64,000 nucleotides of DNA, from assembly GCA_021817605.1 (NCBI GenBank), contig JAKAUN010000004.1, positions 68,427-132,426 on the forward strand, in the 5' to 3' direction. The translations under genes were made by a program, and so were the position numbers. Below the pieces are notes generated by a model that saw nothing but the letters and a program-made list of their open reading frames with translations, ran no database searches and had not been told where the DNA came from. How positions within the stretch are numbered: position 1 is the stretch's first letter; every line of letters begins with the position of its first letter. Source of the stretch: Thermoplasmata archaeon (GTDB taxonomy: Archaea > Thermoplasmatota > Thermoplasmata > Lutacidiplasmatales > UBA184). Positions 1 through 64,000 of the stretch are shown here, one piece after another.

Positions 1-575
1 GTAGCCACGACCAACGGGGGCACTGTAAAGGAACCGCCGGGCACAATGGCCTGGTAGAGAACCACGGATGTCGCGACGACGGTGACCGTGAGAGTCACCG
101 GTAGGGTGAGCGCAGGCTTGAACGAGGTGCTCCAGACCTCTCCGGCACCCCATGCCTGGCCTGTGCCGTTCGTTGAGAGCCCCCAACTCATCGGGATTCC
201 GCCGCTCCTCGTGAACTGCCAGTTCGCGTCGGCGCTGTTCGAGCACTGGAGGTAGATCCGAGCGCTCAGCGGAACGGTGGGACCCGTGCCGTGCGTGATG
301 TTGATTCCGATTACCGTCGTAGCGTTTCCCGACACCTTTGTCGCAAGCGTCGTCTCAAATTGCGTTTGTGCCTGTGGCTGAGGAGTTGGAAAGCGATTCA
401 CAAGGATGAATACTGCTGAGAAGAGGGTGACCGTCATCCCGAGGAGCAAGATGGTCGCGATGACCTCCGAGACCGCTCTGCGCTTCCTTCGCCAGACGCG
501 GCGTCGGGTTACGCCGCGGCGCGGGCCAAAGTCTGTCCCAGCCCGCGGCCGGTAACGATACGCAGATGCGTCCAT
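1..575 (-). CDS. archaeal type IV pilin-like protein (class III signal peptide), 3' end beyond window start
   Basis: Reverse-strand ORF starting at ATG 573-575 and running off the window, so it is absent from the ORF track. Translation starts MDASAYRYRPRAGTDFGPRRGVTRRRVWRRKRRAVSEVIATILLLGMTVTLFSAVFILV. A basic stretch followed by a hydrophobic helix is typical of the archaeal prepilin/archaellin N-terminus. A Thr/Gly/Asn-rich beta domain follows. Confidence 0.55.
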   Translation of the reverse strand, partial: MDASAYRYRPRAGTDFGPRRGVTRRRVWRRKRRAVSEVIATILLLGMTVTLFSAVFILVNRFPTPQPQAQTQFETTLATKVSGNATTVIGINITHGTGPTVPLSARIYLQCSNSADANWQFTRSGGIPMSWGLSTNGTGQAWGAGEVWSTSFKPALTLPVTLTVTVVATSVVLYQAIVPGGSFTVPPLVVA

Positions 576-602
576 CAACACCGATGGAAAGGTGGGGGTG
601 GC

Positions 603-611
603 GTATTTAGT
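603..611 (-). promoter_or_regulatory. TATA-like box (CTAAATA on minus strand) ~35 nt upstream of pilin gene start 575
   Basis: AT-rich hexamer in GC-rich DNA at the distance expected for an archaeal promoter. Confidence 0.3.
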
Positions 612-990
612 CGTTGTTGTCGCCATCCGCGGCTCTGGTGTCTTGCTTTGGGCTTGACCTCAACTCCCAGAGGACACCCGGCGGCCCGCTGCGGGGAAAG
701 AAAGGTTCCCACGCGGACGGCTCTTCGGCCCGCCACTGCGGGTTGACAAGCCGGCCCGATCTGGCGACGCTTCGGCGCGGCAAGTTTCAGCTGACCTACT
801 GCCCATTGGGCCAAACTGACGAAGCAGGGCGACACCCCTCAGAGGACAAGGTCGAACGTGATCGACCTAGGAGCGTTTCGACCCGCCGTCACAGCACCCT
901 CTTGGTTAAGGGGCAGAAGGAGAACAACGAAAGGGTTGGACAACCATCACGTAACCGTGGTGGTTGTCTCTCGACTGGCGCGGGTGCCGC

Positions 991-1551
991 CTATGGGAGA
1001 GCGGTGGTGGTCACCGTGCCCGAGAACGAACCCTGACCCACTGCGGACACAAAGTCGCCGAGGAGTCCAGTGTTGCCGGCCGTTCCCGTGTTGATGACAA
1101 TCGACTCGCCGGCAGAGACCGGCACGCTCGCGGAGAGCCAGGTGCCCTTGGAGGGTGTGTAGCTCGTTACATTGGTGCCGGCGTTGACCAGCGTTATCTT
1201 AGTGTTAGCCGGAAACGCGATAGACGCCCCGGTCGAGCTCTTCAGGTCGAGCTTGAGATTGCCCGTGTTGATGCCACTTGCCGAGGAGATTCCAAGGGAG
1301 TAGCAGAAGTCAGAGGCCACGCAACCCATGGGGGGGGACGTCGTGCTCGTCGTGTTCAGCGGCGATTCCCACGAGTAGGCCGTTCCCAATGGGGTGTTGC
1401 CGGGTCCCTTCGTTAGGCCCGAGATCAGAACGTACAGCACGGCGGCCAGTACGACCGTGATCGCAACGAGCAGGATCGTGGCGATGATCGGCGAGACTCC
1501 CTTCTTACGGTTCCTTCTCCAGCTTCGGCCAGCTCTCGCGTCGAGGTACAT
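991..1551 (-). CDS. archaeal type IV pilin-like protein (class III signal peptide)
   Basis: N-terminus MYLDARAGRSWRRNRKKGVSPIIATILLVAITVVLAAVLYVLISG matches the prepilin peptidase-type signal plus hydrophobic helix. The remainder is Thr/Ser/Asn/Gly-rich with NxT/S sequons. A GGAGGA motif sits ~8 nt upstream of the ATG. Confidence 0.65.
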   Translation of the reverse strand: MYLDARAGRSWRRNRKKGVSPIIATILLVAITVVLAAVLYVLISGLTKGPGNTPLGTAYSWESPLNTTSTTSPPMGCVASDFCYSLGISSASGINTGNLKLDLKSSTGASIAFPANTKITLVNAGTNVTSYTPSKGTWLSASVPVSAGESIVINTGTAGNTGLLGDFVSAVGQGSFSGTVTTTALP

Positions 1552-1607
1552 TTCCCCGTTTCCTCCGATGAGGTCTTCGACCTCGGCGCCCCTCTTTCTG
1601 AGACCCC

Positions 1608-1615
1608 CTATATGA
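1608..1615 (-). promoter_or_regulatory. TATA-like box (TCATATAG on minus strand) ~55 nt upstream of pilin gene start 1551
   Basis: AT-rich element followed by a GGAGGA SD-like motif 8 nt before the ATG. Confidence 0.3.
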
Positions 1616-2006
1616 ACGTTCAGTTCCGTGTGACGTACAAGTGTCGAATCAGTGTTCGTTGAGAGACGTAATACGGATAAATGCGCATTGACACACTTTC
1701 ACGCGCCAAAGCTACGATAGCGGACCGCGGGCTCTGGGACCGCAGGGTGTCGCCCGGCCGGGCGCGTGCGACAACCCCGTGCCCCGCGAGCCAGGCCACG
1801 CGCACGGGCCTACTCGAGCGACCGACGTAAACCATGGTGCCACATCCGCCGGACCCCGATCAGGCATCCCGGACCCAAGTTATACAGAGAACACCCCCGT
1901 TCTTTGATTGTTCGACAAGGTGACTTCGGCGTTCGACACGAGAGGCACGTACCTATAGAACGAAGCAGCCGCAAACTCTCGAAAAAGTGTGATTGCGTTT
2001 AAGTAG

Positions 2007-2534
2007 GTGGAATCTCCATGGACCAAGCTGGCCGTGTTCGACAACGTTCCGACGGGGAAGGAGGCTCGCCCGCGCGAGCCCGAGGCCCCCCGGCGCGATC
2101 CAGAGGAGGCGCGCATCGCCCTGCGGTGTACCCTCAAGGAGCTTCGGCTGGTCGACTCGTTCGTCTCATCGGGCGAGTTCGGTACCCGCTCCGAGCTCAT
2201 GAGGGCGGCGCTGCACGCGTTCCTGCGGTCGCGGACGATGTCCGGCACGACGGCCCCACCGATCGACGCCGAAGGGTTCGTTGAGGTCCCGATTCGGCTG
2301 AAACCGGAGGAGTGTGCGGCGGCGGAGGCGTATGCCCGCCATATCGGAAACCGCCAGGAGTTGCGGGACATCCTGGCACTGATCTTCCGGTACGGCGAAA
2401 AGCAGCTCCAGGTGAAGGAGCTCGCCGAGCGTGCCCGAGAGCACGCTCGCGACGCTGCCGAGACCCGCTCCCAGGTCGGGGCGCTCTCCGAGAGCGCCCG
2501 CGACCTCGAGCGCAAGGGGGTCGTCGGGCGCTAG
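2007..2534 (+). CDS. ribbon-helix-helix (CopG/MetJ-like) DNA-binding protein, hypothetical
   Basis: GTG start. Segment ARIALRCTLKELRLVDSFVSSGEFGTRSELMRAALHAFL has the beta-strand/helix/helix pattern of RHH proteins. The ORF is followed 37 nt later by the FtsZ-like gene. A TGTTCGACAA repeat overlaps codons 10-13. Confidence 0.5.
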   Translation: MESPWTKLAVFDNVPTGKEARPREPEAPRRDPEEARIALRCTLKELRLVDSFVSSGEFGTRSELMRAALHAFLRSRTMSGTTAPPIDAEGFVEVPIRLKPEECAAAEAYARHIGNRQELRDILALIFRYGEKQLQVKELAERAREHARDAAETRSQVGALSESARDLERKGVVGR

Positions 2535-2571
2535 GAACTCGCAACACGCTGGATACGGTCGGGGAGTGGTT

Positions 2572-3486
2572 GTGGGGACCCACGGTGCGCAGCGAGACAC
2601 GGCGGATTGGCTCGAGAACGACCCGTACGTAGAGTACCTTCGGGGCGACCCGGGCGAGGGACTTCGCCTCGGCCAGGAGCTCCGGGTGGTCTTCGTGGCG
2701 GTGGGCGGCGGCGCGATACGCGTCGGCCGCGAGATCGCGCGAGCCCACCTTCGCTACGTCGAGAGCGTGGCCATCAACTGTGACCCCAAGGTCCAGGGAT
2801 TCGAGGATTTCGACCGCAGGGTCTGCCTCAGCCCGGAGTCCGGCGCCGAGGTCGACACCGGTGGCTCGGCGGTCGTCGGAGCGGTCCTCGCCCGCGCGGC
2901 GGAGCCCGCCCTGCGGCGCATCTTCCGTGGCGCAGCCTTCGTTGTCCTCGTGGGGAGCCTGGGCGGCGGCGCGGGAAGCGGCGCCTTCCCTTTCCTCCTC
3001 GATGTCGCCTCCCGCAACGCGGGGGTCGTGAGCGCCTTCGTCATCAAGCCGTTCCGCGCGGAGGGCAACCGCCGCGCCCTCGCCGACCGCGCCCTCGGGA
3101 GCCTCCACCTCCTCGAGGCGTACAACGAGAAGCGAGAGCGCGGCAGCGCGAGCCTCCAGATCCTCGACAACGAGAGCCTCGTCCCGAGCCTCAAGCACAA
3201 GGCGTTCAGCGCGGTCTCCCGACACTGGGCCGACGCCCTCCGCGACCACCTCGAGAACGCGATCCTCGCCCCGGCCGAGGCGATCCTCGGACCGGCGCAG
3301 ATGAGCCATCTCCTCGAGTCGGCGGTCCCTCCGTCCGGTCTTGAGGAGGGTCTCCCCACTCTGGTGCACGGCCCGAGCCCCCCAACCCCCGTGCCCGCGA
3401 TGCCCCCCGCGCTACCGGCGGCGGCCAGCGAGGCGGAGCTCACCTTCGAGGTCGAGGCTGGCGCTCGGCCGCCCGCAGCCTCCTGA
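2572..3486 (+). CDS. divergent short FtsZ/tubulin-superfamily GTPase (FtsZ-like paralogue)
   Basis: Motifs match FtsZ in order. VVFVAVGGGAIRVGREIA corresponds to FtsZ T1 GVGGGGxNA. INCDPKV corresponds to NTDAQAL. VVLVGSLGGGAGSGAFPFLLDVA corresponds to the tubulin signature T4 (GGGTGSG in tubulin, GGGTGTG in FtsZ). VIKPFRAEGNRRALADRALGSL corresponds to the FtsZ TKPFSFEGRRR motif. ILDNESL is T6-like. The C-terminal domain looks truncated and is replaced by a Pro/Ala-rich tail. Start chosen at GTG 2572, 5 nt after GGGGAG. The upstream part of ORF 2431..3486 overlaps the RHH gene. Confidence 0.7.
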   Translation: MGTHGAQRDTADWLENDPYVEYLRGDPGEGLRLGQELRVVFVAVGGGAIRVGREIARAHLRYVESVAINCDPKVQGFEDFDRRVCLSPESGAEVDTGGSAVVGAVLARAAEPALRRIFRGAAFVVLVGSLGGGAGSGAFPFLLDVASRNAGVVSAFVIKPFRAEGNRRALADRALGSLHLLEAYNEKRERGSASLQILDNESLVPSLKHKAFSAVSRHWADALRDHLENAILAPAEAILGPAQMSHLLESAVPPSGLEEGLPTLVHGPSPPTPVPAMPPALPAAASEAELTFEVEAGARPPAAS

Positions 3487-3782
3487 ACCCGACGCGAACC
3501 AGAAGGGCGGAAGGGCCCCCCTCTTCCGCCCCACCCTTGCCTGAGGTCGACCGGGACCCGAGAGAACAGTTCGTGAGGCAAAACGCCGCTCGAGCGAGCG
3601 GCCCTCTGGAGGGGGGTCGAGTCGCTCGACCCAGTGCCAATGGCTGAGACGGCGCGGGTTGTGGATTGCCACCCGAAGTGTCGGTTCCGTCACCTAGCTG
3701 GGCTTCTGCCGGTCTAGCAGGTAGACCCAAGGCCGGGTCGACCGTCCAACTTTAAGAGGGGGACCGCCTCGGTCCTCCCGGC

Positions 3783-3950
3783 ATGGACGGCAGGCTCTTC
3801 ACGGTCCTCGCGCTCCTCGTGCTACCGGCGGTGCTCATCGGCCTCACCGTGCTCTACCTCGGCTCGAACCCGGTTTGGGTCTTCACCCTCATCGGGGTCA
3901 TGGTCCTCGGGGGGATGTACCTCCTGACCTACACCGAGTCGCCCAGCTAG
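3783..3950 (+). CDS. small membrane protein (55 aa, 2 predicted TM helices), hypothetical
   Basis: ATG 3783 gives MDGRLFTVLALLVLPAVLIGLTVLYLGSNPVWVFTLIGVMVLGGMYLLTYTESPS, ending at TAG 3948-3950. A TTTAAGA box lies ~25 nt upstream, consistent with a leaderless transcript. GC3-rich codons. Below the ORF-track length cutoff. Confidence 0.35.
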   Translation: MDGRLFTVLALLVLPAVLIGLTVLYLGSNPVWVFTLIGVMVLGGMYLLTYTESPS

Positions 3951-4008
3951 GCCGCAACCGCGCCGTCGGACACGGGGGCTTGATGGGCCGCAGCGCTCCG
4001 GCCGAAAC

Positions 4009-4806
4009 CTAGCCGTACATCCCTGCGGTCGGGGCGGGGCCCTCTTCGACCTCGGGTGCGGCCGGACGGGTCTTCATCGACGTCCGAAGCATCCGCTCGA
4101 TCTGCTCGGCCTGCTTGCGCAGCGGGCCGGTGTCGATCTTGAGCTCGGGCAGGAGCTTGTCGAGCGTCTCGATGAGGGCCGCTCCCGCGCGGTGGTCGGG
4201 GAGCCCCTCGGAGGCGCGGGTGCTCACCAGCAGGACGGCGACAGGGATCTTGCGGCCTATCCCCTGGACGAGGAGGGCACCGGAAACGCCTCCGACGACC
4301 CCTTCCTCGAGAGGCCGGGTCTTGGTCTGCACGAAGGAGTTCACGAGCGCAGCCTCCTTGCGCGAGAAGGCGACCCAGACCTGCTCGCTCGTCTCCTCGT
4401 GCTCGTGGGGCGCCGTCGCGTCCTCCTCCTCTTCACCGAGGGGATGGGGTACGACCCCCTCGAGACAAACGATGAGACGGACGTTCTTCTTCTCGGCGGT
4501 ATCGAGGATGGTGCGGGCGATCGCGTTCGCCTGGGAGGGTGTCGGCGGGAACTCGGAGAGGATGAGGCCGAGGTCGCGTCGGCCGTAGACCCGTATCGTC
4601 GGATGGACCTCGCCGCCCTGAATGACGGCGATCGGGGCGATGTCCGGCGACTCGAAGCGGCCGACCCTCGGCAGCTTGAGCGCCCGGATCATGTAGTGGC
4701 CGGCGACGGTCGTGGCGAGCCCGGCGCTAGGGAAGGAGGAGAGCAGCACGCAGCCCGGTCCGGGGCAGCCTTCGGTCGGAGCCTCGTCACGCCACTGGAA
4801 CTCCAT
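4009..4806 (-). CDS. PAC2-family proteasome assembly chaperone (PbaA/PbaB-like) with C-terminal HbYX motif
   Basis: Start moved to the internal Met (MEFQWRDEAP...) at 4806. PAC2/COG1938-like sequence with the C-terminus ...PTAGMYG, giving hydrophobic-Tyr-X as the last three residues, as in archaeal PbaA/B. A TATA-like box (CGCTATACGC on the minus strand) lies 30-39 nt upstream at 4836-4845. Confidence 0.65.
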   Translation of the reverse strand: MEFQWRDEAPTEGCPGPGCVLLSSFPSAGLATTVAGHYMIRALKLPRVGRFESPDIAPIAVIQGGEVHPTIRVYGRRDLGLILSEFPPTPSQANAIARTILDTAEKKNVRLIVCLEGVVPHPLGEEEEDATAPHEHEETSEQVWVAFSRKEAALVNSFVQTKTRPLEEGVVGGVSGALLVQGIGRKIPVAVLLVSTRASEGLPDHRAGAALIETLDKLLPELKIDTGPLRKQAEQIERMLRTSMKTRPAAPEVEEGPAPTAGMYG

Positions 4807-4835
4807 GGTCGACCCGAGGAGGGGACGCCTCGGGG

Positions 4836-4845
4836 CGTATAGCGA
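4836..4845 (-). promoter_or_regulatory. TATA-like box for leaderless PAC2 gene
   Basis: gcgtatagcg sits in the 4807-4917 divergent intergenic region between the PAC2 and FEN-1 starts. Confidence 0.3.
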
Positions 4846-4926
4846 AGCCGTACGGGCGCCTCTGACGGGAGCTTCCCTCTCCTCTGCCGCGCCAAACCCA
4901 AGTACTCTTCTCCGCTCGTGCGCCTC

Positions 4927-5961
4927 GTGGGGCTCCCCCTGCGGAACATCGTCACCGCCCAGGAGCTCCCCTGGGCCGCGCTCGCGGGCCGCTCGCTTGC
5001 CGTGGACGGCTTCAACGCGGTCTACCAGTTCCTCGCCACGATCCGCCAGCAGGACGGCCAGCTCTTCTGCGACGCCGACGGGCGTGTCACCAGCCACCTC
5101 ATGGGGACGTTCTATCGGACGACCTCGCTCCTTTCCGAGGGCGTTCTCCCGGTCTGGGTCTTCGATGGCAAGCCCCCCGAGCGCAAGGTGGGAACGATCC
5201 GCTCGAGGATCGTAGCGAAGGAGAAGGCGGAGTCCGCCTGGCAGGAGGCCCTGGCCGCGGGCGACCTCGAGACCGCGCGGCGCAAGGCGGCGCAGACCTC
5301 CCGGCTCACCAAGCCGATGGTCGACGAGCTCGAGGTGCTCCTCAAGGCCCTCGGGGTGCCGACCGTCCGCGCCCCGAGCGAGGGGGAGGCCCAGGCGGCG
5401 GCGATGGCGGCTGCCGGAAGCGTCTGGGCTGCCGCCTCGGAGGATTACGACGCGCTCCTCTTCGGCGCTCCGAGGCTCGTCCGTGGCCTTGCCGCCCGCG
5501 GCCGGGGCTCAGCGGGCACGGTCGCCCAGCTCATCGACCGTGCGGCGCTCCTCGAGAGCCTCGGGATCGACGGCGAGGAGCTCATCGTGCTCGGCCTGGT
5601 CGTCGGCACCGACTTCAACGACGGCGTCGCCGGCTTCGGGCCGAAGAAGGCGCTCAAGCTCGTTCAGGAGCATCTCGGCTTCGAAAAAACGCTCGAGAAG
5701 GTCGGGGTCGATCTCGAGGAGGCGCGCAGCGTGGCGGAGATCTTCCGCCACCCGGACGCCCTCGAGGTGGGGAAGCTCGCCTTCGGGCCGGTCGACGAGG
5801 GAGCTCTCAAGGAGCTCCTGGTCGAGACGCACGGCTTCTCCGAGACGCGGGTCAAGGCGGCGGTCGCCCGGGCGCGGTCCCGACCCCGGGCTTCCCCCGA
5901 CCCGGCGGAGAGCCGGGGGCACCAGACGCTCCTCGAGACCTTTGGGGGTCCTCCGGCGTGA
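4927..5961 (+). CDS. fen: flap endonuclease 1 (FEN-1)
   Basis: The N-terminus GLPLRNIVTAQELPWAALAGRSLAVDGFNAVYQFLATIRQQDGQL resembles the canonical FEN-1 N-terminus MGV.L..L. followed by AIDA.N.LYQFL. An XPG-I region and a C-terminal PIP-like tail follow. The ORF track starts at GTG 4918; GTG 4927 gives the canonical MGxxL N-terminus. Confidence 0.9.
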   Translation: MGLPLRNIVTAQELPWAALAGRSLAVDGFNAVYQFLATIRQQDGQLFCDADGRVTSHLMGTFYRTTSLLSEGVLPVWVFDGKPPERKVGTIRSRIVAKEKAESAWQEALAAGDLETARRKAAQTSRLTKPMVDELEVLLKALGVPTVRAPSEGEAQAAAMAAAGSVWAAASEDYDALLFGAPRLVRGLAARGRGSAGTVAQLIDRAALLESLGIDGEELIVLGLVVGTDFNDGVAGFGPKKALKLVQEHLGFEKTLEKVGVDLEEARSVAEIFRHPDALEVGKLAFGPVDEGALKELLVETHGFSETRVKAAVARARSRPRASPDPAESRGHQTLLETFGGPPA

Positions 5962-7433
5962 CCCCGTTCGAGTGCGTCCCGAATTTCTCCGAGGGACGGG
6001 ATGGCGAGAAGGTCGAGCGGATCGCCTCCGCCGCGCGGGCCGTCCCCGGCGTCACCGTCCTCGACGTCGAGCGCAACGCCGACCACCATCGCTCGGTGAT
6101 CACGCTCTACGGGGAGGGGGAGCCTCTGCTCGAGGCGGTCTACCGGATGATGGAGGTCGCCAGCCGCGAGATCGATCTCACCCATCACGTCGGAGAGCAC
6201 CCGCGCATGGGAGCGACGGATGTTGTCCCGTTCGTCCCCGTGGGCTCTGCCACGATGGCCGAGGCGGTCCGTCTCGCCGAGCGGCTGGGCGAGCGCGTCG
6301 GAAGCCGTCTCGAGATCCCGGTCTACCTCTACGGTCGGGCGGCGCGGAGGCCCGAGCGCTCGGACCTTGCCAAGGTGCGCGAGGGCCAGTTCGAAGGGAT
6401 CCGCGAGAGCATCCTCACCGACCCGGCTCGTGCCCCGGACTTCGGTCCGTCCCATGTCCACCCGACCGCGGGGGCCGTGGCGATTGGGGCCCGTCCGGTA
6501 CTCATCGCCTACAACGTCCTCCTTAGCACCGCCGACGTCAAGGTCGCCAAGGCGATCGCGAAGAAGGTCCGGACCCGTGACGGCGGCCTCGCCGAGGTGA
6601 AGGCGCTCGGCTTCGAGATCTCCGAACGTTCCCGTGCCCAGGTCTCCATGAACCTCACCGACTACCGCGTGACGCCTATCCCCCGCGCCTTCGCCGCCGT
6701 CCGGGCCGAGGCCCAGCGCCTCGGCACGGAGGTCGAGGAGTCCGAGGTCGTCGGGCTCGTGCCCGAGGATGCCCTCCTGGACGCGGCCGAGGAGCATCTT
6801 CTGCTCAAGGGGTTCGAGCGCGCCCGCATCCTCGAGCGAAAGGTCAAGGAGGCCGAGGAGCGGCGGCCCGGGCACGAGGCGATCGGCACGTTCGCCGCGC
6901 GCCTCGCGGCGCGCACGCCGACCCCCGGTGGGGGAAGCGCGAGCGCGGTGGTCGCGGCGCTCGCCTCGGCGCTCGGGGAGATGGTCCTTGCCTACTCCCT
7001 CGACCCGAGGGCCCCCGCGCCGGAGCTCGCCGAGCTCTCCGGTGTCCTTGCGGCGGCCCGCGTGCGGTTCCTCAACCTCGCGGACGAGGACGCCGCCTCC
7101 TACGAGGAGGTACGCGCCGCACGCAAGGCCCGCAAGTCCGGCCCGGAGGACCCCGTCCTGAGGGAGGCCTATCTCGCTGCGCTCCGCCACGCCGCTGCGG
7201 TGCCTCTCGAGACCGCCCGCACCTCGCGCGAGATGGCGACCCGGATCGACGCGGTGCGCGAACGCACCAAGGCTGCCCTCGCGAGCGATCTCGCCACGGC
7301 CCTGGCCTGCTATCGGGCGGCGGCCGAGGGAGCGCTCGCCAACGTCGCGACGAACCTGGACGACCTGCGAGCCGCCGGCGAGCCGGTCGAACCGATCGAG
7401 AAGGCACTCGCCGAGCTCCGCAAGGGAGCCTAG
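5958..7433 (+). CDS. ftcD: glutamate formimidoyltransferase / formimidoyl-tetrahydrofolate cyclodeaminase (FtcD-like, two-domain)
   Basis: The N-terminal MTPFECVPNFSEGRD is the hallmark of the formiminotransferase domain. C-terminal residues ~300-490 (GGGSASAVVAALASALGEMV...) match the cyclodeaminase domain. ATGA overlap with the fen stop. Confidence 0.8.
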   Translation: MTPFECVPNFSEGRDGEKVERIASAARAVPGVTVLDVERNADHHRSVITLYGEGEPLLEAVYRMMEVASREIDLTHHVGEHPRMGATDVVPFVPVGSATMAEAVRLAERLGERVGSRLEIPVYLYGRAARRPERSDLAKVREGQFEGIRESILTDPARAPDFGPSHVHPTAGAVAIGARPVLIAYNVLLSTADVKVAKAIAKKVRTRDGGLAEVKALGFEISERSRAQVSMNLTDYRVTPIPRAFAAVRAEAQRLGTEVEESEVVGLVPEDALLDAAEEHLLLKGFERARILERKVKEAEERRPGHEAIGTFAARLAARTPTPGGGSASAVVAALASALGEMVLAYSLDPRAPAPELAELSGVLAAARVRFLNLADEDAASYEEVRAARKARKSGPEDPVLREAYLAALRHAAAVPLETARTSREMATRIDAVRERTKAALASDLATALACYRAAAEGALANVATNLDDLRAAGEPVEPIEKALAELRKGA

Positions 7434-7434
7434 C

Positions 7435-8145
7435 GTGGCCGAGGGGTCCCGAGCTCCGTCGCCCTCGGGCAGGGCCACCGTCTGGGTCAACTGCGCCGTC
7501 TCGGCCGACGGACGCCTTGCCTTTGCGGGGGGCGCCCGCGCGCAGCTCTCCGGCCCGGAGGACCTGCGACGTGTGCAGGAGCTACGGACGGAGGTGGACG
7601 CGATCTTGGTCGGGGTCGGCACGGTCCTCTTAGACGACCCGTCGCTCCGGGTGCACTGGGAGCTGCTCGGAAGGCCGCCGGGCCGCTCGCCCCAGCGTCT
7701 CGTGGTCGACGCCCTGGGACGGACCCCTCCGAAGGCCCGCGTGCTGGACGGCTCCCTCCCTACCGTGATCGCGACCTCCGAGCGGTGCCACCGCACGTTT
7801 CCCTCCCACGTCCGGACGGTCGTGGCCGGTCGGGAGCGGGTCGACCTCGCGGCGCTCTTTACGCGTCTCCCCGAGCTCGGGATCGGCCGCGTCCTCGTCG
7901 AAGGGGGGGCTCGCATTCTCGCGTCGGTCGCCCGCGCGGGGCTCTTCGACCGCTGGACCATCTACTACGCTCCACGGTTCATCGGCGGCCTCACCGCCCC
8001 GCCGATGCTCGCCGGCCCGGAGGCCGGGAACCTGGACGCGACCGTTCCCCTCGAGCTCGTCGGGCTCGAGCGCCTGGGGGAGGGGTATGTCGCGGGCTAT
8101 CGGCCCGGCCGGAGGGGCCCTCCTGCTGCCGAGGGCGTCACGTAG
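7435..8145 (+). CDS. RibD C-terminal domain / DHFR-like reductase (diaminohydroxyphosphoribosylaminopyrimidine reductase family)
   Basis: VNCAVSADGRLAF...DAILVGVGTVLLDDPSL...GRVLVEGGARILASV are RibD_C/dihydrofolate-reductase-fold motifs. The start lies 2 nt after the ftcD stop. Confidence 0.65.
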   Translation: MAEGSRAPSPSGRATVWVNCAVSADGRLAFAGGARAQLSGPEDLRRVQELRTEVDAILVGVGTVLLDDPSLRVHWELLGRPPGRSPQRLVVDALGRTPPKARVLDGSLPTVIATSERCHRTFPSHVRTVVAGRERVDLAALFTRLPELGIGRVLVEGGARILASVARAGLFDRWTIYYAPRFIGGLTAPPMLAGPEAGNLDATVPLELVGLERLGEGYVAGYRPGRRGPPAAEGVT

Positions 8146-8222
8146 AGTCGCCTTCCCTCCAAAACGCGGGTTCTTATCCCGGGGCCGCGTCGTTTCCGGG
8201 CGAGGGAGCCAGCGAGTAGCCC

Positions 8223-8666
8223 ATGTCGAGCTCGGAACCCACCAGCCCGCCGCAGTACACTCCGCCCGCGACCTTGCCACCGGTCCAGCCGCAGCGCAAC
8301 CTTCCGCTGGGCGTCGCCATCCTCTCGGTCCTGATCGGCCTGTTAGGGATCTTCCTCGTCGTGGTCGGGGTTCTCATCCTCGTCGCCGGGACCGTGACCT
8401 CCCTCCCGATGGGTGTCGGCTTCGGCACCCCGTTCCACCTCGGCGCGATGGTGATAGGCGCGATCGTTCTCATCGCCGGGCTCATCGTCATCGGCATCGC
8501 CGTCGCCCTCTGGCGTCTCAGGCTCTGGGCCCTCGTGCTCGGCCTCATCGTCCTGTTCTTCGTGATGGTGAGCTACGGGGTTGCGCACAACTTCCTGAGC
8601 ATCGGGTTCCTCCTCGCCCTCGTGCTGTTCATCTACCTCCTCGCCGTCAACCGCCACTTCCGCTAG
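8223..8666 (+). CDS. small polytopic membrane protein, hypothetical (paralogue of 39810..40280)
   Basis: Pro-rich N-terminus followed by four hydrophobic helices. Shares LPLGVA.L.V.IGLLG...ALWR..WAL...YLL.V.R.F with the ORF at 39810. Confidence 0.55.
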   Translation: MSSSEPTSPPQYTPPATLPPVQPQRNLPLGVAILSVLIGLLGIFLVVVGVLILVAGTVTSLPMGVGFGTPFHLGAMVIGAIVLIAGLIVIGIAVALWRLRLWALVLGLIVLFFVMVSYGVAHNFLSIGFLLALVLFIYLLAVNRHFR

Positions 8667-8714
8667 ACGAGCCCGCCCGCCGGCTCCTGGCGGCGGTCGC
8701 CGCCGGGGACGAGC

Positions 8715-9080
8715 CTACGCCCCGGGCTTCTGCACGACGCAGAACGGGTTGCCGTCCGGATCGGCGAGGACGACAAAGTCGTCGTCCGCGCCGGCGGGAC
8801 GGCGCAGGGTGGCTCCCAACCCTAGGAGGCGAGCGACCTCTCCCTCGCGATCCTCCGTGTAGAGGTCGAGATGGAGTCGGTACTCCCCGAGGTGACCCTC
8901 GCCGGTCCGGTTGAGCGAGAGGTTCGGACCCCGGCCCGCCGGGTCCTTGAGGACGACCCAGCCCTCCTCCGCGGGCTCGCGCGGCACGTAGCCAAGGGCC
9001 TTCTGCCAGAAGGCGAGCATGCCCTCGAAGTCGTCGCAGTCGAGAACGATCGATCCGAGGCGGAGGCCGACCGCGACCAT
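8715..9080 (-). CDS. VOC/glyoxalase family protein
   Basis: VLDCDDFEGMLAFWQKALGY...HLDLYTED...GNPFCV matches the glyoxalase/bleomycin-resistance fold. Confidence 0.75.
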   Translation of the reverse strand: MVAVGLRLGSIVLDCDDFEGMLAFWQKALGYVPREPAEEGWVVLKDPAGRGPNLSLNRTGEGHLGEYRLHLDLYTEDREGEVARLLGLGATLRRPAGADDDFVVLADPDGNPFCVVQKPGA

Positions 9081-9209
9081 GCGGACCCTTCCCCGGGATG
9101 AGCGGGAGGAGGATAAGGCGGTGCGTCGAGCGAGGCCAGGGAGCCAGACCGGCCACGACGCGCCGGGACGGAGAGAGGAGCGCGTGCTGGGAGCGACGCG
9201 GAGGAGGCC

Positions 9210-9590
9210 CTACTCCTCGGACTTCTTCTTGGTGACGCGCTTCGCGTAGTTCGGCATCCCGGTAAAGTCGACCGTGATGACCGGCTCGTTGCCGACGACC
9301 CAGCCGTCGTGGCCCGGTGGGATGAAGTAGGCCTCGCCGGCATGGACCTCGCCTTCCGTGCCGTCGTCCATCTTCAGGTGCATGATGCCCGAGACCTGGT
9401 AGCCGTAGTGGGAGGCCCGGCAGCTCGGGGTTCCCGCGATCGACGCCATGTCCTTCGACCAGCGCCACCCCGGCTCGAACCGCGCCCGTCCGACGACCGA
9501 CCCGTTGATCCTAACGAGCTCCAACCGGCCTCGGGCGTACTCACGTACCTCGTGAGGGACCTCGAACTTCTTCGACTCCAGCACGGCCAT
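9210..9590 (-). CDS. cupin domain protein
   Basis: Two cupin motifs, HYGYQVSGIMHLKMDDG...GEAYFIPPGHDGWVVGNEPV. Confidence 0.75.
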   Translation of the reverse strand: MAVLESKKFEVPHEVREYARGRLELVRINGSVVGRARFEPGWRWSKDMASIAGTPSCRASHYGYQVSGIMHLKMDDGTEGEVHAGEAYFIPPGHDGWVVGNEPVITVDFTGMPNYAKRVTKKKSEE

Positions 9591-9988
9591 CTTGTGGCGG
9601 ACGCAGATAGGGGGTTCCTTATTGCTCCTTGCTCAACCGCCGTCCACCGCCGTGAGCCTCGTCAGCAAGTCAACTTTTTTTGACACCTAGCTGATATCTT
9701 GTCGGTCCTCACCCGCGGGCCAGGAAGGCGATCAGAACGTCGGGAACGGTAGAAGTCCAACGCGCGGGCTGGTGGGCCCGCAACGCCGCATGGCTCAAGA
9801 CCGCTTTCCGCGTCCTCCTCGGCCTCGTCTGGCTCATCAACGGGACGCTCAAGTTCACCTCGGACTACGTCAGCGGGTTCCTCGGCGACGTCCAGGCGTC
9901 GGGGGGGAACGCACCGTCGTGGCTCTCGGGATGGTATTCCTTCTGGGCGACCCAGGCGTCGGGCAACTCGGCGCTCATCGTCTACACG

Positions 9989-10333
9989 GTGGGGTTCCTC
10001 GAGCTGCTGCTCGGGATCGCCCTCGTCTTCGGGTTCATGCGCAAGGTCACCTACGCCGCCGGCGTCGCCCTGAGCCTGCTCATCTGGGCGGTCCCCGAAG
10101 GGTTCGGCGGCCCCTACCAGTCGGGGGCCGGCGGGACCGATGTCGGCACGGGGGTCGTCTACGCCCTCACCTTCCTCGGCCTCCTCGTGATCAACGCCCT
10201 CGAGGGCTCGAGCCGCTGGAGCGTCGACCACCTCATCGAGCGGAGGTACCCGAGCTGGGCGCGGGTCGCCGAGCTCGGGCCGGGACGGCCGGCTGCCGCT
10301 GCCGCCCCTGCCGCGAAGACCGAAGCCACGTAG
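9989..10333 (+). CDS. DoxX family membrane protein (conserved N-terminal region extends upstream to ~9785 with no canonical start)
   Basis: The first canonical start in frame is GTG 9989. The same frame upstream reads AWLKTAFRVLLGLVWLINGTLKFTSDYVSGFLGDVQ..., which is the conserved first DoxX helix. There is no ATG/GTG/TTG between 9695 and 9988. Confidence 0.6.
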   Translation: MGFLELLLGIALVFGFMRKVTYAAGVALSLLIWAVPEGFGGPYQSGAGGTDVGTGVVYALTFLGLLVINALEGSSRWSVDHLIERRYPSWARVAELGPGRPAAAAAPAAKTEAT

Positions 10334-10401
10334 GGGGCCGGCGCGCCGTCCGGGGCGAGCGTTAAACCCCCCCGCTCCTCCCCGGAGCCTGCGGAGCGAC
10401 C

Positions 10402-11406
10402 ATGAAGCTCGTCCACTTCACGCTGCAGGAGCAGTTCCACTTCGGGATGATCACGGACGCCAACGAGTACATCGACCTCGACACGGCCTGCCGCGACTTC
10501 TACGGCGTGGCTCCCGTCAAGGGCGCCGACCCGAGCCGCTTCCGCGACATGCATGCGTTCTTCTCCGGCGGGGCGGACTCGGTCGCCCTCACGAAGAAGA
10601 TCCTCGACTACATCGACCGGCGACGCGGGATGGGATGGACGCCGCGCGCGGCGACCGGAGCCCGCTACCTGTTCAAGCCGGAGGAGGGAGTGAAGCTCCT
10701 CGCGCCGGTCGTCCAGGGGCAGAAGATCTACTGCCTCGCGCAGAACTCCAAGAGCCACGTCGCCGAGCTCGGCAAGCCCACGCCCCGCCAGCCGTACTTC
10801 TTCACGCGGTTCTTCAACTCGCTGGTCGGGCCCTCCGAGCCTCTCGTGCTGAGCCCGGTGGGTAGCTTTCCGGATGTCGAGCTCGAGCTCGCCTGCGTCA
10901 TCGGCCAGCGGGGGAAGGGGATCAGCGCCGAGCGCGCGCTCGACCACGTCGCCGGCTACACCATCGCCCTCGACATGGGCTACCGCGACCTCCAGTACCC
11001 TCCCGAGAGCCCCGTCGACTGGGTGATGGGCAAAGGGTTCGACGCGACGATGGCGGTGGGCCCCTGGGTCGTCCCGAAGGAGGAGGTCGGCTCGCCCTAC
11101 CCGCTCCGGATGGAGCTCAAGGTCGGCGGCGCGATCCGCCAGCAGGGCGACACCGACGACTACATCTTTCGGCTGCCCGAGATCATCGCCCACCTCTCGC
11201 GCGGGATCACCCTCGAGCCCGGGGACGTGATCTCCCTCGGGACCCTCGGCGGCGCGCCGGGGTTCGAATCCGGGAAGGAGAGCCGCAAGCTCAAGCCCGG
11301 CGATCAGCTCGAGGCGACGATCGAGAAGGTCGGGCGTCTCGCGGTCTCCGTCAAGGCCGAAGCGCCGCCTCCCCCCGCAGCACCAGGAAAAGCGCCCGCG
11401 GCGTAG
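10402..11406 (+). CDS. fumarylacetoacetate hydrolase (FAH) family protein
   Basis: C-terminal FAH domain motifs (ELGKPTP...YFFTRF...ELELACVIGQRGKGISAERALDHVAGYTIALDMG...GDVISLGTLGG). Confidence 0.85.
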   Translation: MKLVHFTLQEQFHFGMITDANEYIDLDTACRDFYGVAPVKGADPSRFRDMHAFFSGGADSVALTKKILDYIDRRRGMGWTPRAATGARYLFKPEEGVKLLAPVVQGQKIYCLAQNSKSHVAELGKPTPRQPYFFTRFFNSLVGPSEPLVLSPVGSFPDVELELACVIGQRGKGISAERALDHVAGYTIALDMGYRDLQYPPESPVDWVMGKGFDATMAVGPWVVPKEEVGSPYPLRMELKVGGAIRQQGDTDDYIFRLPEIIAHLSRGITLEPGDVISLGTLGGAPGFESGKESRKLKPGDQLEATIEKVGRLAVSVKAEAPPPPAAPGKAPAA

Positions 11407-12607
11407 CGAGCTTTACCGTCTCCCCGACGCGGCCGACCAGGCCACCGTCCGGGAACGGGTAGCGGACGTCCGCGAGGAGCTCGACCGTCGTCCTCCGCCC
11501 CTCGTCGGGAAGGAGGGCCGAGGCGAACGGGTCGAAGCCGTCGATCGCCTCGCGGGAGAGCGGCACGACCTGAAAGCCGGTCCCGCCGTGAAGGGATCCC
11601 GGCAGCCGGATGAGCCGGTGGATGTCGGTCGTCACGGGGGCATCCGTCTCCCCCTGGACCTCGATCGCCGCCCGACGGACGACCAGCTCGAGGAACTCCT
11701 CGGGAGACTCCTGGCCGAAGACGTCCAGCGCCAGGGTCGTCCGGATCCTCTCCGAGCGCTTCTCCTCGACCAGGAACTTCGCCCACCGACGGGCCTTTCT
11801 CGCGTCGGCGCCCCAGCCGATGAGCTCGGAGGCAGCCTTCGGCGCCCCTTCCGCCTCCCAGCGGGCGAGAAGCGCCAGGAGCGCCCGGGTGGTGCGTCCC
11901 CGCCATCCGGGGGCGTCCGGCGGGGCGAGACGCAGCGTAGAGGCTCCTCGTCCCCGGCGTCCGAGCGGGGCGGCCTCCGCCTCGTCGGCGACGGCGACCG
12001 TTCGCCCGGAGCGCACGTCCGCGCTGGCGCGCTCGACCGCTCGCTTCGGGTCGATGTTGGTCCCGAGGATGTAGTCGACCAGCTCGCGACGCTCCGGGCT
12101 GGTGAGCCGCGCGAAGCGCTCGTCGCGGACGTGGACGTGGTAGCCTCGGCCACCGGAGAAGACGAAGGAGGTGCTCCGCGGGCTCACGCCGAAGTCCCGG
12201 ACGAGGAAGTCGTCCACGAGGTCGATGAGCCGGCTCTTGACGAGGGAGAGCTGGCCGGGGTAGTCGAGCGTCTCGGCCCCCCGCAGGTGGTCGGCGTCCA
12301 GGTCGAAGATGAGGTCGGCGCCGAACCACTCCTTGGCCGCCATCGAGGCCGCCTCGGGATGTCGGTAGTACGCCGACGAGTAGTAGACGTGGCGGGGGAT
12401 CTCCGCCGCGAGGTAGCGACGCAGCTCCTCGACGGAGCGGGCGGCGGTGTGACGGCGCATCAGGTTCGCCTCGGCGAACGGGAAGAGGGCGATCTCCCGT
12501 CGATCGAGCCTCTCGGGGGCCGGCACGGCGGCGCGGGCGTAGTAGCGGGAGAACTCCCCGCGGGCCCAGGCGAGGGTCCGGGCGTCCAGCGGAGGGGTCT
12601 TCGCCAC
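11351..12607 (-). CDS. priS: DNA primase small (catalytic) subunit PriS
   Basis: LIFDLDADHL (metal-binding DxD) and SGGRGYHVHV motifs of the archaeo-eukaryotic primase. Convergent 56-nt overlap with the FAH gene 3' end. Confidence 0.85.
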   Translation of the reverse strand: MAKTPPLDARTLAWARGEFSRYYARAAVPAPERLDRREIALFPFAEANLMRRHTAARSVEELRRYLAAEIPRHVYYSSAYYRHPEAASMAAKEWFGADLIFDLDADHLRGAETLDYPGQLSLVKSRLIDLVDDFLVRDFGVSPRSTSFVFSGGRGYHVHVRDERFARLTSPERRELVDYILGTNIDPKRAVERASADVRSGRTVAVADEAEAAPLGRRGRGASTLRLAPPDAPGWRGRTTRALLALLARWEAEGAPKAASELIGWGADARKARRWAKFLVEEKRSERIRTTLALDVFGQESPEEFLELVVRRAAIEVQGETDAPVTTDIHRLIRLPGSLHGGTGFQVVPLSREAIDGFDPFASALLPDEGRRTTVELLADVRYPFPDGGLVGRVGETVKLATPRALFLVLRGEAALRP

Positions 12608-12610
12608 GCG

Positions 12611-13180
12611 TTACTCCGCCTCGGGCGGAGGCAAGGGGCCCATCGCCTCCTCGACCGCGGCGTCCCGACGGAGGCGGGCGAGGAGATGGAAGACGGTCGA
12701 GTGCTCGCTCCCGCGCAGCAGCAGCTCGACCGCCCGCGTCCCCCGCTCGAGCTGCTCTTCGGTCCCGATGAGGGCGACCGTCGAGCCGTAGACGCTCATC
12801 GAGCAGCCGGAGAGCTCCTCGATCCGGGCACGCGCCTTGCCCTGGGTGCCGATCACGCGGGCGCGGATGCGACGGAGGGCCGACTTCTCGCGTCGGCCCG
12901 TGGCGAGCTTGATGTCGAGGATCCCCAAGAAAGTGTCCTCCTTCAACAGCCGGAACGCCCGCTCGGGGGAGAACCCGCGGCCGATCGCCAGCGCGATGTC
13001 CCGGGCCGTGAGCACCCCCATCGGGTCGGTGTCCGGCCCGACGACACGGACCTCCCCTTCCTCGGCGTCCACGTCGATCGTCGTACGGGTCTTCTCCGCG
13101 ATCGCGCGCTTGGTGCGTCCCTTCGGGCCGATGAGGACGGCCACGCGGTCCTCGGGGATGCGGGCGTGCAGTACGGGCAT
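12611..13180 (-). CDS. KH-domain RNA-binding protein (aDim2/Pno1-like)
   Basis: Start moved to the internal Met (MPVLHARIPEDRVAVLIGPKGRTKRAIAEKT...) at 13180, directly after the RIO kinase stop at 13183. Two KH-type repeats (IGxxG...). The upstream part of the ORF is a GC-artefact extension. Confidence 0.7.
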   Translation of the reverse strand: MPVLHARIPEDRVAVLIGPKGRTKRAIAEKTRTTIDVDAEEGEVRVVGPDTDPMGVLTARDIALAIGRGFSPERAFRLLKEDTFLGILDIKLATGRREKSALRRIRARVIGTQGKARARIEELSGCSMSVYGSTVALIGTEEQLERGTRAVELLLRGSEHSTVFHLLARLRRDAAVEEAMGPLPPPEAE

Positions 13181-13182
13181 CG

Positions 13183-13965
13183 CTACTCCTTGGCCGTCGG
13201 TCCGACCTCGTCTCCGCCGACGGCGGCGAGGAACTCCTCCGGCTCGACCGGGTGGCCGAGACGCGTGAGGTACCGGGCGAAGTTGCCGATGTCCCGCTCG
13301 AGGAGCCGACGTGCCTCGGGGTGGCTCGAGCCGATCGCCTGCGCCACGTCGATCACCACGACACGGTTCTCGTGATAGAGGGTGTTGTACGGGGAGAGGT
13401 CCCCGTGGACGAGCTTGGCGCGTCGGATCATCGCTCCGAACTCCCGGACGAGGTCCTCGTAGAGCGCCGCCGGGTCCGGCACGAGGGCGTCCTTGAGACG
13501 CGGAGCGGCTCCCTGCTCGTCCCCGATGAACTCCATGACGAGAACGTTGCGGAAGTGGCCGAGCGGCTTGGGGACGCGAACCCCGGCCTCGTCCAGGCGG
13601 CCGAGGATCGTGTGCTCCCGACGGGTCCATCCGACGATGAGCCCGCCGAAGTTGCGCACGCTCGACTCGCGTCGAAGCTCCTCGAGAGCGTAGGCCGGAA
13701 GGCGACGGAAGGTCGTGTTGCTGATCCGATAGATCTTCACCGCCCGCAGCTCGGTGCCCTTGTGGGCGCGGAAGACGCCTCCTTCCTTGCCCGAGGAGAT
13801 CGGAAAGTCGATCGCGTCGAAGAGCCCCTGACCGGCGAGGCGGGAGATCGCCAGAAGGGTCGCGTGGTCGAAGAACTCGTCCAGGAGCTTACGCTGCTGG
13901 CCCTCCTTGCGACGGTCCTCGAACCGTTCCCGACGGGGGAAGACGAGCTCCTCGGCGCGTGGCAT
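13183..13965 (-). CDS. rio1: RIO-type serine/threonine protein kinase
   Basis: RIO domain motifs, including ISSGKEGGVFRA, LVHGDLSPYN and VVIDVAQA. Confidence 0.85.
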   Translation of the reverse strand: MPRAEELVFPRRERFEDRRKEGQQRKLLDEFFDHATLLAISRLAGQGLFDAIDFPISSGKEGGVFRAHKGTELRAVKIYRISNTTFRRLPAYALEELRRESSVRNFGGLIVGWTRREHTILGRLDEAGVRVPKPLGHFRNVLVMEFIGDEQGAAPRLKDALVPDPAALYEDLVREFGAMIRRAKLVHGDLSPYNTLYHENRVVVIDVAQAIGSSHPEARRLLERDIGNFARYLTRLGHPVEPEEFLAAVGGDEVGPTAKE

Positions 13966-14095
13966 CGGGAGCCCAGAGCGGCTGGGCGCAGATAGAATCT
14001 GCCCGCACGCCCCCGGGGGCGCCCGGCCCTCGCCCGTCGGGTCGTAACGCGAGGGTAACCGAGGGTATTTCCGCAGCGCAGGCGTCGATGAGGTC

Positions 14096-14668
14096 GTGTC
14101 GCTCCCGAGGGTCCCGCTCCGCCACGAGCCGCTCGCCCCGCATGCCCCGGGGAACGAGCCGCTTTCCCCTGCCCCGGGGGAGCTACCCCTCGCGCACCGC
14201 CTCGTGGGCCCGGCGAGCTACGACGCGGTGTTCTCCGTGGTCCGCGCCGCGGTCCTAAAGGTCCTCGGCGTGGAGCGGCCGGGCCTCGGCCTCGCCCTCT
14301 CCGACCTCCCGCCCCAGCTCGGCGCCTACTGGCAGCTCACCGGCAACCTCATCGTGCTCAACGAGGGGCTGGTCGAGGCGATGCGTGCCCACGCCCGATC
14401 GCCCCTCGAGGAGAACGCCTTCGTCTTCGTCCTCCTGGCGCACGAGTACCTCCACGCGCTCGGCTACCTCGACGAGGCAGCGGTCCGACGCGTGACGGCC
14501 CGGGTCGCCCGCGGCGCCCTCGGTGCCGACCATCCGGCCACGCGGATGGCGGAGGGGGACCTCTGGCAGCAGTTCCCGTTCCTCGCCCACGCCCCGAGGG
14601 GTTCCGGAAGGCGCTTCAAGGTCGTGCGCGGCTTCGACCTCGCGAGCTCCTCGAGCTACATCCGCTGA
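14096..14668 (+). CDS. hypothetical HExxH-motif protein (possible zinc metallohydrolase)
   Basis: GTG start. Contains FVFVLLAHEYLHALGYLDE. The start is uncertain. An AT-rich GAGGGTATTT box lies in the 13966-14095 divergent intergenic region. Confidence 0.4.
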   Translation: MSLPRVPLRHEPLAPHAPGNEPLSPAPGELPLAHRLVGPASYDAVFSVVRAAVLKVLGVERPGLGLALSDLPPQLGAYWQLTGNLIVLNEGLVEAMRAHARSPLEENAFVFVLLAHEYLHALGYLDEAAVRRVTARVARGALGADHPATRMAEGDLWQQFPFLAHAPRGSGRRFKVVRGFDLASSSSYIR

Positions 14669-14720
14669 CCCGCGAGCCGGCACCGGGCGGTTTTATCTCC
14701 CGCGTAGCGCTCGGCCGTTC

Positions 14721-15200
14721 GTGGTCTACGTCAACGAGGTCGTCGGGCTCACCGTCGTCATCGCCGGAGCGATCCTCTTCGCGATCGAGATCTTGCACCC
14801 CGGGGCGCTGCTCATCATCCCGGCGACGATCCTCTTGGTCGGGGGGGTCCTCTACCTTCTCATCCCGACGGTGCTGCTCGACAGCGTCGTCGGTCCGATC
14901 GCGGTCCTTGGCGCGGCGCTCATCGCCACCGCGTCCACGATCTTCTACTACCGGTGGCTCGCCGGGACCCACAAGCCGCTGGTCACGACCCCGGCCGGGC
15001 TGGTGGGAGAGGAGGGGATCGTCACCACGGAGGTCGTTCCCAACTCGCTCCGCGGCAAGGTCCGGGTGCGCTCGGAGATCTGGTCCGCGCGCGCGACCGC
15101 CACGATCCCGGCCGGGACCCGGGTACGTGTCGTGCACGGCGAGGGCGTGGCGGTGACGGTCGAGCCCGTGGGCCCCGAAGCGTCCGCGCCCGCCGCCTAG
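14721..15200 (+). CDS. NfeD-like membrane protein (short form, C-terminal OB-fold), partner of stomatin
   Basis: Start chosen at GTG 14721 after the stop of the upstream gene (the ORF track extends to 14523). Two TM helices are followed by an LVGEEGIVTTEV...GKVRVRSEIWSARA beta-barrel region. It sits immediately upstream of the SPFH gene, the classic NfeD-stomatin operon arrangement. Confidence 0.65.
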   Translation: MVYVNEVVGLTVVIAGAILFAIEILHPGALLIIPATILLVGGVLYLLIPTVLLDSVVGPIAVLGAALIATASTIFYYRWLAGTHKPLVTTPAGLVGEEGIVTTEVVPNSLRGKVRVRSEIWSARATATIPAGTRVRVVHGEGVAVTVEPVGPEASAPAA

Positions 15201-15238
15201 TCCCGCGGAAAGCGACCAGCTTATAGGGCTCCGCCCGA

Positions 15239-16567
15239 GTGCGCCCCCGACGGGAAGGGCAGGTGGCGGACTACACCGTTCTCTACATCGTCGTCGCCTT
15301 GCTGGTCCTGCTCGCCATCTACCTGCTCGTCCGCGGCATCCACTTCATCCAGCCCTACGAGCAGGGGATCGTCGTCCTCTTTGGAGCCTACAAGCGCGTG
15401 CTCAACCCCGGGTTCAATTGGGTCATCCCGTTCGCCAGCGTCATGCGCGTCGACCTGAGGACCGAGGTCCTCGAGGTCCCCCGCCAGGAGGTCATCACCA
15501 AGGACAACTCGCCGACCAACGTCGACGCGATCATCTACACCAAGGTGGTCGACCCTCCGAAGGCGATCTTCCAGGTCCAGAACTTCCACGTCGCCACCGT
15601 CGCCCTCGCCCAGACGACCCTCCGGTCGATCATCGGTGACATGGAGCTCGACGAGATCCTGTTCAACCGCGAGCGGATCAACACCCGTCTTCGGGACATC
15701 CTGGACGAGGCCACCGACAAGTGGGGGGTCCGCGTCGACGCGGTCGAGATCAAAGAGGTCGATCCTGTCGGCCCGGTCAAGGCCGCGATGGAGGAGCAGA
15801 CCGCCGCCGAGAGGCAGCGGCGGGCCGCCGTGCTCCGCGCGGACGGTGAGAAGCGCAGCGCCATCCTGGTCGCCGAGGGGCAGAAGCGCTCCCGCATCCT
15901 CCAGGCCGAAGGGGTCCGCCAGTCGCAGATCCTCGAGGCGGAGGGAGCACGGGTCGCGACGATCCTCTCCGCCCAGGGCGAGGCGCAGCGGCTGCGCATC
16001 CTCTCGCTGGGCGCGGGCGTGCTCGATGCCAAGGCGCTCACCGTCCTCTCGCTCGACACCGTCCAGAAGGTCGGCGACGGTCAGGCGACCAAGATCCTGT
16101 TCCCGTTCGAGTTCTCGCGGCTCATGGAAGGCGCGAGCGAGTTCCTCGGCACCAGCCGCACCGTCCCCGACCGACCTCTCAACACCCTCGAGGACCTCGA
16201 GAAGAAGATCGGCACGATGGACGACATCCTGGGGCCGATCCCGCGCCAGGAGGACCTCATGACCGACATCAAGTCGATCGAGGAGGAGCTCAGGGCCGAG
16301 GCCGACAACTCGGCCGGGGTCCCCGCCCCGCGCGCCGTGGCGGTGCCGGGCCGGGTGGGCGGCCCCCAGCTTCCCTCGCCGGACGAGATCGCCCCCCCGC
16401 CGGGTGAGACTCGAGGGCAGACCCGCGGTCCCTCCTCCCCGACCCCCGCCCACGGCGTCGCCGAGCCCCACGGGATCCCGCCGTCGTTCCACTCCGAGCC
16501 CGAAACTCCCGAGCCCGCGCCGCCGCCACGCCGCCGCCCCGCCCCTTCCGGGTCCGACCAAAGCTAG
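15239..16567 (+). CDS. SPFH/Band-7 (stomatin/prohibitin-like) protein
   Basis: N-terminal TM helix, then an SPFH domain (FIQPYEQGIVVLFGAYKRVLNPGFNWVIPF...VDAIIYTKVVDP...) and a coiled-coil region (AERQRRAAVLRADGEKRSAILVAEG...). Long Pro-rich C-terminal tail. Confidence 0.85.
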   Translation: MRPRREGQVADYTVLYIVVALLVLLAIYLLVRGIHFIQPYEQGIVVLFGAYKRVLNPGFNWVIPFASVMRVDLRTEVLEVPRQEVITKDNSPTNVDAIIYTKVVDPPKAIFQVQNFHVATVALAQTTLRSIIGDMELDEILFNRERINTRLRDILDEATDKWGVRVDAVEIKEVDPVGPVKAAMEEQTAAERQRRAAVLRADGEKRSAILVAEGQKRSRILQAEGVRQSQILEAEGARVATILSAQGEAQRLRILSLGAGVLDAKALTVLSLDTVQKVGDGQATKILFPFEFSRLMEGASEFLGTSRTVPDRPLNTLEDLEKKIGTMDDILGPIPRQEDLMTDIKSIEEELRAEADNSAGVPAPRAVAVPGRVGGPQLPSPDEIAPPPGETRGQTRGPSSPTPAHGVAEPHGIPPSFHSEPETPEPAPPPRRRPAPSGSDQS

Positions 16568-16601
16568 GGCGGCGGGCGACCGCACGCGCCACGGGCCGCG
16601 C

Positions 16602-17609
16602 TCAGAGATCGTCGAACCCGAACGCTTCGCCGTGGTCGGGCTGCGCGTTGTAGAGCTCCCCGAGCTCGCGGAACTCCTGGCTCTCGTAGGCCATCATACT
16701 CCGCCGGGTCGTCGTCGCGAAGACCTTGGAGGTCTCTCCCGCCCGCCGCAACCTCCGGTTGCGCACGAGGCCCACGGCCTGGAGGTAGCTGCCGAGCACG
16801 ACGAACACGATCGGGTCGAGCAGCCGAGCCCACAGGGGCGTGGGCCGAGCCGGCGCTGCCTCCCCGGCTCCGGCGCAGCGCCGGCGTCCGTAGAGACGGG
16901 GCATCTCCCCCGCCATCCACGACCCTTCCTTGAGAAGGGAGGTATACTCCGGCGCCCCGTAGACGACCCGCGCCGTCAGCGCCTCCCGTGCGAACTGGAA
17001 GCCTCGGGAACGCCGGTACTCGGCACGTGCCCTCGGGAGGTCCACGGCGTAGTTGAGGCACCAGCGGATCCGTTCTCCTCCGACGCGACGGGCCCGGAGC
17101 CTGAGATCGAGGAACGCGAGAAGGAGGAACGACCAGAGCGTCCCCGGGGAAGTGACGACCAGCAGATCGAGATCGTCCTCGGGCCAGACCTGCCCGTAGG
17201 CGGCCGAGCCGGTCACCGCGACGCAGCGGACCAGGCTGCCGGCGGGCCCGAGTCCCCGGGAGACGAGCTCTTCGGCGGCGCGGATCCAGCGCTCCGCGCG
17301 GTCGGCCCGCTCGGCCTCGCCCGAGCGCACCTCCGGCGGCGGGGAGCCGGGGAAGACGGTCCCGTCGAAGACCGCGGCCTCGGGGAGGGCGTCGGCGATC
17401 CAGCGCGCGAGGTCCTCCTCGGTCGAAGGGGCCTCCTCGGGGAGCAGAGCGAGAAGGTCGGCGAGCCGGATGCCGGTGCCGTGCTTGGCGCCGATGTCGA
17501 TCGCGACGAGGGCCCGCTCCCACCAACGACGCTTGAGAACGGAGCGCTCGTGGGTCTCGAAAGGCTCGACCGCATCGAACGGCGGCAGGGCAGAGGTGGC
17601 GCCGCTCAC
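16602..17609 (-). CDS. nucleotidyltransferase (Pol-beta superfamily) domain protein, hypothetical
   Basis: VAVTGSAAYGQVWPEDDLDLLVVT matches the GS-x(9-13)-DxD minimal NTase motif. The flanking ~120-aa N-terminal and ~170-aa C-terminal regions are unrecognised. Confidence 0.6.
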   Translation of the reverse strand: MSGATSALPPFDAVEPFETHERSVLKRRWWERALVAIDIGAKHGTGIRLADLLALLPEEAPSTEEDLARWIADALPEAAVFDGTVFPGSPPPEVRSGEAERADRAERWIRAAEELVSRGLGPAGSLVRCVAVTGSAAYGQVWPEDDLDLLVVTSPGTLWSFLLLAFLDLRLRARRVGGERIRWCLNYAVDLPRARAEYRRSRGFQFAREALTARVVYGAPEYTSLLKEGSWMAGEMPRLYGRRRCAGAGEAAPARPTPLWARLLDPIVFVVLGSYLQAVGLVRNRRLRRAGETSKVFATTTRRSMMAYESQEFRELGELYNAQPDHGEAFGFDDL

Positions 17610-17857
17610 GGGGCCTGCGGCCGATGGGCGGAGAACGTTCCCGGAGGATAGAGCTCGTCGAGCAGCTCGAGCGTCCTCGGGGCGCTGTAGCCCGCCCGCG
17701 CCACGACCCGGTCGGTGGTGCGCGCCCGGCGGAGTCCGACAAAGCGCCTCGTGAGGAGGAAGAGCAACGAGTAGCGCTTCATCGTGAGGGCGACCACCGC
17801 TCCCCGCGGCTCGAGGAGGATCTTGAGCGTGCGTCGCTCGGAGATCCAGCGCGGCAT
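17606..17857 (-). CDS. hypothetical 83-aa protein translationally coupled (ATGA) to the downstream nucleotidyltransferase gene
   Basis: Its stop overlaps the NTase start (ATGA at 17606-17609). Basic, possibly helix-turn-helix-like. No recognisable family. Confidence 0.3.
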   Translation of the reverse strand: MPRWISERRTLKILLEPRGAVVALTMKRYSLLFLLTRRFVGLRRARTTDRVVARAGYSAPRTLELLDELYPPGTFSAHRPQAP

Positions 17858-17882
17858 CCCGCGGGAGAGCGGCTGACTCCGC

Positions 17883-19073
17883 TTATACCCGGGGTCTCCC
17901 GACCCCCCGGTCCGCCGGAGCTGCTGTGCTCCCGGGGGAGGGAAGACGCTCGTAGACGAGGAGCGACCATTCCCCGAACGGGGAGAGCGACGGTCGCTCG
18001 CTCAGCCATAGGTCGATCGAGCGCAGGGCCCGGCGGCCTCGCTCGCCTAGGCCGCCGAGACGTCGGTCGAGGTCGACCGGGGGTAGCAGGACGGAGACCG
18101 GGAGGGAGGCGATCCGCCGGAAGCCGTCGCCCAGATACCTGTCCCAGTCGTCGGGGCGACGAGGGTAGGAATCTATCGGAAAGCCCTCGCCCATCACCTC
18201 GCGCGAGGTCTCGAGCCGACGGAGCGCCGCGCGGGGATGGCCGAGGGCGGCCTCCCAGAGGACCGGGAAAAGACCCGGTCGGTTGAGGGTAGTGAAGGCG
18301 AGACGGGCTCGGGGTCGAAGCAGCCGGAAGAGCTCGCTGCCGACGGCGACGGCCTCCGGCTCGAGGTTGAACGCTCCGAAGGTCGAGCAAGCGCCCCCGA
18401 AGCCACCCTCGGGAGGTTGCTCGATCGCCTCCCCCAGACGCGCGAGCCTCCCCGAGCGCGTGGTGAGCCGGGCGGCCACCCCGGCCTCCTCGGCCCGCTC
18501 ACGGAGCACGCCGAGCATCGGCTCGGAGACGTCGACCGCCGTGACGTGGTGCCCGGCCGCGAGCAGCGGCAGGGTCTCGAACCCGGAGCCCGGGCCGATC
18601 TCGAGCAGAGGGTCGACGGTGGCGAAGAGGTCGAGGAGCCGCCGCAGCACCCGCTCCTTGGCGTAGAGCTCGGTCGGCCGGGAAAGCAGTCGGGCGTGGT
18701 ACCGCCGAGCGACGAGGTCGAACTCGCCCCTCGTGCGCGCGACGACGCTGCGGGAGCTCACCTCGAGCGTCGGCAGGAGCGCGACGAGCGTGAGGGGACC
18801 GGTGAAGTGGCGCTCCCAGCTCGCGGTGCCGTACTTCGTGCGGAAGGTCGATCGCAAGCGGTCGACCACCTCGGAGGCCTCCACGACCTCGGCCTCGCAT
18901 CGGACCTGACCGATCCCGGGCAGCTCGGCTTCGACCCAACCGCGTCGCCTCACCTGCGAGAGCCAGCCGGCGTGAGGGTCGGTGGCGAAGACGAACCAGC
19001 GCTCGCCCTCTCGGGCCCAGAGGAGCGGGCGGGAGATCCCGTCCCCCATCCGGACCTTAACTGCGGCCTCCAT
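17883..19073 (-). CDS. fusion protein: N-terminal deazaflavin-dependent nitroreductase-like (Ddn/DUF385-like split-barrel) domain + class I SAM-dependent methyltransferase
   Basis: The N-terminal ~110 aa ([31 protein letters not shown]...[10 protein letters not shown]) resemble Ddn-like split-barrel proteins. The C-terminal part carries MTase motif [33 protein letters not shown]. Confidence 0.65.
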
Positions 19074-19146
19074 CGCTCAGCCAAAGGGCGGCGCCCGGGC
19101 CATCCTCCCGGGGGTGAAAGCGCTGCCACGCCACTGCGCCGCGCCC

Positions 19147-19153
19147 GATATGA
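19147..19153 (+). promoter_or_regulatory. TATA-like box (GATATGA) ~28 nt upstream of ATG 19180
   Basis: AT-rich element positioned for a leaderless transcript of the phosphoesterase gene. Confidence 0.3.
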
Positions 19154-19179
19154 GAGGCTGGGCCCCTCCGGAGCCGATG

Positions 19180-20652
19180 GGATTCCTTCCGTCCCGAGGC
19201 CCCTCGACGGACCCCGGGACCCGGGAGCGACGGGCGAGGCGGCGCTGGATAGGGCGGTCGCCGCTCCTCCTCGCGGGCGTGCTGGCGGTGGCGACGGGCC
19301 TCGTGCTCGCCGGCCTCTACGTCGTCGCGCCGAACTACCTGAGGCCCGAGACCCAGAGGACGCCTCCGGGGCCGTTCCAGCACGTGGTCGAGATCATGAT
19401 GGAGAACCACGCGTTCGACAACTTCTTCGGGAGCTTCCCCGGGGCGGACGGTCCGCCTGCGGGAACTGCGCTTCCCGACGGACAGGGCGGGACGGTCGCC
19501 CCCTACTGGATCAACGGCACCTCGACGCCGGATCTCCCGCACTTCCGCGCCGCCGAGATCGCGGACGTGAACGGCGGCGCGATGAACGGCTTCGTCGAGC
19601 AGATGGCCAAGGTCGACCCGTCCGCAGCCGCGACGCCGATGGGCTACTACAACGAAAGCCAGCTCGCCGGCCTTTGGGGCCTCGCCAAGGAATTCGTTCT
19701 CTGCGACCACTACTTCGCCTCCGTCCTCGGTCCCACGATCCCCAACCGGCTCTACGCGATGGGAGGGGGCTCGGCGGGGATCCTCACCGACACGCTCCCG
19801 CCGGGGACCTACCTTCCGACGATCTTCGACCAGATGACACAGTACGGCTTCTCGTGGTCGTACTACTACGCGCCCGGGCTGTTTCCCCCGCTCCCCTCGC
19901 TGCTGGTGCCTCTCGCCTGGAGCTCCGCCAAGCTTGCGGACCTCCACCCGCTCTCGGAGCTTCCCTCCGTCATCGACGCCGGGACCCTCCCTGCCCTCAC
20001 CTTCGTGGACCCGGAGTCCTCGCCCCTCAGCCAGCACCCGCCGCTCAGCATCCTCCCGGGGGAGGCGTGGGTGGTCGGCCTCGTCAGGTCGCTCGAGGCG
20101 AGCCCTTTGTGGAACTCGACCGTCATCTTCCTCACCTGGGACGAGGGAGGCGGCTACTACGACCACGTCCTCCCGCCGACCGTCGACGCCCTCGGCGACG
20201 GCTTTCGGGTGCCGATGATCGTCATCTCCCCGTTCAGCCGCGCGGGCGCCATCGCCACGGGCGTCTACGACCACACCTCGGTCCTCCACTTCGTGGAGAA
20301 CGCCTGGGGTCTCCCGTACCTCGACAGCCGCGTCGCCGAGGCAGGGAACCTGTGCGCCACCTTGCTGCTCCTTCCCGCGTCGGAACGCTGCCAGGGACCG
20401 GCCCACCCTACCGTCCCGCCGAGCTCCAGCGTGGCGACCGCTCTCGTCGCCGCCGCCGTTGCTGCCGACGACACCGAGCGGCTCCCTGTTGCCGTCGTGG
20501 CGGCCGCCGCCGTAGGTGGGACCCCGCCGCGGAGGCGGCTCGGAGCGGAGCGGGCACCCTCCCCACGGAGCAGGGACATTGTTGCAGCGGCAACGCGCGC
20601 TCCGTCCCGGCACGGTCGGTGCGCGACCCGTCGTTCAAGCCTCGGCCGGTAG
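19180..20652 (+). CDS. phosphoesterase family protein (phospholipase C / acid phosphatase family) with N-terminal signal-anchor
   Basis: The N-terminus [10 protein letters not shown]...[33 protein letters not shown] is a signal anchor. It is followed by [20 protein letters not shown]...[12 protein letters not shown]...[13 protein letters not shown], the Pfam phosphoesterase signature. The ORF track begins at 18982, but the upstream part overlaps the divergent methyltransferase gene. Confidence 0.75.
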
Positions 20653-20943
20653 GCACCTGGGTCCGAGCCGGACAGGGACGTCTCCTCATCGCCCCCGGCG
20701 CCTTCCTCTTCGGCTTCCTCACCGAATTTCGGCGGGACTCCCGTCGAGCAACCCGAGGATCGTCGCACGGCTCGTGATCGCCTTCGCGTTCAAGGCGACG
20801 CTCATGATCGCCTGCCTCCCTCTGCCCGCCCGGCCGTTCGGGGAGCGGGGGGGTCCCCTGCAGCGGTTCAGCGGAGGGCGCCTCGGCTCGCCGGGAAGGG
20901 TCGGGCCAGCGGAGTGGGTCCGTACGACGGGCTGGTCCCGCCG

Positions 20944-22143
20944 CTACGAGCCGGAAGCGCGGCGCGAGGCCCGTCGTCGCGCCGCGACAAGAAGGGGGAC
21001 GGGGAGGCTCGCCACGGCGACGAGGAAGAGCGGAAGCCCGAGCGACGTCCACGGCACGAAGGCCGTGGTCGCCGGCGGGGCTATAGGCTCGAGCGCCCAG
21101 GTGTCGTTGAAAAGGCCCGGCTCTCCGACCCCGGTCGTCACGAGAAACAGGCGGTCCGTGGGGTCGTAGCCGGCGCCGCCCGCGTATCTCGCGGGGGGCG
21201 CAGGGCCCGTGAGGAGCTTCGTCCAACACGACGTGTTGAGATCGAGCGCCCACGTGTCCGAAAGCACGACGTTGTCGCCGAACCCCCCGAAGAGCAGGAC
21301 GAGGTTCTCTCGGCTGTCGAACCCCTCGAAGGCGTAGTCACGGGCCGGCGGCGAGAAGAGGGGCGAGAGCTCGGACCAGCGGTAGCTCGTCGGGTCGAGC
21401 ACCCAGGTGTCCGCCAAGTGGTGGAACGTGAGCCCGGGCCCGGAGTAGTCATTGCCGCCGAAGAGGACGAGCTCGTGGGCGACGGAGTCGTAGACCATCC
21501 GGCCGTCCGCCCGGGGTCCCGGGGCGGGGCCCGTCACGTGCTGCTGGGTCCAGACACCGAGCCCGGGGTCGAGGGTCCAGAGGTCCCCGAGGTAGCTCGT
21601 CCCCGAGAAGCCACCATAGATGACGACCGTGTTCGTTGTGGGAACGTAGGCGGCCGCCGAGTCCGATCGCGCCGGCGGGCTGTTCACGGTCGGGAGGGGC
21701 GCCCAGGTGTCCGTTGCAAGCGAGAACGTCCAGCTGTCGTCGTAGCGGAAGGGGGTGCCGCTGGCGAAGAGGCCTCATCCTCCGAACAGCACGAACCGCC
21801 CCCAGGAAGCATCGTAGACGAAGGCCGCGTCGGCCCTCGCTGCTGGGGCGACGGAGGGATGGAGCTCGCTCCAGCTCGTGTTCGTGGGGTCGAAGACCCA
21901 CGTCTGGTCGAGCAGGAGGCCGTTCCAGCCGCCGAAGAGGACGAACCGGTTCGCCGCGCTGTCGTAGGCGAGCAGGGTCCCCGCCGCGGCGGGAGGAGCG
22001 ATTCTCCCAGTCTGGTTCACCCGGACCCATGACGGGTGGGGGGCCGGCGGGGGAGTGGCCGCCGCGGGGAGCGCGGGGACCACGACCAGCACCGCGACCG
22101 CAACCAGGACCGCGAGACGCCGCGGAGCGGACCGGTCCGGCAC
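20944..22143 (-). pseudogene. Kelch-repeat cell-surface protein (signal peptide with RR motif, C-terminal TM anchor) interrupted by a single in-frame TGA at 21775-21777
   Basis: ORFs 21775..22227 and 20944..21687 are in the same frame. The read-through translation is continuous Kelch repeats: ...WGRFVLFGG*GLFASGTPFRYDDSWTFSLATDTWAPLPTVNSPPARSD... Start chosen at GTG 22143 (MPDRSAPRRLAVLVAVAVLVVVPALPAAA). A TTCTATAG box lies ~28 nt upstream. Confidence 0.6.
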
Positions 22144-22166
22144 GGGTCCCCTACGGCCCCCTGATT

Positions 22167-23309
22167 CTATAGCGAGCCGGTGAGCTCCTCGAAGAGGGCG
22201 ACCCATCGCGGAGCGAGGCGCTCCCAAGAGAACGCCTCGACACGGAGCCGACCTCGACGGCCGAGGTCGCGAGCGAGCTCGGCCTCGTCCAGCACCCGCT
22301 CGAGGGCCCGGGCGAGGGCCAAGGGGTCTCCGGGCGGAACGAGAAGCGCGGTCCGGTCCTCCTCGACCACCTCAGGGACGCCCCCGACCCTCGAGGCGAC
22401 GACGGGGAGCCCTGCCGCCATCGCCTCGAGAAGGACGATGCCGAACGGCTCGAAGAGTGACGGGAGGACGAGGAGATCGGCGGCGGCGTACTCCTCTAGG
22501 AGCGCGGCCCGGGAGAGCGGACCGCGGAGGACGACGCGCTCGGCCACGCCGCGGGCGGCGGCGAGGCGGCGGACGAGGTCGGCGCCTCCCCAGTCCTCGC
22601 CGACCAGCCTCAGCTCGGCTCGCTTCTCGGGCGCTACGAGGGCGAAGGCTTCGAGGAGGGGACCGAGCCCCTTTTGCTCGGGGTAGAGGCGGCCCACGAA
22701 GAGGATCGTCGGCGGACGGGAGGCGGATCGGTCTCGCTCGAGCTGCCGGAACTCCGCGAGGTCGATGCCGTTCGGCACGACGACGATCCGTTCCGGGGCG
22801 ACCCCCCAGCGGGCGAGGAGCTCTGCCTCGAGGTGCGTGTCGGCGACGACACGGTCGGCGGGTCGGAGCGTCGCCCGCGCCATGAGCCGCGCGTAGACGA
22901 GACCCCCCGAGCTCCCTCGACCCTGGTCCGCATGGGTCTCGATGACCAGGGGCGTGCGGTGGAGCCGTCGAGCCGCCGCGGCGAACCACGTGGGTGGGTA
23001 GCCGAAGGCATGGGCATGGACCACCTCGGCGTTCGTCCGCAGCAGCTCCGTGGCCATCCCGGGGGCGACGAGGCCGGTGCCGTGGGGGAACGGAAGCCCC
23101 CGCAGGGCACGATGGCGCCGTACCGCGGATGAGAGCTCTCCGTCGGGGAGCGCGCCGAGACGCTCGAACGGCCGGTCCCTCCGGAGGTCGGTGGTCAGGA
23201 CCTCCACCCGGTGCCCCAGCGCGCTCAGCTGGCGGGTGAGGCCCGAGACCTGGGTTTCGACCCCCCCGAGAGCCGGCGGGTAGCGCTGGGTGACCTCGAG
23301 GATCCTCAC
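22167..23309 (-). CDS. glycosyltransferase family 4 (GT-B fold)
   Basis: Start at GTG 23309 (VRILEVTQRYPPALGGVETQV...). C-terminal EPFGIVLLEAMAAGLPVVAS... is the GT4 donor-binding motif. The GTGA at 23306-23309 overlaps the stop of the upstream membrane protein gene. Confidence 0.8.
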   Translation of the reverse strand: MRILEVTQRYPPALGGVETQVSGLTRQLSALGHRVEVLTTDLRRDRPFERLGALPDGELSSAVRRHRALRGLPFPHGTGLVAPGMATELLRTNAEVVHAHAFGYPPTWFAAAARRLHRTPLVIETHADQGRGSSGGLVYARLMARATLRPADRVVADTHLEAELLARWGVAPERIVVVPNGIDLAEFRQLERDRSASRPPTILFVGRLYPEQKGLGPLLEAFALVAPEKRAELRLVGEDWGGADLVRRLAAARGVAERVVLRGPLSRAALLEEYAAADLLVLPSLFEPFGIVLLEAMAAGLPVVASRVGGVPEVVEEDRTALLVPPGDPLALARALERVLDEAELARDLGRRGRLRVEAFSWERLAPRWVALFEELTGSL

Positions 23310-24700
23310 GGTCGCGGCTCCGTGGGGGAGCTCTCCGAAGGGGGTGCCCCCGGCCCTGGGAAAGGCGCAGCGCTCCGCCGGAGGAAAAGCCGGCTGATCC
23401 ACGGCACGGGAGACGCCTCGTCACGATAGACGACCCAGAGCAGCTGCGCGAGAAGGAGGGTGACCAGCACGCTGAGGACGTCGAGTCCCAGGGTTCGGGC
23501 CCCGCCGAGCCAGACCGAAGTGTCCTGGGTCGTGGCAAGCGTCCGGAGCCCGGGATCGACCGGCGCAGCGAACCAGATCCCGAGGTTGTTGTTGATGAGA
23601 AGGAAGACGAGGGAGACCCCCACGAGGTAGGAGAACAGGGCCCGCCGCCCGGGATGGAAGGCGACGACATCGATCGCCAGCGGGGCGAATAGGTAGAGCA
23701 TGTACTGCTCGTTGAGGCCCGACCGCACGAGGAGGACCGCGAGGAGAACGAAGAGGACCGCGCGTAGCTCGGTGGAGACCGCGGCCTCCTCGCGGAGCCA
23801 TCGGCTCGCCAGGTACCCGGTGACCAGCGCGGCGGGGACCCAGAGGAACACGCTCACCAGCCGCGAGTCGGGGAGGCGGTCGAGCAACCAGCCGACCGCC
23901 GGCGCCCCGTAGAGCTGCACGTAGTTCATGCCTCCCGGACCGCCGACGGAGACGGAACTCGCCGTGTCGCGGAAGGAGAGGAACGACCAGCCCAGGACCC
24001 AAAGGGAGCCCCCGATCGCTCCCAGCGCGAGGGCCATCCCGAGCAGGAACCTCAGCCGGTAGGCTCCCCGCTCCCGGAAGAGCTCGAGGGGAAAGAGCAC
24101 CCCGGTGAGCCACTTCACGACGACCCCGGCTCCCTCGAGGAGGACGCGGGCGTTCGCCCGTCGGGAGGCCAACGCCGCGAGGAGGACCGCGACCAGGAGC
24201 GCGTCGAACTGCCCCCAGAGGGCCGAGATGATGATCGTGTACGGGACGAGCGACCAGAAGGTGAGCACCTGGAGAGCCCGACGCGAGTCGCCGGTCGCGT
24301 TGCCGACGATGCGGTAGAGCAGCCAGGCGCTGAGGAGATCGCCCGCGATCGCCGGCTGCTTGATCAGGAAGTAGAGGACGAAGCGGTTCCCCCCGCCGAC
24401 CACTTCCCAGAGACGGTAGAGCCCCCCGAGGAGCAGCGGCCAGAAGGGAGGGTAGGCCGTCGAGGCGATCCTCGTCGAGAGATAGTCAAAGCTCACGCCA
24501 GGCACCGCTGGCCAGAACGCGGCGTATGGGTCGCCTCCGTGGGCGACGACGTAGCCGGTCCTCAGGAACGACTCGAGGTCGAACGGGTGGCCCGTCCAGA
24601 AGGAGAACGCCTCGCGGATCGCCAAGCCGAGGAAGAGGATCGTCCAGGCCCTACGGGTCAGCCGTAGCGGCAGCGAGGTACGGCCGGTCGGTGGGTCCAC
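23306..24700 (-). CDS. polytopic membrane protein, probable GT-C-fold/DUF2029-like glycosyltransferase
   Basis: More than ten hydrophobic helices. Operon-coupled to GT4. Start provisionally at GTG 24700 (VDPPTGRTSLPLRLTRRAWTILFLGL...). The ORF track extends to 24913 through the divergent promoter region. Confidence 0.5.
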   Translation of the reverse strand: MDPPTGRTSLPLRLTRRAWTILFLGLAIREAFSFWTGHPFDLESFLRTGYVVAHGGDPYAAFWPAVPGVSFDYLSTRIASTAYPPFWPLLLGGLYRLWEVVGGGNRFVLYFLIKQPAIAGDLLSAWLLYRIVGNATGDSRRALQVLTFWSLVPYTIIISALWGQFDALLVAVLLAALASRRANARVLLEGAGVVVKWLTGVLFPLELFRERGAYRLRFLLGMALALGAIGGSLWVLGWSFLSFRDTASSVSVGGPGGMNYVQLYGAPAVGWLLDRLPDSRLVSVFLWVPAALVTGYLASRWLREEAAVSTELRAVLFVLLAVLLVRSGLNEQYMLYLFAPLAIDVVAFHPGRRALFSYLVGVSLVFLLINNNLGIWFAAPVDPGLRTLATTQDTSVWLGGARTLGLDVLSVLVTLLLAQLLWVVYRDEASPVPWISRLFLRRSAAPFPGPGAPPSESSPTEPRP

Positions 24701-24783
24701 GCTCGGTTCACCCTTCGTTCGACCCGGGGCGACGCAGCAGCGCGGCGGTCTCCTGCCGCGGCCCCTTGCGGAGGCTCCGGCGG

Positions 24784-24790
24784 ATAAATA
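24784..24790 (+). promoter_or_regulatory. TATA box (ATAAATA) ~40 nt upstream of GT2 gene ATG 24829
   Basis: Conspicuous AT heptamer in the divergent intergenic region 24701-24828. Confidence 0.35.
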
Positions 24791-24828
24791 CCTCCCCCGC
24801 TCCTCGGCGAGGGGGGTGCTTTGGCGCG

Positions 24829-25791
24829 ATGGGAGCGAGGGTGTCGTCTCCCCCGCCCGGAAGCGGGCCGGCTCCTGCGCGCTTTGGCCAGCCCGCCGTC
24901 CCCCCTGGCCCACGCACCTCCGCGATCCTCTTTGCGTGGGAGAGTGTCGGGGAGCTGCGTCGGACGCTTCCCGCTCTCCTCGCCACCGCGGTGGACGAGG
25001 TCGTAGTCCTCTACGGCGGAACGGATGGCTCGCGGGAGTTCGTCGAGGGGCTTCGCGATCCGAAGCTCGTCTCCCGGTTCGAGGAGCGGCGTCTCGGCAA
25101 GGCCGAGGCGCTCAACCGCGGGGTCGACCGGGCGACCGGCTCGGTCGTCTTCCTCATCTCCGCCGACGTGCGCTTCGAGCCGTCGGTGCTCGAGAAGCTC
25201 GCGAGCGGCCTCGGCGGCGGTGCCGGGGTGGCGTTTCCCCGTGTCGTCCCCGCCAACGTGCGGGGCTGGGTGAGCCGGCTCGGCGCCCTCCTCTGGCAGT
25301 TGCGGGAGGTCGAGCTCGAGGACGCCACGAGCTCGGAGCTCCCGTTCCACGGAGGCGAGCTTCAGGCGGTGCGCCGGGAGCTGCTCGACAGGCTTCCTCC
25401 CGTCGTCAACGACGATGCCCTCGTCTGCCTGCGGGCCCACGAGCGCGGCTTCTCCCTCGTCTACGTGCCGGAGGCGGTCGTCGAGAACACCGTTCCCGAG
25501 ACCGTGGCCGAGCTCCTCGAGCAGCGCGTCCGCATCAACTTCGGGCACTTCCAGCTGCGGGAGCTCGGCTACGCCCCCGCGACCCTGGAGACGGTCGCGT
25601 GGCGTCACCCCGGCCTGTTCCTCCGGCTCCTCTGGAGAGGGATCCTCCGGCGCCCCCGCGGGCTTGGGCTCCTTCCGCTCTTGGTCCTGCTCGAGGCCTG
25701 GGCGATCCTTCGCGGGTTCGTCGACCACGAGACCCGGGCCGACCACCTCCACTGGAAGCTCGTCCGGAGCGGGAAGTTCGCCGCCTCCTAG
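24829..25791 (+). CDS. glycosyltransferase family 2
   Basis: Start at ATG 24829 (MGARVSS...). Contains VVLYGGTDGS and GKAEALNRGVDRATGSVVFLISADVRFEP, typical of GT2. Confidence 0.75.
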   Translation: MGARVSSPPPGSGPAPARFGQPAVPPGPRTSAILFAWESVGELRRTLPALLATAVDEVVVLYGGTDGSREFVEGLRDPKLVSRFEERRLGKAEALNRGVDRATGSVVFLISADVRFEPSVLEKLASGLGGGAGVAFPRVVPANVRGWVSRLGALLWQLREVELEDATSSELPFHGGELQAVRRELLDRLPPVVNDDALVCLRAHERGFSLVYVPEAVVENTVPETVAELLEQRVRINFGHFQLRELGYAPATLETVAWRHPGLFLRLLWRGILRRPRGLGLLPLLVLLEAWAILRGFVDHETRADHLHWKLVRSGKFAAS

Positions 25792-25882
25792 GAACCGGCG
25801 GGGAGCGTTGGGGTCAGGGGCCGTCGGCCCTCGGGCCGGATTCCGCCGCCTTTTTCCCCTGGGGACCCTCGCCTCCCGCGCC

Positions 25883-26665
25883 ATGAGCGGCATCCGAACC
25901 GAGCGCGACCGTGCCGTCGCGATCCTCACGATCGACCGGCCGGACCGAATGAACGCCCTCGACATCGACATGATTCGTGCCCTGCGCGTCGCCCTCCAGG
26001 GCGTGGCGGTCGACCCTGCGGTCCGGGCGGTGCTCCTCACGGGAGCGGGCCGCGCCTTCAGCGCCGGCGGCGATGTCGCCACGATGGACGAGTACCGGCG
26101 TCGCGGGGAGCTCGCGCCGCTCTTTCACGAGCTCACCGGGGAGCAGGAGCTCTGCATCCGGGAGATCGTGGGGATGCGCAAGCCGCTCCTCGCCGCGCTG
26201 CCCGGAGTTGCTGCCGGGGGCGGACTTTCCCTCGCTCTCGCGGCCGACTGGCGGATCGCGGCAGAGGAGGCGCTGCTGGTGCCCGCGTTCCCGGCCCTCG
26301 GCGCCGTGCCCGACGGCGGCCTCACCTACTTCCTTCCCCATTTCCTCGGGATCGGCCTCGCGCAGGAGGTCCTCTTCACCAACGCGCGGATCAGCGCCGC
26401 CAGGGCCAAGGAGCTCGGCCTCGTCCACGAGGTCGTGCCCGCCGCCGAGCTCGCCTCCCGCGCAACACAACGCGCCCGGGAGCTCGCCGAGGGGCCCACG
26501 TTCGCGTATGGCTGGACGAAGTCGCTTCTCCACAGCGCCCTCCACGAGAGCCTCGCGACCCAGATGATGCTCGAGAGACGCGGCGCGGTCGAGGCGGCGC
26601 TGGGGACCGAGCTACCCGAAGGGATCCAGGCGTTCCGGGAAAAGCGACGCCCTGCGTTCCGCTAG
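25883..26665 (+). CDS. enoyl-CoA hydratase/isomerase (crotonase) family protein
   Basis: Start at ATG 25883 (MSGIRTERDRAVAILTIDRPDRMNAL...). Contains LTGAGRAFSAGGD and the oxyanion-hole region. Confidence 0.85.
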   Translation: MSGIRTERDRAVAILTIDRPDRMNALDIDMIRALRVALQGVAVDPAVRAVLLTGAGRAFSAGGDVATMDEYRRRGELAPLFHELTGEQELCIREIVGMRKPLLAALPGVAAGGGLSLALAADWRIAAEEALLVPAFPALGAVPDGGLTYFLPHFLGIGLAQEVLFTNARISAARAKELGLVHEVVPAAELASRATQRARELAEGPTFAYGWTKSLLHSALHESLATQMMLERRGAVEAALGTELPEGIQAFREKRRPAFR

Positions 26666-27062
26666 CTCGGAGGCCCCCGGCGGCGCCTCGGCCGACTCCC
26701 CGTGGGATCGACCGGGCGTGCAGCCGTCCGGGGACGGGCCCTGATCTGGCAGAGCGCCATCGTGGCCCGCCGGTAAGCGGCGGAGGGACCCGACCGATCT
26801 CCTCCCTCATCGCGAGAGTCCGCCCCACCCCACGGAGCGGCTGGCGGCCGACCTGCGGGTCCCGGGAGGCCTCGAGCACGGCCGAGGCAGGTGGGGTTCG
26901 AACAGGGGGGATGCGCGTGCCGGCCCACCCCACGGAACGAGGCACGAAGGCCCCCGGGGCGGGGGCGGGCCGAGGGGGTGTCGGCCGGCGTATCACTGAC
27001 GGTGCGCCAAGGGCAAAAAAGGTGCGCGGGCAGGGCCGTGGGCCCGGCTCTCCGAGGTGCCG

Positions 27063-27070
27063 TTAAATAA
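27063..27070 (+). promoter_or_regulatory. TATA box (TTAAATAA) of the nuo operon, ~50 nt upstream of nuoA; GGAGG SD 8 nt before ATG
   Basis: Strongest AT-rich element in the 450-nt intergenic region 26666-27117. Confidence 0.4.
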
Positions 27071-27117
27071 CGACGCGAGGTCGTCCGGTTGTCCTTCGAC
27101 GAGCGGAGGCCCGAGCG

Positions 27118-27483
27118 ATGCAAGCAGGCGTCACGACGTTCATCGTTTTCGCGGTGGTGGTCGTGGCCTTCGGCGTAGGCTCCCTCGTCATGAATCGGCT
27201 TCTGGGAGCCAAGCGACGCCGCTCCTACCTCCAGGCGACGACCTACGAGTGCGGGGAGGAGGCGGAAGGGGAGGCGCAGATCGACTTCCCGACGCAGCAC
27301 TACACCTTCGCGATCGTCTTCGTCGCGGTCGATGTCATCGGCTTCGTCCTCGCCCTCTGGGCGCTCACCTTCCGCTCGGTGAACTCCGCCGAGTTCCCCG
27401 TCTTCGTCGCCGTCGCGTTCACGGCGCTGGCCGTGGCGGGGATCTACTACGCGCTCAGCGGCGAGAAGAGGTGGGTCGTATGA
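27118..27483 (+). CDS. nuoA: NADH-quinone oxidoreductase subunit A
   Basis: Three TM helices, including the ...YECGEE... motif. Confidence 0.9.
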
Positions 27484-28085
27484 GCGCTCCTCCCGCGCGA
27501 GCCGCTCCTCCGCCCGCCGCCGCAGGCGAGGCCACGGAGCTCCCGTCCCACGAGCCGGGGGTGCCGTTCATAGAGATCGAGACCCTCCGCACCCGGCAGT
27601 TCCTCCCGGCGGCGAAGGAGGCGCTCGGCGATCTCATCGCCGAGAAGGGCCAGTCCTCGCTCATCCGCCCGGTCTTCAACTGGGCCGGTCGCAACTCGCT
27701 CTTCCCGCTCCACTGGGGCCTCGCCTGCTGCGCCATCGAGTTCGCTGCCGGGTTCGGCGCCCGCTGGGACGCGGAACGCTTCGGCGTCGTTCCGCGCTCC
27801 TCGCCGCGCCAGTGCGATCTTCTGATCGTCAACGGCACGGTCACCTGGAAGGTCGCGCACAAGCTCATCACCCTCTACGAGCAGATGCCCGAGCCCAAGT
27901 GGGTCATCGCGATGGGAAACTGCGCGACCGGCGGCGGACCGTTCCGGACCGCCTACTCGGTCGTTCCCGGCGTCGACAAGCTCGTGCCGGTCGACGTCTA
28001 CATCGCCGGCTGCCCGCCGCGGCCCGAGGCGATGCTGGACGGGATCCTTCGGCTCGAGCAGCTCATCCAGGAGCGCAAGGAGTAG
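27480..28085 (+). CDS. nuoB: NADH-quinone oxidoreductase subunit B (20 kDa, N2 cluster)
   Basis: ATG 27480 overlaps the nuoA stop (ATGA). Contains [18 protein letters not shown] and AGCPPRPEA motifs. Confidence 0.9.
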
Positions 28086-28119
28086 CCCGCGCGGCGCGGG
28101 GGGCACGGAGGGGGGGAAC

Positions 28120-28596
28120 GTGGCACCGACCGAAGTTGCGGAGACGCTGGGCGCGCGCCTGGGGAGCCGCCTTCTCGGCGTCGAGCCGTTCCCGGGGACC
28201 GCGGGCCGCGTCCGATTCGACCGGTCCGGTGCGCTCGAGCTGTTCCGCTCGATGCGGGACGACCTCGGCTACCTCCACCTCTCGATGATCGCGGGGATCG
28301 ACTGGGTCGACCACCGCGAGGTCGTCTACGTCCTCTGGTCGGACACGCGGGGCGACTACGCGCTCCTCTCGACCGACCTTCCCGCGAACGACGCCCATGT
28401 CGAGTCGGCTTCGGGGATCTGGCCGAGCGCGAACTGGCACGAGCGCGAGGCGTGGGAGATGGTCGACATCACCTTCGACCACCACCCGGACCTTAGGCAC
28501 CTCCTCATGCCGGAGGGCTACCAGTTCCACCCGCTGCTGCGCTCCTTCAAGCTCCACGAGCCCGAGCAGCTGGAGGTCAAGACGCGCAATGTCTGA
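28120..28596 (+). CDS. nuoC: NADH-quinone oxidoreductase subunit C (30 kDa)
   Basis: NuoC-family sequence (the ERE.WEM. region). Confidence 0.85.
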   Translation: MAPTEVAETLGARLGSRLLGVEPFPGTAGRVRFDRSGALELFRSMRDDLGYLHLSMIAGIDWVDHREVVYVLWSDTRGDYALLSTDLPANDAHVESASGIWPSANWHEREAWEMVDITFDHHPDLRHLLMPEGYQFHPLLRSFKLHEPEQLEVKTRNV

Positions 28597-29734
28597 CATC
28601 TGGATCAACATGGGGCCGCAGCACCCCATGACCCACGGGCTCTGGAACCTGAGGGTGCGCATCGAAGGAGAGCTCATCCGGGATGTCGACCCGGAGGTCG
28701 GCTACCTTCACCGCGGGATCGAGAAGATCAGCGAGGACCGCCACTACAACGAGGTGGTCACGCTGATGGACCGGACCTGCTACGTCGCCGGCCTCTCTTG
28801 GGAGCACCTCTACATGCTCGCCGCCGAGCAGGCGCTTCACATCGACCCGCCGGAGCGCGCGCAGTACCTCCGGGTGCTCTGCGACGAGTTCCAGCGGATC
28901 GGTTCCCACATCATGTGGTACGCCGCCTTCGTCCAGGACATCGGGCTCATGAGCCCGTTCCTCTACGGAATGCGCGACCGCGACCTCGTCCTCGACCTCT
29001 TCCAGAGCTACACCGGCGCCCGCATGACCTACGAGTACATGCGGGTCGGCGGGGTCCGCAACGACCTTCCCCCCGGGTTCACCCACCAGGCGCGCAAGGT
29101 CCTCGACTGGCTGACCGACCGCTTCCACGAGTACGACCAGCTCTGTCTCGGCTCGACGATATTCCACAAGCGCTGCGACAACCTGGGGGTGCTCTCCGGG
29201 AAGGACGCCATCGCCTACGGCGTCACGGGCCCGATGCTCCGGTCGGCCGGGGTCAAGCGCGACCTCCGCAAGGACCGCCCCTACGCCGTCTACGACCGCC
29301 TCGAGTTCGATGTCGCCGTCGCGGACGGGGCGGACGTCACCGGACGCTACCTGGTCCGCATGGAGGAGCTCCGCCAGTCGGTCCGCATCCTTCGCCAGGT
29401 CCTCGACTGGCTCGACCACCACCCCGGGCCGGTGTTGGCCGACCGGGTCCCCCGATGGCTCGGGGCCCCGTATGCGCCGGTGGGGCAGGAGGGCTACCTC
29501 CTCAAGCGCCGGTTCCCCACGGGCGTGGGGTTCTCCTCCGTCGAGGAGCCCCACGGGGAGGCCCAGGCCTACGTCGTCAACCAGGGCGGGGAGCACCCCT
29601 ACCGCGTCAAGTTCCGCTCGCCGGTCTACTCCAACGTCAGCGCCGCACGCCAGTACCTCGTAGGCTACCACGTCGCCGACATCCCGCCGATCATGGGAAG
29701 CGTCGACGTCTGCGTAGGCGAGGTCGACCGCTAG
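28589..29734 (+). CDS. nuoD: NADH-quinone oxidoreductase subunit D (49 kDa)
   Basis: ATG 28589 (MSDIWINMGPQHPMTHG...) overlaps the nuoC stop by 8 nt. NuoC and NuoD are not fused. Confidence 0.9.
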   Translation: MSDIWINMGPQHPMTHGLWNLRVRIEGELIRDVDPEVGYLHRGIEKISEDRHYNEVVTLMDRTCYVAGLSWEHLYMLAAEQALHIDPPERAQYLRVLCDEFQRIGSHIMWYAAFVQDIGLMSPFLYGMRDRDLVLDLFQSYTGARMTYEYMRVGGVRNDLPPGFTHQARKVLDWLTDRFHEYDQLCLGSTIFHKRCDNLGVLSGKDAIAYGVTGPMLRSAGVKRDLRKDRPYAVYDRLEFDVAVADGADVTGRYLVRMEELRQSVRILRQVLDWLDHHPGPVLADRVPRWLGAPYAPVGQEGYLLKRRFPTGVGFSSVEEPHGEAQAYVVNQGGEHPYRVKFRSPVYSNVSAARQYLVGYHVADIPPIMGSVDVCVGEVDR

Positions 29735-29746
29735 GGGGCTGGCACG

Positions 29747-30877
29747 GTGTCGAACGTCACGCTCTACTCGATCTCCTACGACCTCTCGCACGCCGTCGTC
29801 TTCGCGGTCGGCTCGCTCGCCTACGGCTCCTGGCGCGCGGCCATCGACTCGAACGCGGTCGTCACGACGATCGCGGTGCTCGTCTTCGCGGTGATCCTGC
29901 TCGCCGCGAGCATGCTCAACACGATCGTGCTCATCTGGTACGAGCGCAAGCTCCTCGGCCGGTTCATGGACCGCCGGGGGGCGATGCATGTCGGCTACGC
30001 GGGGCTCCTCCAGAACTTCGCGGACGGGCTCAAGCTGTTCCGCAAACACACCTTCGCCCCGCGCGAAGCGGACGACCTCGGATTCTACTTCGGGCCGACC
30101 GCCTACATGGTGAGCTCGATGCTCATCTTCGGCATCCTGCCGATCTCCTCCGGCTGGAACTCGGGGGCCCTTCCGCTGAGCCTCCTCCTCGCCCTGGTGA
30201 TCTTCTCCTTCGCTCCGCTGTTCATCTTCGTCAGCGCCTGGTCGAGCAACAACAAGTACTCCCTGATGGGCGGGATGCGCTCGGCGGCCCAGATGATCGC
30301 CTACGAGGTGCCGTTGCTCCTCGCCGTCGTGGCGGTCGTCCTCGTCGCGGGGAGCTTCGACCTCTCGACCATCGTCTACGAGCAGCAGAACTACTGGTTC
30401 TGGGGGCCGCTCGTCGTCGCGCTCGTGGTCTTCGTGGCGGCGATGCTCGCCGAGATGGAACGGATCCCCTTCGACCTCCCCGAGGCCGAGGCGGAGCTCG
30501 TCGAGGGCTGGAACACCGAGTACGGCGGGATGCTCTTTGCCTTCTTCATGCTCGCCGACTATCTCCGCGCCCTCGTGGGCAGCATCCTGGTCGTCCTGCT
30601 CTTCCTCGGCGGATGGACCCTCCCGACCTGGGTGCCGTCGGCGGCGACCTCCTTCCCTCTCGCGGGGATCTTCTGGTTCATGGTCAAGACCTACATCGTC
30701 TTCGGGCTGTTCGTCTGGGTCCGCGCTTCGCTTCCCCGGGTGCGGACCGACCAGCTGCTCCGCGTGGGATGGAACCGGATGATCCCGCTCGCGCTGCTCT
30801 CCGTCTTCCTCGCCGCGCTCTTGGTCTCGGCGAGATGCCTGCCGGTCTTCGGCTGCGTGCCGTCCCTGGGGGGCTAG
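29747..30877 (+). CDS. nuoH: NADH-quinone oxidoreductase subunit H
   Basis: GTG start. Contains the VLIWYERKLLGRFMDRRG and ADGLKLF motifs. Confidence 0.9.
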   Translation: MSNVTLYSISYDLSHAVVFAVGSLAYGSWRAAIDSNAVVTTIAVLVFAVILLAASMLNTIVLIWYERKLLGRFMDRRGAMHVGYAGLLQNFADGLKLFRKHTFAPREADDLGFYFGPTAYMVSSMLIFGILPISSGWNSGALPLSLLLALVIFSFAPLFIFVSAWSSNNKYSLMGGMRSAAQMIAYEVPLLLAVVAVVLVAGSFDLSTIVYEQQNYWFWGPLVVALVVFVAAMLAEMERIPFDLPEAEAELVEGWNTEYGGMLFAFFMLADYLRALVGSILVVLLFLGGWTLPTWVPSAATSFPLAGIFWFMVKTYIVFGLFVWVRASLPRVRTDQLLRVGWNRMIPLALLSVFLAALLVSARCLPVFGCVPSLGG

Positions 30878-30911
30878 GCGAGAGCGGTCCTGGCGGAGAG
30901 GAGGCGCAACG

Positions 30912-31691
30912 ATGACGGAAGAGCTCACGGCGACCGAGAAACCGAGCGACAACCCGGTTCTCTACGTCGCCCGCCCGATGGCGACGGCGGCGAGACAGTT
31001 CGCCAAGAGCCTCCTGCGCCCCTCCACGATCGTCTACCCGTACGAGAGGCTCGAGGACCCCAAGTTCCGCGAGCAGGTCCAGGTCGCCTCGGGAAAGCCG
31101 ATCGGCGTCGGTGCGGTCTGGGACAACTACCGGGGCGTCCACGCGCTCAACATCGCCACGTGCATCAGCTGCAACCTCTGCGCGTTCTCCTGCCCGGACC
31201 TCTGCATTGAGATGGTGACGGTCCCCGGCGGGGACCCGAAGCACGCGAAGAAGTGCCCTGAGATCGACTACGGCAAGTGCAGCTACTGCGGCTTCTGTTC
31301 CGACGCCTGCCCGGAGGGCTGCCTCACCATGACGACCCGCTACGAGCTCTCGACCCCCAAGCGCTCGGAGATGGTCTACTCGCCGCAGAAGCTCTACGAG
31401 GTCTATCGGACCAAGCTGCCGATGAACCCAATCCGGCTCGAGCGGCCGGCCAACGAGGACTCCATCCTGCTCGACCCGCCGCTGTGCATCGGATGCAACG
31501 CCTGCGCCCGCGATTGCCCGACGCAGTGCATCACGATGCTCGAGATCCCCAAGCCGACCGCCAAGCCGGGGGAGAAGCTCCCCAAGCGCATCTGGAAGGA
31601 GCCGGTCGTCAACGACTCGGACTGCGTGCGCTGCGGGACGTGCGTCAGCGTCTGCCCGAAGGAGTGCCTGTTCTGGGGGAGCCGCAGGTGA
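30912..31691 (+). CDS. nuoI: NADH-quinone oxidoreductase subunit I-like with duplicated ferredoxin domain (four CxxCxxCxxxCP motifs)
   Basis: Motifs CISCNLCAFSCP, CSYCGFCSDACP, CIGCNACARDCP and CVRCGTCVSVCP. At 259 aa it is longer than typical NuoI (2 clusters). Confidence 0.8.
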   Translation: MTEELTATEKPSDNPVLYVARPMATAARQFAKSLLRPSTIVYPYERLEDPKFREQVQVASGKPIGVGAVWDNYRGVHALNIATCISCNLCAFSCPDLCIEMVTVPGGDPKHAKKCPEIDYGKCSYCGFCSDACPEGCLTMTTRYELSTPKRSEMVYSPQKLYEVYRTKLPMNPIRLERPANEDSILLDPPLCIGCNACARDCPTQCITMLEIPKPTAKPGEKLPKRIWKEPVVNDSDCVRCGTCVSVCPKECLFWGSRR

Positions 31692-32176
31692 ACCTCGAGG
31701 AGATCGCCTTCGCGATCCTGGCGCTCGTCGCCGTCGCGACGGCGACGCTCTCGCTGCTCGTGCGCGAGCTCGTCCACACGATCCTCTGGGTCGCGGTGTT
31801 CTTCGTCGACCTTTCGGCGATCTACTTCCTCCTCTACGCGCCGTTCCTCGGCGTCCTCCAGCTCGGCGTCTACGCCGGGGCGGTCACGGTGCTCCTGCTC
31901 TTCGGGATCATGGTGACGAGGAAGCGGATCTTCGCCCGCGAGGCCGCCACCGGCCTGGGGCCGGTGCCTCTCGGGCTCGTTCTCACCGTCTTCATCTTCC
32001 TGGTCGCCGCGCTCGGCGAGCTCCCGCAGGGGCTCGTCGCGCAGAGGAGCTACGCTCCGAGCGATCTCTCCGCCTATCTCTTCGGCCCGGGGGGACCGTG
32101 GCTCCTCCTCCTCGGGCTCGTGATGCTCACGTCGGTCTCGGGAGCGATCTACCTCGTTCGGGAGGGACGCGAGTGA
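31688..32176 (+). CDS. nuoJ: NADH-quinone oxidoreductase subunit J
   Basis: GTG 31688 overlaps the nuoI stop (GTGA). Hydrophobic, NuoJ-like. Confidence 0.8.
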   Translation: MNLEEIAFAILALVAVATATLSLLVRELVHTILWVAVFFVDLSAIYFLLYAPFLGVLQLGVYAGAVTVLLLFGIMVTRKRIFAREAATGLGPVPLGLVLTVFIFLVAALGELPQGLVAQRSYAPSDLSAYLFGPGGPWLLLLGLVMLTSVSGAIYLVREGRE

Positions 32177-32493
32177 GCGGGCTACCCTTCGCCGGGTTTC
32201 TGGTCCTCTCCGGCGCGCTGCTCGCCGTGGGCCTCTTCGGGGTGCTCACACGACGGAACTTCATCCTGCTACTCATCGCCATCGAGATCGCGATGAACGC
32301 GGCGATCCTCAACTTCGTCTACTTCGCCGCCTTTGCCCGAGCGCCGTCGCCCGGCCTCCCCGGCCAGGCAATCGCCGTCGTCCTCATCGGGTTCGCCGCC
32401 ACCGAGGTCGCGGTGGGGCTCGCCATCGTGCTCGCGCTCAACCGCGTCAAGGGGTCGATCAATGTGGCCGAAGCCTCGGAGCTCAAGCTGTAG
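32173..32493 (+). CDS. nuoK: NADH-quinone oxidoreductase subunit K
   Basis: GTG 32173 overlaps the nuoJ stop. Contains ILLLIAIEIAMNAA...EVAVGLAIVLAL. Confidence 0.85.
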   Translation: MSGLPFAGFLVLSGALLAVGLFGVLTRRNFILLLIAIEIAMNAAILNFVYFAAFARAPSPGLPGQAIAVVLIGFAATEVAVGLAIVLALNRVKGSINVAEASELKL

Positions 32494-32634
32494 GGGGCCA
32501 CCGGACTGACGCTCGGACTCGAACCTCTGTTTAGGTGGGCGTTCCTCGTCCCCCTTCTCTACGTCCTCTCCTTCGTCATCGTCGGCCTTGCCGGCCGCCG
32601 CCTTTCCCGCCTCGAGTGGGGCGGGTGGCTCGCG

Positions 32635-34509
32635 GTGGCGTTCGGCGGGGTGGCCATGGTCCTCGGCGTGCTCCTTGGGATCGGCGAGGCCTCCTCGCCC
32701 GGGAGCTACACCAACGTCCAGTTCACCTGGCTCAAGCTCGCGCCCTCGCCCGGCCCGTTCCCCAGCGGCTTCGAGCTCGTCATGGGCACGCTGGTCGACC
32801 CGATCTCCGCGCTCGTCCTCGTGGTCGTCACGGTCGTCGGCTTCCTCGTCCTCCTCTACTCGATCGGCTACATGCACCACGACCGCGGGCTTCCTCGCTA
32901 CTACGCCGAGCTCTCGCTGTTCCTGGCGGCGATGAGCGGCCTCGTGATCTCCAACAACCTGCTGGAGTTCTTCCTGTTCTGGGAGCTGGTCGGGCTCTGT
33001 TCCTACCTGCTCATCGGATTCTACTACGAGAAGCCCTCGGCAGCGAGCGCCGCGAAGGAGGCGTTCCTCGTCACGCGGGTCGGCGACGTGATGTTCCTCC
33101 TCGGGATCTTCCTCTTCTTCTTCGTCTACGCGACCAAGGGCCCCGCGGGCACCGGCGGCTGGGCGGCGAGCGGCTTTGTCTTCGTCCACGGCGCCGCACC
33201 GTTCGTGCCGGTCGGCACCGGCAACGCGACGCTCCTCACCATCGCCGGGATCATGATCCTCGGCGGAGCGGCAGGGAAGAGCGCGCAGTTCCCGCTCCAC
33301 GTCTGGCTGCCGGACGCGATGGAAGGCCCCACCACCGTCTCCGCGCTCATCCACGCCGCGACGATGGTCGCGGCGGGGGTCTACCTGCTCGCGGTGACGA
33401 GCCTGTTCCTCGGGTTCACCGCGCTCGACCAGACGGTCATCGTCGCGATCGGCGGGTTCACCGCCTTCTTCGCCGCGACGATGGCGCTCGTCCACCCGGA
33501 CATCAAGCGCGTGATCGCCTACTCGACGGTGAGCCAGCTCGGCTACATGGTCCTCGCCGTCGGCGCGGGGTTCACGATGGTCGGGCTCTTCCACCTGTTC
33601 ACTCACGCGTTCTTCAAGGCCCTCCTCTTCCTCGCCGCCGGCTCGGTCATCCACGCGGTCGGGACCCAGGACCTGTTCAAGATGGGCGGGCTCCGAAAGA
33701 AGATGCGCCTCACCTCCGCCGCCTTCGCCATCGGCGGCCTCGCTCTCGCCGGGATCCCGCCGTTCGCCGGCTTCTGGAGCAAGGACGACATCCTGAGCTC
33801 GGTCTATTCGACCCTCCCGTCGCATCCAGCGTACTGGCCGGCCTTCCTCCTCGCCTTCGCCGCGGTGTTCCTCACGGCCTACTACATCTTCCGCGCCTGG
33901 TTCCTCGCCTTCTCCGGAGATAAGCCGCGGGACCCGGCGCTCGAGCATGCCCACGAGGGGCCGTGGGTCATGGCCGTCCCGCTCGTCGTGCTGAGCGCCG
34001 TGGCGATCGGCGGGGGGCTGCTCGTCTACCTCCCCGGCTTTGCCGGGCTCCTCCTCCACGGGGGCGGGACTCCCGGGATCCCCCCCACGCTCTCCCCGAC
34101 CGATCTTCTCCTCTCGACGGCGAGCGTCCTTCTCGCCGTCGGAGGGATCCTTCTCGCCTGGAGGCTCTGGGGGAACGGACGGGTCGCTCCCCTCCCGAGC
34201 TCGTCGGCCGTCCGCTCGGTACGCCAGGTGCTGCTGGCCCGCTACGGGATGAAGGCAGCCTACGACTGGATCGGGACGAAAGGGGTCTACACCCTCGCCC
34301 GCGGAGCGGACTTCTTCGACCGGTTCGTCATCGACGGGACCGTCCACGGCTTCGAGCGGACCTTCGGCGGCCTCTCCGACCGCCTTCGGAGGATCCAGAC
34401 CGGCGTGGTCTCCGACTACGCCTCCTACGTGGTCGCCGGGCTCATCGCGGTCTTCGCGCTGATGCTCCTCCTCGCCCCGTACCTCCTGAGCCGCCTCGGA
34501 GGGGCGTAG
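32635..34509 (+). CDS. nuoL: NADH-quinone oxidoreductase subunit L (first canonical start; conserved TM1 extends upstream to ~32506 in frame)
   Basis: Clear NuoL sequence. It lies in the same frame as nuoK, and after the nuoK TAG the frame reads ...LFRWAFLVPLLYVLSFVIVGLAGRRLSRLEWGG..., which aligns with E. coli NuoL residues 4-28. There is no ATG/GTG/TTG until GTG 32635. CTG codons occur at 32506 and 32527. Confidence 0.85.
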   Translation: MAFGGVAMVLGVLLGIGEASSPGSYTNVQFTWLKLAPSPGPFPSGFELVMGTLVDPISALVLVVVTVVGFLVLLYSIGYMHHDRGLPRYYAELSLFLAAMSGLVISNNLLEFFLFWELVGLCSYLLIGFYYEKPSAASAAKEAFLVTRVGDVMFLLGIFLFFFVYATKGPAGTGGWAASGFVFVHGAAPFVPVGTGNATLLTIAGIMILGGAAGKSAQFPLHVWLPDAMEGPTTVSALIHAATMVAAGVYLLAVTSLFLGFTALDQTVIVAIGGFTAFFAATMALVHPDIKRVIAYSTVSQLGYMVLAVGAGFTMVGLFHLFTHAFFKALLFLAAGSVIHAVGTQDLFKMGGLRKKMRLTSAAFAIGGLALAGIPPFAGFWSKDDILSSVYSTLPSHPAYWPAFLLAFAAVFLTAYYIFRAWFLAFSGDKPRDPALEHAHEGPWVMAVPLVVLSAVAIGGGLLVYLPGFAGLLLHGGGTPGIPPTLSPTDLLLSTASVLLAVGGILLAWRLWGNGRVAPLPSSSAVRSVRQVLLARYGMKAAYDWIGTKGVYTLARGADFFDRFVIDGTVHGFERTFGGLSDRLRRIQTGVVSDYASYVVAGLIAVFALMLLLAPYLLSRLGGA

Positions 34510-34515
34510 GCGCCG

Positions 34516-35991
34516 ATGCTGCCGCTGCTCTCGCTCGTCCTCGCCACCCTCTTCGTCGGGACGCTTGCCACCTTCCTCGCGGGCTCGCGCGCCCGATGGG
34601 TCGCTCTCGTGGTCTCGTCCGCCTTCCTTGCGGAGGTCGCGCTGCTCTTCGCCGACTTCACCGGCTGGCCCGGCTACTCGGCGCAGCTCGTCCCCGGCTT
34701 CTCCGAGGGGGAGAGCTACGCCTGGCTCCACCTCTCCTGGCTGCAGATCAACTACACGGTCGGGGTCGACGGCATCTCGCTGGTGCTCATCCTGCTCACG
34801 GCGATCCTCCAGATCGCGACCGTGCTCTACTCCTGGAAGGAGGCGAAGAAGCCGAACGCCTACTTCGGCCTCCTCCTGCTCACCTGTCTCGGTTCCTTTG
34901 GGGTCTTCGTCGCGCTGGACATCCTGCTGTTCTTCCTGTTCTGGGAGGCGGTCCTCGTCCCGATGTTCTTCCTCATCGGCTTCTGGGGAGGGCCACGACG
35001 CCGCTACGCCGCGCTCAAGTTCTTCATCTACACCCACGTCGCGTCGATCGTCATGCTCTTCGGCCTGCTGGCCGTCGTCTTCTACTCCGGCTCGACCAGC
35101 CTCGACTTCTCGGCGGTCTACCTCGCCGCCCGCGGTCTCGCCCCGGTGGTCCAGACGCTCCTGTTCCTCGCGCTGTTCTTCGGCTTCGCCGTGAAGTTCC
35201 CTGTCGTCCCGTTCCACACCTGGCTGCCGGACGCGCATGTCGAGGCGCCGACGGGAGGCTCCGTGCTCCTCGCCGGCCTATTGCTGAAGCTCGGCGGCTA
35301 CGGGCTCATCCGCTGGGGTGTCGAGCTGTTGCCGATCGGCTTCGCGCACGACCGCTCGATCCTCTTCGCGATCGCCTTCCTCACCATCGTCTGGGGCTCG
35401 GTCGTCTCGCTCTCCCAGCGCGACCTCAAGCGGCTGGTCGCCTACTCGTCCATCAACCACATGGGCATCGTCCTCCTGGCGATCGCCCTCAACAGCTCGC
35501 TCGGGCTGCTCGCCGCGGTCCTCCTCATGTTCGCCCACGGGATCGTGAGCGGACTGCTCTTCATGACCGCCGGCTCGGTCCACCACACCTTCGGCACGCG
35601 CGACCTGCCCGCGGTCGGAGGGATCACGCCGAGGACCCCGGCGCTCTCGACGATGGTGATGGTGGGCTCCCTCGCCTCGCTCGGCCTGCCGGCGCTCATC
35701 GGCTTCCCCGCCGAGTTCACGGCGCTCCTGGCGACGTGGGACGGTCTCCGCTACCTCGTGTTCATCCCGCTCGTCATCCTGGTCGTGACCGCCGCCTTCT
35801 ACCTGTGGATGATGCAGCGGCTCCTTTTCGGGCCCGTGCGGGGCGTGCCGGACGGGGCCCACGACATCCCCTGGTACGAGGGCGCCGGGATGGGCATTTT
35901 GGTCATCCTCACCGTCCTGTTCGGCATCCTGCCGAGCCTTCTGACGAACGTGATCGTGAGCTCGCCGATCCGCGGGTTCCCGGGGCCGTAA
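34516..35991 (+). CDS. nuoM: NADH-quinone oxidoreductase subunit M
   Basis: NuoM/ND4-family antiporter-like subunit. Confidence 0.9.
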   Translation: MLPLLSLVLATLFVGTLATFLAGSRARWVALVVSSAFLAEVALLFADFTGWPGYSAQLVPGFSEGESYAWLHLSWLQINYTVGVDGISLVLILLTAILQIATVLYSWKEAKKPNAYFGLLLLTCLGSFGVFVALDILLFFLFWEAVLVPMFFLIGFWGGPRRRYAALKFFIYTHVASIVMLFGLLAVVFYSGSTSLDFSAVYLAARGLAPVVQTLLFLALFFGFAVKFPVVPFHTWLPDAHVEAPTGGSVLLAGLLLKLGGYGLIRWGVELLPIGFAHDRSILFAIAFLTIVWGSVVSLSQRDLKRLVAYSSINHMGIVLLAIALNSSLGLLAAVLLMFAHGIVSGLLFMTAGSVHHTFGTRDLPAVGGITPRTPALSTMVMVGSLASLGLPALIGFPAEFTALLATWDGLRYLVFIPLVILVVTAAFYLWMMQRLLFGPVRGVPDGAHDIPWYEGAGMGILVILTVLFGILPSLLTNVIVSSPIRGFPGP

Positions 35992-35992
35992 G

Positions 35993-37588
35993 ATGAGCTC
36001 GCTGTTCGACCTTGCGGGCACCTTCGCCCCCGAGCTCGTCCTCCTCGCCGGGGCCCTGCTGGTCTTCCTCCTGGACGTCCTCAAGCTCCGGCGGCTCGAG
36101 CTCGTCGGCTCGGTCTCGGTCGGGGCGAGCCTCCTCGCCCTCGCCCTCGTCGTCGCCGACCTCGGCTTTGCCCCGTTCGCCTCGCTGAGGACCCTCTCCG
36201 CCGCCCAGGTGAACCCGTCGCTCTCGGCGCTCGCCACGCCGCTCTGGACGTTCACCTCGCTCGGCCTCGTCTTCCAGGGGATGTTCCTGCTCGCCACCCT
36301 GCTCGTCTCGGTCGCGTCCCTCTCGCGGGGGTCGAAGGAGACCGGCGGGCCGATCTTCTTCGGACTCCTCCTCCTCGCGACGCTCGGGATGCTTCTGGTC
36401 GCGATCTCCTCCGACCTCATCTTCCTCCTCCTCGCGATCGAGCTCAGCTCCATCGCGACCTACGTGCTGGTCGGCTACACGCGGAGGGGGCTCCGCCCGC
36501 TCGAGGCGGCGATGAAGTTCTACATCATCGGGGCGGTGAGCTCCGCCCTCTCGTTCTTCGGCGCCTCGCTCCTCTTCGGCGCCTACGGGACGACCAACCT
36601 CCTCGCGATCCGCGAGGTCGCCGGGACGGTCGGCACCCCGATCCTCGCTCTCCTCGGATACGCCTTTTTGCTTTCCGGCCTCGCGTTCAAAGCGACGCTC
36701 GTGCCTTTCCACGCCTGGGCGGTCGACGTCTACGACGGCGCCCCGTCGGACGTGAGCGCCTTCCTCGCCGGGGGGACGAAGAAGGTCGGCATCTTCGCCG
36801 TTCTCCTGGTCTTCCTCGGACCGATCCTCTTCGCGGGGGCGGGAGGCAGCTCCAACCCGTTCCAGGGAGGCCCGTTCACGCTCGGGCCGATCCTCCAGGT
36901 GACGCTCGGCACGCTCGCCGTCGTCACGATGACCGTGGGCAACGTGCTCGCCCTTCTCCAGAAGGAGATGAAGCGGCTGCTCGCCTACTCGTCGATCAGC
37001 CAAGCCGGCTACATGCTTCTCGGCGTGACGATAGGGACCGCCCCGGCGATCGCCGGAGCGACCTTCCAGGTGCTCGCGCACGTCCTGATGAAGGGAGGCG
37101 CCTTCCTCGTCGTTGCCGGGGTGGCGGGGCTCGGCATCGGCCCGCTCGTCGACGACTGGCGGGGGCTCGGGAGCCGAAGGCCGCTGCTCTCGGTCGCCTT
37201 CGCCCTGTTGCTTCTCTCCCTCGCGGGAGTCCCGCTCACGATCGGCTTCGTCTCGAAGTTCGTCCTGTTCAGCGCCGCCGTCCAGGCGCAGGGCTTCTTC
37301 GTCTGGCTCGCCGTCGCGGGGCTCCTCAACAGCGCTCTGTCGGTCTTCTACTACGCCCGCGTCCTCAAGGTCATCTACTTCGAGGCGCCGCCGGCTCCTC
37401 TCCCTACGGGAGGCGCGGTGGTCGGAGGCGCGGGACCCGAGCCGCTGCGCGCCGGAGGGCTCGGGATCGGCCGCGCGGTCGCCATCGGAGTCGCGACGGC
37501 GCTCGTGGTCGCCCTCGGGGTCGACCCGCAGCCGTTGCTCGGCCCGATCCAGGCGGCGGCCTCGCACTTCGTCTTCTTCTGGAGGTGA
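35993..37588 (+). CDS. nuoN: NADH-quinone oxidoreductase subunit N
   Basis: NuoN/ND2-family antiporter-like subunit. Confidence 0.9.
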   Translation: MSSLFDLAGTFAPELVLLAGALLVFLLDVLKLRRLELVGSVSVGASLLALALVVADLGFAPFASLRTLSAAQVNPSLSALATPLWTFTSLGLVFQGMFLLATLLVSVASLSRGSKETGGPIFFGLLLLATLGMLLVAISSDLIFLLLAIELSSIATYVLVGYTRRGLRPLEAAMKFYIIGAVSSALSFFGASLLFGAYGTTNLLAIREVAGTVGTPILALLGYAFLLSGLAFKATLVPFHAWAVDVYDGAPSDVSAFLAGGTKKVGIFAVLLVFLGPILFAGAGGSSNPFQGGPFTLGPILQVTLGTLAVVTMTVGNVLALLQKEMKRLLAYSSISQAGYMLLGVTIGTAPAIAGATFQVLAHVLMKGGAFLVVAGVAGLGIGPLVDDWRGLGSRRPLLSVAFALLLLSLAGVPLTIGFVSKFVLFSAAVQAQGFFVWLAVAGLLNSALSVFYYARVLKVIYFEAPPAPLPTGGAVVGGAGPEPLRAGGLGIGRAVAIGVATALVVALGVDPQPLLGPIQAAASHFVFFWR

Positions 37589-38691
37589 CCCTCACGGAGG
37601 CCTACGACGTCGTCGTCGTCGGGGCCGGACCGGCGGGCTCGCTCGCCGCACGCGCCGCCGCCGAGGGCGGGGCGCGCACGCTCCTGGTCGACCACCGAGA
37701 GGAGCTCGGCCAGCCGGTCCAGTGCGGCGAGTTCGTCCCCTCCGCCCGCGAGCTCGAGGACGTCTTCGGCCACCCCGGGCTCGTCCGAGCCGCCTACGAT
37801 ATCCCGGCCTCGACGGTACTGCGAAGCACCCGGTTCATGGAGTGCGTGGCGCCGACGGGGAGGACGTTCCGCTTCCCCCTCGAGGGAGCCACCGTCTCCC
37901 GTCGGGCCTTCGACAAGGCGCTCGCCCTGCGGGCGGAGGGGGCCGGCGCCGAGCTGAGGTTCCCGCTCGGCGTCACCGGCGTCCACGGCGAGGAGGTCCG
38001 CTGTGCCCACGGTCCCCCCGTGCGCGCGCGGGTCGTGGTCGCCGCCGACGGGCCGACCTCGACCGTCGGGGTCTCGCTCGGCTTCCGTCCGAAGCGCACG
38101 ATGTTCCGGATGGTCTGCGCGAGCGCCGACGGACCCCTCGGCGAGAGCATCTCCCTCTACTTCGGGCGCGACGCGCCTCGGGGCTACGCCTGGTCGTTCC
38201 CCAAGGCCCACGACCTCAACGTCGGCCTCGGGGTCACCGAGCTCGACGACGGCACCAGCCTCAAGGCGCTCCTCGGCCGGTTCGTCGGCCGTCTCGGCCT
38301 CGGCGAGGCACGGGAGAGGACCGCGTGGTGGGTGCCGATCGGGCCTCCTCCGCCGAGCCTCGTCGTCGGTCGGACCCTCTTCGCGGGGGACGCAGCGAAC
38401 CTCGTCATGGCGACCAACGGCGGGGGGATCCCTACCGCGATGCTGAGCGGATGGCTCGCGGGAGGCGCCGCCGCCCGTCACCTGCAGGACGGAGTTCCCC
38501 TCGCCAGCTACGACGCCGCCTGCCACGAGACGCTCTACCCGCCGCTCGAGCGGGCGGCGACGATCTACCGCTGGGCCGAACGTTTGGCTACCCGGGACCT
38601 CCTCCTGGCAGGGGCGATGCGCTTTATCGGCCCGGCGGGTCTTGACCGGATGATGCGGCTGCGCTGGCCGACCCCGGGGAGGGCCGCGTGA
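37585..38691 (+). CDS. geranylgeranyl reductase family FAD-dependent oxidoreductase
   Basis: GTG 37585 overlaps the nuoN stop (GTGA). FAD-binding motif YDVVVVGAGPAGSLAARAAAEGG. GGR/ChlP-like throughout. Confidence 0.85.
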   Translation: MTLTEAYDVVVVGAGPAGSLAARAAAEGGARTLLVDHREELGQPVQCGEFVPSARELEDVFGHPGLVRAAYDIPASTVLRSTRFMECVAPTGRTFRFPLEGATVSRRAFDKALALRAEGAGAELRFPLGVTGVHGEEVRCAHGPPVRARVVVAADGPTSTVGVSLGFRPKRTMFRMVCASADGPLGESISLYFGRDAPRGYAWSFPKAHDLNVGLGVTELDDGTSLKALLGRFVGRLGLGEARERTAWWVPIGPPPPSLVVGRTLFAGDAANLVMATNGGGIPTAMLSGWLAGGAAARHLQDGVPLASYDAACHETLYPPLERAATIYRWAERLATRDLLLAGAMRFIGPAGLDRMMRLRWPTPGRAA

Positions 38692-39743
38692 CGAGCATCC
38701 CCGCCTCCGACACCCTGGATGCCTCGCTCGAGAGCCTGGTCGCCCGGACCCTCGGCCCGGACCCCGCCGTCGAGCTCGCCCAGCTCGTTCCCCCCCTCGT
38801 CCAGGACCTCGAGGTCGTGGAGAGGCGTCTCCACCAGGTCTTGGGGTCGACCTATCCCGAGCTCACCGAGGCGGCCCGCTACGCGACCTCGACCGGCGGA
38901 AAGAGGGTTAGGCCGCTCCTCATGGCCGCCGCCTTCCGTGCGCTCGGCCAGGAGTCGACCGGGCCCATCGTCTCGCTGGCGGCCTCCTTCCAGCTCATCC
39001 ACACCGCGACCCTCGTCCACGACGACGTCATCGACCACGCCGAGACGCGTCGCGGGCGCCCGTCGATGCCCCGGGCCTTCGGCATTCCGCTCGCTATCGT
39101 CTCGGGCGATTATCTGTTCGTGCGCGCCTTCGAGCTGGCCGCCGAGTACCCGAAGCCGATCATCCTGCGCTGCGGGGAGTCGTGCGCCGACCTGGTCGAA
39201 GGCGAGGTCCTCCAGGAGTCCTCCCGCTTCGACCTCTCCACGGGACGCGAGCGCTACTTCCGCGCCGTCGACCGCAAGACGGCGGCGATCATCTCCGCGG
39301 CCCTCGCGAGCGTCGCGGAGATCGCCGGGGCCCCCCCGGCCCAGGTCGACGCGCTCGCCACCTACGGCCGCGGGCTCGGCGTCGCCTTCCAGCTTCGGGA
39401 CGACCTCCTGGACGTCTTCGGCGACCCCGACCTGCTCGGAAAGCCGCTGTTCACCGACTTCCGCGAGGGCAACCCGACCTTGGTCGCCCTCGAGGCTTAC
39501 CACCGTCTCGACGCGAAGCGCCAGGCCGAGTTCGAGCACCTCTTCCAGCTGCGCCGCAAGAGGACCAAGCATCTTTTGCGCCTGCGCGAGCTCACCGAGC
39601 TCAGCGGGGCCGGCACCCAGATCGCCCGCGAGGCCGAGCAGTGGGCGGACGGGGCCGTGCGGGCCCTCGAGCCGATCCCGCCGGGACCGTACCGGCGCCT
39701 CCTTGAGCGGCTCGCGCGCGCCGCGGCCGAGCGACGGTTCTAG
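38688..39743 (+). CDS. trans-polyprenyl diphosphate synthase (small residues at -4/-5 of first DDxxD suggest medium/long-chain product)
   Basis: GTG 38688 overlaps the stop of the reductase gene. FARM is TATLVHDDVIDHAETRRG (Ala at -5, Thr at -4). SARM is AFQLRDDLLDVFGD. Confidence 0.85.
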   Translation: MTSIPASDTLDASLESLVARTLGPDPAVELAQLVPPLVQDLEVVERRLHQVLGSTYPELTEAARYATSTGGKRVRPLLMAAAFRALGQESTGPIVSLAASFQLIHTATLVHDDVIDHAETRRGRPSMPRAFGIPLAIVSGDYLFVRAFELAAEYPKPIILRCGESCADLVEGEVLQESSRFDLSTGRERYFRAVDRKTAAIISAALASVAEIAGAPPAQVDALATYGRGLGVAFQLRDDLLDVFGDPDLLGKPLFTDFREGNPTLVALEAYHRLDAKRQAEFEHLFQLRRKRTKHLLRLRELTELSGAGTQIAREAEQWADGAVRALEPIPPGPYRRLLERLARAAAERRF

Positions 39744-39809
39744 TTACGCGGCCCTCCCGCCTGAGGAACGAAAGCTACTTTTGCCCTCCTCCGGCTCCCC
39801 GTTCGGGCC

Positions 39810-40280
39810 GTGGCGATGGGTTCCTCCTCAGCGGCGAACGTTGCCGCCCCCGGCGCGGGAGGGGAGCCGGTCCGTTTCGGGAGCCTCCCGCCTCCCTGGC
39901 AGCCGGGCGAAGCGCGTCCGCGCCTCCCGCTCGGGGTTGCCGTCCTCGCGGTGGTCATCGGCCTCCTCGGCCTCGTGATGCTTCTCGGCGCGATCCTCTT
40001 CCTCCTCAACTTCTCCCTCGGGCCCCTCGTCCCGCGCTCGCTCGAGATCTTCACCGCGATCAACCTCGAGAGCGCCCTCGTCCTCATCCTGCTCGGTGGG
40101 GCGCTGCTCGGCGTGTCGACGGCGCTCTGGCGCCAGGAGACCTGGGCGCTCTGGACGACGGTGGTCGTCGTCTTCGCGACGACGGCCTACCTGTTCTTCA
40201 CCGGGTTCATCACGGTGCTCTTCGTGCTCTTCGTGGTGCTGCTGGTCTACCTCTTGACCGTGCGGCGCTACTTCTACTGA
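39810..40280 (+). CDS. small polytopic membrane protein, hypothetical (paralogue of 8223..8666)
   Basis: Same architecture and conserved stretches (LPLGVAVLAVVIGLLGL...ALWRQETWALWT...VLLVYLLTVRRYFY) as the ORF at 8223. Confidence 0.55.
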   Translation: MAMGSSSAANVAAPGAGGEPVRFGSLPPPWQPGEARPRLPLGVAVLAVVIGLLGLVMLLGAILFLLNFSLGPLVPRSLEIFTAINLESALVLILLGGALLGVSTALWRQETWALWTTVVVVFATTAYLFFTGFITVLFVLFVVLLVYLLTVRRYFY

Positions 40281-41101
40281 TGCGCCTGCTACTCGGCGAG
40301 CTCGCCCCGGTCCCCGGCGAGGTCGGAGAGAACCTCGCCGCCGTCGAGCGCGCCGTCCGCTCCTCCCCGTGCGATCTCGCCGTCTTCCCCGAGATGTTCC
40401 TCTCGGGCTACCGGCTCGGCGACCGGGTCCACGCCCTCGCCCTCCGCGAGGGGGACGAGAGCTTCGTGCGCCTCGCTCGGCTCGCCCGCGAGAGCTCGAC
40501 CGCCCTTCTCCTCGGCGCCCCCGTCGCCTCGGGAGGGCGTGCGGGGGAGGTGGAGAACGCCGCGCTCCTCTTCGCTCCGGACGGCTCCGCGTCGCGCCAG
40601 GTCAAGCGCTATCTCCCGAACTTCGGGCCGTTCGACGAGGCGCTCACCTTCACTCCGACCGACCGCAGCCACAGCCTCCGACTGGGAGCGAGGAAGCTGG
40701 GCGTGGAGATCTGCTACGACGTCTTCTTCCCCGAGGTCTCGCGCGAGCTCGCCCTGGACGGCTCCGAGATCCTGGTGGCGATCTCGGCCTCGCCGGTGAC
40801 GAGCCGCAGGCTCTTTGAGCGCCTTCTCCCCGCCCGGGCGATAGAGAACGGCCTGCCGGTCGTCTACGTGAACCGCGTAGGGGTCGAGGACGGTCTCGTC
40901 TTCGGTGGCGGCTCGGGAGTCTGGGACCCGCGAGGAGAGCCGGTGCCCCTGGTCGCAGGGGCGACCGAGCCGAGGGAGGCCGAGGAGCGACTCCTCACGG
41001 CGGAGGTCGACCTCGACGCGGCCCGACGCTGGCGGCCGTTCCGGCCGGTCCTGCGCGACGTCGCTTCCCGCCCGCCAGCCTCCGGGACGCAGGGCAGCTA
41101 G
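40280..41101 (+). CDS. carbon-nitrogen hydrolase (nitrilase superfamily) protein
   Basis: Catalytic triad context FPEMFLSGY...RQVKRYLPNFGPFDE...EICYD. Confidence 0.8.
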   Translation: MRLLLGELAPVPGEVGENLAAVERAVRSSPCDLAVFPEMFLSGYRLGDRVHALALREGDESFVRLARLARESSTALLLGAPVASGGRAGEVENAALLFAPDGSASRQVKRYLPNFGPFDEALTFTPTDRSHSLRLGARKLGVEICYDVFFPEVSRELALDGSEILVAISASPVTSRRLFERLLPARAIENGLPVVYVNRVGVEDGLVFGGGSGVWDPRGEPVPLVAGATEPREAEERLLTAEVDLDAARRWRPFRPVLRDVASRPPASGTQGS

Positions 41102-41160
41102 CGAGTCGGCGTTCGGTTCGAGCGAGCCTGTTATAGCGGCCGAGACTACGAGAAGGATCG

Positions 41161-43185
41161 GTGCCTGCGTCCCTCACCATCGCCCAGCAGCTCGCGGCCA
41201 AACAGCGCGAGATCTCCGTCGCCGAGTTCTTCGAGCGCAACCGTCAGATCCTCGGCTTCGACAACCTCCAGCGGGCGCTGCTCACGACGGTCAAGGAGGC
41301 CGCCGACAACGTCCTGGACGCTTGCGAAGAGTCCGGCATCCTCCCCGAGCTCACGGTCGAGATCGCCAAGGAGGGAGAGGACCGCTACCGCGTCTCGGTC
41401 TCCGACAACGGACCGGGGATCTTGCGCAAGGAGATCCCGAACGTCTTCGCCCGCCTCCTCTACGGCTCGAGGTTCCACTCCCACCGGCAGGCCCGAGGCC
41501 AGCAGGGGATCGGCATCTCGGCGGCGGTCCTCTACTCCAACCTCACGACCAACCGGCCGGCCCGGATCACCTCCAAGGTCGAGGAGGAGGAGGTCGCCCA
41601 CGTCCTCGATCTCTTCCTCGACACCCAGAAGAACCAGCCCCGGGTCGTCCGGGACGAGGTCGAGATCTGGGACCGGCCGCACGGAACGCGCATCGAGCTC
41701 AGCCTCAAGGCCCGCTACGTGCGAGCTCGCCAATCCCCCCTCGAGTACCTGCGCGGGACCGCGATCGTCAACCCCCACGCGCGCATCGTCCTGGTCGAGC
41801 CGGACGGCACGCGGCTCACTTTCGAGAGGGCGAGCTCCGAGCCGCCTCCCCCCGCCCGCGAGACGCTCCCGCATCCCTACGGCCTCGAGCTCGGCGAGCT
41901 CGCCCACCTCCTCAAGGCGAGCCGTCGGTCGACCCTCACCGAGTTCCTCACCAAGGACCTCCAGGGGGTGAGCCTCCGCGCGGCGAAGGAGGCGCTTCTC
42001 GGCGCCCGGCTGAGCGGCTCCGCCAAGCCGGCGAGCGTCGAGGGGGAGCCTCTCGAGAAGCTCCTCACGTCGCTCCAGTCGGTGACCCTGATCGCGCCGA
42101 GCGCTGACGGCCTCTCGCCGATCGGCGCGATGCTCATCAAGCGCGGCCTGCGCAACGTCCTCGGGGAGCTGAGGCCGGAGTTCTTCGCCCCGCCGGTGAG
42201 CCGTCCCCCCCGCGTCCGGGGAGGCTTTCCGTTCATGGTCGAGATCGGCCTCGTCTACGGCGGCGGGCTTCCCGCCGACCAGCCGATGCAGATCCTTCGG
42301 TTCGCCAACCGCGTCCCCCTCCTCTTCCAGCAGGGGGCCTGCGCCATCACCAACGCGATCGCCTCGATGGACTGGCGCCGCTACGGCCTCGACCAGAAGG
42401 GCGGCAGCGGGGTCCCCGTCGGGCCGGCGCTCGTGCTGGTCCATGTCGCCTCGACCAAGGTCCCCTTCACGAGCGAGGCGAAGGAGGCCGTCGCCGAGGA
42501 CCCCGAGCTCGACCGCGAGATCACCCTCGCCCTCCAGGCCTCCGCGCGCCACCTGAGGACCCACCTAACGAGGATGAGCCGACGCGACTTCGCGAGCGAG
42601 AAGTTCGCCATCATCCAGCGGATCCTCCCCCGGCTCGCCGAGAAGACGAGCCACCTGCTCGGAAAGCCGGTCCCCGATCTGACCCCGGTGATCACCCGCA
42701 TCATGGACGTGGTCAACGTGGAGACCTCCCTCGTCAAGGAGCCCGGGGCGCTTCGCCTGCCGGTCGAGGTCACGAACTACACGCCGCGGCCGCGCGTGCT
42801 CGAGCTCTTCCTCGAGATCGCCCCGGAGATGTTCGGGGCCGCCGCCTTCGACCCCGCGCCGGACGGGACCGACCCCGCCCTCGGAAGGGCCTGGTGGACG
42901 CTCCCGAAGCTCGCGCCGAACGGCCGGACGCGGCTTACGGTCACGCTGCCGAAGGAGGCCGACATAGAGGCCAACGACCTCGACTGGTTCGTCGCCGGCG
43001 TGGACGAGGCGCGCCTCCTGGGCGCCGACCCGCTTCCCGGCGACTGGGAGGTGCGCCTTCCGCGCACGATCGTCGAGGCTGCCGAGGCGGCTGCCGCGGA
43101 CGCGGCGGCGGGCTCGGCGAAAGAGGAAGGGGAGGTCGATTACGATGCCGCCGAAGCGAGCGAAGGCGTCCGCGACGAAGACTGA
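41161..43185 (+). CDS. top6B: DNA topoisomerase VI subunit B
   Basis: GHKL ATPase Bergerat fold (EAADNVLDA...SDNGPGI...[10 protein letters not shown]) and a transducer domain. GTG start. Confidence 0.9.
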
Positions 43186-44284
43186 CGAGGAACCCGTCAC
43201 GGTGAGGGCGGACGCCCTCGCCCCGACCTTGACCCTCGCCAAGGAGATCTACGCGCAGCTCGCCGGTGGGGAGATCCCCCGGATGCGCCTTCCGCTGCGC
43301 ACGAAGCAGAACCTCTCCTTCCATCCGCGCGAGGGGGTCTGGAAGCTCGGCAAGGCGATGGGCACGCGCAGCGCGCGCAAGCTCGACGGGGCGCTCATGC
43401 TGCTGCGGACCTTCTACCTGGTCGACTTCATCAACGAGATGTCCGCCGACAAGAAGACCTCCACGCTCCGCGAGCTCTACTACATCAGCGAGGGATGGGA
43501 CGACGCGAAGTTCCACAGCGAGGACGAGTCGAACCTCCTCATCGAGGACCTCGAGGTCCTCTGCGACCGCCTGCGGGAGGACTTCCGCCTCCATCCGGAG
43601 GAGAACGGCGCCTCGGTCATCGGCGACCTCACCCTCAAGGAGCGCAACCGCAAGGGGATCGTCAAGAAGTTCAACTGCCGCGACGACGTGGGCGACGGGG
43701 GCTACTCGCTCCCGTTCAACGTCGAGAAGGAGAAGATCGAGTTCGTCTCCACGGGAGCGAAGTTCGTCGTCGCCATCGAGTGCGGCGGGATGGTCGATCG
43801 TCTCGCGGAGAACGGCTTTGACGAGAAGTACAACGCGGTCCTCCTGCATCTCAAGGGCCAGCCGGCCCGCTCGACGCGCCGCTTCCTCAAGCGGATGAAC
43901 GAGGAGCTCAAGCTTCCCGTCGTCGTCTTCACCGACGGCGACCCGTGGTCGTTCCGCATCTTCGCGAGCGTCGCCTACGGTGCGATCAAGACCGCGCACC
44001 TCTCGCCGTACCTCGCCACCCCCTCCGCGGAGTTCCTGGGCGTGACCGCCTCCGACATCGAGAACTACGACCTGCCCCACGACAAGCTTTCCGAGCAGGA
44101 CGTGCGCGCCCTCGAGGCGGAGCTCACCGACCCGAGGTTCGGCACGGCGGAGTGGCGCAGCGAGATCGAGCTCATGCTCAAGAACGGCAAGAAGGCCGAG
44201 CAGCAGTCGCTCGCCAAGTACGGCCTCAACTTCGTGACCGACCGCTACCTTCCCGAGAAGCTCGGGGAGATGGGCGCCCTGTAG
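43145..44284 (+). CDS. top6A: DNA topoisomerase VI subunit A (Spo11 homologue)
   Basis: Winged-helix/catalytic-Tyr region and a Toprim domain ([13 protein letters not shown]...[15 protein letters not shown]). 41-nt overlap with top6B. Confidence 0.9.
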
Positions 44285-44359
44285 GGCCTCCCGGCCGCTT
44301 CGGCACGTCGCGTGGAACACCCTTCGCAACGCTTAACCCCCCTTGCGAATCCCGTTCCC

Positions 44360-45088
44360 ATGCCCTGGACGTCGGGCCAGAAGTACCTCGCCGAATTCGT
44401 CGGAACGATGGGGCTCCTCCTCGCCGTGGGAGGAGCGGCGGTCTTCAGCCTCCAGACCATCGACTCCCTCGCACGCGTGGCAGTGATCAGTCTGTCGGTC
44501 GGCTTCGGGCTGGTCGGGCTCATCTACGCCCTCGGCGACATCTCGGGGGCGCACTTCAACCCCGCCGTGACGATCGCCGCCTGGGCCGCCGGGAGGTTCC
44601 CGGGCCGCGACGTGGTCCCCTACATCCTCTCCCAGGCCGCCGGCGCCGTGCTGGGGATGGGGATCATCGCGGGGATCGCCTACGGCAACCCCCGGTTCTT
44701 CCCCACCGCTCAGGCGAGCGCGCTCGCCTCGCAGTGCTACTCGGCCGGATCGGTCCTCTGCGGCGGCTTCGGGGTCGGCGCGGTCTTCCTCATCGAGGTC
44801 GTGATGACGTTCCTTTTGGTCCTCGCCATCCTCTTCGCGACGCGCCCCGAGGCGAGCGGCAAGGGGTTCGCCCCTCTCGCGATCGGCCTCACCCTCCTCA
44901 TGACCAACCTGGTCGCCATCCCCGTCGACGGGGCTTCGATCAACCCGGCCCGCAGCTTCGGGCCGGCGGTGGTCTCCTCGCTCTGGTCGAGCGGTAACTG
45001 GGCGATCGGACAGGACTGGCTGTTCTGGGTCGCGCCGATCCTCGGCGGGCTCTTCGCCGCGCTGGTCGCCCGGGGCCTTCGCGAGTAG
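44360..45088 (+). CDS. aqpM: aquaporin/MIP family channel
   Basis: Start at ATG 44360 (MPWTSGQKYLAEFVGT...). Two NPA motifs (HFNPAVT, SINPARS). Confidence 0.85.
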   Translation: MPWTSGQKYLAEFVGTMGLLLAVGGAAVFSLQTIDSLARVAVISLSVGFGLVGLIYALGDISGAHFNPAVTIAAWAAGRFPGRDVVPYILSQAAGAVLGMGIIAGIAYGNPRFFPTAQASALASQCYSAGSVLCGGFGVGAVFLIEVVMTFLLVLAILFATRPEASGKGFAPLAIGLTLLMTNLVAIPVDGASINPARSFGPAVVSSLWSSGNWAIGQDWLFWVAPILGGLFAALVARGLRE

Positions 45089-45100
45089 GCCCGGCGGCGC

Positions 45101-45520
45101 TCAGGGGGCCACGCCGAGCGCGGCGAGGCCCTCGTTGGTGAGGAGCGAGCCCGCGAGTTCGACCGGGGCGTAGACGAACGTCCCGTTCGGGGCGGCGAGC
45201 CGTCGCCAGCGGACATCCTGTTCGGAGAACTCGGAGGGCTCGGCGGAGACCTCGACCACGGGCTCGACCGGGACGGGAAGCGGCGCACCGCCGTCCTTCG
45301 CGAGGCGGAGGGTGTCGGACGGCCCGTCGTAGACGACCCAGCCCCTCGGGACGACTACACAGAGATGGATCAGGCGGGGCCGGAAGCGGCTCTCGCTCTC
45401 CGTTTCCGTCCGCGAGAAGACCGCATAGCTGCTGCCGCCCAGCTCGACCGCGCGCTCGAAGGAGAACGAGCGCTGGCGGAACTCGAGGACGTTCACCTCG
45501 AGGTCGGCGAGCTCGAGCAC
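45101..45520 (-). CDS. hypothetical protein
   Basis: GTG start. GC3-rich codon usage. No recognisable motif. Confidence 0.35.
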   Translation of the reverse strand: MLELADLEVNVLEFRQRSFSFERAVELGGSSYAVFSRTETESESRFRPRLIHLCVVVPRGWVVYDGPSDTLRLAKDGGAPLPVPVEPVVEVSAEPSEFSEQDVRWRRLAAPNGTFVYAPVELAGSLLTNEGLAALGVAP

Positions 45521-45623
45521 GCTGAGTCGATGCGCGGGACGCTACTTGACCTGCCGGCACGGTGGGCCCGTGTCGCCTCGGGGGCCCCGCCGGCCCCCGG
45601 CGAGGTTCCCGGTCGGAGGCAAG

Positions 45624-45632
45624 CTAATAAAG
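45624..45632 (+). promoter_or_regulatory. TATA box (CTAATAAAG) ~43 nt upstream of rpl41e ATG
   Basis: Isolated AT-rich nonamer in GC-rich DNA. Confidence 0.35.
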
Positions 45633-45670
45633 CAGGGCCCGTACCGAGCCCCCGTTCGGGACGTCTCGGA

Positions 45671-45778
45671 ATGAAACGCTCCTCTCGGGTCTGGAAGAAG
45701 CGCGGCCACATGCGGTGGAAGTGGCGCAAGAAGCGGATGCGCCGCCGCATGAGGGCGCAGAAGATGCGCAAGCAGTAG
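45671..45778 (+). CDS. rpl41e: 50S ribosomal protein L41e (35 aa)
   Basis: [35 protein letters not shown] matches the eukaryotic/archaeal L41 consensus [25 protein letters not shown]. Absent from the ORF track (below 60 aa) except as the tail of a spurious longer ORF. Confidence 0.7.
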   Translation: [35 protein letters not shown]

Positions 45779-45828
45779 GCAGAGCCTTTCGCCAACCTTT
45801 CGGGCGGCGGCCTTCGGGCCGCCGCCGT

Positions 45829-46044
45829 TCACCAACCCGCCCGGTCGAGCTTTCTCTTCTCCTTGGTGGCCTTCTTCCACTCCCGGTAGTGCTCGCGGCA
45901 GAGCGGGGCCCGTCGGCCCTTCTCGGGCAGGTCGGAGAACGCCCTGCGTGCCTCGGCGAGCGCCAAGTGGCGGACCGCCGGTGCGCCGCACTGCGGCACG
46001 AGGCAGGGGTCCTCTTCGGCGGTCTCCTCGGAAGGAGCGCTCAT
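45829..46044 (-). CDS. small Cys/His-containing basic protein translationally coupled (ATGA) to sucD
   Basis: Its start overlaps the sucD stop (46041-46044). Contains CLVPQCG ... CREHY as possible zinc ligands and a Lys-rich tail. Confidence 0.4.
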   Translation of the reverse strand: MSAPSEETAEEDPCLVPQCGAPAVRHLALAEARRAFSDLPEKGRRAPLCREHYREWKKATKEKRKLDRAGW

Positions 46045-46925
46045 CGTCGCTCGAGCTTGCGGGCGATCTCCGCTACCATCTCGGGGACCTCGTAGGGGAA
46101 GCGGGCGACCTTCGCGCCCGCGTGCTCGAGGGCGGCGAGCTTCGTGGCCGCGGTGCCCTTGCCGCGCGAGATGATCGCTCCGGCGTGGCCCATCCGCTTG
46201 CCGGGCGGGGCGCTGCGGCCCGCGATGTAGGCGACCACGGGCTTGGTGAACCGCGCCCGGATCTCCTCGGCTGCGTCCTCTTCCGCCGTTCCCCCGATCT
46301 CGCCGACCATGACCAAGAGATCGGTCTCCTTGTCGGCCTCGAACATCGGCAGGGCGTCGACGAACGAGGTGCCGACCACGGGGTCTCCCCCGAGGCCGAT
46401 GCAGGTCGACTGGCCGAGGCCGTGTTCCTTGATCCCGTTGACGATCTCGTAGGTCAGGGTCCCGCTTCGGGAGATGACGCCGACACGCCCCCGGCGGAAG
46501 ACGACGTTGGGGATGATGCCGACCTTCGCCTTCTCGGGGGAGGCGATCCCCGGGCAGTTCGGCCCGATGATGCGGGCTCCCTTCGAGCGCGCGTAGTGGT
46601 ACATCACGAGCATGTCGTGGAACGGGATGTGCTCGGTGACGAGCACGCAGAGCCGTATGCCGGCGTCCACCGCTTCGATTAGGGCGTCCTTGGCGAACGG
46701 CGCCGGGACGAAGATCACGCTCGCGTTCGCCCGGCTCGCGCGCACCGCCGACAGCACGTCGTCGTGGACCGGGACCCCCTCGACGGTCGACCCGCCCTTG
46801 CCGGGGGTCACGCCGGCGACCACCTGCGTGCCGAACTCCTTCATCGCCCGCGTGTGCACGGTGCCCTGATGGCCGGTGATCCCCTGGACGAGGACGCGCG
46901 TGTCGTGGTCGACGAGCACGCTCAT
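46041..46925 (-). CDS. sucD: succinyl-CoA synthetase alpha subunit
   Basis: CoA-binding/His-phosphorylation motifs (SRSGTLTYE, GHAGAII). Confidence 0.9.
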   Translation of the reverse strand: MSVLVDHDTRVLVQGITGHQGTVHTRAMKEFGTQVVAGVTPGKGGSTVEGVPVHDDVLSAVRASRANASVIFVPAPFAKDALIEAVDAGIRLCVLVTEHIPFHDMLVMYHYARSKGARIIGPNCPGIASPEKAKVGIIPNVVFRRGRVGVISRSGTLTYEIVNGIKEHGLGQSTCIGLGGDPVVGTSFVDALPMFEADKETDLLVMVGEIGGTAEEDAAEEIRARFTKPVVAYIAGRSAPPGKRMGHAGAIISRGKGTAATKLAALEHAGAKVARFPYEVPEMVAEIARKLERR

Positions 46926-48055
46926 GCGACCCTCCCGGCCTCGGCGACCACGGCCTGGGCCGACGCCCTAAGGTCGGGCACGGAGGTTACCCCCGCCGCC
47001 CGTAGGATCGCGATCCCCTCGGCCTCGTTGTTGCCTCGGATGCGGGCGACCAGGGGGAACCGCTCCGAGGACGGGACGGTCTGCATCGCTTCGACCAGTC
47101 CCTTGGCGACCGTGTCGCAGCGCGTGACGCCGCCGAAGATGTTGAGGAAGACGGCCTTCGGTCGGGCCTGGGCCATCAGCAGGAACGCCTCGGTGACCTT
47201 CTTCGGGTCGTCGGTCCCGCCGAGGTCGAGGAAGACCCCCGGCTCGCCGCCGAACTCCTTGAGAACGTCCAGCGTGGCCATCGTGAGGCCGGCGCCGTTC
47301 GCGATCACGCCGATGTTGCCTTCCAGCTGGACGAAGGCGATCTCCTTCTCGCGGGCGATCTCCTCGAGCGGCGTGCGGTCGTCGCGGATCTCGGCATACT
47401 CGCGGTGCCGGAACGACGCGTCGTCCTCGATGATCACCTTGGCGTCGAGGGCGATGAGGTGCTCGCCGACGAGGCCGAGCGGATTGATCTCGACCAGCTC
47501 GGCGTCCTCCTGGTCGAAAAGGCGATAGAGCGCTCGAAGCAGCCCGGTGAGGTCCCCGGCCGCCGCCCCGCTGAGCCCGAGGGAGCGCGCGGCGTTGCGG
47601 CAGGCGTAGAGAGCAAGCCCCGGGAACGGGTCGATCCTCTGGCGGGCGATCTGCTCGTCGGGGACCGTCTCGATCTCGACACCGCCCTGTCCGCTGGTGA
47701 TGAGGATCGGCAGCCGAGCCGTTCGGTCGAGGGCGACCGAGACGTAGAGCTCCCGCGAGAGGTTCACCTTCCCCTCGAGGAGGAGCTCGCGGACCGGCTG
47801 GCCGTCCAGCGTGAGCGAAAGGATCGCCTCCGCCGCGGCCCGAGCCTCCTCGGGGGTCGTGGCGAAGCGCACCGCGCCGCCCTTCCCGCGTCCGCCGGCC
47901 AGGACCTGCGCCTTGACGACGCACGGGAGCGGCACCCCTCCCGAGCGCACGAGGCGCTCGGCCTCGTCGGCGGAGCGGACGACGGTCCCCTTCGGAGTCG
48001 CGATCCCGTACTTGCGGAACAGTTCCTTGCCCCGCCACTCGGCGAGCTTGACCAT
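46922..48055 (-). CDS. sucC: succinyl-CoA synthetase beta subunit
   Basis: Start moved to the internal Met MVKLAEWRGKELF (48055). ATP-grasp fold. The GTGA/ATGA overlap with sucD is preserved. Confidence 0.9.
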   Translation of the reverse strand: MVKLAEWRGKELFRKYGIATPKGTVVRSADEAERLVRSGGVPLPCVVKAQVLAGGRGKGGAVRFATTPEEARAAAEAILSLTLDGQPVRELLLEGKVNLSRELYVSVALDRTARLPILITSGQGGVEIETVPDEQIARQRIDPFPGLALYACRNAARSLGLSGAAAGDLTGLLRALYRLFDQEDAELVEINPLGLVGEHLIALDAKVIIEDDASFRHREYAEIRDDRTPLEEIAREKEIAFVQLEGNIGVIANGAGLTMATLDVLKEFGGEPGVFLDLGGTDDPKKVTEAFLLMAQARPKAVFLNIFGGVTRCDTVAKGLVEAMQTVPSSERFPLVARIRGNNEAEGIAILRAAGVTSVPDLRASAQAVVAEAGRVA

Positions 48056-48233
48056 GGATGGCTCCGCGCCCGCGAGCAGGGTTCCTCTCTTAACGGCGGC
48101 GCATCGAGGCGGACGCCGGACCGGCCGAGAGCGCTTGCGGCGGCGGAAAAGCCCCTCCCGACGGCCTCCGATCGGCCGCACCCTCGCCGCGGAGGGCCGT
48201 TAAGTAGTCCTCAGGCGAGAGGTCGGCCGGCCG

Positions 48234-48998
48234 ATGCCCAGCGTCTACGATCTCGCGGCGCTCTCGGCCGCGATGGGGCTGTCGATCTACCTGTCGCTCC
48301 CCGTCGTGCTGACGAAGGCGAGCCACTCACGGTCGGTGACCCTCATCAATGCCGCGGCGATCGGCATCATGGTCTTCGTCCTCGCGGACATCTTCGCCGA
48401 TGTCGCCGGGGCGCTCTACACCAACCCCGGGGCCCCGTATGTCGCCAACCTGAGGCTCAGCCTCTACTTCGTCGTCGGGGTCGCGGGGTGCTTCGCCCTT
48501 CTCTACGTCCTCGGCAACCGCCCCGGCGCGGCGGCGCTCAGCCCGACCACGACGGCGCTCGTCGTCGCCTCGGCGATCGGGCTCCAGAACCTCACCGAGG
48601 GTCTCGTCCTCGGCGCCGCGTGGGCGACGGGGGCGATCGGACTGTCGAGCGTCGTCTTCCTCGGCTTCTTCCTCCAGAACATCACCGAAGGCTTCCCGAT
48701 CACCTCCCCGCTCGTCGGCCGGGAGGAGCGGCGGGTAGGCCTCGTCGCGACGATCTTCCTGGTAGGGGGTCTCCCCACGATCTTCGGCGGGATCGTCGGC
48801 TTCTACTACAACAGCGTGAGCTTAGACGTCCTCTTCGACGCGCTGGCCATCGGAGCGATCCTCTACGCCCTTCTGCCGATGCTCCGCATCGCCCTTCGGC
48901 CCGCCCAGCCGCCGCAGACCGCCTACGGCAAGCAGCGGCTCCTCTACGCCGGCCTTCTCGCGGGCTTCCTGGTCGGCTTCCTCGTCAACGCCATCTGA
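48234..48998 (+). CDS. ZIP family metal (zinc) transporter
   Basis: Eight TM helices with GLQNLTEGL and QNITEGF ZIP signature motifs. Confidence 0.8.
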   Translation: MPSVYDLAALSAAMGLSIYLSLPVVLTKASHSRSVTLINAAAIGIMVFVLADIFADVAGALYTNPGAPYVANLRLSLYFVVGVAGCFALLYVLGNRPGAAALSPTTTALVVASAIGLQNLTEGLVLGAAWATGAIGLSSVVFLGFFLQNITEGFPITSPLVGREERRVGLVATIFLVGGLPTIFGGIVGFYYNSVSLDVLFDALAIGAILYALLPMLRIALRPAQPPQTAYGKQRLLYAGLLAGFLVGFLVNAI

Positions 48999-50326
48999 CG
49001 GGCCCGTCGGCGGCGTCCGCTTCTCGGAGTGAGACGCGGCGTCACGGGCAGGCTGGAGAGCTCCCGCCCGAGATCGTCCAGCAGCTTGCCGGCGAAGTCG
49101 GCCTTGGGACCCCGGATCCACCGACGCGGCTCGCCGGACGGCAGGACGAGCGCGTTCGTCGTGGCCGAGCCGACGGTCGCGACATCGTTCGCGACGACCC
49201 AATCCGCGCGGGTCTCCTCGCAGAGGAGCCGTCCCTCACGCTCGAGCTCCTCGGGGGAGGCGCCGGCGAGGAGCTTGAAGGCGACCAGACGCGTCGGGGG
49301 CGGAGCCCTTCGGCGCAGCTCGGGCAGCACCCTCGGCGCCGGCACCAGCGTAAGGTCGAGCCGGGGCCGGTCCTTCGAGCGGATCTTCCCCGGGGTCTCG
49401 GGGAGCGTGAAGTCGGAGAGCGCCGCGGGAACGAGGACTGCCGAGGCCGCCGCCAGCTCGCGGGAGCGATGGCGCGCGAGCTCGACCAGGCTCGAGGCCG
49501 ACCTCCAGCGATGGAGGCGGAGCCAGGAGGGCACGGGCACCTGGAGAGCCCCTGCCCAGAGCTCCACCTCGGCGCCGCGGTAGTAGGCCTGCGTTGCTAG
49601 CGCCACGGCGGTGGCCCCCGAGCTCTCGTTCGTGACGGAGCGCACGGCGTCGATCGGCTCGCGGGAGGCGCCGCCTACGACCACGACCTGCCGTCCGGCC
49701 CACGGACCGCGCGCGAGCCGGTGGAGGACGGCGGTGGCGACCTCCTCGGGGGTGGCGATCTTCTCCTCGCCCTCCGTTGCCGGCCCAAAGAGGATCTCCA
49801 CGCCCCAGGACCTCAGCTTCTCGAGGTTCTCCCGGACGGCGGGGTTCGCCCCCATCAGCGAGTGCATCGCCGGCGCGAGGAGGATCGGGACGTGGCCACC
49901 GAGGGCGACGGAAGCACACGAGGTCACGGCGGTGTCGTCGATGCCGTGGGCGATCTTCGACACGGTGTTCGCGGTCGCCGGAGCGAGCAGGAGGAGGTCC
50001 GCCTGCTCGTCTCCCGGCCCCAGGAGGGTGACGTGCTCGACGTTGCCGGTGAGCTGGACGACCGGCGGATGACCCGTGGCGAACTCGACGGCCTCGGCGC
50101 TGAGCAGCCGAAGCGCCTCCGACGTCATCACCGCACGGACCTCGGCGCCGTGACGGAGCAGCTCGCGCACGATGCGGGGCACCTCGATGGCGGCGATCGA
50201 GCCCGAGATCCCTACGACGATGCGGCGGCCCTCCAGGAGGCGGGTCGTCGTCCCTCGGATCGCCCGGCTTGGATGCAACGTCCCCTCCGTTCGCCGCGGC
50301 TTCGGGCCGCCGGCGTCCCGGAGCAT
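48944..50326 (-). CDS. coaBC: bifunctional phosphopantothenoylcysteine decarboxylase / phosphopantothenate-cysteine ligase (CoaBC)
   Basis: N-terminal flavoprotein domain (IVVGISGSIAAIE...PAMHSLM) and a C-terminal CoaB domain (VTNESSGATAVALA). The Arg-rich C-terminal tail overlapping the ZIP gene may be an over-extension. Confidence 0.8.
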   Translation of the reverse strand: MLRDAGGPKPRRTEGTLHPSRAIRGTTTRLLEGRRIVVGISGSIAAIEVPRIVRELLRHGAEVRAVMTSEALRLLSAEAVEFATGHPPVVQLTGNVEHVTLLGPGDEQADLLLLAPATANTVSKIAHGIDDTAVTSCASVALGGHVPILLAPAMHSLMGANPAVRENLEKLRSWGVEILFGPATEGEEKIATPEEVATAVLHRLARGPWAGRQVVVVGGASREPIDAVRSVTNESSGATAVALATQAYYRGAEVELWAGALQVPVPSWLRLHRWRSASSLVELARHRSRELAAASAVLVPAALSDFTLPETPGKIRSKDRPRLDLTLVPAPRVLPELRRRAPPPTRLVAFKLLAGASPEELEREGRLLCEETRADWVVANDVATVGSATTNALVLPSGEPRRWIRGPKADFAGKLLDDLGRELSSLPVTPRLTPRSGRRRRARQMALTRKPTRKPARRPA

Positions 50327-50367
50327 TGAGAAGTGGCCGTTAAAGACGGCGACGCCTCGACCGTCCC

Positions 50368-51228
50368 GTGAGCGAACCGCGCACGTCGGGCGGCAAGGGG
50401 GAGGCCCGAGACATTCACGAGGCCCCGAGGGAGCTCCCCGTTCTGGCTCCCACCGCCGCCCTGCCGCCGCCCGGACCCGTCCCGGCCGAACGGCCCGCCC
50501 CGCGCGCGGTGGAGCGGGGGGTCGTCCTCTTCGACCTGGACGGGACCCTTCTGGACGACCTCGGGGGGATCAGCGAGGTCGCGGCGAGCGTGCTGAACCA
50601 GTCGTTCGGCACCCCGCCGGAGGAGGGAAGGGTCCACTACCTCGCGACCACCGGGATGCCCTTCGAGGCGCAGCTCGCCCAGCTCTATCCCGAGGTTCCC
50701 GCCGCCCAGCGCGCCCAGACCGCCCGGGTCTTCCACCAGAGGAAGACCACGGAGGCCTACGCGCAGGCGAAGCCGTTCCCGGAGGTGCCCAAGCTACTGA
50801 AACGGCTCTCCCAGGAGCGCTGGACCCTCGCCGTGTCGACAGGCGCCGAGCGGGAGATGGCCGAGCTTCTCCTCGAGCGGGAGGGGATCCGCTACTGGTT
50901 CGAAGCCGTGCTCGGATCGGCGGACGGCACCAAGAGAGAGCACCTGGCGGAGTACCGGCGCCGCTACCCGGACGTCCCGATGTTCCTGGTCGGCGACTCC
51001 CGCTTCGACATGGAGGCCGCTGCCTCACTCCCCGGGGTCATCGCCGTGGGACGGGCAAGCCGGCTCCCGTTCTGGACGCTGACGCCGAGCGACCTCAAGA
51101 AGTGGGGCGCCGCCTGGGCGGAGTATTCGCTTGGAGAGCTTCCCGAAGCGCTCGGCCGCCTGGCCGCCTCCCCGCCCGCGAAGGGAAGGCGGGGCACGAC
51201 GAAGGCTCGCCGCAAGAACTCGTCGTAG
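50368..51228 (+). CDS. HAD-superfamily hydrolase
   Basis: Motif I VVLFDLDGTLLDD, and LVGDSRFDMEAA. Confidence 0.75.
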   Translation: MSEPRTSGGKGEARDIHEAPRELPVLAPTAALPPPGPVPAERPAPRAVERGVVLFDLDGTLLDDLGGISEVAASVLNQSFGTPPEEGRVHYLATTGMPFEAQLAQLYPEVPAAQRAQTARVFHQRKTTEAYAQAKPFPEVPKLLKRLSQERWTLAVSTGAEREMAELLLEREGIRYWFEAVLGSADGTKREHLAEYRRRYPDVPMFLVGDSRFDMEAAASLPGVIAVGRASRLPFWTLTPSDLKKWGAAWAEYSLGELPEALGRLAASPPAKGRRGTTKARRKNSS

Positions 51229-51333
51229 GGCCGGGACCGAGAGTCTCCCGGCGCGGGGCACCCCCGCGCCGATTTGAACCCGGGTCGAGGGATCCACAGT
51301 CCCCCAGGATAACCAAGCTACCCCATCCCGGCC
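51229..51333 (-). tRNA. tRNA-His (anticodon GTG) with G-1 and ~30-nt insertion (putative non-canonical intron) in the T-loop region
   Basis: Folded by hand from the reverse complement. The acceptor stem GCCGGGA pairs with TCCCGGC, with discriminator C73 and an encoded G-1 (the His identity elements). The D-arm is GGGG...TCCT with AGCTTGGTT in the loop. The anticodon stem is GGGGA/TCCCT with loop CTGTGGA (U33, anticodon GTG, R37). The T-stem is CCGGG/CTCGG with TTCAAAT. About 30 extra nt containing a perfect 9-bp hairpin (GGCGCGGGG...CCCCGCGCC) are inserted between the T-loop and the 3' T-stem strand. No encoded CCA. A TATA-like CTTTTTCAT box lies ~28 nt upstream at 51358-51366. Confidence 0.6.
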
Positions 51334-51357
51334 ACGAGGCACGGACGCCCCTGCTCC

Positions 51358-51366
51358 ATGAAAAAG
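51358..51366 (-). promoter_or_regulatory. TATA-like box for tRNA-His
   Basis: ATGAAAAAG on the plus strand is CTTTTTCAT on the minus strand. It sits 25-33 nt upstream of the tRNA 5' end. Confidence 0.3.
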
Positions 51367-51376
51367 GTTGCCGACC

Positions 51377-51655
51377 CTAGGGCGCCGGCCCACCGGGGGG
51401 AAGTTTCCCGCCGGTCTCGGCCGCTTGGAGCAGCTGTTCACGGTAGGTACGGGCTTCCCGCGCCGCTCCGAAGAAGAATCCTCCTACGACTATCGCCGCG
51501 GCCGCGGCGAGCCATGCCCCGAAGAGCTCGAACCCGGCGCCGGCGAGGACGAGCGCGAGGAGGAGCAACGCTCCCAGCCCCACGGTGATGCCCCCACCCA
51601 GGGCGAACGCAGTCTCCCGCAGCACGGTGATGTAGCCTCCCCTGGTCGCCTCCAC
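51377..51655 (-). CDS. hypothetical small membrane protein (weak)
   Basis: Two hydrophobic helices. Codon usage is less GC3-biased than its neighbours. Overlaps the tRNA-His promoter region. Confidence 0.25.
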   Translation of the reverse strand: MEATRGGYITVLRETAFALGGGITVGLGALLLLALVLAGAGFELFGAWLAAAAAIVVGGFFFGAAREARTYREQLLQAAETGGKLPPGGPAP

Positions 51656-51711
51656 CCGCCATCCTCCGCGGCGGCAAACCGATTTCCCCTCCGAAGGCTC
51701 CCTGCGGGAGG

Positions 51712-52083
51712 ATGTCCGCGACCTCCGACCGTCGGATCGCCCTCGTGCTGGGCGTGCTGGGCGCCCTCTTGGTCGCCCTCGAGGCGCTGCTCGACGTGCT
51801 GCGAGCCCTGGTCTACGCCGTCCGCAACGGGATCGTTGCCGGGACCAAGTTCACCGACCCGTTCGGCCACGGCGTCTTCCTCTTGGTCCTAGCGCTGCTC
51901 GCCGGTTTCTTCGCGCTCCTGGGACGGGCCCCCGACGAGCGGGGCTTCGTTCCTGGGGCGGTGCTCGTCGTCCTGGCCGTCGCCGCGTGGGTGCTCTACG
52001 GGCTCGCCAACGGCCTCCTCGGCCTCGCCGGGACGCTCCTGATCCTGGTGAGCGGAGTCGTCTATCTCGTCGCCGGCCGCTAG
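51712..52083 (+). CDS. hypothetical small membrane protein (123 aa, 4 predicted TM helices)
   Basis: Strong GC3 codon bias. Hydrophobic helices of the form RIALVLGVLGALLVALEALL.... Confidence 0.45.
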   Translation: MSATSDRRIALVLGVLGALLVALEALLDVLRALVYAVRNGIVAGTKFTDPFGHGVFLLVLALLAGFFALLGRAPDERGFVPGAVLVVLAVAAWVLYGLANGLLGLAGTLLILVSGVVYLVAGR

Positions 52084-52168
52084 TGCCTCCCGCGACCCGG
52101 AGGCGTGCCTCCCGGCGGTCGTCGGGCCGGCCCGCTAGGCTGTCGAGAGAGGAGCGGGACCCGCAGGC

Positions 52169-52318
52169 TCACGCGCGCGGGATCGAGCGCTTCCCGAGCT
52201 CCACGAAGCAGGACGAGCAGAGGTTGTGCATGTGGGGCCAACCCTCCGGGGGAGCGCTCGTGACGCGGGTGATCTTCTTCTGGCAGCCGTCGCAGATCAT
52301 CGCATCGTCCTTGAGCAT
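52169..52318 (-). CDS. small zinc-ribbon protein (49 aa)
   Basis: Internal Met start gives MLKDDAMICDGCQKKITRVTSAPPEGWPHMHNLCSSCFVELGKRSIPRA, with two CxxC pairs. The longer ORF-track extension looks like artefact. Confidence 0.35.
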   Translation of the reverse strand: MLKDDAMICDGCQKKITRVTSAPPEGWPHMHNLCSSCFVELGKRSIPRA

Positions 52319-52446
52319 GGCCCGCCGTGCGCCTCGCGGGCCCCCCATCTCCGGAGGAGTAGAAAGCCGTCGCGACCGCCTCTCGAGGGGCACCCCCGGG
52401 CTCCTCCCCCTCAGGATGAAGCGGCCCGGAGGTTGACCCACCCGGG

Positions 52447-53739
52447 GTGAGCGACCCTCCTGCGCCGGCGACACCGTCCCGCTTCGTCCGGGACCTCGGA
52501 CGCGTGCGCCTCGACCGCGAGCACGGGGCCCGGGCCCTTGCCCTCGAGACCCTTCGCGTCCTCGGCCGAGAGGCCGCGTCGTGGCGGCGGCTTCCGCCGT
52601 CAAAAGCGCGCGTTGCGGCGGCGAGGATGGTGAGGCAACTGCGGCAGGTCCAGCCGGCGATGGGCCCGTTGCGGGCCTGGTCACGGGAGCTTGCCCGTGA
52701 GGTAGGGAAGACCAGGACGGGCGGACGCCTGGCCCCTACGGCCCTCCGTTGGATCCGGAAGAAGCGGACCCGCCTCCTCGCGGAGCCCCGGCGACTCGGC
52801 GAGGTCGTGCGGCACGAGCTTCCGCCCGCCCTGACGTTGCTCACCTTCAGCCGAAGCGAGAGCGTGCTCGACGCCCTCCGCCGGCTCCCCGGTCCCCGTG
52901 CCCCTCGACGTGTCCTTGCCGCCGAGAGCCTTCCCGGCGGGGAAGGCCGCAAGGTGGTCCGCGAGCTCGCCCGGGCCCCGATCCCCGCGCGGCTGGTGCG
53001 GGACCGTGACCTTCCCACGGCGCTCAGGGAGGCCGACCTGGTGATGGTCGGCGCGGACGCCGTCGAGGCCGACGGGAGCCTGGTACACAAGGTCGGCACG
53101 CGTCGCCTCGCCGAGCTCGCCCGCGACGCCGGCGTGCCGCTGGTCGTCGTCGCGGGCAGGACGAAGTGGGTCGGCCGCGAGGGAGGAAGGCCGCGGCTCC
53201 CGCGCCTGTTCGACCGGACACCACCCTCGCTCGTCTCCGCGTACTGGACCGACGACGGGGTCTTGCCGGGCGGTCGACGCCGCGGCGGTCCGAGGGGCCG
53301 AGCTCAAAGCCCCGGACGCTCTTCTCGTGGGGAGAGGGACCGATCGATGACCGAGAAGGGCGTGGCTCGGGTGGGAGCCGAAGCGTTCGACGGCTCCAGC
53401 CTCAAGTTCCCGGGGATCGTGGTCGTCGGGTATCTTGCCGATTGGTGCCCGTTCTGCGCTCGATTCGCCCCCGAGCTCGAGGCGCTCCGACGAGAGGGGC
53501 TCACCGTGCTGCGCGCGGACCTCACCGACGAGGAGAGCCCCCTCTGGGAGCGGTTCTCCATCGAGATCGTGCCGAGCGTCCTCCTCTTCCGAGACGGAAA
53601 GGAGGCGTTCCGCGCCGACGGGATCGCGGGTCGTGGCCTTTCCGAAGGCGACCTCCGCGCGATCCGGACCGAGGCGAAGCGTCTCGGGCAGAACCCAGCG
53701 TCGGGCGGCTCCGGCAACCCTCCCCGCTCCTCGCGCTGA
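52447..53739 (+). CDS. aIF-2B/ribose-1,5-bisphosphate-isomerase family protein reading through in frame into a thioredoxin domain (possible fusion or frameshift; thioredoxin alone would be 53347..53739)
   Basis: Residues 1 to ~295 resemble the eIF-2B alpha/beta/delta family (ADLVMVGADAVEADGSLVHKVGTRRLAELARDAGVPLVVVAGRTKW). Residues from the internal Met at 53347 form a thioredoxin (GYLADWCPFCARFAPELE). In the +1 frame a TGA overlaps that ATG (ATGA at 53347-53350). Confidence 0.65.
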   Translation: MSDPPAPATPSRFVRDLGRVRLDREHGARALALETLRVLGREAASWRRLPPSKARVAAARMVRQLRQVQPAMGPLRAWSRELAREVGKTRTGGRLAPTALRWIRKKRTRLLAEPRRLGEVVRHELPPALTLLTFSRSESVLDALRRLPGPRAPRRVLAAESLPGGEGRKVVRELARAPIPARLVRDRDLPTALREADLVMVGADAVEADGSLVHKVGTRRLAELARDAGVPLVVVAGRTKWVGREGGRPRLPRLFDRTPPSLVSAYWTDDGVLPGGRRRGGPRGRAQSPGRSSRGERDRSMTEKGVARVGAEAFDGSSLKFPGIVVVGYLADWCPFCARFAPELEALRREGLTVLRADLTDEESPLWERFSIEIVPSVLLFRDGKEAFRADGIAGRGLSEGDLRAIRTEAKRLGQNPASGGSGNPPRSSR

Positions 53740-53794
53740 GGCAGGCGCCGGGGGTCCGTCTACCCCCGGGTGCCGGGGCCGTCGCTCACCGTGC

Positions 53795-54625
53795 TCAGGA
53801 GGGCGGAACGTTGCGCTCGAGCAAGAAGCTCGCCCAGAGTGCGGAGAGCGACCACGGGGCCAAGCGATGCGGGAGATGCCCCGCGTCGGGGATCTCCACC
53901 AGGGTCGCCCCTCTAAGGTGGGCCGCGACGCCGTGGGCGAGCTCCGTCGCCGACGGAGGGCTGCGCTCGCCACGGCTCAGGAGCACCGGCAGGACGAGTT
54001 CCGCCCAGCTCGCAGGATCGGGAGCGAGGTAGCCCGCATCGTCCAGCTCCTCGCCCCAGGCGGGGGCGTTCGCGAGCCAGATCTCGCGGCTGGCCGCATC
54101 GAGACGATCCCAGCTCTCGGTGGGCGCGCCGAAGGCGGAAAGGTAGCTCGCCGCGGCCTCGGCGGCGTGCCCGTTCCGGGCGGAGCGCCCCGAGCCACGC
54201 AGCGTCGCCAGGAGGCGCTCCCGCGTGCTGTCGGAGGCGGGGCTCGGGGAGAGGGCAGTGAGGACGGTCGGCTCGTGCAAGAGCAGGCTGCGGACGAGCT
54301 CCGGACGCTCGAGGGCGAGCCGGAGCACCACCGAGCTCGAGGAGCCGTGGCTCGCGAGGTGGACAGGATACAGGTCGAGGGTCTCGAGGAGCCGCGCGAG
54401 GTCCCGGACGTCCTCGTCCAGCGGCCTCTGTCGCGGCGGGCCCGCGGTGCTGCCGTGCCCGCGACGGTCGTAGCTGAGGACCTGAAGGCCGGAGGAGAGG
54501 GCCCGAAGCACCCCTTCCCACGCCCGGCGGTCCTCGAAGCCGCCGTGGACGATGACGAGCGGGTCCCCGAGCTCGCCAGCCCTCTCGAAGGAGAACTGCG
54601 TGCCGTCGACAGCGACCTCGGCCAC
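53795..54625 (-). CDS. alpha/beta hydrolase fold protein
   Basis: Nucleophile elbow HLASHGSSS, the HGGF oxyanion region, and a C-terminal His. Confidence 0.8.
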   Translation of the reverse strand: MAEVAVDGTQFSFERAGELGDPLVIVHGGFEDRRAWEGVLRALSSGLQVLSYDRRGHGSTAGPPRQRPLDEDVRDLARLLETLDLYPVHLASHGSSSSVVLRLALERPELVRSLLLHEPTVLTALSPSPASDSTRERLLATLRGSGRSARNGHAAEAAASYLSAFGAPTESWDRLDAASREIWLANAPAWGEELDDAGYLAPDPASWAELVLPVLLSRGERSPPSATELAHGVAAHLRGATLVEIPDAGHLPHRLAPWSLSALWASFLLERNVPPS

Positions 54626-54848
54626 GGACCCGTTGCCTGCCCCCGGGGGGGCCGGCGTGGGGAAGGACGAGGTCCCGGTCTGTTTAGCCGCTCCGCCCGC
54701 TCCCGGCGGTCCTCCCGAGGGACGGAGGGACCCTGGATGGCCTTCGGGGGCGGAGCCGTCCCGATGAGGATATCTAGCCCGGCCCGGCTCGGGTCGGCGT
54801 CAGGGGGCTTGCGAGACGAGCGCGATCTTCCAGCGGCCCCTCTGCGAG

Positions 54849-55109
54849 ATGGGAGCGGCGTTCGACTACGCCTACCGGCCGGCGGTCGGCGAGCCGGACC
54901 CGGGGACCGGCGGTCCGTGCGACGACCGGCCGCACCGGGTCGAGCTCTACGCCGCCCGGGCCGGCCTCCCCTCGTCGGACTGGCGCGCCTTCGCGCTCTG
55001 CCCCGAGCACGAGTCCCAGCTGCGCCGTCACGACAGCCGTCTCGGCGGACCCTCGCGCTTCCGCGTCCCAACGACGGGCGAGACGTCGGGCGGTACGGGA
55101 GGAGGCTAG
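54849..55109 (+). CDS. hypothetical protein (weak)
   Basis: Only plausible ORF in the 570-nt gap between the hydrolase and AKR genes. No recognisable motif. Confidence 0.2.
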   Translation: MGAAFDYAYRPAVGEPDPGTGGPCDDRPHRVELYAARAGLPSSDWRAFALCPEHESQLRRHDSRLGGPSRFRVPTTGETSGGTGGG

Positions 55110-55194
55110 GGCCCTGGGCGCTTCCGCCCCCCGAGCGATCTCCGAGAGGCGGCCTACCAACCAGGGTCTCGGGATCCCGGTCCTCGGACTCGGG

Positions 55195-55965
55195 GTGTTC
55201 CAGACGCCCCCCGGAGAGACCACCCGCCAGGCCGTCCGTTGGGCCCTGGAGGCCGGCTATCGCCTCCTCGACACCGCAGCGATGTATGGCAACGAGACCG
55301 AGGTCGGCGAGGCGGTCCGCGCGAGCGGCCTCCCGCGCGAGGAGGTCGTCGTCACGACGAAGATCTGGCACACCGACCACGGCTTTGACGCGGCCCTGAA
55401 GGCGGCCCGACGCAGCCACGAGCGTCTCGGTCTCGGGGCGATCGACCTGTTGCTCGTCCACTGGCCGATCGCGCCGACCCCGGAGGACCGCCTCGGCACC
55501 TGGAGGGCCCTCGAGAGGCTCCAGGGCGACGGGACCGCCCGGGCGATCGGCGTCTCCAACTACACGGTCCGTCACCTCGAGGAGCTTCGGGAAAACTCGG
55601 AGGTCGTCCCGGCGGTCGACCAGGTGGAGTACCACCCGTTCGTCCACGACCCCGAGCTCCTCGACTACCTCGCCGGGCGCGGGATCCTCCTCGAGGCCTA
55701 CTCGCCGCTCACGCGGGCCCGTCGGCTGGACGACCCGGCGCTCCTGCCCGTCGCCCGAGCCCATGCCCGCACCCCGGCCCAGATCCTCCTCCGCTGGGGC
55801 CTCCAGCACGGCTTCGTGGAGCTCCCCAAGTCGGTCCGCAAGGAGCGCATCGCGGAGAACGCCCGCGTCTTCGACTTCGAGCTCGCCGACGAGGAGATGC
55901 GGGCCCTGGACGGCCTCTCCGCTGGCGCCCGCGTCAGCACCACCGACCCCAAGAAAATCCCCTAG
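55195..55965 (+). CDS. aldo/keto reductase (DkgA-like); first canonical start truncates the conserved N-terminal beta-hairpin
   Basis: From GTG 55195 the sequence aligns to E. coli DkgA (GLGVWQ..TAAAYKNE...). The same frame upstream reads ...ISERRPTNQGLGIPVLGLGVFQ, the conserved AKR N-terminus, with no ATG/GTG/TTG in any frame within ~90 nt. A CTG lies at 55114. Confidence 0.8.
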   Translation: MFQTPPGETTRQAVRWALEAGYRLLDTAAMYGNETEVGEAVRASGLPREEVVVTTKIWHTDHGFDAALKAARRSHERLGLGAIDLLLVHWPIAPTPEDRLGTWRALERLQGDGTARAIGVSNYTVRHLEELRENSEVVPAVDQVEYHPFVHDPELLDYLAGRGILLEAYSPLTRARRLDDPALLPVARAHARTPAQILLRWGLQHGFVELPKSVRKERIAENARVFDFELADEEMRALDGLSAGARVSTTDPKKIP

Positions 55966-56020
55966 CGGAGGGCCCGATGCGGCGAGCTTTTCTCCTCTCG
56001 GTAGCGCCTCCCGAGTTGGC

Positions 56021-56028
56021 CTAATATA
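56021..56028 (+). promoter_or_regulatory. TATA box (CTAATATA) ~30 nt upstream of ferredoxin ATG 56059
   Basis: AT-rich octamer. Implies a near-leaderless transcript. Confidence 0.35.
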
Positions 56029-56058
56029 CGCCCCGAAGGTGGCTTGGCTCCGAAGCCT

Positions 56059-56337
56059 ATGGTGACGGTCGAGGTCGCCCACGAGAAGTGCACCGGATGC
56101 AGCCACTGCCGCGACGTCTGCCCGGTGACGGTCTTCGAGATGCAGCCGCGGGAGAACTGGCCCAACGTCATCGACGACCCGACGGTGGCGGCCAAGTTCC
56201 AGTTCCGCGCGGAGAAGTCCGCGGTCATCCACGGGCCGGACTGCATCATGTGCGAGGCCTGCCTCTTCGAGTGCGAAGGCGAGTGCATCACCATCGTCGA
56301 CGACGAAGGCACGACCCACCAGTCGACCTACAAGTAA
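56059..56337 (+). CDS. small 4Fe-4S ferredoxin-domain protein
   Basis: Contains CTGCSHCRDVCP plus CIMCEACLFECEGEC. Start chosen at ATG 56059 (MVTVEVAHEKC). The track starts at TTG 56044. Confidence 0.7.
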   Translation: MVTVEVAHEKCTGCSHCRDVCPVTVFEMQPRENWPNVIDDPTVAAKFQFRAEKSAVIHGPDCIMCEACLFECEGECITIVDDEGTTHQSTYK

Positions 56338-56373
56338 CGTGGCCCGTTCGGGCCTTCGGGTCCCTTCGCGGCG

Positions 56374-57357
56374 CTAGATCGCGCGGCGAAGCGGGCGGTA
56401 GAACGCCGAGCGCACCTCGGCGGCTCCGCCGCCCGAGGGGAAGCGGACCTTCACCGCCGCCGACCTCCCGAACATGGTGAACTCGAGCGAGTACCAGACG
56501 GCCGTCCAGCTCCCCCCCGCGTCCTGGAACGCCTCGCCGAAGTGGTAGGTCGACTCGATCATGCGGTTCGCCTTCCGGGCGAGCGGGTAGGCCCAGTCGA
56601 GCGCTTCGGCCTCGTTGGACGGCGCGCCGGCGTGCTCGGAGGACTCCAGCGAGCCTTCGACGCGGAACGGCCCGGCGACCACCCCGCGGCCGAGCGTGTA
56701 GCGGGCCCAGCTGGTCCTCACGCGCTCGTTCTCGACCTTCTCGGAGAGGACCAGCCAGGTGAGCGGGCTCGAGGTAGGGACGACGCGGTCGAACTCGCCG
56801 AGGGAACGGAGCTTGCGTCCCATCTTGAGGCGGCCGAAGAGGCGCAGGAAGAAGTAGGCCCCGAAGAACGCCATCAGTACCCAGACGGTGACGAGGTAGT
56901 ACTCGAACGGGACGTGGTTACGCTCGACGCCGAGAAGGAGGTAGAACGACGCGACCGAGACCCCGAGGGTGAGGAAGTTGATCGCCCGGTCGGCGTCCAG
57001 CTCGAGCCGTCGGTCGGAGAACGGAAGGAGCGGCGGGACGGAGAAGTGGGTGAAGCCGTCCATGGCGACATGCGCGAGGCCCCCGGCCTCGAGGACGAGG
57101 AAGTAGACGAGCGGCGAACCCGGGGCGAGCAGCGGGGCGACCAGGCAGCCGACCCCGGCGACCACGCTCACGCCGAAGATCGAGTGGGTGATCCCGTGGT
57201 GGCGCAGTATCGGGAAGCGGCGCGCGAGCGGGAAGAAGATGGCGTCGCCGTCCGGGAGCCCGCCGGCGAGGGCTCCGGCAGCGAGGTACTGCGGATGGAA
57301 GCCGACCAGCCCGTAGGCGAGGAGATAGGCGACCAAGACGTGCGTGAAGAGGTCCAC
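56374..57357 (-). CDS. membrane-bound metal-dependent hydrolase (DUF457/YdjM-like)
   Basis: The N-terminus MDLFTHVLVAYLL with conserved His/Asp in TM helices (GITHSIFG, AHVAMDGFTH). Confidence 0.7.
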   Translation of the reverse strand: MDLFTHVLVAYLLAYGLVGFHPQYLAAGALAGGLPDGDAIFFPLARRFPILRHHGITHSIFGVSVVAGVGCLVAPLLAPGSPLVYFLVLEAGGLAHVAMDGFTHFSVPPLLPFSDRRLELDADRAINFLTLGVSVASFYLLLGVERNHVPFEYYLVTVWVLMAFFGAYFFLRLFGRLKMGRKLRSLGEFDRVVPTSSPLTWLVLSEKVENERVRTSWARYTLGRGVVAGPFRVEGSLESSEHAGAPSNEAEALDWAYPLARKANRMIESTYHFGEAFQDAGGSWTAVWYSLEFTMFGRSAAVKVRFPSGGGAAEVRSAFYRPLRRAI

Positions 57358-57376
57358 GGCCCTCCACCGCGGTGGG

Positions 57377-57643
57377 CTACAGGAGCCCTTCTTCCATCAC
57401 TTCGACCGACTCGACCTCGGGAAGTCGAGCGAGGGCGTTCTCGGTCGACTCGAGGACGCCGCCGGTGTCGTCCATGACGACCGAGACGAGCAGCGACTTG
57501 AGGCCGAAGGCGATGTCCTTCACCTGGGTGCCGCGGACGGTGACGCCGGTCGGGACCGAGGAGCGCACCTGGCGCTCGATCGCCGCGACATCCGTCTCCA
57601 CGCCCTTCGGCATCAGCCGAAAGAGCACCGCGACCCGACCCAT
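57377..57643 (-). CDS. ef1b: translation elongation factor 1-beta (aEF-1beta)
   Basis: The 88-aa sequence MGRVAVLFRLMPKGVETDVAAIERQV...IAFGLKSLLVSVVMDD...VESVEV matches archaeal EF-1beta. The upstream part of the ORF-track entry is artefact. Confidence 0.8.
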   Translation of the reverse strand: MGRVAVLFRLMPKGVETDVAAIERQVRSSVPTGVTVRGTQVKDIAFGLKSLLVSVVMDDTGGVLESTENALARLPEVESVEVMEEGLL

Positions 57644-57657
57644 CGACCCGACCCGTC

Positions 57658-57828
57658 CTACGGCCCGTCGAAGCCGCACTTCGGACAGTGGTAGAGCACG
57701 CTCTGGTCCCGGCAACGCTGGCAGCGCCCGATGCTCGCCTCGCCGCAGGACGGGCAGAGGAACTGCGTCGCTCCCGGGCCGGGGATCGTCCGACCGCAGG
57801 AGGTGCACTTGAGCTCGGCCCTTGGCAT
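57658..57828 (-). CDS. Zn-ribbon protein (COG2888-like, four CxxC; typical upstream partner of ef1b in archaea), 56 aa
   Basis: Hand-translated as [56 protein letters not shown]. Not in the ORF track (below 60 aa). Ends 14 nt before ef1b. Confidence 0.65.
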
Positions 57829-57867
57829 GCTATTCTCCGTTCCGCGACGGCCCGAGGGGAAAGCGCC

Positions 57868-58686
57868 TCAGCGCCGCCCCGAGCCGCGACGGCGCGCGGC
57901 CACTCGGGTGGCGAATATAAAGAGTGCTCCGAAGAACGCGACCGTCCCGGCGGCATACCAGAGGGCGTTGTTGGGCGGAGCGCCGGCCACGTAGAACGTC
58001 GCGCTGACCGTCGAGCGGCCCCCGCTGAACGACACGAGGCCGTGCTCGTCGGCGACCGAGAGCTCGAAGGTGTGGTGGCCGGCGGCGAGGCTGCCGGACG
58101 GGTAGCGGAACGTGACCGTGTAGCTTTGCAGGGCGTTGAGCCCGGGGACCGAGACGTTGCCGATCAGACGGCCGTCCAGCGTCACGAGGACCTTGAACGG
58201 CATGACGGCGTTCGGGCCGGCGTTGAGCTTCGCCGAGACGATGTACGGCGTGAGGACGCTCACCGAGTCGGTGACGTTCGCGTAGCTCTTCTGCGTGCCG
58301 AAGAGCGAAGTGAGGTGGAGCTCGAGGGTCACCGTCTCGGCGAACTTGCCGACCGTGAGCGTGACCGTCGCGGCGCTCCCGTTCTTGAACGTCCCGTTCG
58401 ACGGGTTCACGGAGACCCCCGTGAGGTCGACCGCCGAGAGGGTCACGCTCCAGGTGATCTTGCCGATGAACTTGCCGAACTGCACCGCCACCCCGCCGCT
58501 CCCGTTCAGCGTGTAGGTGCCGTTGGTGTTGAGGGCGAGCTCGCTCGGACCCCGGATCTGGCCGGTGAGCGGCGGGGACGAGGAAGTCGTCGAGGGGACG
58601 GCTTGGGCGTGGGCGGGGGGAGCCAGCGAGAGCACACCGGTGAGCAAAAGCGCGACCAGGCCGAGCGCGAGGAGCGTCGGCCTCAT
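57868..58686 (-). CDS. secreted, C-terminally membrane-anchored beta-sandwich glycoprotein candidate (Sec signal peptide, multiple N-glycosylation sequons)
   Basis: Start ATG 58686 (MRPTLLALGLVALLLTGVLSLAPPAHA/QA) overlaps the aglB stop (ATGA at 58683-58686). Sequons NGT, NGS, NGT, NGS, NVT, NVS. The C-terminus LWYAAGTVAFFGALFIFATRVAARRRGSGRR is a TM helix plus a basic tail. Confidence 0.6.
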   Translation of the reverse strand: MRPTLLALGLVALLLTGVLSLAPPAHAQAVPSTTSSSPPLTGQIRGPSELALNTNGTYTLNGSGGVAVQFGKFIGKITWSVTLSAVDLTGVSVNPSNGTFKNGSAATVTLTVGKFAETVTLELHLTSLFGTQKSYANVTDSVSVLTPYIVSAKLNAGPNAVMPFKVLVTLDGRLIGNVSVPGLNALQSYTVTFRYPSGSLAAGHHTFELSVADEHGLVSFSGGRSTVSATFYVAGAPPNNALWYAAGTVAFFGALFIFATRVAARRRGSGRR

Positions 58687-61600
58687 CTCCGCACCCACCT
58701 GCGGGTCTTCCACCAGCGGCGGACCGAGAGCCCCACCGCGAGCGCTATCGCGGGGAGGAACGAGACCACCGGCACGAACCAGTCCGGGAGGGTGGGTGGG
58801 CCGCCGGCGATCGACGGGCCGGTGACCGTCACCGGACCGCTCGTCGCGAGGGAGGCGGTCGGCACCTTGAGCGTGAGGACCGAGGCGATCGACCCGCTCG
58901 CGTTCTCCACCGTCGCCTCGACCGTCACCGACCCCGGCGGGAGGGCGACCGACCGGTTGGCGCTGAGGTTGACCGTCACCGTGTCGTTCGCCCCCGCGGC
59001 CAGGCTGACGAGTCCGCTCGACGGCAGGGGCCGGCCCGCGACCAGGATGCTGGTCCTCCAGCCAAGCGTGGCGAGCCGCGCGGTGTTGACCACGGAGAGG
59101 TTCGCCGTCTCGAGGACGTTACCGGTGTTGATGAGGGAGAAGGCGACGATCGCGGCCCGGGGCCCGACGTGGGCGAGCTGGGAGGCGAAGTGTGCCGCCC
59201 GTATCCCGAAGTAGCTGAACACCTGGACCGTCGGTGCCGGACTCACCGACCCCGCGACGGTCCCGTTCGCAAGCTCGAAGGTGATCGCCACCGGCGCATG
59301 CGCCACGAACGTCCCCTTCGGGACCTTGAGGACGACCTCCCCGGCGTAGGCGGGGCCGCCCGGGGCCAGGGTCACGTTCGAGAAGGAGAAGTTGAAGCCC
59401 CAGGAGGACGGCGAGCCGACAGGGTGGACGGTCACGGGGACGTTGCCGGAGTCGCTGAGCGAGAACGAGAAGCTCGCGTAGCCGCCGACCGGGACGCTCA
59501 CCGAGCTGCTGCCAACCAGAGCGGCGCTCACCGTCGAGGAGGCAGGCACGGCGAGGAGGAGCGGAACGATGGCGTTGCCGTTCAGGAGGGCGACGGAGGC
59601 TCTGGCGCTCGCCGTCCCGGCGACACCGTTGAGGCTTCCCGGGGCCACCGCGGAAACGGTGTAGGTGCCGAGCGGAACGGGCAGGCTCACCGACGTGCCC
59701 ACGGGCACCCCGACAAAGAGTGTCCGGTTGCCGAAGGCGTCCTGGACCGTCACGTTCGCGAGGCCCTGGGTCTGCGTCCCGCCGCTCGCGACCGAGACCG
59801 GTAGGGTGAGCGACCAGGTCGGGCCGAGGGCGATCGAGGGGACGGGGGCGTTCGGAAGCGCGAGCAGCCGGCCGAAACCGGCGAGGTTCGCCGTCGAGGT
59901 CGCTTCGGCGTAGACGTAGTAGGCCCCCGGGGCGAGCTCGGCCGAGAAGGAGCCCAGCGTCGCCGGCACGACGGTGACGTTGTCGCTCGGGTATGGCCCG
60001 ACCAGCCGCACGACCCCGGAGAGGAGCGTGGGAAGGCCGGCGCTGGTGAGCCTTCCGTGGACGGCCAGCGGCGGGACCGAGCCGACCATCGTGATGCGGC
60101 AGGAGCTTGCGTTCGCGGTGAACGTGCAGCTAGCCCCCGGTACCGGGCTCCAGCGCTCGGTGAAGCTCCCGTTCGGCCCGCTCGTCACGGAGCTAAAGTT
60201 GGCCTGGAACGCGTAGCTCCCCGGAGGAAGGAAACCGGAGAACGTGCCGCTGCCGACGGTGACCACCGTGGTAACGCCGCCCGAGCCACGGAGCGTCGCG
60301 CGTCCGCCCAGCGTGAGGGCCGTGCCCGCCGTGTCGACCAGGGTACCGCGGACCTTGACCCCCGTAGCGGAGAGGACGAGCTTCGGAGTGATCGCGCCGT
60401 TGGCGGCGACCGTCACCCGGGTGAGGTTGACGTAGTGGACCGAACCGACGGTGGTCGACACCGTCGCGGTGTAGTTGGCCGGGGTCGCCCGGAAGCTCGT
60501 GGTGAAGGCGGTCCCGTTGACCGAGACGTTGAGCAGGCTCGAGGTCAGGTTCACGGTCGTGCCGGCGAGAGTCGCCCCGGTCGGCAGGACGAGCCGCCCG
60601 GAGGCGTTGATCTCGGGGATGAGGGTGAGCGTGAGGTTCGAATACGTCGCCCCAAGCGGGATCGTCGTCGAGAGCACGCTCGACGGGAGGTAGACGGTCG
60701 TCCCGTTTCCGATGACGGCACTCGCGCCCACACCGTAGACCCCCGGGGGCAGCGAGAGCGAGAAGAGCGGTCCCCCGACCAGGGTGAGGTTGACTGCCGT
60801 CGGCGACTTGCCGGTGAAGTTGACCGTGACGTTGGTCCCCTTGGGAAGGCCGAGGACCTTGAGCGTGACCGCGACCGGGTTGATCTTGAGGTCGTAGAGG
60901 GAGAGCTGGGCGAGGGCGGTGGGCGACCAGCCGCAGGTCGTGTTCTGCGCGAAGCCGAAGGTCGTGATGTTCACGCAGTAGCCGGTGGACGAGCCGGGCG
61001 GCACGGCGGGCAGAACCAGCCCGGTCGCTCCGTTGACGCCGCTCACCATGCTCTCGAACGGCCCGCCGGGGCCCGCGGAGACGACGACCTCGGCACCCTC
61101 GGTCCCCGCGAACGTCGCGTGGGGGCCGGGAGCGCCGACGGCAAAGTGCGTCGTGACCGCGTTCTGGAGCTGGAGATGGACGGAGGTGGACGGCTCTGCC
61201 ACGGCGACGCTCGCCAGCGCCACGAGCGAGGTGCTCCCCGTGGTCGAGGTCCCGTGGACCGAGGCGAAGCTGTAGGAACCCGCCGGCAGCCAGATCTGCG
61301 CGGTCTCGTTGGCCGCCGCCCAGCTCAGCAGCTGGAAGCCGTTGCTCGCGTAGACGATGACCGCCGTCCGGCTCGCGTTGCTCGGCCCCAGCTCTCCTCC
61401 GACGGTGACGGTGACGGGCACGGCGGGAGACAGGGGGATCGGGAACGGCCCGATCGACGCGCCGGGAAAGACCGTGAGGAGGGTGTAGCCGGTGACCCTT
61501 TCGCCGTTGACGAGGCCCAGCGCGTAGACCCCGTAGGTGCCCGGGTCGAGAGTGAGGCTGGCGAAGCCGGTGGGACCGGTCGTGGCGAGCGCCCCGGTGG

Positions 61601-64000
61601 CGGTCGCCGCCTCGAGCGTGGCGACACCGCTCAAACTACCGTTGACAAGCCCCGAGATCGGGACGAAACGGACGGGAACGGAGGCCACGCCGACGCCGTT
61701 GAAGCTGAGCTGGACGGAGACCGAGCCGCGAGAGGCGAGCTGGAGGTTCACCGAGACGAGCCCGCCGCTTGCGTTCAGGGTGACCGGCACGGTGGCACTC
61801 CGCAGCGGGCTCCCCGGGAACGAGGCGTAGACGTGGTAGGCCCCTGGCGCGAGCCGACGCACGGAGAACCCTCCGGTGGAGCCGACCGTGGTGGTGGCGA
61901 CGACGCCGCTCGCGTTCGAGATCGTGACGGTCGCTCCGCTCGCCGGCGCGCCGTTCGAGTCGGTGACCTTGCCGGCGATGAGCCCGGGGTCGAGCCCCGC
62001 CGAGATGTTGGCGACGCCCCCGGGGGTGGCGTTGAGCGACGGCTGGGAGTAGCTGTTGCCGGCGTAGTTCACCGTCACGTTATAGACCTGGGGCGGGACG
62101 TCCGTGAACTGGTAGCTGCCGCTCGGGTCGGTGATCCCCGTGAGGACGGGAGAGCCGCCGACCCCGGTCAGGACGACCTTGGCCCCGTTCAGGACCGGGT
62201 CGACATGCGGGATGAAGGTCGAGTTGTTCCCGACGTTGAAGTAGACGAGGGCGTTCACCTGGGCCGAGCGCATCTGGAAGGTCCGGACCATCGGCGCGGC
62301 GTTGAGCGAGAAGCCGACCGAGGCCGGCACCGTGAGGTTGACCGTGGAGAGTACGTTCGCGTCCCCTTGGCTCCTCTTGTCGAAGGGTCCCGAGGTGAAG
62401 TTGAGCGTGTCGTTGCCCGGCGGGAGGACGAGCGAGAAGGTGCCGTCCGCCGTCGTGACCGCGGTCATGTGCGGGATCCCCGAGCCGTCGTAGACGGTCA
62501 CGCGGATCCCCGAGGCCGGCGTGCCGGACGGGGTCCTGACGGTGCCGAGGAGCGGCTCGCCGGCATAGTAGGCCAGGATCGCCTCGCCGCCCTGGAAGAA
62601 CGACGTCGCGCTCGTGTCCGCGGAGCCGTTGGTCTTGTTCGCTATCTGCTCGGCTGTAGGCAGGTTGGTGGGCACGTAGCAGCTCGACGAGGGAGACGGG
62701 TTCGACTGGTAGGGGCACACGTAGGCGGTCCGGTAGACGACCTCGAAGTGCTGGAGCATCCAGCCGGGCATGAGAGGGTCGCTCTGCGCGGACCCCGTGA
62801 GCCCGGGGATCCCGCTGGACTGGCCCACGTCGGTGCCGTTGTAGCCGATGTAGATCCGATAGAGCATCGAGCGGTAGAACGGCGAGGAATAGTTGATGTT
62901 GTAGCGGACCGCCGTCACGCCGGCGGGCAACTGGCCGAGGGGGTAGACGTTGTTGTCCGAGCCGAGAATGCTCACGTTGAAGAACGTTGTCGGGATCCCC
63001 GAGGAGCTGATCACCCGTCCGGTGAGGTCGGCGGGCGCGTAGAAGATCCCGGTGTTCGAGCCGGAGAAGGGGAACAGGCGGCTGTCGACCATCGCGTAGC
63101 GGATCGACCAGCCGGTAAAGGCCTGGATGTCGTCGTAGGCCTTGGAGACCTGCGAGAGCGAGAGCGTCCCGGCGAGGTAGTGGGAGACGGCCAGGTACAT
63201 CGCGTTGTCGAGACTGAGGGTCGAGGGGTTGACAGGCAGGTAGACCGCGGGATGGTGGACGACCGTCTGGTAGTCGGAGGCCTCGTTCGTGAGCAGGCGG
63301 TTGAGGATGGTGACGTTCACCCCGTCCGCGGCGAGGATCGTGTCGAGAGCGGAAGGGAGGCTGGTCGAGCGCGTCTCTTGCAGCTCCCCCTGGAGGAGGG
63401 TCGTCGACAGGATCGAGATGGCGAGCGACTCGTTCTGGGAGAGCAGGAACTGCCCGGCGGGGTCGATCCCGTTCTGGAAGTTATCGGCGACGCTCGGATG
63501 CTGGCCCTGGTCGATCGCCTGGAAGCCGTAGTCCCACCAGCTGATGAAAGCCGGACGTTTGGGCTCGGGTACGTTGGTGTCCTGAGAGGCGAGCCAGTTG
63601 TAGGCGGCGCTGTCGTACTGGTTCGGCGTGTCGAGCGCCGAGCCCGCCGCCCCGAGGTAGTTCGAGCCCGGGGCCGAGGCGTTGAGCTTGAGCCAGGTGG
63701 GGATCGTGTTGTTGATCTCCGTGGCCAACTGGCCCTTGTTGTTGGCGGGAATCCCCGCGTCGATCGCCACCCAGATGTTCGGGAGAACGAGACCGACGAC
63801 CAGGACGAGGACGAGGACGTGGCGCGCCTTGAACGACTTGCGGAAGGCGGCGAAACGGCTCCCGCGGTCGGCGAGCGAAGCGACGTTCCGGCGGAGCTTG
63901 GGGTAGCTGCCGACGTCGAGCGCCCGGCGGATCGCCTCTCCCGAGAGGAGAGCAAACGCCGGGGTCCCGACCAGGAAGAACTTGGTCGCCGAGATCGGAA
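58683..64000 (-). CDS. aglB: oligosaccharyltransferase AglB/STT3 (5' end beyond window), giant form with ~1300-aa C-terminal extension of beta-sandwich (carboxypeptidase-regulatory-like) repeats and C-terminal TM anchor
   Basis: WWDYGFQAI...SVADNFQNGIDPAGQFLLSQNE matches the AglB catalytic motif (WWDYG) and downstream region. The ORF-track start (GTG 63770) lies inside the gene. The same frame is open to the window edge, reading ...KFFLVGTPAFALLSGEAIRRALDVGSYPKLRRN...KARHVLVLVLVVGLVLPNIWVAIDAGIP (the last TM helix of the STT3 membrane domain). The C-terminal ~1300 aa contain repeated GT...DG.F... beta-sandwich modules and many sequons. The tail DWFVPVVSFLPAIALAVGLSVRRWWKTRRWVRR is a TM anchor. 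Confidence 0.85.
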   Translation of the reverse strand, partial: PISATKFFLVGTPAFALLSGEAIRRALDVGSYPKLRRNVASLADRGSRFAAFRKSFKARHVLVLVLVVGLVLPNIWVAIDAGIPANNKGQLATEINNTIPTWLKLNASAPGSNYLGAAGSALDTPNQYDSAAYNWLASQDTNVPEPKRPAFISWWDYGFQAIDQGQHPSVADNFQNGIDPAGQFLLSQNESLAISILSTTLLQGELQETRSTSLPSALDTILAADGVNVTILNRLLTNEASDYQTVVHHPAVYLPVNPSTLSLDNAMYLAVSHYLAGTLSLSQVSKAYDDIQAFTGWSIRYAMVDSRLFPFSGSNTGIFYAPADLTGRVISSSGIPTTFFNVSILGSDNNVYPLGQLPAGVTAVRYNINYSSPFYRSMLYRIYIGYNGTDVGQSSGIPGLTGSAQSDPLMPGWMLQHFEVVYRTAYVCPYQSNPSPSSSCYVPTNLPTAEQIANKTNGSADTSATSFFQGGEAILAYYAGEPLLGTVRTPSGTPASGIRVTVYDGSGIPHMTAVTTADGTFSLVLPPGNDTLNFTSGPFDKRSQGDANVLSTVNLTVPASVGFSLNAAPMVRTFQMRSAQVNALVYFNVGNNSTFIPHVDPVLNGAKVVLTGVGGSPVLTGITDPSGSYQFTDVPPQVYNVTVNYAGNSYSQPSLNATPGGVANISAGLDPGLIAGKVTDSNGAPASGATVTISNASGVVATTTVGSTGGFSVRRLAPGAYHVYASFPGSPLRSATVPVTLNASGGLVSVNLQLASRGSVSVQLSFNGVGVASVPVRFVPISGLVNGSLSGVATLEAATATGALATTGPTGFASLTLDPGTYGVYALGLVNGERVTGYTLLTVFPGASIGPFPIPLSPAVPVTVTVGGELGPSNASRTAVIVYASNGFQLLSWAAANETAQIWLPAGSYSFASVHGTSTTGSTSLVALASVAVAEPSTSVHLQLQNAVTTHFAVGAPGPHATFAGTEGAEVVVSAGPGGPFESMVSGVNGATGLVLPAVPPGSSTGYCVNITTFGFAQNTTCGWSPTALAQLSLYDLKINPVAVTLKVLGLPKGTNVTVNFTGKSPTAVNLTLVGGPLFSLSLPPGVYGVGASAVIGNGTTVYLPSSVLSTTIPLGATYSNLTLTLIPEINASGRLVLPTGATLAGTTVNLTSSLLNVSVNGTAFTTSFRATPANYTATVSTTVGSVHYVNLTRVTVAANGAITPKLVLSATGVKVRGTLVDTAGTALTLGGRATLRGSGGVTTVVTVGSGTFSGFLPPGSYAFQANFSSVTSGPNGSFTERWSPVPGASCTFTANASSCRITMVGSVPPLAVHGRLTSAGLPTLLSGVVRLVGPYPSDNVTVVPATLGSFSAELAPGAYYVYAEATSTANLAGFGRLLALPNAPVPSIALGPTWSLTLPVSVASGGTQTQGLANVTVQDAFGNRTLFVGVPVGTSVSLPVPLGTYTVSAVAPGSLNGVAGTASARASVALLNGNAIVPLLLAVPASSTVSAALVGSSSVSVPVGGYASFSFSLSDSGNVPVTVHPVGSPSSWGFNFSFSNVTLAPGGPAYAGEVVLKVPKGTFVAHAPVAITFELANGTVAGSVSPAPTVQVFSYFGIRAAHFASQLAHVGPRAAIVAFSLINTGNVLETANLSVVNTARLATLGWRTSILVAGRPLPSSGLVSLAAGANDTVTVNLSANRSVALPPGSVTVEATVENASGSIASVLTLKVPTASLATSGPVTVTGPSIAGGPPTLPDWFVPVVSFLPAIALAVGLSVRRWWKTRRWVRR

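Follow-up and report, generated by a model that had tools for sequence, protein, structure and literature searches.

A truncated FtsZ-superfamily protein encoded behind a CdrS-like ribbon-helix-helix gene in Lutacidiplasmatales: a possible remodelled cdrS-ftsZ2-type locus

INTRODUCTION

Across Euryarchaeota the ribbon-helix-helix (RHH) regulator CdrS is co-transcribed with FtsZ2: the cdrS gene precedes ftsZ2 by 3 nt, and ftsZ2 is frequently found beside a gene called 'parD' (PMC7439475, PMC8406309, PMC8178401). Archaeal FtsZ carries a C-terminal motif, GID, that binds SepF (PMC8178401). In Thermoplasmata the division machinery is unusually plastic, and some lineages are devoid of SepF/PRC or of FtsZ altogether (PMC11188069).

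Here we analyse a 64-kb stretch of DNA (hereafter the window) from Ca. Lutacidiplasmatales (Thermoplasmatota), in which an RHH gene is followed by the gene for a short FtsZ, FtsZL, and then by the gene for a small membrane protein, TM55. The C-terminal half of FtsZ and tubulin supplies the T7 loop, which triggers GTP hydrolysis in the next subunit, and, to our knowledge, every characterised FtsZ/tubulin polymer needs both halves of the fold. An initial annotation of the window favoured a partition cassette of the TubR-TubZ or ParR-ParM type and also pointed to the FtsZl1 family; it had left out the third conserved gene (3783..3950), the conserved C-terminal peptide of FtsZL and the cdrS-ftsZ2 precedent.

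RESULTS

FtsZL keeps the GTPase domain of FtsZ without the C-terminal domain

The FtsZ-like gene and its product are laid out as follows:

2572..3486, + strand: short FtsZ, FtsZL, 304 aa, GTG start (PF00091, structure matches, AF2 and alignments)
FtsZL residues 1-31, N-terminal extension; 32-211, GTPase domain with loops T1-T6; 212-250, H7
FtsZL residues 251-286, disordered Pro/Ala linker; 287-301, conserved C-terminal peptide
3430..3474, + strand: conserved C-terminal peptide of FtsZL, EAELTFEVEAGARPP (order and wider-family alignments)

The assignment of this gene to the FtsZ superfamily was well founded: PF00091 matches residues 39-168 only, with E = 1.2e-11 and 45.7 bits (Pfam gathering cutoff 33 bits), and a sequence search against solved structures returns FtsZ at E about 1e-11, again over the N-domain only, with PhuZ as the sole non-FtsZ family among the matches. 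The expected motifs N-C-D, GGGAGSG (T4) and KPFRAEGNRR are all present, whereas the T1 loop reads AVGGGA and not GVGGG as first given. T6 is retained as well (LDNE; L198, D199, N200). Residues G45, G46, G131, G132 and G135 are invariant family-wide and, together with N200, are among the conserved GTP-binding residues, and the T1-T6 loops are highly conserved in the alignment of Lutacidiplasmatales FtsZL proteins. Judged by these residues FtsZL would bind GTP; since the T4 loop is substituted (GGE.G) in some distant members, this property may not be universal in the family. In sequence and in fold FtsZL resembles FtsZ more than it does TubZ or PhuZ, and a comparison of CetZ membership places it no closer to CetZ than to FtsZ. 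Its best sequence matches are bacterial FtsZ proteins, which is probably an effect of composition.

The C-terminal half is another matter. In the AF2 model residues 32-250 fold into the GTPase domain and one long H7 helix, and residues 251-304 are disordered. PF12327 is absent from FtsZL (no Pfam match at E <= 1) and from every FtsZL homologue, PF00091 being the only Pfam domain among the 120 homologues listed, and the NxDxxD motif of the T7 loop is not found in the FtsZL alignments. The ftsZ equivalog model TIGR00065 scores 60.9 bits, one fifth of its 295-bit cutoff (295.2), and aligns only over model positions 18-160 of 353. FtsZL is thus, as had been proposed, a truncated, non-canonical member of the FtsZ superfamily in which a Pro/Ala-rich tail stands in place of the C-terminal domain. 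It is not a fragment, frameshift product or half of a split gene: homologues span 267-311 aa (mostly 302-311) and none is full-length, the public protein set holds an identical 304-aa protein (P0001), and an FtsZ C-domain is not encoded in any frame of the 64-kb window. In 30 homologues the alignment reaches back to residue 1, so the start at 2572 is correct. Glu236, just after H7 at the position where T7 would begin, is invariant in the FtsZL alignments and may be a residual in-trans catalytic element.

The disordered Pro-rich linker ends in a peptide with the consensus E[AV]ELTFEV..RPP. The order alignment shows no variation at E289, L290 and E293, the last of which is invariant across the wider family too, and conservation of the tail is strong among members at 31-100% identity. 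The tail makes no ordered contact in the AF2 model, and the SepF-binding GID motif is absent from it. By analogy with the tails of FtsZ, TubZ and PhuZ, this peptide could serve as a docking motif.

An RHH gene immediately precedes FtsZL

2034..2534, + strand: CdrS-like ribbon-helix-helix protein, 166 aa, GTG start at 2034
RHH protein parts: first RHH unit at residues about 27-66; perhaps a second, degenerate beta-alpha-alpha unit; an extended C-terminal helix that finishes in DLERKGVVGR
2561-2569, + strand: Shine-Dalgarno-like stretch GGGGAGTGG ahead of the FtsZL start, read from the sequence

The upstream open reading frame (2007..2534), the FtsZ frame (2572..3486) and the 37-nt gap between them stand as initially given, with one revision: the 175-aa product that starts at GTG 2007 is the less likely form, the true start is likely GTG 2034, and the 362 homologues found are mostly called at 166 aa.

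From its sequence the product belongs to the ribbon-helix-helix (Arc/MetJ/CopG) superfamily. RHH domains are short and promiscuous in profile matching, and several families respond. The NCBIfam CdrS family NF058555 matches 16 of the 16 members scanned (best E = 4.3e-7), a count that no other NCBIfam family reaches, and is the top match for the window protein, which scores 18.7 bits against an equivalog cutoff of 100 bits; no RHH or CdrS score, at about 19-30 bits, comes anywhere near the curated cutoff of 100. Pfam RHH_1 (PF01402) matches 15/16 members with a best E of 3e-4, the window protein alone giving a sub-threshold E = 0.39, and RHH_8, VapB (6/16), ParD (15/16) and NikA-like profiles match as well. 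A single-sequence AF2 model (pLDDT 52; used for secondary structure only) predicts a beta-alpha-alpha arrangement. The two beta-alpha-alpha units align in register with an hhalign probability of 6.7%, and a tandem-RHH architecture is possible.

The two genes are almost certainly co-transcribed as a bicistronic unit, an arrangement supported by the Shine-Dalgarno-like GGGGAGTGG before the FtsZL start. The frames overlap by 23 nt in the distant locus L092 and are 1 nt apart in L086.

Conserved boxes surround the promoter of the RHH gene

Upstream of the RHH gene, and extending into its start codon, the following elements are found:

1878..1885, + strand: distal TATA-like box AGTTATAC (consensus in the order, GGTTATAC), followed by box A after about 25 nt
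1909..1918, + strand: box A, TGTTCGACAA, core TGT-TCG-ACA, at about -125 from the RHH start
1930..1944, + strand: box B, CGTTCGACACGAGAG (consensus in the order, TGTTCGACACGTCAG), lying 21 nt after box A, with box C 105-106 nt further on
1997..2005, + strand: proximal TATA-like box GTTTAAGTA, its centre about 33 nt upstream of GTG 2034
2034..2044, + strand: box C, GTGTTCGACAA, which overlaps the start codon of the RHH gene

This region had been described as a 455-nt AT-rich leader with repeats. The TGTTCGACAA repeats are real and form TGT-YCG-ACA boxes; the remainder of the description needs correction, given that GC content varies from 0.48 to 0.75 and is not uniformly AT-rich, and that transcripts from the proximal promoter, judged by the TATA-like box at 1997-2005, would have next to no 5' leader or none at all. 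The position of the RHH transcription start site (TSS) was placed using the usual archaeal TATA-TSS distance.

The boxes are constant in position and spacing across about 76 of 78 loci. In most Lutacidiplasmatales loci GTTCGAC occupies the box A position, and it is lost in the deepest branches. Box B sits at -103/-104 in nearly all of the 78 loci, its spacing fixed within 1 nt and its flanks variable. The box C 11-mer is near-invariant (about 76/78) though the encoded N-terminus is otherwise variable. As for the TATA-like elements, the proximal one has the column consensus GTTTAAGTA, its reverse complement TACTTAAA being present in 70/78 loci, and GTTATAC occurs at a fixed position in 75/78 (ungapped alignment of 71 upstream regions), making the distal box a possible second promoter.

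The sequence GTTCGACA occurs three times in the 455-nt region (1910, 1931 and 2036) and six times in the window, where 1.41 occurrences are expected. The three copies outside the cassette all lie in coding DNA, on which ground a regulon built on them was rejected, and no further boxes were found in the non-coding DNA of the 64-kb window. In the distant L092/L086 clade the stretch from TATA box to start codon contains two copies of a one-base variant, TGTCCGACA. The RHH protein may bind the TGT-YCG-ACA boxes of its own promoter region. A non-coding RNA in the 455-nt region or in the 296-nt spacer was discarded as a candidate, with no Rfam match at E <= 1 and no tRNA in either.

A small membrane-protein gene follows FtsZL

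3783..3950, + strand: 55-aa two-transmembrane protein, TM55, ATG start
3751..3758, + strand: TATA-like box of TM55, TTTAAGAG, about 25-32 nt before the ATG

TM55 lies directly downstream of FtsZL in 78/80 loci and also next to it in the distant L086, L089 and L092, despite their differing neighbourhoods. Its order consensus is MDGR..(TM1)..SNP..(TM2)..G.fYLlsYtesF; the protein exposes only a few cytoplasmic residues, and a Pfam search returns no family. A box of the cTTTAAGAG / TTATGAG type stands at the same distance before TM55 in about 80 loci, the distant L086 among them; owing to this TATA-like TTTAAGAG at a conserved distance from the ATG, TM55 appears to have its own promoter. We do not claim a conserved terminator hairpin after the FtsZL stop: across 84 loci, stems of at least 7 bp are no more frequent than in the coding control (41 vs 38), and the 11-bp stem of the window itself has z = -1.24 in a single fold.

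The module is chromosomal, single-copy and vertically inherited

In Lutacidiplasmatales a single copy of the RHH-FtsZL-TM55 trio per genome is seen in at least 80 species (113 matched). Among the 80 species loci, each from a different assembly, 79 have the RHH gene upstream of FtsZL, and in the exceptional locus the sequence starts 22 nt before the FtsZ-like match. Every distant relative examined likewise has it, so the RHH gene is indeed a conserved neighbour, as the initial annotation had supposed: four relatives at 31-35% identity keep it, along with TM55 where the contig is long enough, two of them in unrelated neighbourhoods and one sharing only the downstream genes. The family is compact and distinct in sequence space. 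Seventeen clusters (50% identity) match FtsZL at E <= 1e-30, and the next scores, about 82 bits and below, belong to ordinary full-length FtsZ matched over the N-domain only. In a second, lower-GC archaeal clade a short FtsZ is preceded by a 157-162-aa RHH protein that scores equally well against CdrS, aCcr1 and the NikR N-terminus; these short FtsZs carry different tails. That clade also has a 63-66-aa two-transmembrane protein, for which homology to TM55 was considered and rejected, no similarity being detectable.

The cassette is flanked by a pilin gene on one side and by PAC2 on the other, in agreement with the chromosomal site first reported, with FEN1 also nearby, and the rest of the window consists of housekeeping genes. 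Across loci, sequence identity to the FtsZL of the window rises and falls with the identity of FEN1, FTCD and PAC2 (Spearman rho 0.66-0.75). A search of viral contigs found the cassette on none, and a mobile-element origin was rejected on this result and on the synteny of the surrounding housekeeping genes. The module is chromosomal, single-copy and vertically inherited in Lutacidiplasmatales. The window holds no canonical FtsZ; FtsZ, SepF and CdvB terms are absent from the supplements to the Lutacidiplasmatales paper, and full-text literature searches found no description of the FtsZL family.

DISCUSSION

We propose that the module is an autoregulated, remodelled cdrS-ftsZ2-type cell-division locus, derived and vertically inherited in Ca. 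Lutacidiplasmatales, and put the probability of this reading at roughly 45%. The RHH protein would bind boxes A-C and thereby autoregulate the bicistronic RHH-FtsZL transcript. Box C, just past the TATA-like box, spans both the start codon and the presumed TSS, and the simplest control would be an RHH protein on box C that blocks RNA polymerase at the TSS; boxes A and B, 21 bp apart, lie about 105 bp upstream of it. FtsZL would be an FtsZ paralogue that kept the T1-T6 loops and H7, lost the T7 'synergy' loop and the C-terminal subdomain, and gained a flexible Pro-rich linker with an acidic, strand-like end peptide. Such a protein would have the nucleotide ('top') face and no T7 ('bottom') face, and would therefore be unable to stimulate a neighbour's hydrolysis or to extend a canonical protofilament. 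Most likely it would use its top face to join or cap either a partner polymer, which would be a full-length FtsZ in a genome that encodes one, or some other assembly, and the capping idea requires a partner of this kind. The tail peptide may dock FtsZL, plausibly at the membrane, with TM55 as the leading candidate for the membrane partner. In favour of this proposal stand the FtsZ N-domain identity and domain loss of FtsZL, the compactness of its family, the linkage and vertical inheritance of the trio, the CdrS matches and the conserved boxes. Weighing against it are the low RHH and CdrS scores, the tail without GID, the separate promoter and small cytoplasmic exposure of TM55, the dissimilar two-transmembrane protein of the second clade, the T4-loop substitutions of some distant members, the bacterial FtsZ proteins among the best matches and the invariant Glu236.

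Several other explanations draw on the same observations. The module might be a conditional, toxin-antitoxin-like division inhibitor, in which the operon is kept silent by the RHH protein, whose C-terminal helix may also neutralise FtsZL, and released FtsZL caps filament ends and poisons FtsZ polymerisation, as with SulA, MciZ, plant ARC3 and engineered bottom-face FtsZ mutants. An RHH gene, then an effector gene, with an operator on their own promoter, is the classical type II layout, and the ParD (15/16) and VapB (6/16) matches fit it. From the structure of FtsZ one would also expect a filament capper to look like a protein with the nucleotide face only; the basis for this was reportedly laid by Oliva and colleagues in 2004 and by Du and colleagues in 2018. 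We nevertheless consider this reading unlikely. Toxin-antitoxin modules are patchy, mobile and often multicopy, a pattern not seen here, where a single syntenic copy co-diverges with FEN1, FTCD and PAC2 across the order and beyond; the linked TM55 and the conserved docking-type tail point to a structural, localised role; and the scheme depends on a full-length FtsZ target.

Self-assembly of FtsZL into a minimal polymer, with the tail peptide (and perhaps Glu236) replacing the contacts of the C-terminal subdomain and with TM55 tethering the polymer to the membrane, would account for the strong conservation of the tail across 31-100% identity and for the invariant Glu236 where T7 begins. It would sit well with the plasticity of Thermoplasmata division, including lineages without SepF/PRC or FtsZ, and with PhuZ being the one non-FtsZ family among the solved-structure matches. 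The tails of PhuZ and TubZ contribute to longitudinal contacts. Against this, the catalytic NxDxxD motif is absent, the AF2 tail has no ordered contact, the tails differ in the second clade, and we know of no tubulin-family polymer without the C-terminal subdomain; self-assembly therefore strikes us as improbable.

The partition reading, under which the RHH protein acts as a centromere adaptor on boxes A-C and FtsZL, by polymerising, transports the adaptor-bound DNA (as in TubZRC, ParMRC and SegAB), its tail contacting the adaptor as the TubZ tail does TubR, can call on the order of adaptor and NTPase genes, overlapping in some loci, on repeated boxes that precede the operon at helically phased distances (21 bp and about 105 bp), on the conserved acidic tail behind a flexible linker, and on a weak ParR match (E = 0.026) of one second-clade RHH protein. 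ParR, ParG, omega and SegB are RHH adaptors, moreover, and SegB uses few sites upstream of segAB. We do not take it as the leading reading and regard it as quite improbable: in place of an iteron array there are only two or three boxes, which coincide with TATA-proximal and TSS positions as operators do and recur nowhere else in the non-coding DNA of the window; the module is strictly chromosomal, single-copy and vertical, in a housekeeping context, and absent from viral contigs; FtsZL is without the C-terminal subdomain used by all characterised cytomotive tubulin-family polymers, TubZ and PhuZ included, and is nearer to FtsZ than to either; and the RHH protein resembles CdrS, a transcription factor.

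Least probable of all is a non-polymerising GTP-binding switch or sensor, a relic N-domain re-used as a nucleotide-dependent regulator without a cytoskeletal role, which would fit the missing polymerisation half and the T4-loop substitutions (suggesting non-uniform constraint on nucleotide chemistry) and is opposed by the high conservation of T1-T6 within the order, by a linker, terminal docking peptide and linked membrane protein that mirror the tethering architecture of FtsZ, and by linkage to a CdrS-like regulator, which points to division.

A bolder version of the remodelled-locus proposal is that the half-tubulin has replaced FtsZ2, or every full-length FtsZ, in Lutacidiplasmatales and the second clade, and still builds a GTP-dependent, membrane-tethered division structure, with the tail peptide and Glu236 replacing the C-terminal subdomain, TM55 as the anchor and the extended CdrS-like RHH protein as autoregulator. 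We think this rather a long shot; if true, FtsZL would be the first natural tubulin-superfamily cytomotive or scaffolding polymer made from the nucleotide-binding half alone. The GTP-binding half by itself has been kept under strong purifying selection across a whole archaeal order, and FtsZL offers a natural experiment on what a lone N-domain can do, be it capping, regulation or a new mode of polymerisation. The preferred reading would extend the cdrS-ftsZ2 paradigm past haloarchaea and methanogens to uncultured soil Thermoplasmatota, and the TGT-YCG-ACA boxes with their fixed phasing present a sharply defined, testable cis-element.

COMPARISON WITH KNOWN SYSTEMS

The cdrS-ftsZ2 pair of Halobacterium salinarum and Haloferax volcanii is, like the present cassette, chromosomal, with a small RHH gene immediately upstream of and co-oriented with an FtsZ-family gene. 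The two differ in that CdrS has about 60 aa, whereas the RHH protein described here has 166 aa and carries a beta-alpha-alpha-like unit and a long helix in addition; in that FtsZ2 is full-length, with a C-terminal domain and a GID tail, neither of which FtsZL has; and in the linked 55-aa membrane gene, which is an addition here. The Halobacterium operon is under CdrL and autoregulation by CdrS is unreported, whereas here the boxes lie on the operon's own promoter. With canonical FtsZ (bacterial, FtsZ1 and FtsZ2) FtsZL shares the T1-T6 GTPase fold, the PF..EG..RR motif, H7 and a disordered linker with a C-terminal peptide; unlike canonical FtsZ it is without T7 (NxDxxD) and PF12327, and its tail, ELTFEV, is neither GID nor the bacterial motif.

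In the TubZ-TubR-tubC and PhuZ systems, too, the gene for a DNA-binding protein precedes that for a tubulin-superfamily GTPase, boxes lie in the upstream DNA, and a functional C-terminal tail comparable to that of FtsZL follows a flexible linker. These systems, in contrast, reside on plasmids and phages, TubR is a winged-helix protein that binds iteron arrays, and TubZ and PhuZ keep the C-terminal subdomain that FtsZL does not have. FtsZl1 proteins are devoid of T6-H7, have a coiled-coil and a C-terminal domain of their own, and are encoded in vWA/OmpA/GTPase operons (PMC2875224, Makarova & Koonin 2010). FtsZL resembles them as a divergent FtsZ-superfamily protein without a recognisable FtsZ C-terminal domain, encoded near membrane-protein genes; it differs in keeping T6 (LDNE) and H7, in having no folded C-terminus and in its neighbours (RHH, TM55, PAC2 and FEN1, none of vWA type), and on comparison with the family description we set the proposed FtsZl1 membership aside.

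Lastly, plant ARC3, SulA, MciZ and bottom-face FtsZ mutants are regulators of FtsZ assembly built from, or acting on, the FtsZ interface. SulA and MciZ are not homologous to FtsZL, ARC3 is a eukaryotic chimera, and none is encoded in an RHH operon; what they share with the role suggested for FtsZL, where capping is purely conjectural, is that a single polymer interface can cap or sequester FtsZ.

FtsZL keeps the GTPase domain and lacks the C-terminal half of FtsZ

The ORF listing and the sequence give two co-oriented ORFs, an RHH-like one ending at 2534 and an FtsZ-like one that starts at a GTG; the intergenic gap between them is 37 nt and holds GGGGAGTGG at 2561-2569. A longer in-frame ORF from 2431 was rejected as the FtsZL gene because the identical 304-aa protein (P0001) is found in the public protein set and because 30 homologues align with it from their own first residue (MGT[HY].A.R). 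As for the ribbon-helix-helix (RHH) gene, its start is placed at the counterpart of GTG 2034 by most callers and in most homologues, and the stretch 2007-2033, located behind a TATA-like box, is conserved as DNA and not as protein; we therefore take 2034 as the RHH start. The cassette and the small gene that follows it are:

2034-2534 (+), CdrS-like RHH gene, 166 aa
2572-3486 (+), FtsZL, short FtsZ-like protein, 304 aa
3783-3950 (+), TM55, 55-aa protein with two transmembrane helices

FtsZL had been assigned to the FtsZ superfamily by the initial annotation, and profile and structure searches bear this out. The Pfam domain PF00091 matches residues 39-168 above cutoff (E = 1.2e-11), solved FtsZ structures match residues 41-178 at ~1e-11, and PhuZ matches weakly; in the same search of solved structures CetZ, TubZ and tubulin gave no match at E <= 10. 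The ftsZ equivalog model TIGR00065 yields 60.9 of 295 bits, over model positions 18-160. The nucleotide loops are all there, with many positions invariant in the alignments.

Nucleotide-binding motifs of FtsZL
T1 loop: AVGGGA
T2 loop: NCD
T3 loop: DTGGS..VG
T4 loop: GGGAGSG
PF.(A/C)EG.RR motif: present
T6 loop: LDNE

In an AF2 model built on 30 homologues, whose core mostly exceeds a pLDDT of 85, residues 32-250 form a Rossmann-like GTPase domain followed by the single long helix H7 (212-250), with residues 1-31 and 251-304 left disordered. FtsZL has neither the T7 NxDxxD loop nor the C-terminal subdomain, and neither is encoded in any frame of the window, so that the earlier description of a missing C-terminal domain with a Pro/Ala-rich stretch in its stead also stands. 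Just past H7, exactly at the point where the T7 of FtsZ would begin, Glu236 is invariant across the whole family, two residues after Pro234, itself invariant within the order (Lutacidiplasmatales). It may be a catalytic element, either a remnant or a substitute. The T4 loop, GGGxGSG elsewhere, is substituted in some distant members (SLGGETGSS, SLGGEAGTE and APSGGASGSE; P0128/L089, P0133/L087 and L096), which hints at relaxed nucleotide binding in those lineages.

After H7, a variable Pro/Ala-rich linker leads to a peptide of striking conservation, E[AV]ELTFEV..(A)RPP. Three of its residues, E289, L290 and E293, do not vary in the order alignment, and the last of them does not vary anywhere in the family. 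The layout is like that of FtsZ, which uses a linker and a terminal docking peptide to reach its membrane anchors. The tail motif is not the archaeal GID motif, which binds SepF (PMC8178401).

The upstream gene encodes a CdrS-like RHH protein

Taken alone, the window RHH protein scores below threshold (RHH_1, E = 0.39; CdrS, E = 0.0012). At the family level the matches agree with its proposed identity as an RHH protein: PF01402 is found in 15/16 members (best 3e-4), the haloarchaeal CdrS model NF058555 in 16/16 (best 4.3e-7) and a ParD-type antitoxin model in 15/16, and JGI annotates members as Arc/MetJ-type RHH regulators. The predicted secondary structure, at low confidence, is beta-alpha-alpha, linker, beta-alpha-alpha and a long helix; the two beta-alpha-alpha units align in register, albeit without statistical support, and the C-terminus carries a conserved DLER(K/Q)G motif.

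The cassette is conserved across and beyond the order

An exhaustive representative search returned 17 clusters (50% identity) at E <= 1e-30, the full-length ones of 302-321 aa. The next scores, ~82 bits and below, belong to ordinary full-length FtsZ matched by the N-domain only. A search of 90% clusters gave 365 significant matches for FtsZL, with all of the 120 listed being family members; the search with the RHH protein gave 362. GTDB species genomes contain 113 matching loci; of the best 80, 78 carry the label Thermoplasmata (or Thermoplasmatales) archaeon and the other two the labels 'bacterium' and 'Methanobacteriota archaeon'. Among the matched genomes are UBA184 and the AcS/SubAcS MAGs by which Ca. 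Lutacidiplasmatales (TMEG) is defined, a group of ~69% GC and ~2.1 Mb (PMC9287336).

Across loci, identity to the window FtsZL tracks that of the neighbouring FEN1, FTCD and PAC2 proteins (rho 0.66-0.75) and that of the RHH protein (rho 0.77), the mark of vertical inheritance. The viral contigs searched hold no family member, and the rest of the window is housekeeping. It includes the following genes, together with those for succinyl-CoA ligase, aEF-1beta, an eIF-2B-family protein and others, which mark it as core chromosome and uphold the chromosomal setting first ascribed to the cassette:

27118-37588, complex I (nuo-type) operon
41161-44284, topoisomerase VI B and A genes

Neither a further division gene nor another FtsZ is present in the 64-kb window.

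Several other genes of the window deserve mention. An archaeal type IV pilin gene (Pilin_N) occupies 991-1551 (-) and upstream; in its relatives this spot carries a single pilin gene or two, differing widely in size (186-791 aa), and no other part of the neighbourhood is less conserved. The PAC2 proteasome-chaperone gene at 4009-5097 (-) is a mechanical ORF of 362 aa that overlaps the FEN1 start (4918); gene calls in identical contigs give a 265-aa product equivalent to 4009-4806, and the longer form is probably an artefact of high GC. At 58683-63770 (-), a 1695-aa ORF with CarboxypepD_reg, SdrD_B and Ig-like repeats, whose N-terminus matches the AglB core domain weakly and below cutoff, probably encodes a large surface protein and is followed by a CARDB-domain protein (57868-58713).

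In the best 80 of the 113 loci, the RHH gene lies directly upstream in 79 and the 55-aa ORF directly downstream in 78; the sole locus lacking an RHH match begins 22 nt upstream of the FtsZ-like match. Inside the order this linkage is weak evidence when taken alone, since the PAC2, FEN1 and FTCD neighbourhood is syntenic too. The distant members are decisive. P0131 (32% identity, L086) and P0130 (35%, L092) occupy another neighbourhood, with NDK-Sua5-M24 peptidase genes upstream and other genes downstream, and P0128 (34%, L089) has different upstream genes. All three of these longer contigs preserve the order RHH (152-168 aa), FtsZL, 56-aa ORF, with all three products alignable across the lineages; in L092 the RHH and FtsZL ORFs overlap, and in L086 a single nucleotide separates them. 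On the 1.5-kb contig of P0133 (31%, L087), only the upstream RHH ORF is visible. The CdrS-like RHH gene is a conserved neighbour, and sequence comparison shows FtsZL to be obligately linked both to it and to the gene for a small membrane protein.

A second small clade of short FtsZs has nine members, P0161 included, of 227-305 aa (seven at 290-305). It has PF00091 only and no FtsZ_C domain, and resides on contigs of 45-48% GC (L095 5480-7124; L096 548-2129; L088). In the two longer contigs examined, L095 and L096, a 157-162-aa RHH protein precedes the FtsZ, and a 63-66-aa two-TM protein follows on the opposite strand, convergently. These RHH partners match aCcr1, CdrS and the NikR N-terminus at 1e-5 to 1e-6. 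The small protein has no detectable similarity to TM55, and the FtsZ tails lack the ELTFEV motif. The C-domain may have been lost twice, or its loss may be older than the order. A CDC48 gene lies ~1 kb downstream in this clade (L095 7841-10027).

Phased boxes lie on the RHH promoter

The repeats reported upstream of the cassette are real, and across loci they are much stronger than one sequence suggests. The window contains six copies of GTTCGACA against 1.41 expected, a count reached in 0/100 shuffles; three are located at the RHH start or up to 135 bp before it, and the remaining three in coding DNA. One of these chance sites, at 21315, lies inside a gene for a Kelch-repeat beta-propeller protein (20944-21687 (-); PF24681, E = 5e-36). 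An ungapped alignment of 71 orthologous upstream regions, combined with k-mer counts over 78 loci, resolves five conserved elements.

Conserved elements upstream of the RHH gene
Near -153: GGTTATAC
-125: box A, GTTCGAC, many loci
-103/-104: box B, TGTTCGACACGTCAG, nearly all loci
About -37 to -29: TATA-like box, GTTTAAGTA
Including the start codon: box C, GTGTTCGACAA, ~76/78 loci

The sequence between the elements is free to vary, and the spacings are fixed within 1 nt: 21 bp from A to B and 105-106 bp from B to C, roughly two and ten helical turns. The box core is a 9-bp dyad, TGT-N3-ACA. Its counterpart in the distant L092/L086 clade is TGTCCGACA, found in two copies spaced by 24 nt that lie between the start codon and a TTTAAATA box. 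Transcription is predicted to start at ~2027-2030, at ~1908-1912 from a possible distal promoter, and at ~3780. Boxes placed at the presumed start site or shortly beyond it occupy the classical position of archaeal repressor sites. The simplest reading is that the boxes are sites of RHH autoregulation, possibly involving looping or cooperative binding.

TM55 has two hydrophobic helices with a conserved SNP turn between them and conserved termini (MDGR and YLLSYTESF). A conserved TATA-like box of its own, located ~25-32 nt ahead of the ATG, makes it a separate, probably leaderless, transcription unit, despite which TM55 is never parted from FtsZL. The spacer between them (3487-3782) is 296 nt here versus a median of ~88 nt in ~80 related loci, only two others being comparably long (328 and 373 nt). 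Its additional ~200 nt include a GC hairpin with an 11-bp stem (~3505-3531) and, on the minus strand, a site resembling a terminator (3602..3585); the spacer has no Rfam or tRNA match.

A candidate division module

The analysis establishes the fold, the loss of the GTPase-activating half, the strong conservation of the GTP pocket and tail, and the conserved phased boxes of the promoter. We read the cassette as a derived cdrS-ftsZ2-type division module, at a probability somewhat under one half (about 0.45). The RHH protein would regulate its own expression via the boxes. FtsZL would bind GTP and, being unable to serve as a T7 donor, would use its nucleotide face to associate with a full-length FtsZ polymer, if one is encoded, or with another partner, which it would cap or modulate; the tail would position it, plausibly on TM55 at the membrane. 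Confidence in the capping step specifically is lower than in the division-module reading in general. That a lineage relies on the half-FtsZ alone is conceivable, since Thermoplasmata vary widely in their FtsZ, SepF and ESCRT content (PMC11188069), though we consider it improbable.

Comparison with known systems

Full-text literature searches on FtsZ-superfamily surveys, Thermoplasmatota division and C-terminally truncated FtsZ gave no account of the FtsZL family, and the 2023 family-wide FtsZ phylogeny (PMC9871819) makes no mention of it. The initial annotation had invoked the logic of TubR-TubZ partition. TubZRC does share the abstract scheme of an adaptor, a GTPase with a tail and repeats; however, it differs in replicon type, adaptor fold, iteron number and C-terminal subdomain, and the analogy fails on these four points. 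An operator also fits the boxes better than a centromere array does, because there are only two or three and they sit on promoter elements. Membership of the FtsZ-like-1 family, also suggested at first, is excluded by the defining features in the description of FtsZl1.

The closest known system is cdrS-ftsZ2, which the initial annotation had not considered. In Euryarchaeota, RHH and FtsZ genes have been described as partners: cdrS is co-transcribed with ftsZ2 and needed for division (PMC7439475), and ftsZ2 is 'frequently' beside 'parD' (PMC8178401). In Haloferax 3 nt separate the two ORFs, and CdrS acts as a global regulator with a symmetric binding motif (PMC8406309). Its binding sites in Haloferax include the upstream regions of three proteasome genes, cdc48d, panA and psmB (PMC8406309); the FtsZL cassette adjoins the gene for the proteasome assembly chaperone PAC2, and the second clade has its CDC48 gene close by, which may be coincidence. 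As an FtsZ-superfamily protein in a cdrS-ftsZ2-type locus, the FtsZL family is not categorically new on present evidence, and should genuinely interest archaeal cell biologists and the FtsZ/tubulin field.

Follow-up and report, generated by a model that had tools for sequence, protein, structure and literature searches.

The 64-kb window analyzed here, by which we mean the whole stretch of DNA under study (64,000 nucleotides, 69.9% G+C), encodes what is very probably a functional tRNA-His(GTG) of the high-GC Thermoplasmata, the T-loop of which is broken at position 59/60 by a 30-nt archaeal bulge-helix-bulge (BHB) intron. BHB introns of this kind have been known for more than twenty years and are uncommon in this lineage. 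The structure of the intron, rather than its sequence, is conserved among relatives of the gene. The cleavage sites, the enzymes and splicing itself are predictions, made from what is established for tRNA splicing in archaea. The host is archaeal, with topoisomerase VI A and B encoded nearby (together with succinyl-CoA synthetase and CoaBC), and those homologues of the adjacent HAD-family protein that carry a name (68-83% identity) are assigned to Thermoplasmata archaeon. By exact protein match, the window falls on contig DAHVQH010000004.1 of assembly GCA_027317885.1. Judged by its similarities to relatives (see below), the host is probably a member of the order Lutacidiplasmatales (GTDB UBA184), which has been described as having 67-70% GC and genomes of about 2 Mb, and as inhabiting acidic soils (PMC9287336).

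The gene is read from the minus strand (Table 1), where all of the tRNA-His identity elements proposed in an earlier note (G-1, C73, the GTG anticodon, U33 and G37) are found. CCA is not encoded at the 3' end. The four stems that had been said to pair are present, with the correction that the D-stem contains a U13.U22 mismatch and that there are G.U pairs in both the D-stem (G10.U25) and the T-stem (G52.U62). The two T-stem strands are separated by 37 nt, as claimed, where the earlier note expected 7. The insert is of the size suggested (~30 nt), its bounds being refined from roughly 51242-51271 to 51272..51243, and the perfect hairpin described within it is present, with 10 bp rather than 9. 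What the earlier note described is confirmed by the sequence, and its proposal of a non-canonical archaeal intron in the T-arm is supported, most of the checks that it suggested having come out in favor.

Table 1. Features of the interrupted tRNA-His(GTG) gene and its flanks, in coordinates of the 64-kb window. Minus-strand segments are written in the direction of the tRNA; a slash within a bulge indicates the predicted cut.
Feature	Coordinates	Strand	Description
Pre-tRNA-His(GTG), complete, 105 nt	51229..51333	minus	Encoded G-1 (51333) to discriminator C73 (51229)
5' exon, 61 nt	51273..51333	minus	G-1, acceptor 5' strand, D-arm, anticodon arm, variable loop, T-stem 5' strand, T-loop U54-A59
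Acceptor stem, 5' strand	51326..51332	minus	GCCGGGA (51332-51326), followed by U8 G9
D-arm		minus	GGGU/AGCUUGGUUA/UCCU, followed by G26
Anticodon arm		minus	GGGGA/CUGUGGA/UCCCU; GTG at 51297-51295, with U33 and G37
Variable loop		minus	CGAC
T-stem, 5' strand	51279..51283	minus	CCGGG (51283-51279)
T-loop	51272..51278	minus	UUCAAAU (51278-51272)
5' bulge	51272..51274	minus	A58 A59/U; 5' cleavage predicted at 51273/51272 from the BHB rule
Intron, 30 nt	51243..51272	minus	UCGGCGCGGGGGUGCCCCGCGCCGGGAGAC; position 59/60, register picked by BHB geometry
Inner helix, 10-bp hairpin	51249..51271	minus	CGGCGCGGGG (51271-51262), loop GUG (51261-51259), CCCCGCGCCG (51258-51249)
Intron strand of central helix	51245..51248	minus	GGAG, faces T-loop U54 U55 C56 A57 (51278-51275)
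3' bulge	51242..51244	minus	A C/U60; 3' cleavage predicted at 51243/51242 from BHB geometry
3' exon, 14 nt	51229..51242	minus	U60, T-stem 3' strand CUCGG (51241-51237), acceptor 3' strand UCCCGGC (51236-51230), C73 (51229)
Promoter-like element	51359..51371	minus	GCAACCUUUUUCA / GCAACCTTTTTCA; purine-rich, BRE-like AA, then a T-run at -32..-28 from G-1
HAD-family hydrolase	50368..51228	plus	ORF, Pfam PF00702/PF13419; convergent neighbor, not part of the tRNA

When the insert (51272-51243) is deleted, the remaining 75 nt are called by ARAGORN as tRNA-His(gtg), a standard cloverleaf with the 7-nt T-loop restored, in agreement with the spliced 75-nt product named in the earlier note. In a global alignment, 65 of the 75 positions of this predicted product are matched by the uninterrupted gene of a Methanoregula MAG, and the uninterrupted tRNA-His of another Thermoplasmata MAG differs from the product only in the D-loop and a few other positions; these two genes score 54.9 and 54.4 bits, respectively, against the Rfam tRNA model (RF00005), for which the gathering score is 29. 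The same scan missed the intron-bearing relative L062, and in a local Rfam scan the window's interrupted gene matches the tRNA model only in part, over model positions 8-63 (14.4 bits, E = 3.5). ARAGORN calls no tRNA in the 64-kb window, and Rfam has no match there at the gathering score and none at E <= 1. A contiguous 25-mer corresponding to the joined T-arm and acceptor 3' strand (CCGGGTTCAAATCTCGGTCCCGGCC) is present in 17 metagenome contigs, among which L130 and L143 (53-54% GC) encode uninterrupted tRNA-His genes differing from the predicted product at 2 of 75 positions; other contigs with the 25-mer (L134, L139) include tRNA-His genes interrupted at 37/38 instead.

The BHB rule applied here calls for two 3-nt bulges separated by a four-position helix, with cutting after the second nucleotide of each bulge. 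In the window's gene both bulges are in place, the 5-bp T-stem serves as the outer helix and the 10-bp hairpin as the inner helix. The central helix consists of U.G, U-A and C-G pairs plus an A.G mismatch, and with three pairs the A57.G position makes the motif near-strict rather than a textbook strict 3-4-3 BHB. Three registers of the insert (51272-51243, 51271-51242 and 51270-51241, corresponding to 59/60, 60/61 and 61/62) yield an identical 75-nt product, a consequence of UC being repeated at both junctions. A hand check showed that the junctions of the 60/61 and 61/62 registers fall outside the bulges, leaving 59/60, the T-arm position originally suggested, as the only register with both junctions in 3-nt bulges. 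A BHB-compatible fold, which had been proposed as a check on the intron reading, thus exists at 59/60 and is conserved among relatives. In the window's subclade, an alternative pairing of G 51248 with U 51272 would move the 5' bulge by one position; with A57-A59 as the bulge, cutting would leave a 6-nt T-loop, and we judge this form to be non-productive.

Thermodynamic folding gives a different picture of the central helix. Energy minimization of the precursor does not predict it, returning instead an open 6x6 loop between the T-stem and the hairpin; for the window's gene, forming the BHB conformer within the cloverleaf costs 2.2 kcal/mol relative to the open loop, and among the matches listed the central helix appears in the minimum-energy fold of just 2 of 74 relatives. 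Support for the central helix therefore comes from comparison among relatives. There are three perfect 10-bp hairpins in the window compared with a mean of 1.7 in shuffled sequences, which is not unusual at 70% GC, and the significance of this one lies in its T-arm position and in its conservation with covariation among relatives.

Relatives were collected by scanning one genome per species with the exon core GGACTGTGGATCCCNNNNNCCGGGTTCAAA, which returned at least 120 stretches, and by adding four contigs that encode homologues of the HAD protein, with duplicates removed. In all four of these contigs the tRNA-His gene adjoins the HAD stop codon and has an insert at the matching site. Overall, an insert of 16-49 nt directly follows GGTTCAAA / GGUUCAAA in at least 79 loci, and among the matches listed, after de-duplication, about 75 have inserts of 28-33 nt, including 54 with exactly 32 nt. 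At least 39 loci are uninterrupted (Methanoregula, Thermococcus, Micrarchaeota and low-GC Thermoplasmata), and at least six are cut off or interrupted at other places. The intron-bearing loci among the matches listed are mostly from Thermoplasmata MAGs of the Lutacidiplasmatales/UBA184 kind, and the relatives with the same tRNA arrangement include UBA184 and AcS/SubAcS MAGs. Identity within the core itself (anticodon stem to T-loop) is not evidence, since it is fixed by the search pattern; outside of the core, exon variation within the clade is confined to the D-loop and a few further positions, and among the matches listed none of the 74 genes with inserts of 28-33 nt lacks G-1 or C73. The tRNA-His site is interrupted by an intron in two Hadarchaeota MAGs as well (16 and 22 nt), in the Methanomassiliicoccales MAG L126 (37 nt) and in other Thermoplasmata (31 and 49 nt), and several of these have a perfect central helix (UUCA/UGAA). 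The suggestion that such an intron is lineage-informative therefore holds in part: a large clade of high-GC Thermoplasmata has it as a fixed trait, but the site is also occupied in Hadarchaeota, Methanomassiliicoccales and other Thermoplasmata.

The motif is maintained across these loci with variation in its details. Among the matches listed, the central helix has four pairs in 51 of 79 loci and three in the remaining 28; the intron tetramer is UGAG in 40/79, giving a perfect 4-bp helix, and GGAG in 19/79, and the 3' bulge is ACU in 46/79 and AGU in 19/79. The precursor encoded on the complete chromosome OY970259.1 also has a perfect central helix. Covariation was scored on the BHB structure after aligning, without gaps, the 54 genes whose introns are 32 nt long (53 distinct sequences). 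Paired cells over the structure amount to 93.2% compared with 86.1% in shuffles, with 100% in the outer helix (T-stem) and 90% in the inner helix, and sliding the 3' partners by one to three columns reduces pairing to 30-62%. Seven of the ten inner-helix pairs change on both sides among the 53 distinct relatives, and all of the pairs that do so are located in the inner helix. There are 70 double-change cells versus 23.6 in shuffles, and the covariation score is 0.203 versus 0.081; for neither measure did any of 500 shuffles reach as high a value. In the central helix, the intron-side changes opposite U54 (G/A) and U55 (A/G) always keep the pair, and the G opposite C56 is invariant in the 32-nt-intron alignment. 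A count made without alignment and anchored at the exon borders agrees with this, with 588 of 666 cells paired compared with 473 +/- 8 when arms are swapped between sequences.

The strand on which these structures are selected bears on a second possible use of the hairpin. The HAD gene converges on the tRNA gene, and its TAG stop codon (51226-51228) directly adjoins C73, as the earlier note had reported; the stop lies 20 nt before the hairpin, and in 58 of 74 relatives among the matches listed C73 is followed by CTA (TAG in reverse complement). The hairpin could be kept also, or mainly, for its use on the other strand, where it would stabilize the HAD mRNA or mark its 3' end. Within the inner helix G.U and A.C combinations are nearly equal in number (19 and 14), so that the hairpin alone gives no strand of selection, and its GGGG/CCCC apex is nearly invariant among relatives, which is not something that a BHB intron needs. 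The T-stem and central helix, in contrast, contain 104 G.U and one A.C, indicating that this part of the structure forms on the tRNA strand only. Moreover, transcription termination in archaea depends on T-runs rather than on hairpins, and other lineages (L046, L113, L120, L126) have introns of quite different sequence at the same site. We therefore regard a role in the HAD transcript as very unlikely to be what maintains the insert.

That the 30 nt are simply retained, with the tRNA functioning with an enlarged T-arm and the hairpin acting as an expansion segment, is more improbable still. The stability of the hairpin and the conservation of its structure would fit such an arrangement, but an expansion segment needs neither the complementarity to U54-C56 nor the 3-nt bulges, both of which are kept, and the conserved UUCAAA together with U60 rebuilds a 7-nt T-loop only when the insert is absent. 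The tRNA fold also requires contact between the T-loop and the D-loop (positions 55/56 with G18/G19), which 30 additional nucleotides at 59/60 would disrupt.

We give hardly any credence to a dead gene, interrupted by a small palindromic insertion or the scar of a mobile element and replaced by another copy of tRNA-His, even though ARAGORN and Rfam fail to recognize the locus and the search for a second copy covers 64 kb of the genome, because the insert is at the same site in at least 79 loci, evolves by compensatory changes unlike a decaying pseudogene and is not repeated in the window, with G-1, C73 and the upstream box kept in the 28-33 nt group, no uninterrupted gene with the clade's tRNA body among the at least 120 matches listed, and all 20 tRNA isotypes reported in the type genome AcS3-62 with tRNAscan-SE -A (PMC9287336). 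A tRNA pseudogene is likewise rejected on the basis of the complete retention of G-1 and C73 (74/74 among the matches listed), the near-invariant exons outside the search core and the conserved promoter-like box.

Several other classes of element can be set aside quickly. The intron sequence is single-copy within the 64-kb window, which rules out a repeated palindromic element there. Self-splicing introns of groups I and II have a ribozyme core of hundreds of nucleotides; the insert, with 30 nt, is of neither group, no Rfam family matches at E <= 1 in the window, and the weak Rfam matches around the gene (E <= 10) include no intron family. Box C/D guide introns of the tRNA-Trp type are about 60 nt or longer, and the 30-nt insert lacks both a C box (RUGAUGA) and a D box (CUGA). 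The gene is not a split or permuted tRNA, with both exons contiguous and in normal order within 105 nt. At E <= 1, Rfam detects no additional RNA gene and no additional disrupted tRNA in the window.

Upstream of the gene, the TATA-like box that had been noted at -28 is present and is conserved in the 73 distinct upstream regions among the matches listed. These have the consensus GcAAACCTTTTCtt at -38..-25, with an A+T fraction of 0.9-1.0 at -36/-35 and -31..-28 against a background of 70% GC, and the relatives' upstream regions have CGT in common at -3..-1. The element fits an archaeal BRE/TATA pair, and transcription would probably start a few nucleotides before G-1. The T-run of the box follows a small hairpin, and it could also end an upstream 92-codon open reading frame.

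For the intron-containing tRNA-His that we favor, the following pathway is proposed by analogy with characterized archaeal systems. Transcription would be directed by the BRE/TATA-like box centered near -30 and would begin a few nucleotides upstream of G-1. In the precursor, U54-A57 would pair with GGAG, with the T-stem outside and the 10-bp hairpin inside, exposing the two 3-nt bulges, and the archaeal splicing endonuclease (EndA) is predicted to cut once in each. An RtcB-type ligase would then join A59 to U60 to form the 7-nt T-loop UUCAAAU and a 75-nt tRNA, such that mature tRNA-His would carry a continuous UUCAAAUCUCGG junction. RNase P would leave G-1 in place, and CCA would be added post-transcriptionally. 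A point against this scheme is that the Thermoplasmata are expected to have an alpha'2 EndA, a type that, according to reviews, accepts only strict BHB motifs in the canonical position: the group containing the Thermoplasmata is reported to encode only alpha'2 EndA (PMC5829648), and the Euryarchaeota with alpha4 or alpha'2 enzymes are said in reviews to have introns only at the canonical position (PMC4090602 among them). The tRNA-His intron would thus be a clade-wide and apparently obligatory exception to the canonical-only rule for alpha4/alpha'2 Euryarchaeota.

Position 59/60 is itself a documented BHB site in archaea, as the earlier note had stated (PMC4090602, PMC3239211), and it is listed among the non-canonical intron sites (PMC4090602). 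In Candidatus Micrarchaeum (ARMAN-2), the 59/60 intron of pre-tRNA-Cys(GCA) is cut in vitro by the ARMAN-2 endonuclease, and pre-tRNA-Pro(GGG) has a strict BHB at this position (PMC3239211). The intron in the window resembles these and those of many Thermoproteales tRNAs in its insertion between T-loop nucleotides 59 and 60, in the pairing of the intron's 3' end with T-loop nucleotides and in the use of the T-stem as the outer helix; it is similarly short, with 30 nt compared to 13 nt in ARMAN-2 tRNA-Cys (PMC3239211, PMC4090602). It differs from them in that the host is one of the Thermoplasmata rather than a crenarchaeon or a member of the DPANN, the isotype is tRNA-His, and an entire clade has the intron as a fixed feature, whereas 59/60 introns in ARMAN-2 and the Thermoproteales are scattered. 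The window's motif keeps both bulges (near-strict hBHBh'), unlike the relaxed hBH of ARMAN-2 tRNA-Cys. With the canonical strict hBHBh' introns at 37/38 it has in common the BHB geometry and, presumably, the EndA/RtcB pathway, but it lies in the T-loop and uses the T-stem, not the anticodon stem, as its outer helix.

Non-canonical introns are infrequent in the Euryarchaeota. Such BHB introns are sought by default in tRNAscan-SE 2.0, which found 25 in 6970 euryarchaeal tRNA genes, including six in three genomes of Methanomassiliicoccales and one in five genomes of Thermoplasmatales (PMC8450103 Table S7). The window's intron belongs to the same phylum as these Thermoplasmatota introns and to the same rare euryarchaeal class, the table giving counts only. 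The authors who described the Lutacidiplasmatales used tRNAscan-SE and make no mention of introns (PMC9287336), and we found no published account of a clade-wide 59/60 intron in the tRNA-His of the Lutacidiplasmatales in the literature.

It is unlikely, in our estimation, that the intron is anything beyond a neutral passenger, but there is some room for an added role. The T-arm and 3' end of a tRNA gene are the usual target of integrases, and the insert may shield them against integration of mobile elements; alternatively, the excised and probably circular intron may have a function, the hairpin may be shared with the convergent HAD transcript, or the substrate range of EndA may have been widened. 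The grounds for considering such roles are that one fixed site is occupied order-wide in what is probably the only tRNA-His gene of a host in which a narrow-specificity alpha'2 EndA is expected, that the A.G mismatch is tolerated in a third of the intron-bearing loci, and that the GGGG/CCCC apex is so little changed. The matches listed also provide about 75 natural variants of one BHB substrate, A.G forms included, that could be used in tests of the substrate range of the alpha'2 enzyme.

There are also consequences for annotation. Pipelines based on ARAGORN or Rfam would record tRNA-His as missing in abundant soil archaea, and the apparent quality of their genomes would be lowered as a result. 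Among the matches listed, ARAGORN misses the gene in 47 of the 79 intron-bearing loci and reports lengths that disagree with the gene in the other 32; the one call that was inspected, on L005, stops inside the intron.

The hairpin of the 59/60 intron in the tRNA-His(GTG) gene ends in an apex of GGGG and CCCC (window positions 51262-51265 and 51255-51258) that is almost invariant across the clade, corresponding to columns 19-22 and 28-31 of A1, a gap-free alignment of 54 genes with 32-nt introns. The variation, with its compensatory changes, sits in the basal part of the hairpin adjoining the bulge-helix-bulge (BHB), and this combination of a constant apex with a variable base is the opposite of what a BHB intron requires.

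The same 59/60 site of tRNA-His is occupied in distant lineages, with introns of 16 and 22 nt in two Hadarchaeota loci (L046 and L113), 37 nt in a Methanomassiliicoccales locus (L126), and in other Thermoplasmata 49 nt (L120 and L116) and 31 nt (L055 and L066). Several of these distant-lineage introns form a perfect central helix, UUCA/UGAA, between T-loop and intron. They may reflect either one old gain or else repeated gains at a hot spot. Other positions are also used. A canonical 37/38 intron or a longer upstream insert is present in eight loci on metagenome contigs (L134, L139, L140, L142, L128, L135, L138 and L144), as in GGGACTGTGG[CGGCCCGCAATATGGGTTGCAGAC]ATCCC, which carries a 37/38 intron. 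All eight share with the window an identical 25-nt 3' part of the gene; a single tRNA body is thus intron-free or has a 37/38 or 59/60 intron, depending on the lineage. A different non-canonical insert of ~30 nt, GTAGC[CATCCGTTCGGGTCCCCGTACGGACTACAA]TGGCAGC, lies in the D-loop of tRNA-His in L009 (at about 3000-3050), L017 and L034, the three low-GC Thermoplasmata MAGs that carry it among the matches listed; the close relatives compared (L042 and L058) have the insert-free form GTAGCTTGGCAGC.

Of the 79 loci with a 59/60 intron among the matches listed, ARAGORN calls a tRNA-His in 32, with called lengths of ~74-96 nt against true lengths of 103-109 nt; the only call inspected (L005, c[3904,3978]) has its end within the intron. 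It makes no tRNA-His call in the other 47, the window among them.

Every one of the 74 genes from the clade with the intron encodes G-1. Six uninterrupted tRNA-His genes of Methanoregula and Methanoregulaceae (L027, L029, L030, L039, L065 and L109) have T at this position, and therefore do not encode G-1.

In the window the HAD gene, which is encoded on the other strand, has its TAG stop immediately next to the discriminator base of the tRNA (51226-51229). CTA directly follows C73 in 58/74 relatives, indicating that this close convergent arrangement is conserved. On the other side of the tRNA gene, a T-run following a hairpin could have a double role, as terminator of the upstream ORF and as TATA-like box of the tRNA.

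Features upstream of the tRNA-His gene
Feature	Window position	Strand	Context
6-bp hairpin, then T-run AACCTTTTTC	51370-51389	-	between upstream ORF and tRNA
Upstream ORF, 92 codons	51377-51655	-	neighbour of tRNA-His

Archaeal-type tRNA-His genes also occur in two records titled 'bacterium' (L050, JAKBKR010000011.1) and 'Thermotogota bacterium' (L083, JAADCS010000070.1). Both contigs are probably mis-binned or mislabelled; L050 carries the 32-nt intron of the clade, in a form identical to the one in L060, a Thermoplasmata MAG.

Follow-up and report, generated by a model that had tools for sequence, protein, structure and literature searches.

A giant, double-anchored AglB-type oligosaccharyltransferase with a sequon-rich ectodomain in Thermoplasmata archaea

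The window, the whole 64,000-nucleotide stretch of Thermoplasmata DNA analysed here, carries close to its end a very long minus-strand gene of the aglB type and, directly downstream, a gene for a small membrane protein (Table 1). The aglB frame is free of stop codons from the TGA at 58683-58685 up to position 63998 (1,771 codons) and reaches the window edge; the ORF listing gives 58683..63770, since it was counted from the first GTG. Over its entire length, the visible translation matches P0001, a 2,195-aa protein from the Thermoplasmata MAG GCA_027317885.1, at 100% identity. Thus, 424 AglB residues lie outside the window; the original prediction, which had placed the N-terminus there, guessed 300-400. 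The gene runs ~1,272 nt past the window end and is complete at locus L001 (10001-16588), from which, together with P0001, the first 424 residues were read. A frameshift or gene-fusion artefact was excluded and the frame confirmed as continuous, because 114 of the 120 listed homologues are near-full-length (2,150-2,230 aa; 46-66% identity to the query) and align with giant AglB almost gap-free, and because gene calling on a second assembly record (ENA ERZ27233565) gave an identical protein.

Table 1. Features of the aglB locus; positions are those of the window, residue numbers those of the 2,195-aa protein.
Feature	Position	Strand	Basis
Giant aglB, visible part (residues 425-2195 and stop codon)	58683..63998	minus	Open frame; 100% identity to P0001
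End of STT3 membrane domain (residues 425-505): part of TM12, basic cytoplasmic loop, TM13	63756..63998	minus	Hydropathy, AF2 helices, profile alignment
Extracellular catalytic core (residues 506-900)	62571..63755	minus	Conservation, PDB matches, AglB_core-like match
WWDYG motif (residues 578-582)	63525..63539	minus	Translation; invariant in 114 homologues
~11 tandem CarboxypepD_reg/prealbumin-like beta-sandwich modules (residues 901-1905)	59556..62570	minus	Pfam, motif scan, AF2, hhalign
C-terminal pair of beta-sandwich modules of another type (residues 1906-2140)	58851..59555	minus	AF2, hhalign
Linker of low confidence preceding the anchor (residues 2141-2160)	58791..58850	minus	pLDDT <50, model residues 1146-1165
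TM14, C-terminal transmembrane helix (residues 2161-2184), LPDWFVPVVSFLPAIALAVGLSV(R)	58719..58790	minus	Hydropathy 2.25; AF2 helix at model residues 1170-1194
Basic cytoplasmic tail RWWKTRRWVRR (residues 2185-2195)	58686..58718	minus	Translation, alignment
Partner gene, 272 aa, single-pass membrane protein	57868..58686	minus	Translation, locus comparison

The N-terminal domain has the STT3 fold with 13 TM helices. The part read from L001 scores 36.4 bits against Pfam STT3 (PF02516; cut-off 24.5), and its profile matches AfAglB-L (E 6e-13, residues 6-463) and human STT3A (E 6e-4). The best 16 Foldseek matches of the AF2 model of residues 1-980 are all AglB or STT3 chains, led by AfAglB, human STT3A/B, and yeast Stt3 (target-normalised TM-score ~0.5). 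The end of the membrane domain is marked by a hydropathy peak at residues 485-503, by helices in the AF2 model, and by the profile alignment to AfAglB-L residues 4-460. The NCBIfam model for the archaeosortase A system-associated STT3 (TIGR04154) gave 53.4 bits and did not reach its cut-off of 450.

In EL1, G-S-D52 aligns with AfAglB G-N-D47, a metal ligand, and D52 is invariant in the 114 close sequences and in 11/11 divergent giants. The TIXE/SVSE-type motif of EL5, which holds the catalytic Glu and is defined in PMC8342417, is T367-V-A-E370 and is likewise invariant in the 114 sequences; the corresponding 'VAEAQ' aligns with 'VSEHQ' of STT3A in a low-scoring stretch. WWDYG is retained in 10 of the 11 divergent giants and reads WWDFG in the remaining one. 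The core around it shows the highest conservation among the soluble parts (~0.75-0.88), contains nine sequons and the invariant pair C852/C864, and matches the C-terminal domains of AglB-S1/S2 in PDB; an AglB_core-like Pfam match in the visible part was below threshold. The AF2 model has low confidence around WWDYG (pLDDT 35-45). On the predicted helix 687-702, D688-N-A-M691-Y-L-A-V695 is a candidate DK/MI motif. This motif, DXXKXXX[M/I] or MXXIXXX[I/V/W], lies on a kinked helix forming the Ser/Thr pocket (PMC3703281). Residue 691 is M in this clade and K or R in the sister D-H-D clades. By fold and motifs, the protein is very probably a 2,195-aa oligosaccharyltransferase (OST) of the STT3/AglB type with the architecture listed in Table 1, in agreement with the original assignment.

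The second DXD motif in EL2 lies outside the window and had not been noted before. Here, G165-Y-A-N168-Y-L170 aligns with AfAglB G-F-N-D161-H-H163 and STT3A G-S-Y-D-N-E, so that the motif reads N-Y-L in this clade; D161 and H163 of AfAglB are metal ligands (PMC8342417). By profile alignment, the canonical motif is absent from giant AglB of this clade: of the 114 sequences, 98 have N and 16 have D at position 168, and position 170 is L or Q. Nor is D160 a consistent stand-in, with 14 of 114 members lacking an acidic residue at both 160 and 168. Full catalytic competence in this clade is therefore not certain. Divergent giant clades of the same architecture keep D-H-D.

The survey of the region following the core revealed ~1,260 extra residues, in line with the predicted long, sequon-rich extracellular extension of CarboxypepD_reg-like modules. 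Pfam CarboxypepD_reg (PF13620) was matched with 91.7 bits (cut-off 32.3) in three stretches of the visible part. The modules of residues 901-1905 repeatedly show an 'LPPGxY' motif, and two Cys pairs in them, 1432/1446 and 1715/1724, are invariant. AF2 gave an all-beta model for residues 996-1905 with an overall pLDDT of 84, and the strands of module 1 are seen in the model of residues 1-980; the pTM of the extension model is 0.50 for 1,200 residues. The two modules of residues 1906-2140, characterised by the motifs 'GNVPVTVHPVGSPS.W.FNFSF' and 'NTGN..E', are without match to any Pfam family and in hhalign are related, weakly, to each other only. The hhalign comparisons indicate that the extension modules are old and each distinct. 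Compared with the extension profile, hundreds of large prokaryotic surface proteins (1,200-7,800 aa) with repeats of the same domain family reach E-values below 1e-30. They match only query modules 2-3, 10 to 57 times each, and are therefore variable-length repeat arrays, unlike the AglB extension with its fixed number of non-interchangeable modules. A free-standing copy of the extension was not found.

Residues 901-2160 contain 40 sequons versus 13.5 +/- 3.2 expected from 1,000 shuffles, while the 505-residue TM domain contains none. Family members possess on average 40 sequons (range 27-59). Only 12 of the sequon columns recur in 80% or more of the members; the number is conserved and the positions are not. 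The three-fold enrichment implies that N-glycosylation probably operates in these organisms.

The second anchor in the membrane and the basic tail behind it, both predicted earlier, were recovered as TM14 and the residues that follow it. P2173 and L2177 of TM14 are invariant in the 114 close sequences, as are R2185, W2186, R2190, and W2192 of the tail in the close family; other basic tails occur in divergent clades. Conservation of the last 45 residues is 0.72, compared with ~0.55 for the ectodomain. The C-terminal 60 aa of AglB and 50 aa of the partner, compared with the NCBIfam models of archaeosortase/exosortase signals (PGF-CTERM, PEF-CTERM, IPTL-CTERM, and similar), gave no match at E up to 10. 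The sequence 'PTLPDW' in AglB, which we take to resemble IPTLxxWG, is not conserved in sister clades.

The partner gene, which was missing from the original prediction, encodes a signal peptide, a CARDB-like ectodomain of ~200 aa with sequons, a TM helix, and an ARRRG..RR tail. It lies directly downstream of aglB in 68 loci. Its ATG overlaps the aglB TGA by 4 nt (ATGA), and this overlap is present in 61 of 69 loci; from this arrangement, the partner is predicted to be translationally coupled to aglB. Conservation is highest in the TM helix (0.80), followed by the tail (0.78) and the ectodomain (0.54-0.64). At the divergent locus L083, the gene pair recurs, again flanked by the aS21 and EF-1beta genes.

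Giant AglBs of 2,150-2,217 aa are encoded in several hundred species-level genomes of Thermoplasmata, with labels including Ca. Lutacidiplasma and Methanomassiliicoccales. The same end-to-end layout at this length is found in over 100 close clusters and in several clades of deep divergence, with identity falling to 26-30%; divergent clades at 26-40% identity align over ~2,100-2,250 columns, and neither the number nor the order of the modules changes across this divergence. Most members are annotated by NCBI merely as 'carboxypeptidase regulatory-like domain-containing protein', and no published description of the giant form was found. Giant AglB is the typical, standard form across Thermoplasmata archaea. 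Since the layout is widespread at constant length, it is unusual only against the characterised AglBs (591-868 aa). The original description as unusual holds in that comparison, but not within the lineage: the proviso that this might be its normal AglB was borne out by the several hundred genomes.

The best sequence and fold matches to the catalytic part are the AglBs of Archaeoglobus fulgidus, AglB-L (868 aa; PDB 3WAJ, 3WAK, 5GMY, 7E9S) and AglB-S1/S2 (591 and 593 aa; PDB 3VGP, 3VU0), which have the same 13-TM STT3 fold. They share with giant AglB the catalytic EL1 Asp (D52 = D47), the EL5 TIXE-type Glu, and WWDYG followed by 'NFQ.G', but differ in EL2 (D161-H-H163 in AfAglB versus N-Y-L). 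Giant AglB is 2.5 to 3.7 times as long and, unlike these enzymes, has ~13 beta-sandwich modules, TM14, a basic tail, and a coupled partner gene. The STT3 catalytic fold is also common to the eukaryotic OST complex (STT3A/B), in which lumenal beta-sandwich domains of ribophorin I and OST48 stand on single TM helices beside STT3. The conserved TM anchors of giant AglB and its single-pass partner suggest a comparable layout, with the difference that most extra domains are on the catalytic chain and not in separate subunits. Sequence homology to ribophorins, OST48, or further OST subunits was not seen.

The best explanation overall, and one we hold to be somewhat probable, is a double-anchored AglB of 2,195 aa with a structural, glycosylated ectodomain. 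Giant AglB is probably the OST by which these organisms carry out N-glycosylation. Its chain leaves the membrane, passes ~13 individually distinct modules outside the cell, and re-enters via TM14 with the basic cytoplasmic tail. The extension would form a heavily N-glycosylated loop of fixed geometry, tethered at both ends and probably glycosylated by the same enzyme molecule or by adjacent ones. TM14 and the partner TM probably dock on the STT3 helix bundle or on each other, which would yield a small built-in complex. Judged from sequence, the most likely role of the extension is structural, and the earlier proposal of an OST joined to a glycosylated scaffold of its own may be a reasonable reading; a scaffold function as such is put forward tentatively.

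Alternatively, modules, TM14, and partner may act like the accessory subunits of eukaryotic OST or like NOMO, in a built-in holo-complex that holds or presents nascent secreted polypeptides or docks at the Sec translocon and thereby makes sequon glycosylation efficient; the extension would then aid catalysis instead of serving as a surface coat. We consider this rather unlikely, although several features agree with it: coupling of the genes points to a 1:1 partner, both C-terminal anchors are conserved most strongly in their TM helices, as expected for packing within a complex, and the modules are unchanged in number and order. Constant length and conserved TM helices would fit a substrate-handling complex equally well. 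NOMO (Nodal modulator), which belongs to the BOS complex of the ER multipass translocon, has a single C-terminal TM helix with a short tail and is free-standing, with a signal peptide, whereas the AglB extension is fused to the enzyme. NOMO comprises 12 prealbumin-like domains (PMC11186639). Among solved structures, the family profile matches NOMO2 of the BOS complex (PDB 9C7V) best (E 6e-20), and Pfam NOMO1-like_2nd and NOMO_5th matches occur in many family members. The NOMO2 match is, however, at the domain level only: its four stretches all fall on query modules 2-3, so it is not collinear. NOMO is also absent from the best 50 Foldseek matches. The invariant residues of the extension (114 sequences) are mostly G, P, Y, or C, with no conserved polar patch or groove identified, and PMC8342417 describes the archaeal OST as a single-subunit enzyme.

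It is very unlikely that the STT3 domain of this clade is inactive and that its 13 helices simply anchor a surface protein, with another AglB elsewhere in the genome performing glycosylation. The N-Y-L motif in place of D-x-D/E/H, M at position 691 where D-H-D clades show K or R, and the prevailing NCBI annotation would agree with a pseudo-enzyme. Against this, D52, E370, and WWDYG are invariant, together with numerous loop residues, and conservation is highest in the catalytic part; position 168 accepts only N or D, as a constrained ligand position would; and sister giant clades retain D-H-D in the same architecture. Moreover, the conserved housekeeping gene neighbourhood is unchanged, and no second STT3 gene was found within +/-10 kb of 84 loci or in the 64-kb window. 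A true S-layer protein, its ectodomain forming a two-dimensional envelope lattice with the OST domain as membrane foot, is highly improbable: the ectodomain is indeed large, sequon-rich, membrane-anchored, and of beta-sandwich type, and some Thermoplasmatales relatives possess S-layers (PMC3750248), but no S-layer family occurred among the Pfam or NCBIfam matches and no archaeosortase-type (PGF-/PEF-CTERM) sorting signal was found, so that the earlier label 'S-layer-like' lacks direct support, and, furthermore, an enzyme of catalytic amounts would be needed in lattice amounts and anchoring at both ends is atypical of lattice-forming proteins.

New in this work are the coupled 272-aa partner, the excess of sequons at non-conserved positions, and the N-Y-L form of the second DXD motif. 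In a more far-reaching picture, which we regard as distinctly unlikely, Thermoplasmata would possess a multi-component OST whose 13-module ectodomain arches over the catalytic site, with TM14 and the partner TM packed on the STT3 bundle. If true, the eukaryotic OST accessory subunits, or the translocon-associated NOMO, would have a prokaryotic counterpart in this OST assembly, which would possibly share domain ancestry with NOMO, and the view of archaeal OSTs as single-subunit enzymes would be contradicted. This clade would also run the reaction with Asn replacing the canonical Asp metal ligand of EL2.

Giant AglB is an STT3/AglB-type oligosaccharyltransferase (OST) that combines a fixed ectodomain of 13 modules with a second membrane anchor, a coupled partner and an enrichment of sequons. 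Its frame contains 1,771 codons without a stop and runs off the window; the shorter entry in the ORF listing, 58683-63770 (1,695 aa), begins at the first in-frame GTG (63770) and does not represent the gene length. The GC3 of the frame (0.93) is like that of other genes of the window (~70% GC), and this GC content fits the ~69% of Lutacidiplasmatales genomes (PMC9287336). Along its entire length, the visible part matches P0001 at 100% identity; this 2,195-aa protein comes from Thermoplasmata MAG GCA_027317885.1 (contig DAHVQH010000004.1) and is also called on an ENA assembly record. As anticipated in the original prediction, the N-terminal part is absent from the window; residues 1-424 were recovered from L001, the locus of P0001, whose residue numbers are used here. 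The predicted WWDYG motif and C-terminal TM helix with a basic tail were also found in the translation; the terminal helix, LPDWFVPVVSFLPAIALAVGLSV, is hydrophobic, and the tail after it reads RWWKTRRWVRR.

Coordinates of giant aglB, its sequence motifs, its neighbours and other features discussed (residues refer to P0001)
Feature	Position	Strand	Remarks
Giant aglB, visible part	window 58683-63998	minus	TGA at 58683-58685; residues 425-2195
First DXD (EL1)	residue D52		G-S-D52, aligned to D47 of A. fulgidus AglB (AfAglB); present, invariant
EL2 segment	residues 154-170; L001 10460-10510		outside the window
Second DXD (EL2)	residues 168-170		N168-Y-L170 in place of the motif; metal ligands D161 and H163 in AfAglB, D-N-E in STT3A
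TIXE (EL5)	residue E370		T-V-A-E370; present, invariant
WWDYG	residues 578-582; window 63525-63539	minus	present, invariant
DK/MI	residues 688-691		candidate D688-x-x-M691 on predicted helix 687-702
Residue 691	window 63198-63200	minus	M in the query clade
Partner gene	window 57868-58686	minus	ATG overlaps the aglB TGA (ATGA); 272 aa
Gene string	window ~56370-58686	minus	L001 16585-18897; L083 12501-13966
Peptidase_S8 / Big_7 gene	L083 974-5902	minus	1,642 aa
IF-2B/thioredoxin gene	window 52447-53739	plus	called gene ~52627-53739
Topoisomerase VI B subunit gene	window 41161-43185	plus
Proton_antipo_M genes	window 32635-37588	plus	three consecutive genes
Rejected ORF	window 23306-24913	minus	no Pfam match
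Rejected ORF	window 5664-7961	minus	no Pfam match

The best 120 database clusters share 46-66% identity with the query; all but six are 2,188-2,211 aa long, and 114 align with it nearly gap-free (the close family). Two peptide patterns, applied to one genome per GTDB species, gave at least 582 confirmed stretches, so that the number of genomes reaches a few hundred or more. The 80 retained loci all originate from Thermoplasmata-type MAGs (soil, peat, sediment), including Candidatus Lutacidiplasma silvani. A profile of the extension (residues 901-2160), searched against 1.84 billion representative proteins, also retrieved full-length relatives of much greater divergence (2,150-2,217 aa), which are labelled as Thermoplasmata archaeon, Methanomassiliicoccales archaeon or Euryarchaeota archaeon. 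These divergent giants are 26-40% identical to P0001 and among themselves, align end to end over ~2,100-2,250 columns, and all possess WWD[YF]G at residues 572-593, a C-terminal TM helix and a basic tail. The near-full-length homologues and the collinear divergent giants thus identify this architecture, which had been regarded as unusual from the sequence alone, as the normal AglB of the lineage. Collinearity of the orthologues also excludes a frameshift or fusion artefact. In public annotation, giant AglB appears mostly as 'carboxypeptidase regulatory-like domain-containing protein'.

V, G, A, T and S abound in the extension, and charged residues are scarce. The AF2 model of residues 996-2195 (mean pLDDT 84, pTM 0.50) is an all-beta chain, followed by a 20-residue low-confidence linker and a TM helix. 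Pfam recognizes CarboxypepD_reg in the first three modules. Based on the recurrence of the motif 'LPPGxY' (nine occurrences, with the variant LPPGND in module 1) and on the strand pattern, we distinguish ~11 CarboxypepD_reg-like modules in residues 901-1905, followed by two of a different type in 1906-2140. Since comparison of single modules with the extension profile gave probabilities above 90% only between neighbours 1-3 and 9-10, the modules are ancient and individually distinct rather than a recently amplified repeat. Module number and order are constant over very deep divergence, which argues for a defined three-dimensional arrangement and not for a flexible stalk; the pTM value, obtained over 1,200 residues, agrees with this. 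Most of the invariant residues of the extension are G, P or Y; the Cys pairs 1432/1446 and 1715/1724 are invariant too.

Forty sequons were counted in the extension, as compared to 13.5 +/- 3.2 after shuffling, and none in the membrane domain. Within the close family, their mean number is 40 (range 27-59), but only 12 of the 331 columns with a sequon in any member keep it in at least 80% of members. Because the sequons are numerous yet movable, a glycan coat seems probable, and stable number with shifting positions is the pattern that selection for a dense coat would leave. Thus, the claim of Ig-like or CarboxypepD_reg modules dense in sequons finds support in the Pfam matches, the all-beta model and the sequon counts, while a check for a PGF-CTERM signal detected none. 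More generally, the idea that the tail carries a sorting signal of the IPTL-, PGF- or PEF-CTERM type was rejected, as there was no NCBIfam match at E values up to 10 and sister clades do not conserve the motif. Conservation, measured by how often the most common residue of a column occurs, is ~0.8 in the catalytic part, ~0.55 in the extension and 0.72 in the last 45 residues. R2185, W2186, R2190 and W2192 are invariant in the close family, whereas the tails of divergent clades are basic but differ in sequence; what all of them share is therefore a stop-transfer anchor with the C-terminus inside.

In the partner encoded directly downstream, a signal peptide precedes ~200 residues that match CARDB weakly and contain several sequons; a TM helix and an ARRRGSGRR tail complete the protein. 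Among loci extending far enough, a homologue occupies this place in 68, and 61 of 69 loci retain the ATGA overlap. This translational coupling suggests a stoichiometric partner. The 57 partner matches are ~270-290 aa long, except one of 182 aa, and the only taxon-named one belongs to a Thermoplasmata MAG. Partner conservation reaches 0.80 in the TM helix and 0.78 in the tail versus 0.54-0.64 in the ectodomain. Since the TM helices of both C-terminal anchors are conserved, they probably engage in specific helix packing in the membrane. A paralogous relationship between the partner and the last two modules of AglB was rejected (hhalign probability 2.3%), and hhalign revealed no detectable homology between partner and extension.

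Downstream of the partner, the co-directional string continues with the aS21 zinc-finger ribosomal protein and EF-1beta, and then with YdjM in the window or S17e in the divergent Thermoplasmata locus L083. The divergent lineage of P0285 displays the same order: giant AglB, a 4-nt overlap, a 262-aa CARDB-like TM protein, aS21 and EF-1beta. Accordingly, the OST and its partner belong to an old, conserved translation-related gene string and not to a glycosylation island. The location of an OST gene within a translation-related, operon-like string was unexpected. No glycosylation genes occur among the window ORFs checked. In L083, a Peptidase_S8 / Big_7 protein is divergently encoded just upstream of giant AglB. 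Elsewhere in the window, genes for complex I / Mrp-type antiporter-like subunits and for topoisomerase VI form an ordinary housekeeping context. Another gene encodes an uncommon fusion, in which a thioredoxin domain stands C-terminal to an IF-2B-family domain. Two R/G/A/S-rich ORFs were rejected: in this high-GC genome they are probably non-coding shadow frames and not genes.

Archaeal and bacterial OSTs are regarded as single-subunit enzymes of ~600-1,000 residues, and structural work is based on A. fulgidus AglB-L (PMC3703281, PMC8342417). The characterised AglBs of A. fulgidus range from 591 to 868 aa (PMC3703281); giant AglB is more than twice the size of the largest, the 868-aa AglB-L. 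No description of the giant architecture was found in full-text literature on AglB or OST combined with Thermoplasmata, Thermoplasmatota, carboxypeptidase regulatory-like or transthyretin-like, and AglB, STT3 and S-layers are not mentioned in the Lutacidiplasmatales paper and its supplements or in a 2025 Thermoplasmatota survey. The enzyme family is known; the conserved extension, second anchor and partner go undescribed in this literature. Collinear matches to the extension among the 1.84 billion representatives were giant AglBs or contig-truncated fragments only, with no free-standing version seen that could qualify as an ancestor. The short matches P0182, P0198, P0295, P0179, P0304 and P0196 begin mid-domain with V or G, and the other matches of the search are variable-length CarboxypepD_reg arrays, each matching modules 2-3 many times. 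Foldseek comparison of the extension with PDB gave only generic multi-beta-sandwich matches (alpha-2-macroglobulins, complement, pilins), none of those listed exceeding a TM-score of 0.13. A relationship to alpha-2-macroglobulins or complement was discarded, given scores of 0.06-0.13 and, by eye, no Cys in a CGEQ-type thioester motif; the six Cys positions noted in P0001 form three conserved pairs.

The best solved-structure match of the whole-family profile was NOMO2 of the BOS complex (E 6e-20). NOMO has a C-terminal TM anchor. It also contains 12 prealbumin-like domains (PMC11186639). This organization makes the extension NOMO-like in architecture, but all four matched stretches of NOMO2 fall on query modules 2-3, so the likeness stops short of collinear homology. 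In our best reading, giant AglB would be an active housekeeping OST bearing its own glycosylated, doubly tethered envelope scaffold. The main alternative, equally compatible with the present data, is that the module array, the C-terminal TM helix (TM14) and the partner together handle substrates or dock at the translocon, as an archaeal counterpart of eukaryotic accessory subunits or NOMO.

In its catalytic part, giant AglB shows the STT3 fold and retains most of the catalytic motifs. It has 13 TM helices before residue 505 (hydropathy and AF2 model) and a Pfam STT3 match above threshold. Single-sequence phmmer with residues 1-560 found no match in PDB, whereas a profile of this region matched nearly the entire membrane domain of A. 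fulgidus AglB-L (E 6e-13) as well as human STT3A (6e-4). The AF2 model of residues 1-980 has a pLDDT of 65, with mostly 80-95 in the membrane domain and poor values around WWDYG; its top Foldseek matches were AfAglB, human STT3A/B and yeast Stt3, followed by DPY19 and PglB. Of the OST-defining motifs (PMC8342417, PMC3703281), the first DXD, TIXE and WWDYG are present, the second DXD is absent, and DK/MI has a candidate only. Of the 114 close-family sequences, 98 carry N at position 168 and the other 16 carry D. Some divergent giant clades keep D-H-D in EL2, and in these K or R occupies position 691 instead of M. D160 as a relocated replacement for D168 was rejected as a rule, since 14 of the 114 close members and many matches of the search with protein P0317 have neither. 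We read the active site of the query clade as probably remodelled yet still constrained. The N-Y-L sequence could alternatively point to a pseudo-enzyme devoid of transferase activity, which we consider quite improbable; a second STT3 core was absent within +/-10 kb of 84 loci and from the entire window.

The natural D-to-N replacement at a metal-ligand position, together with sister clades retaining D-H-D, provides a ready-made comparison for studying the catalytic mechanism. Giant AglB is carried by a whole archaeal class, including abundant lineages of acidic soil and peat and genomes labelled Methanomassiliicoccales. If its additional parts and the catalytic domain assemble into a complex, the way in which accessory domains help an OST would become testable in a simpler system, as would the question of whether such assemblies predate or parallel the eukaryotic OST. 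Should the ectodomain serve chiefly as a glycan-coated element of the envelope, it would bear on how the largely wall-less Thermoplasmata build their surface.
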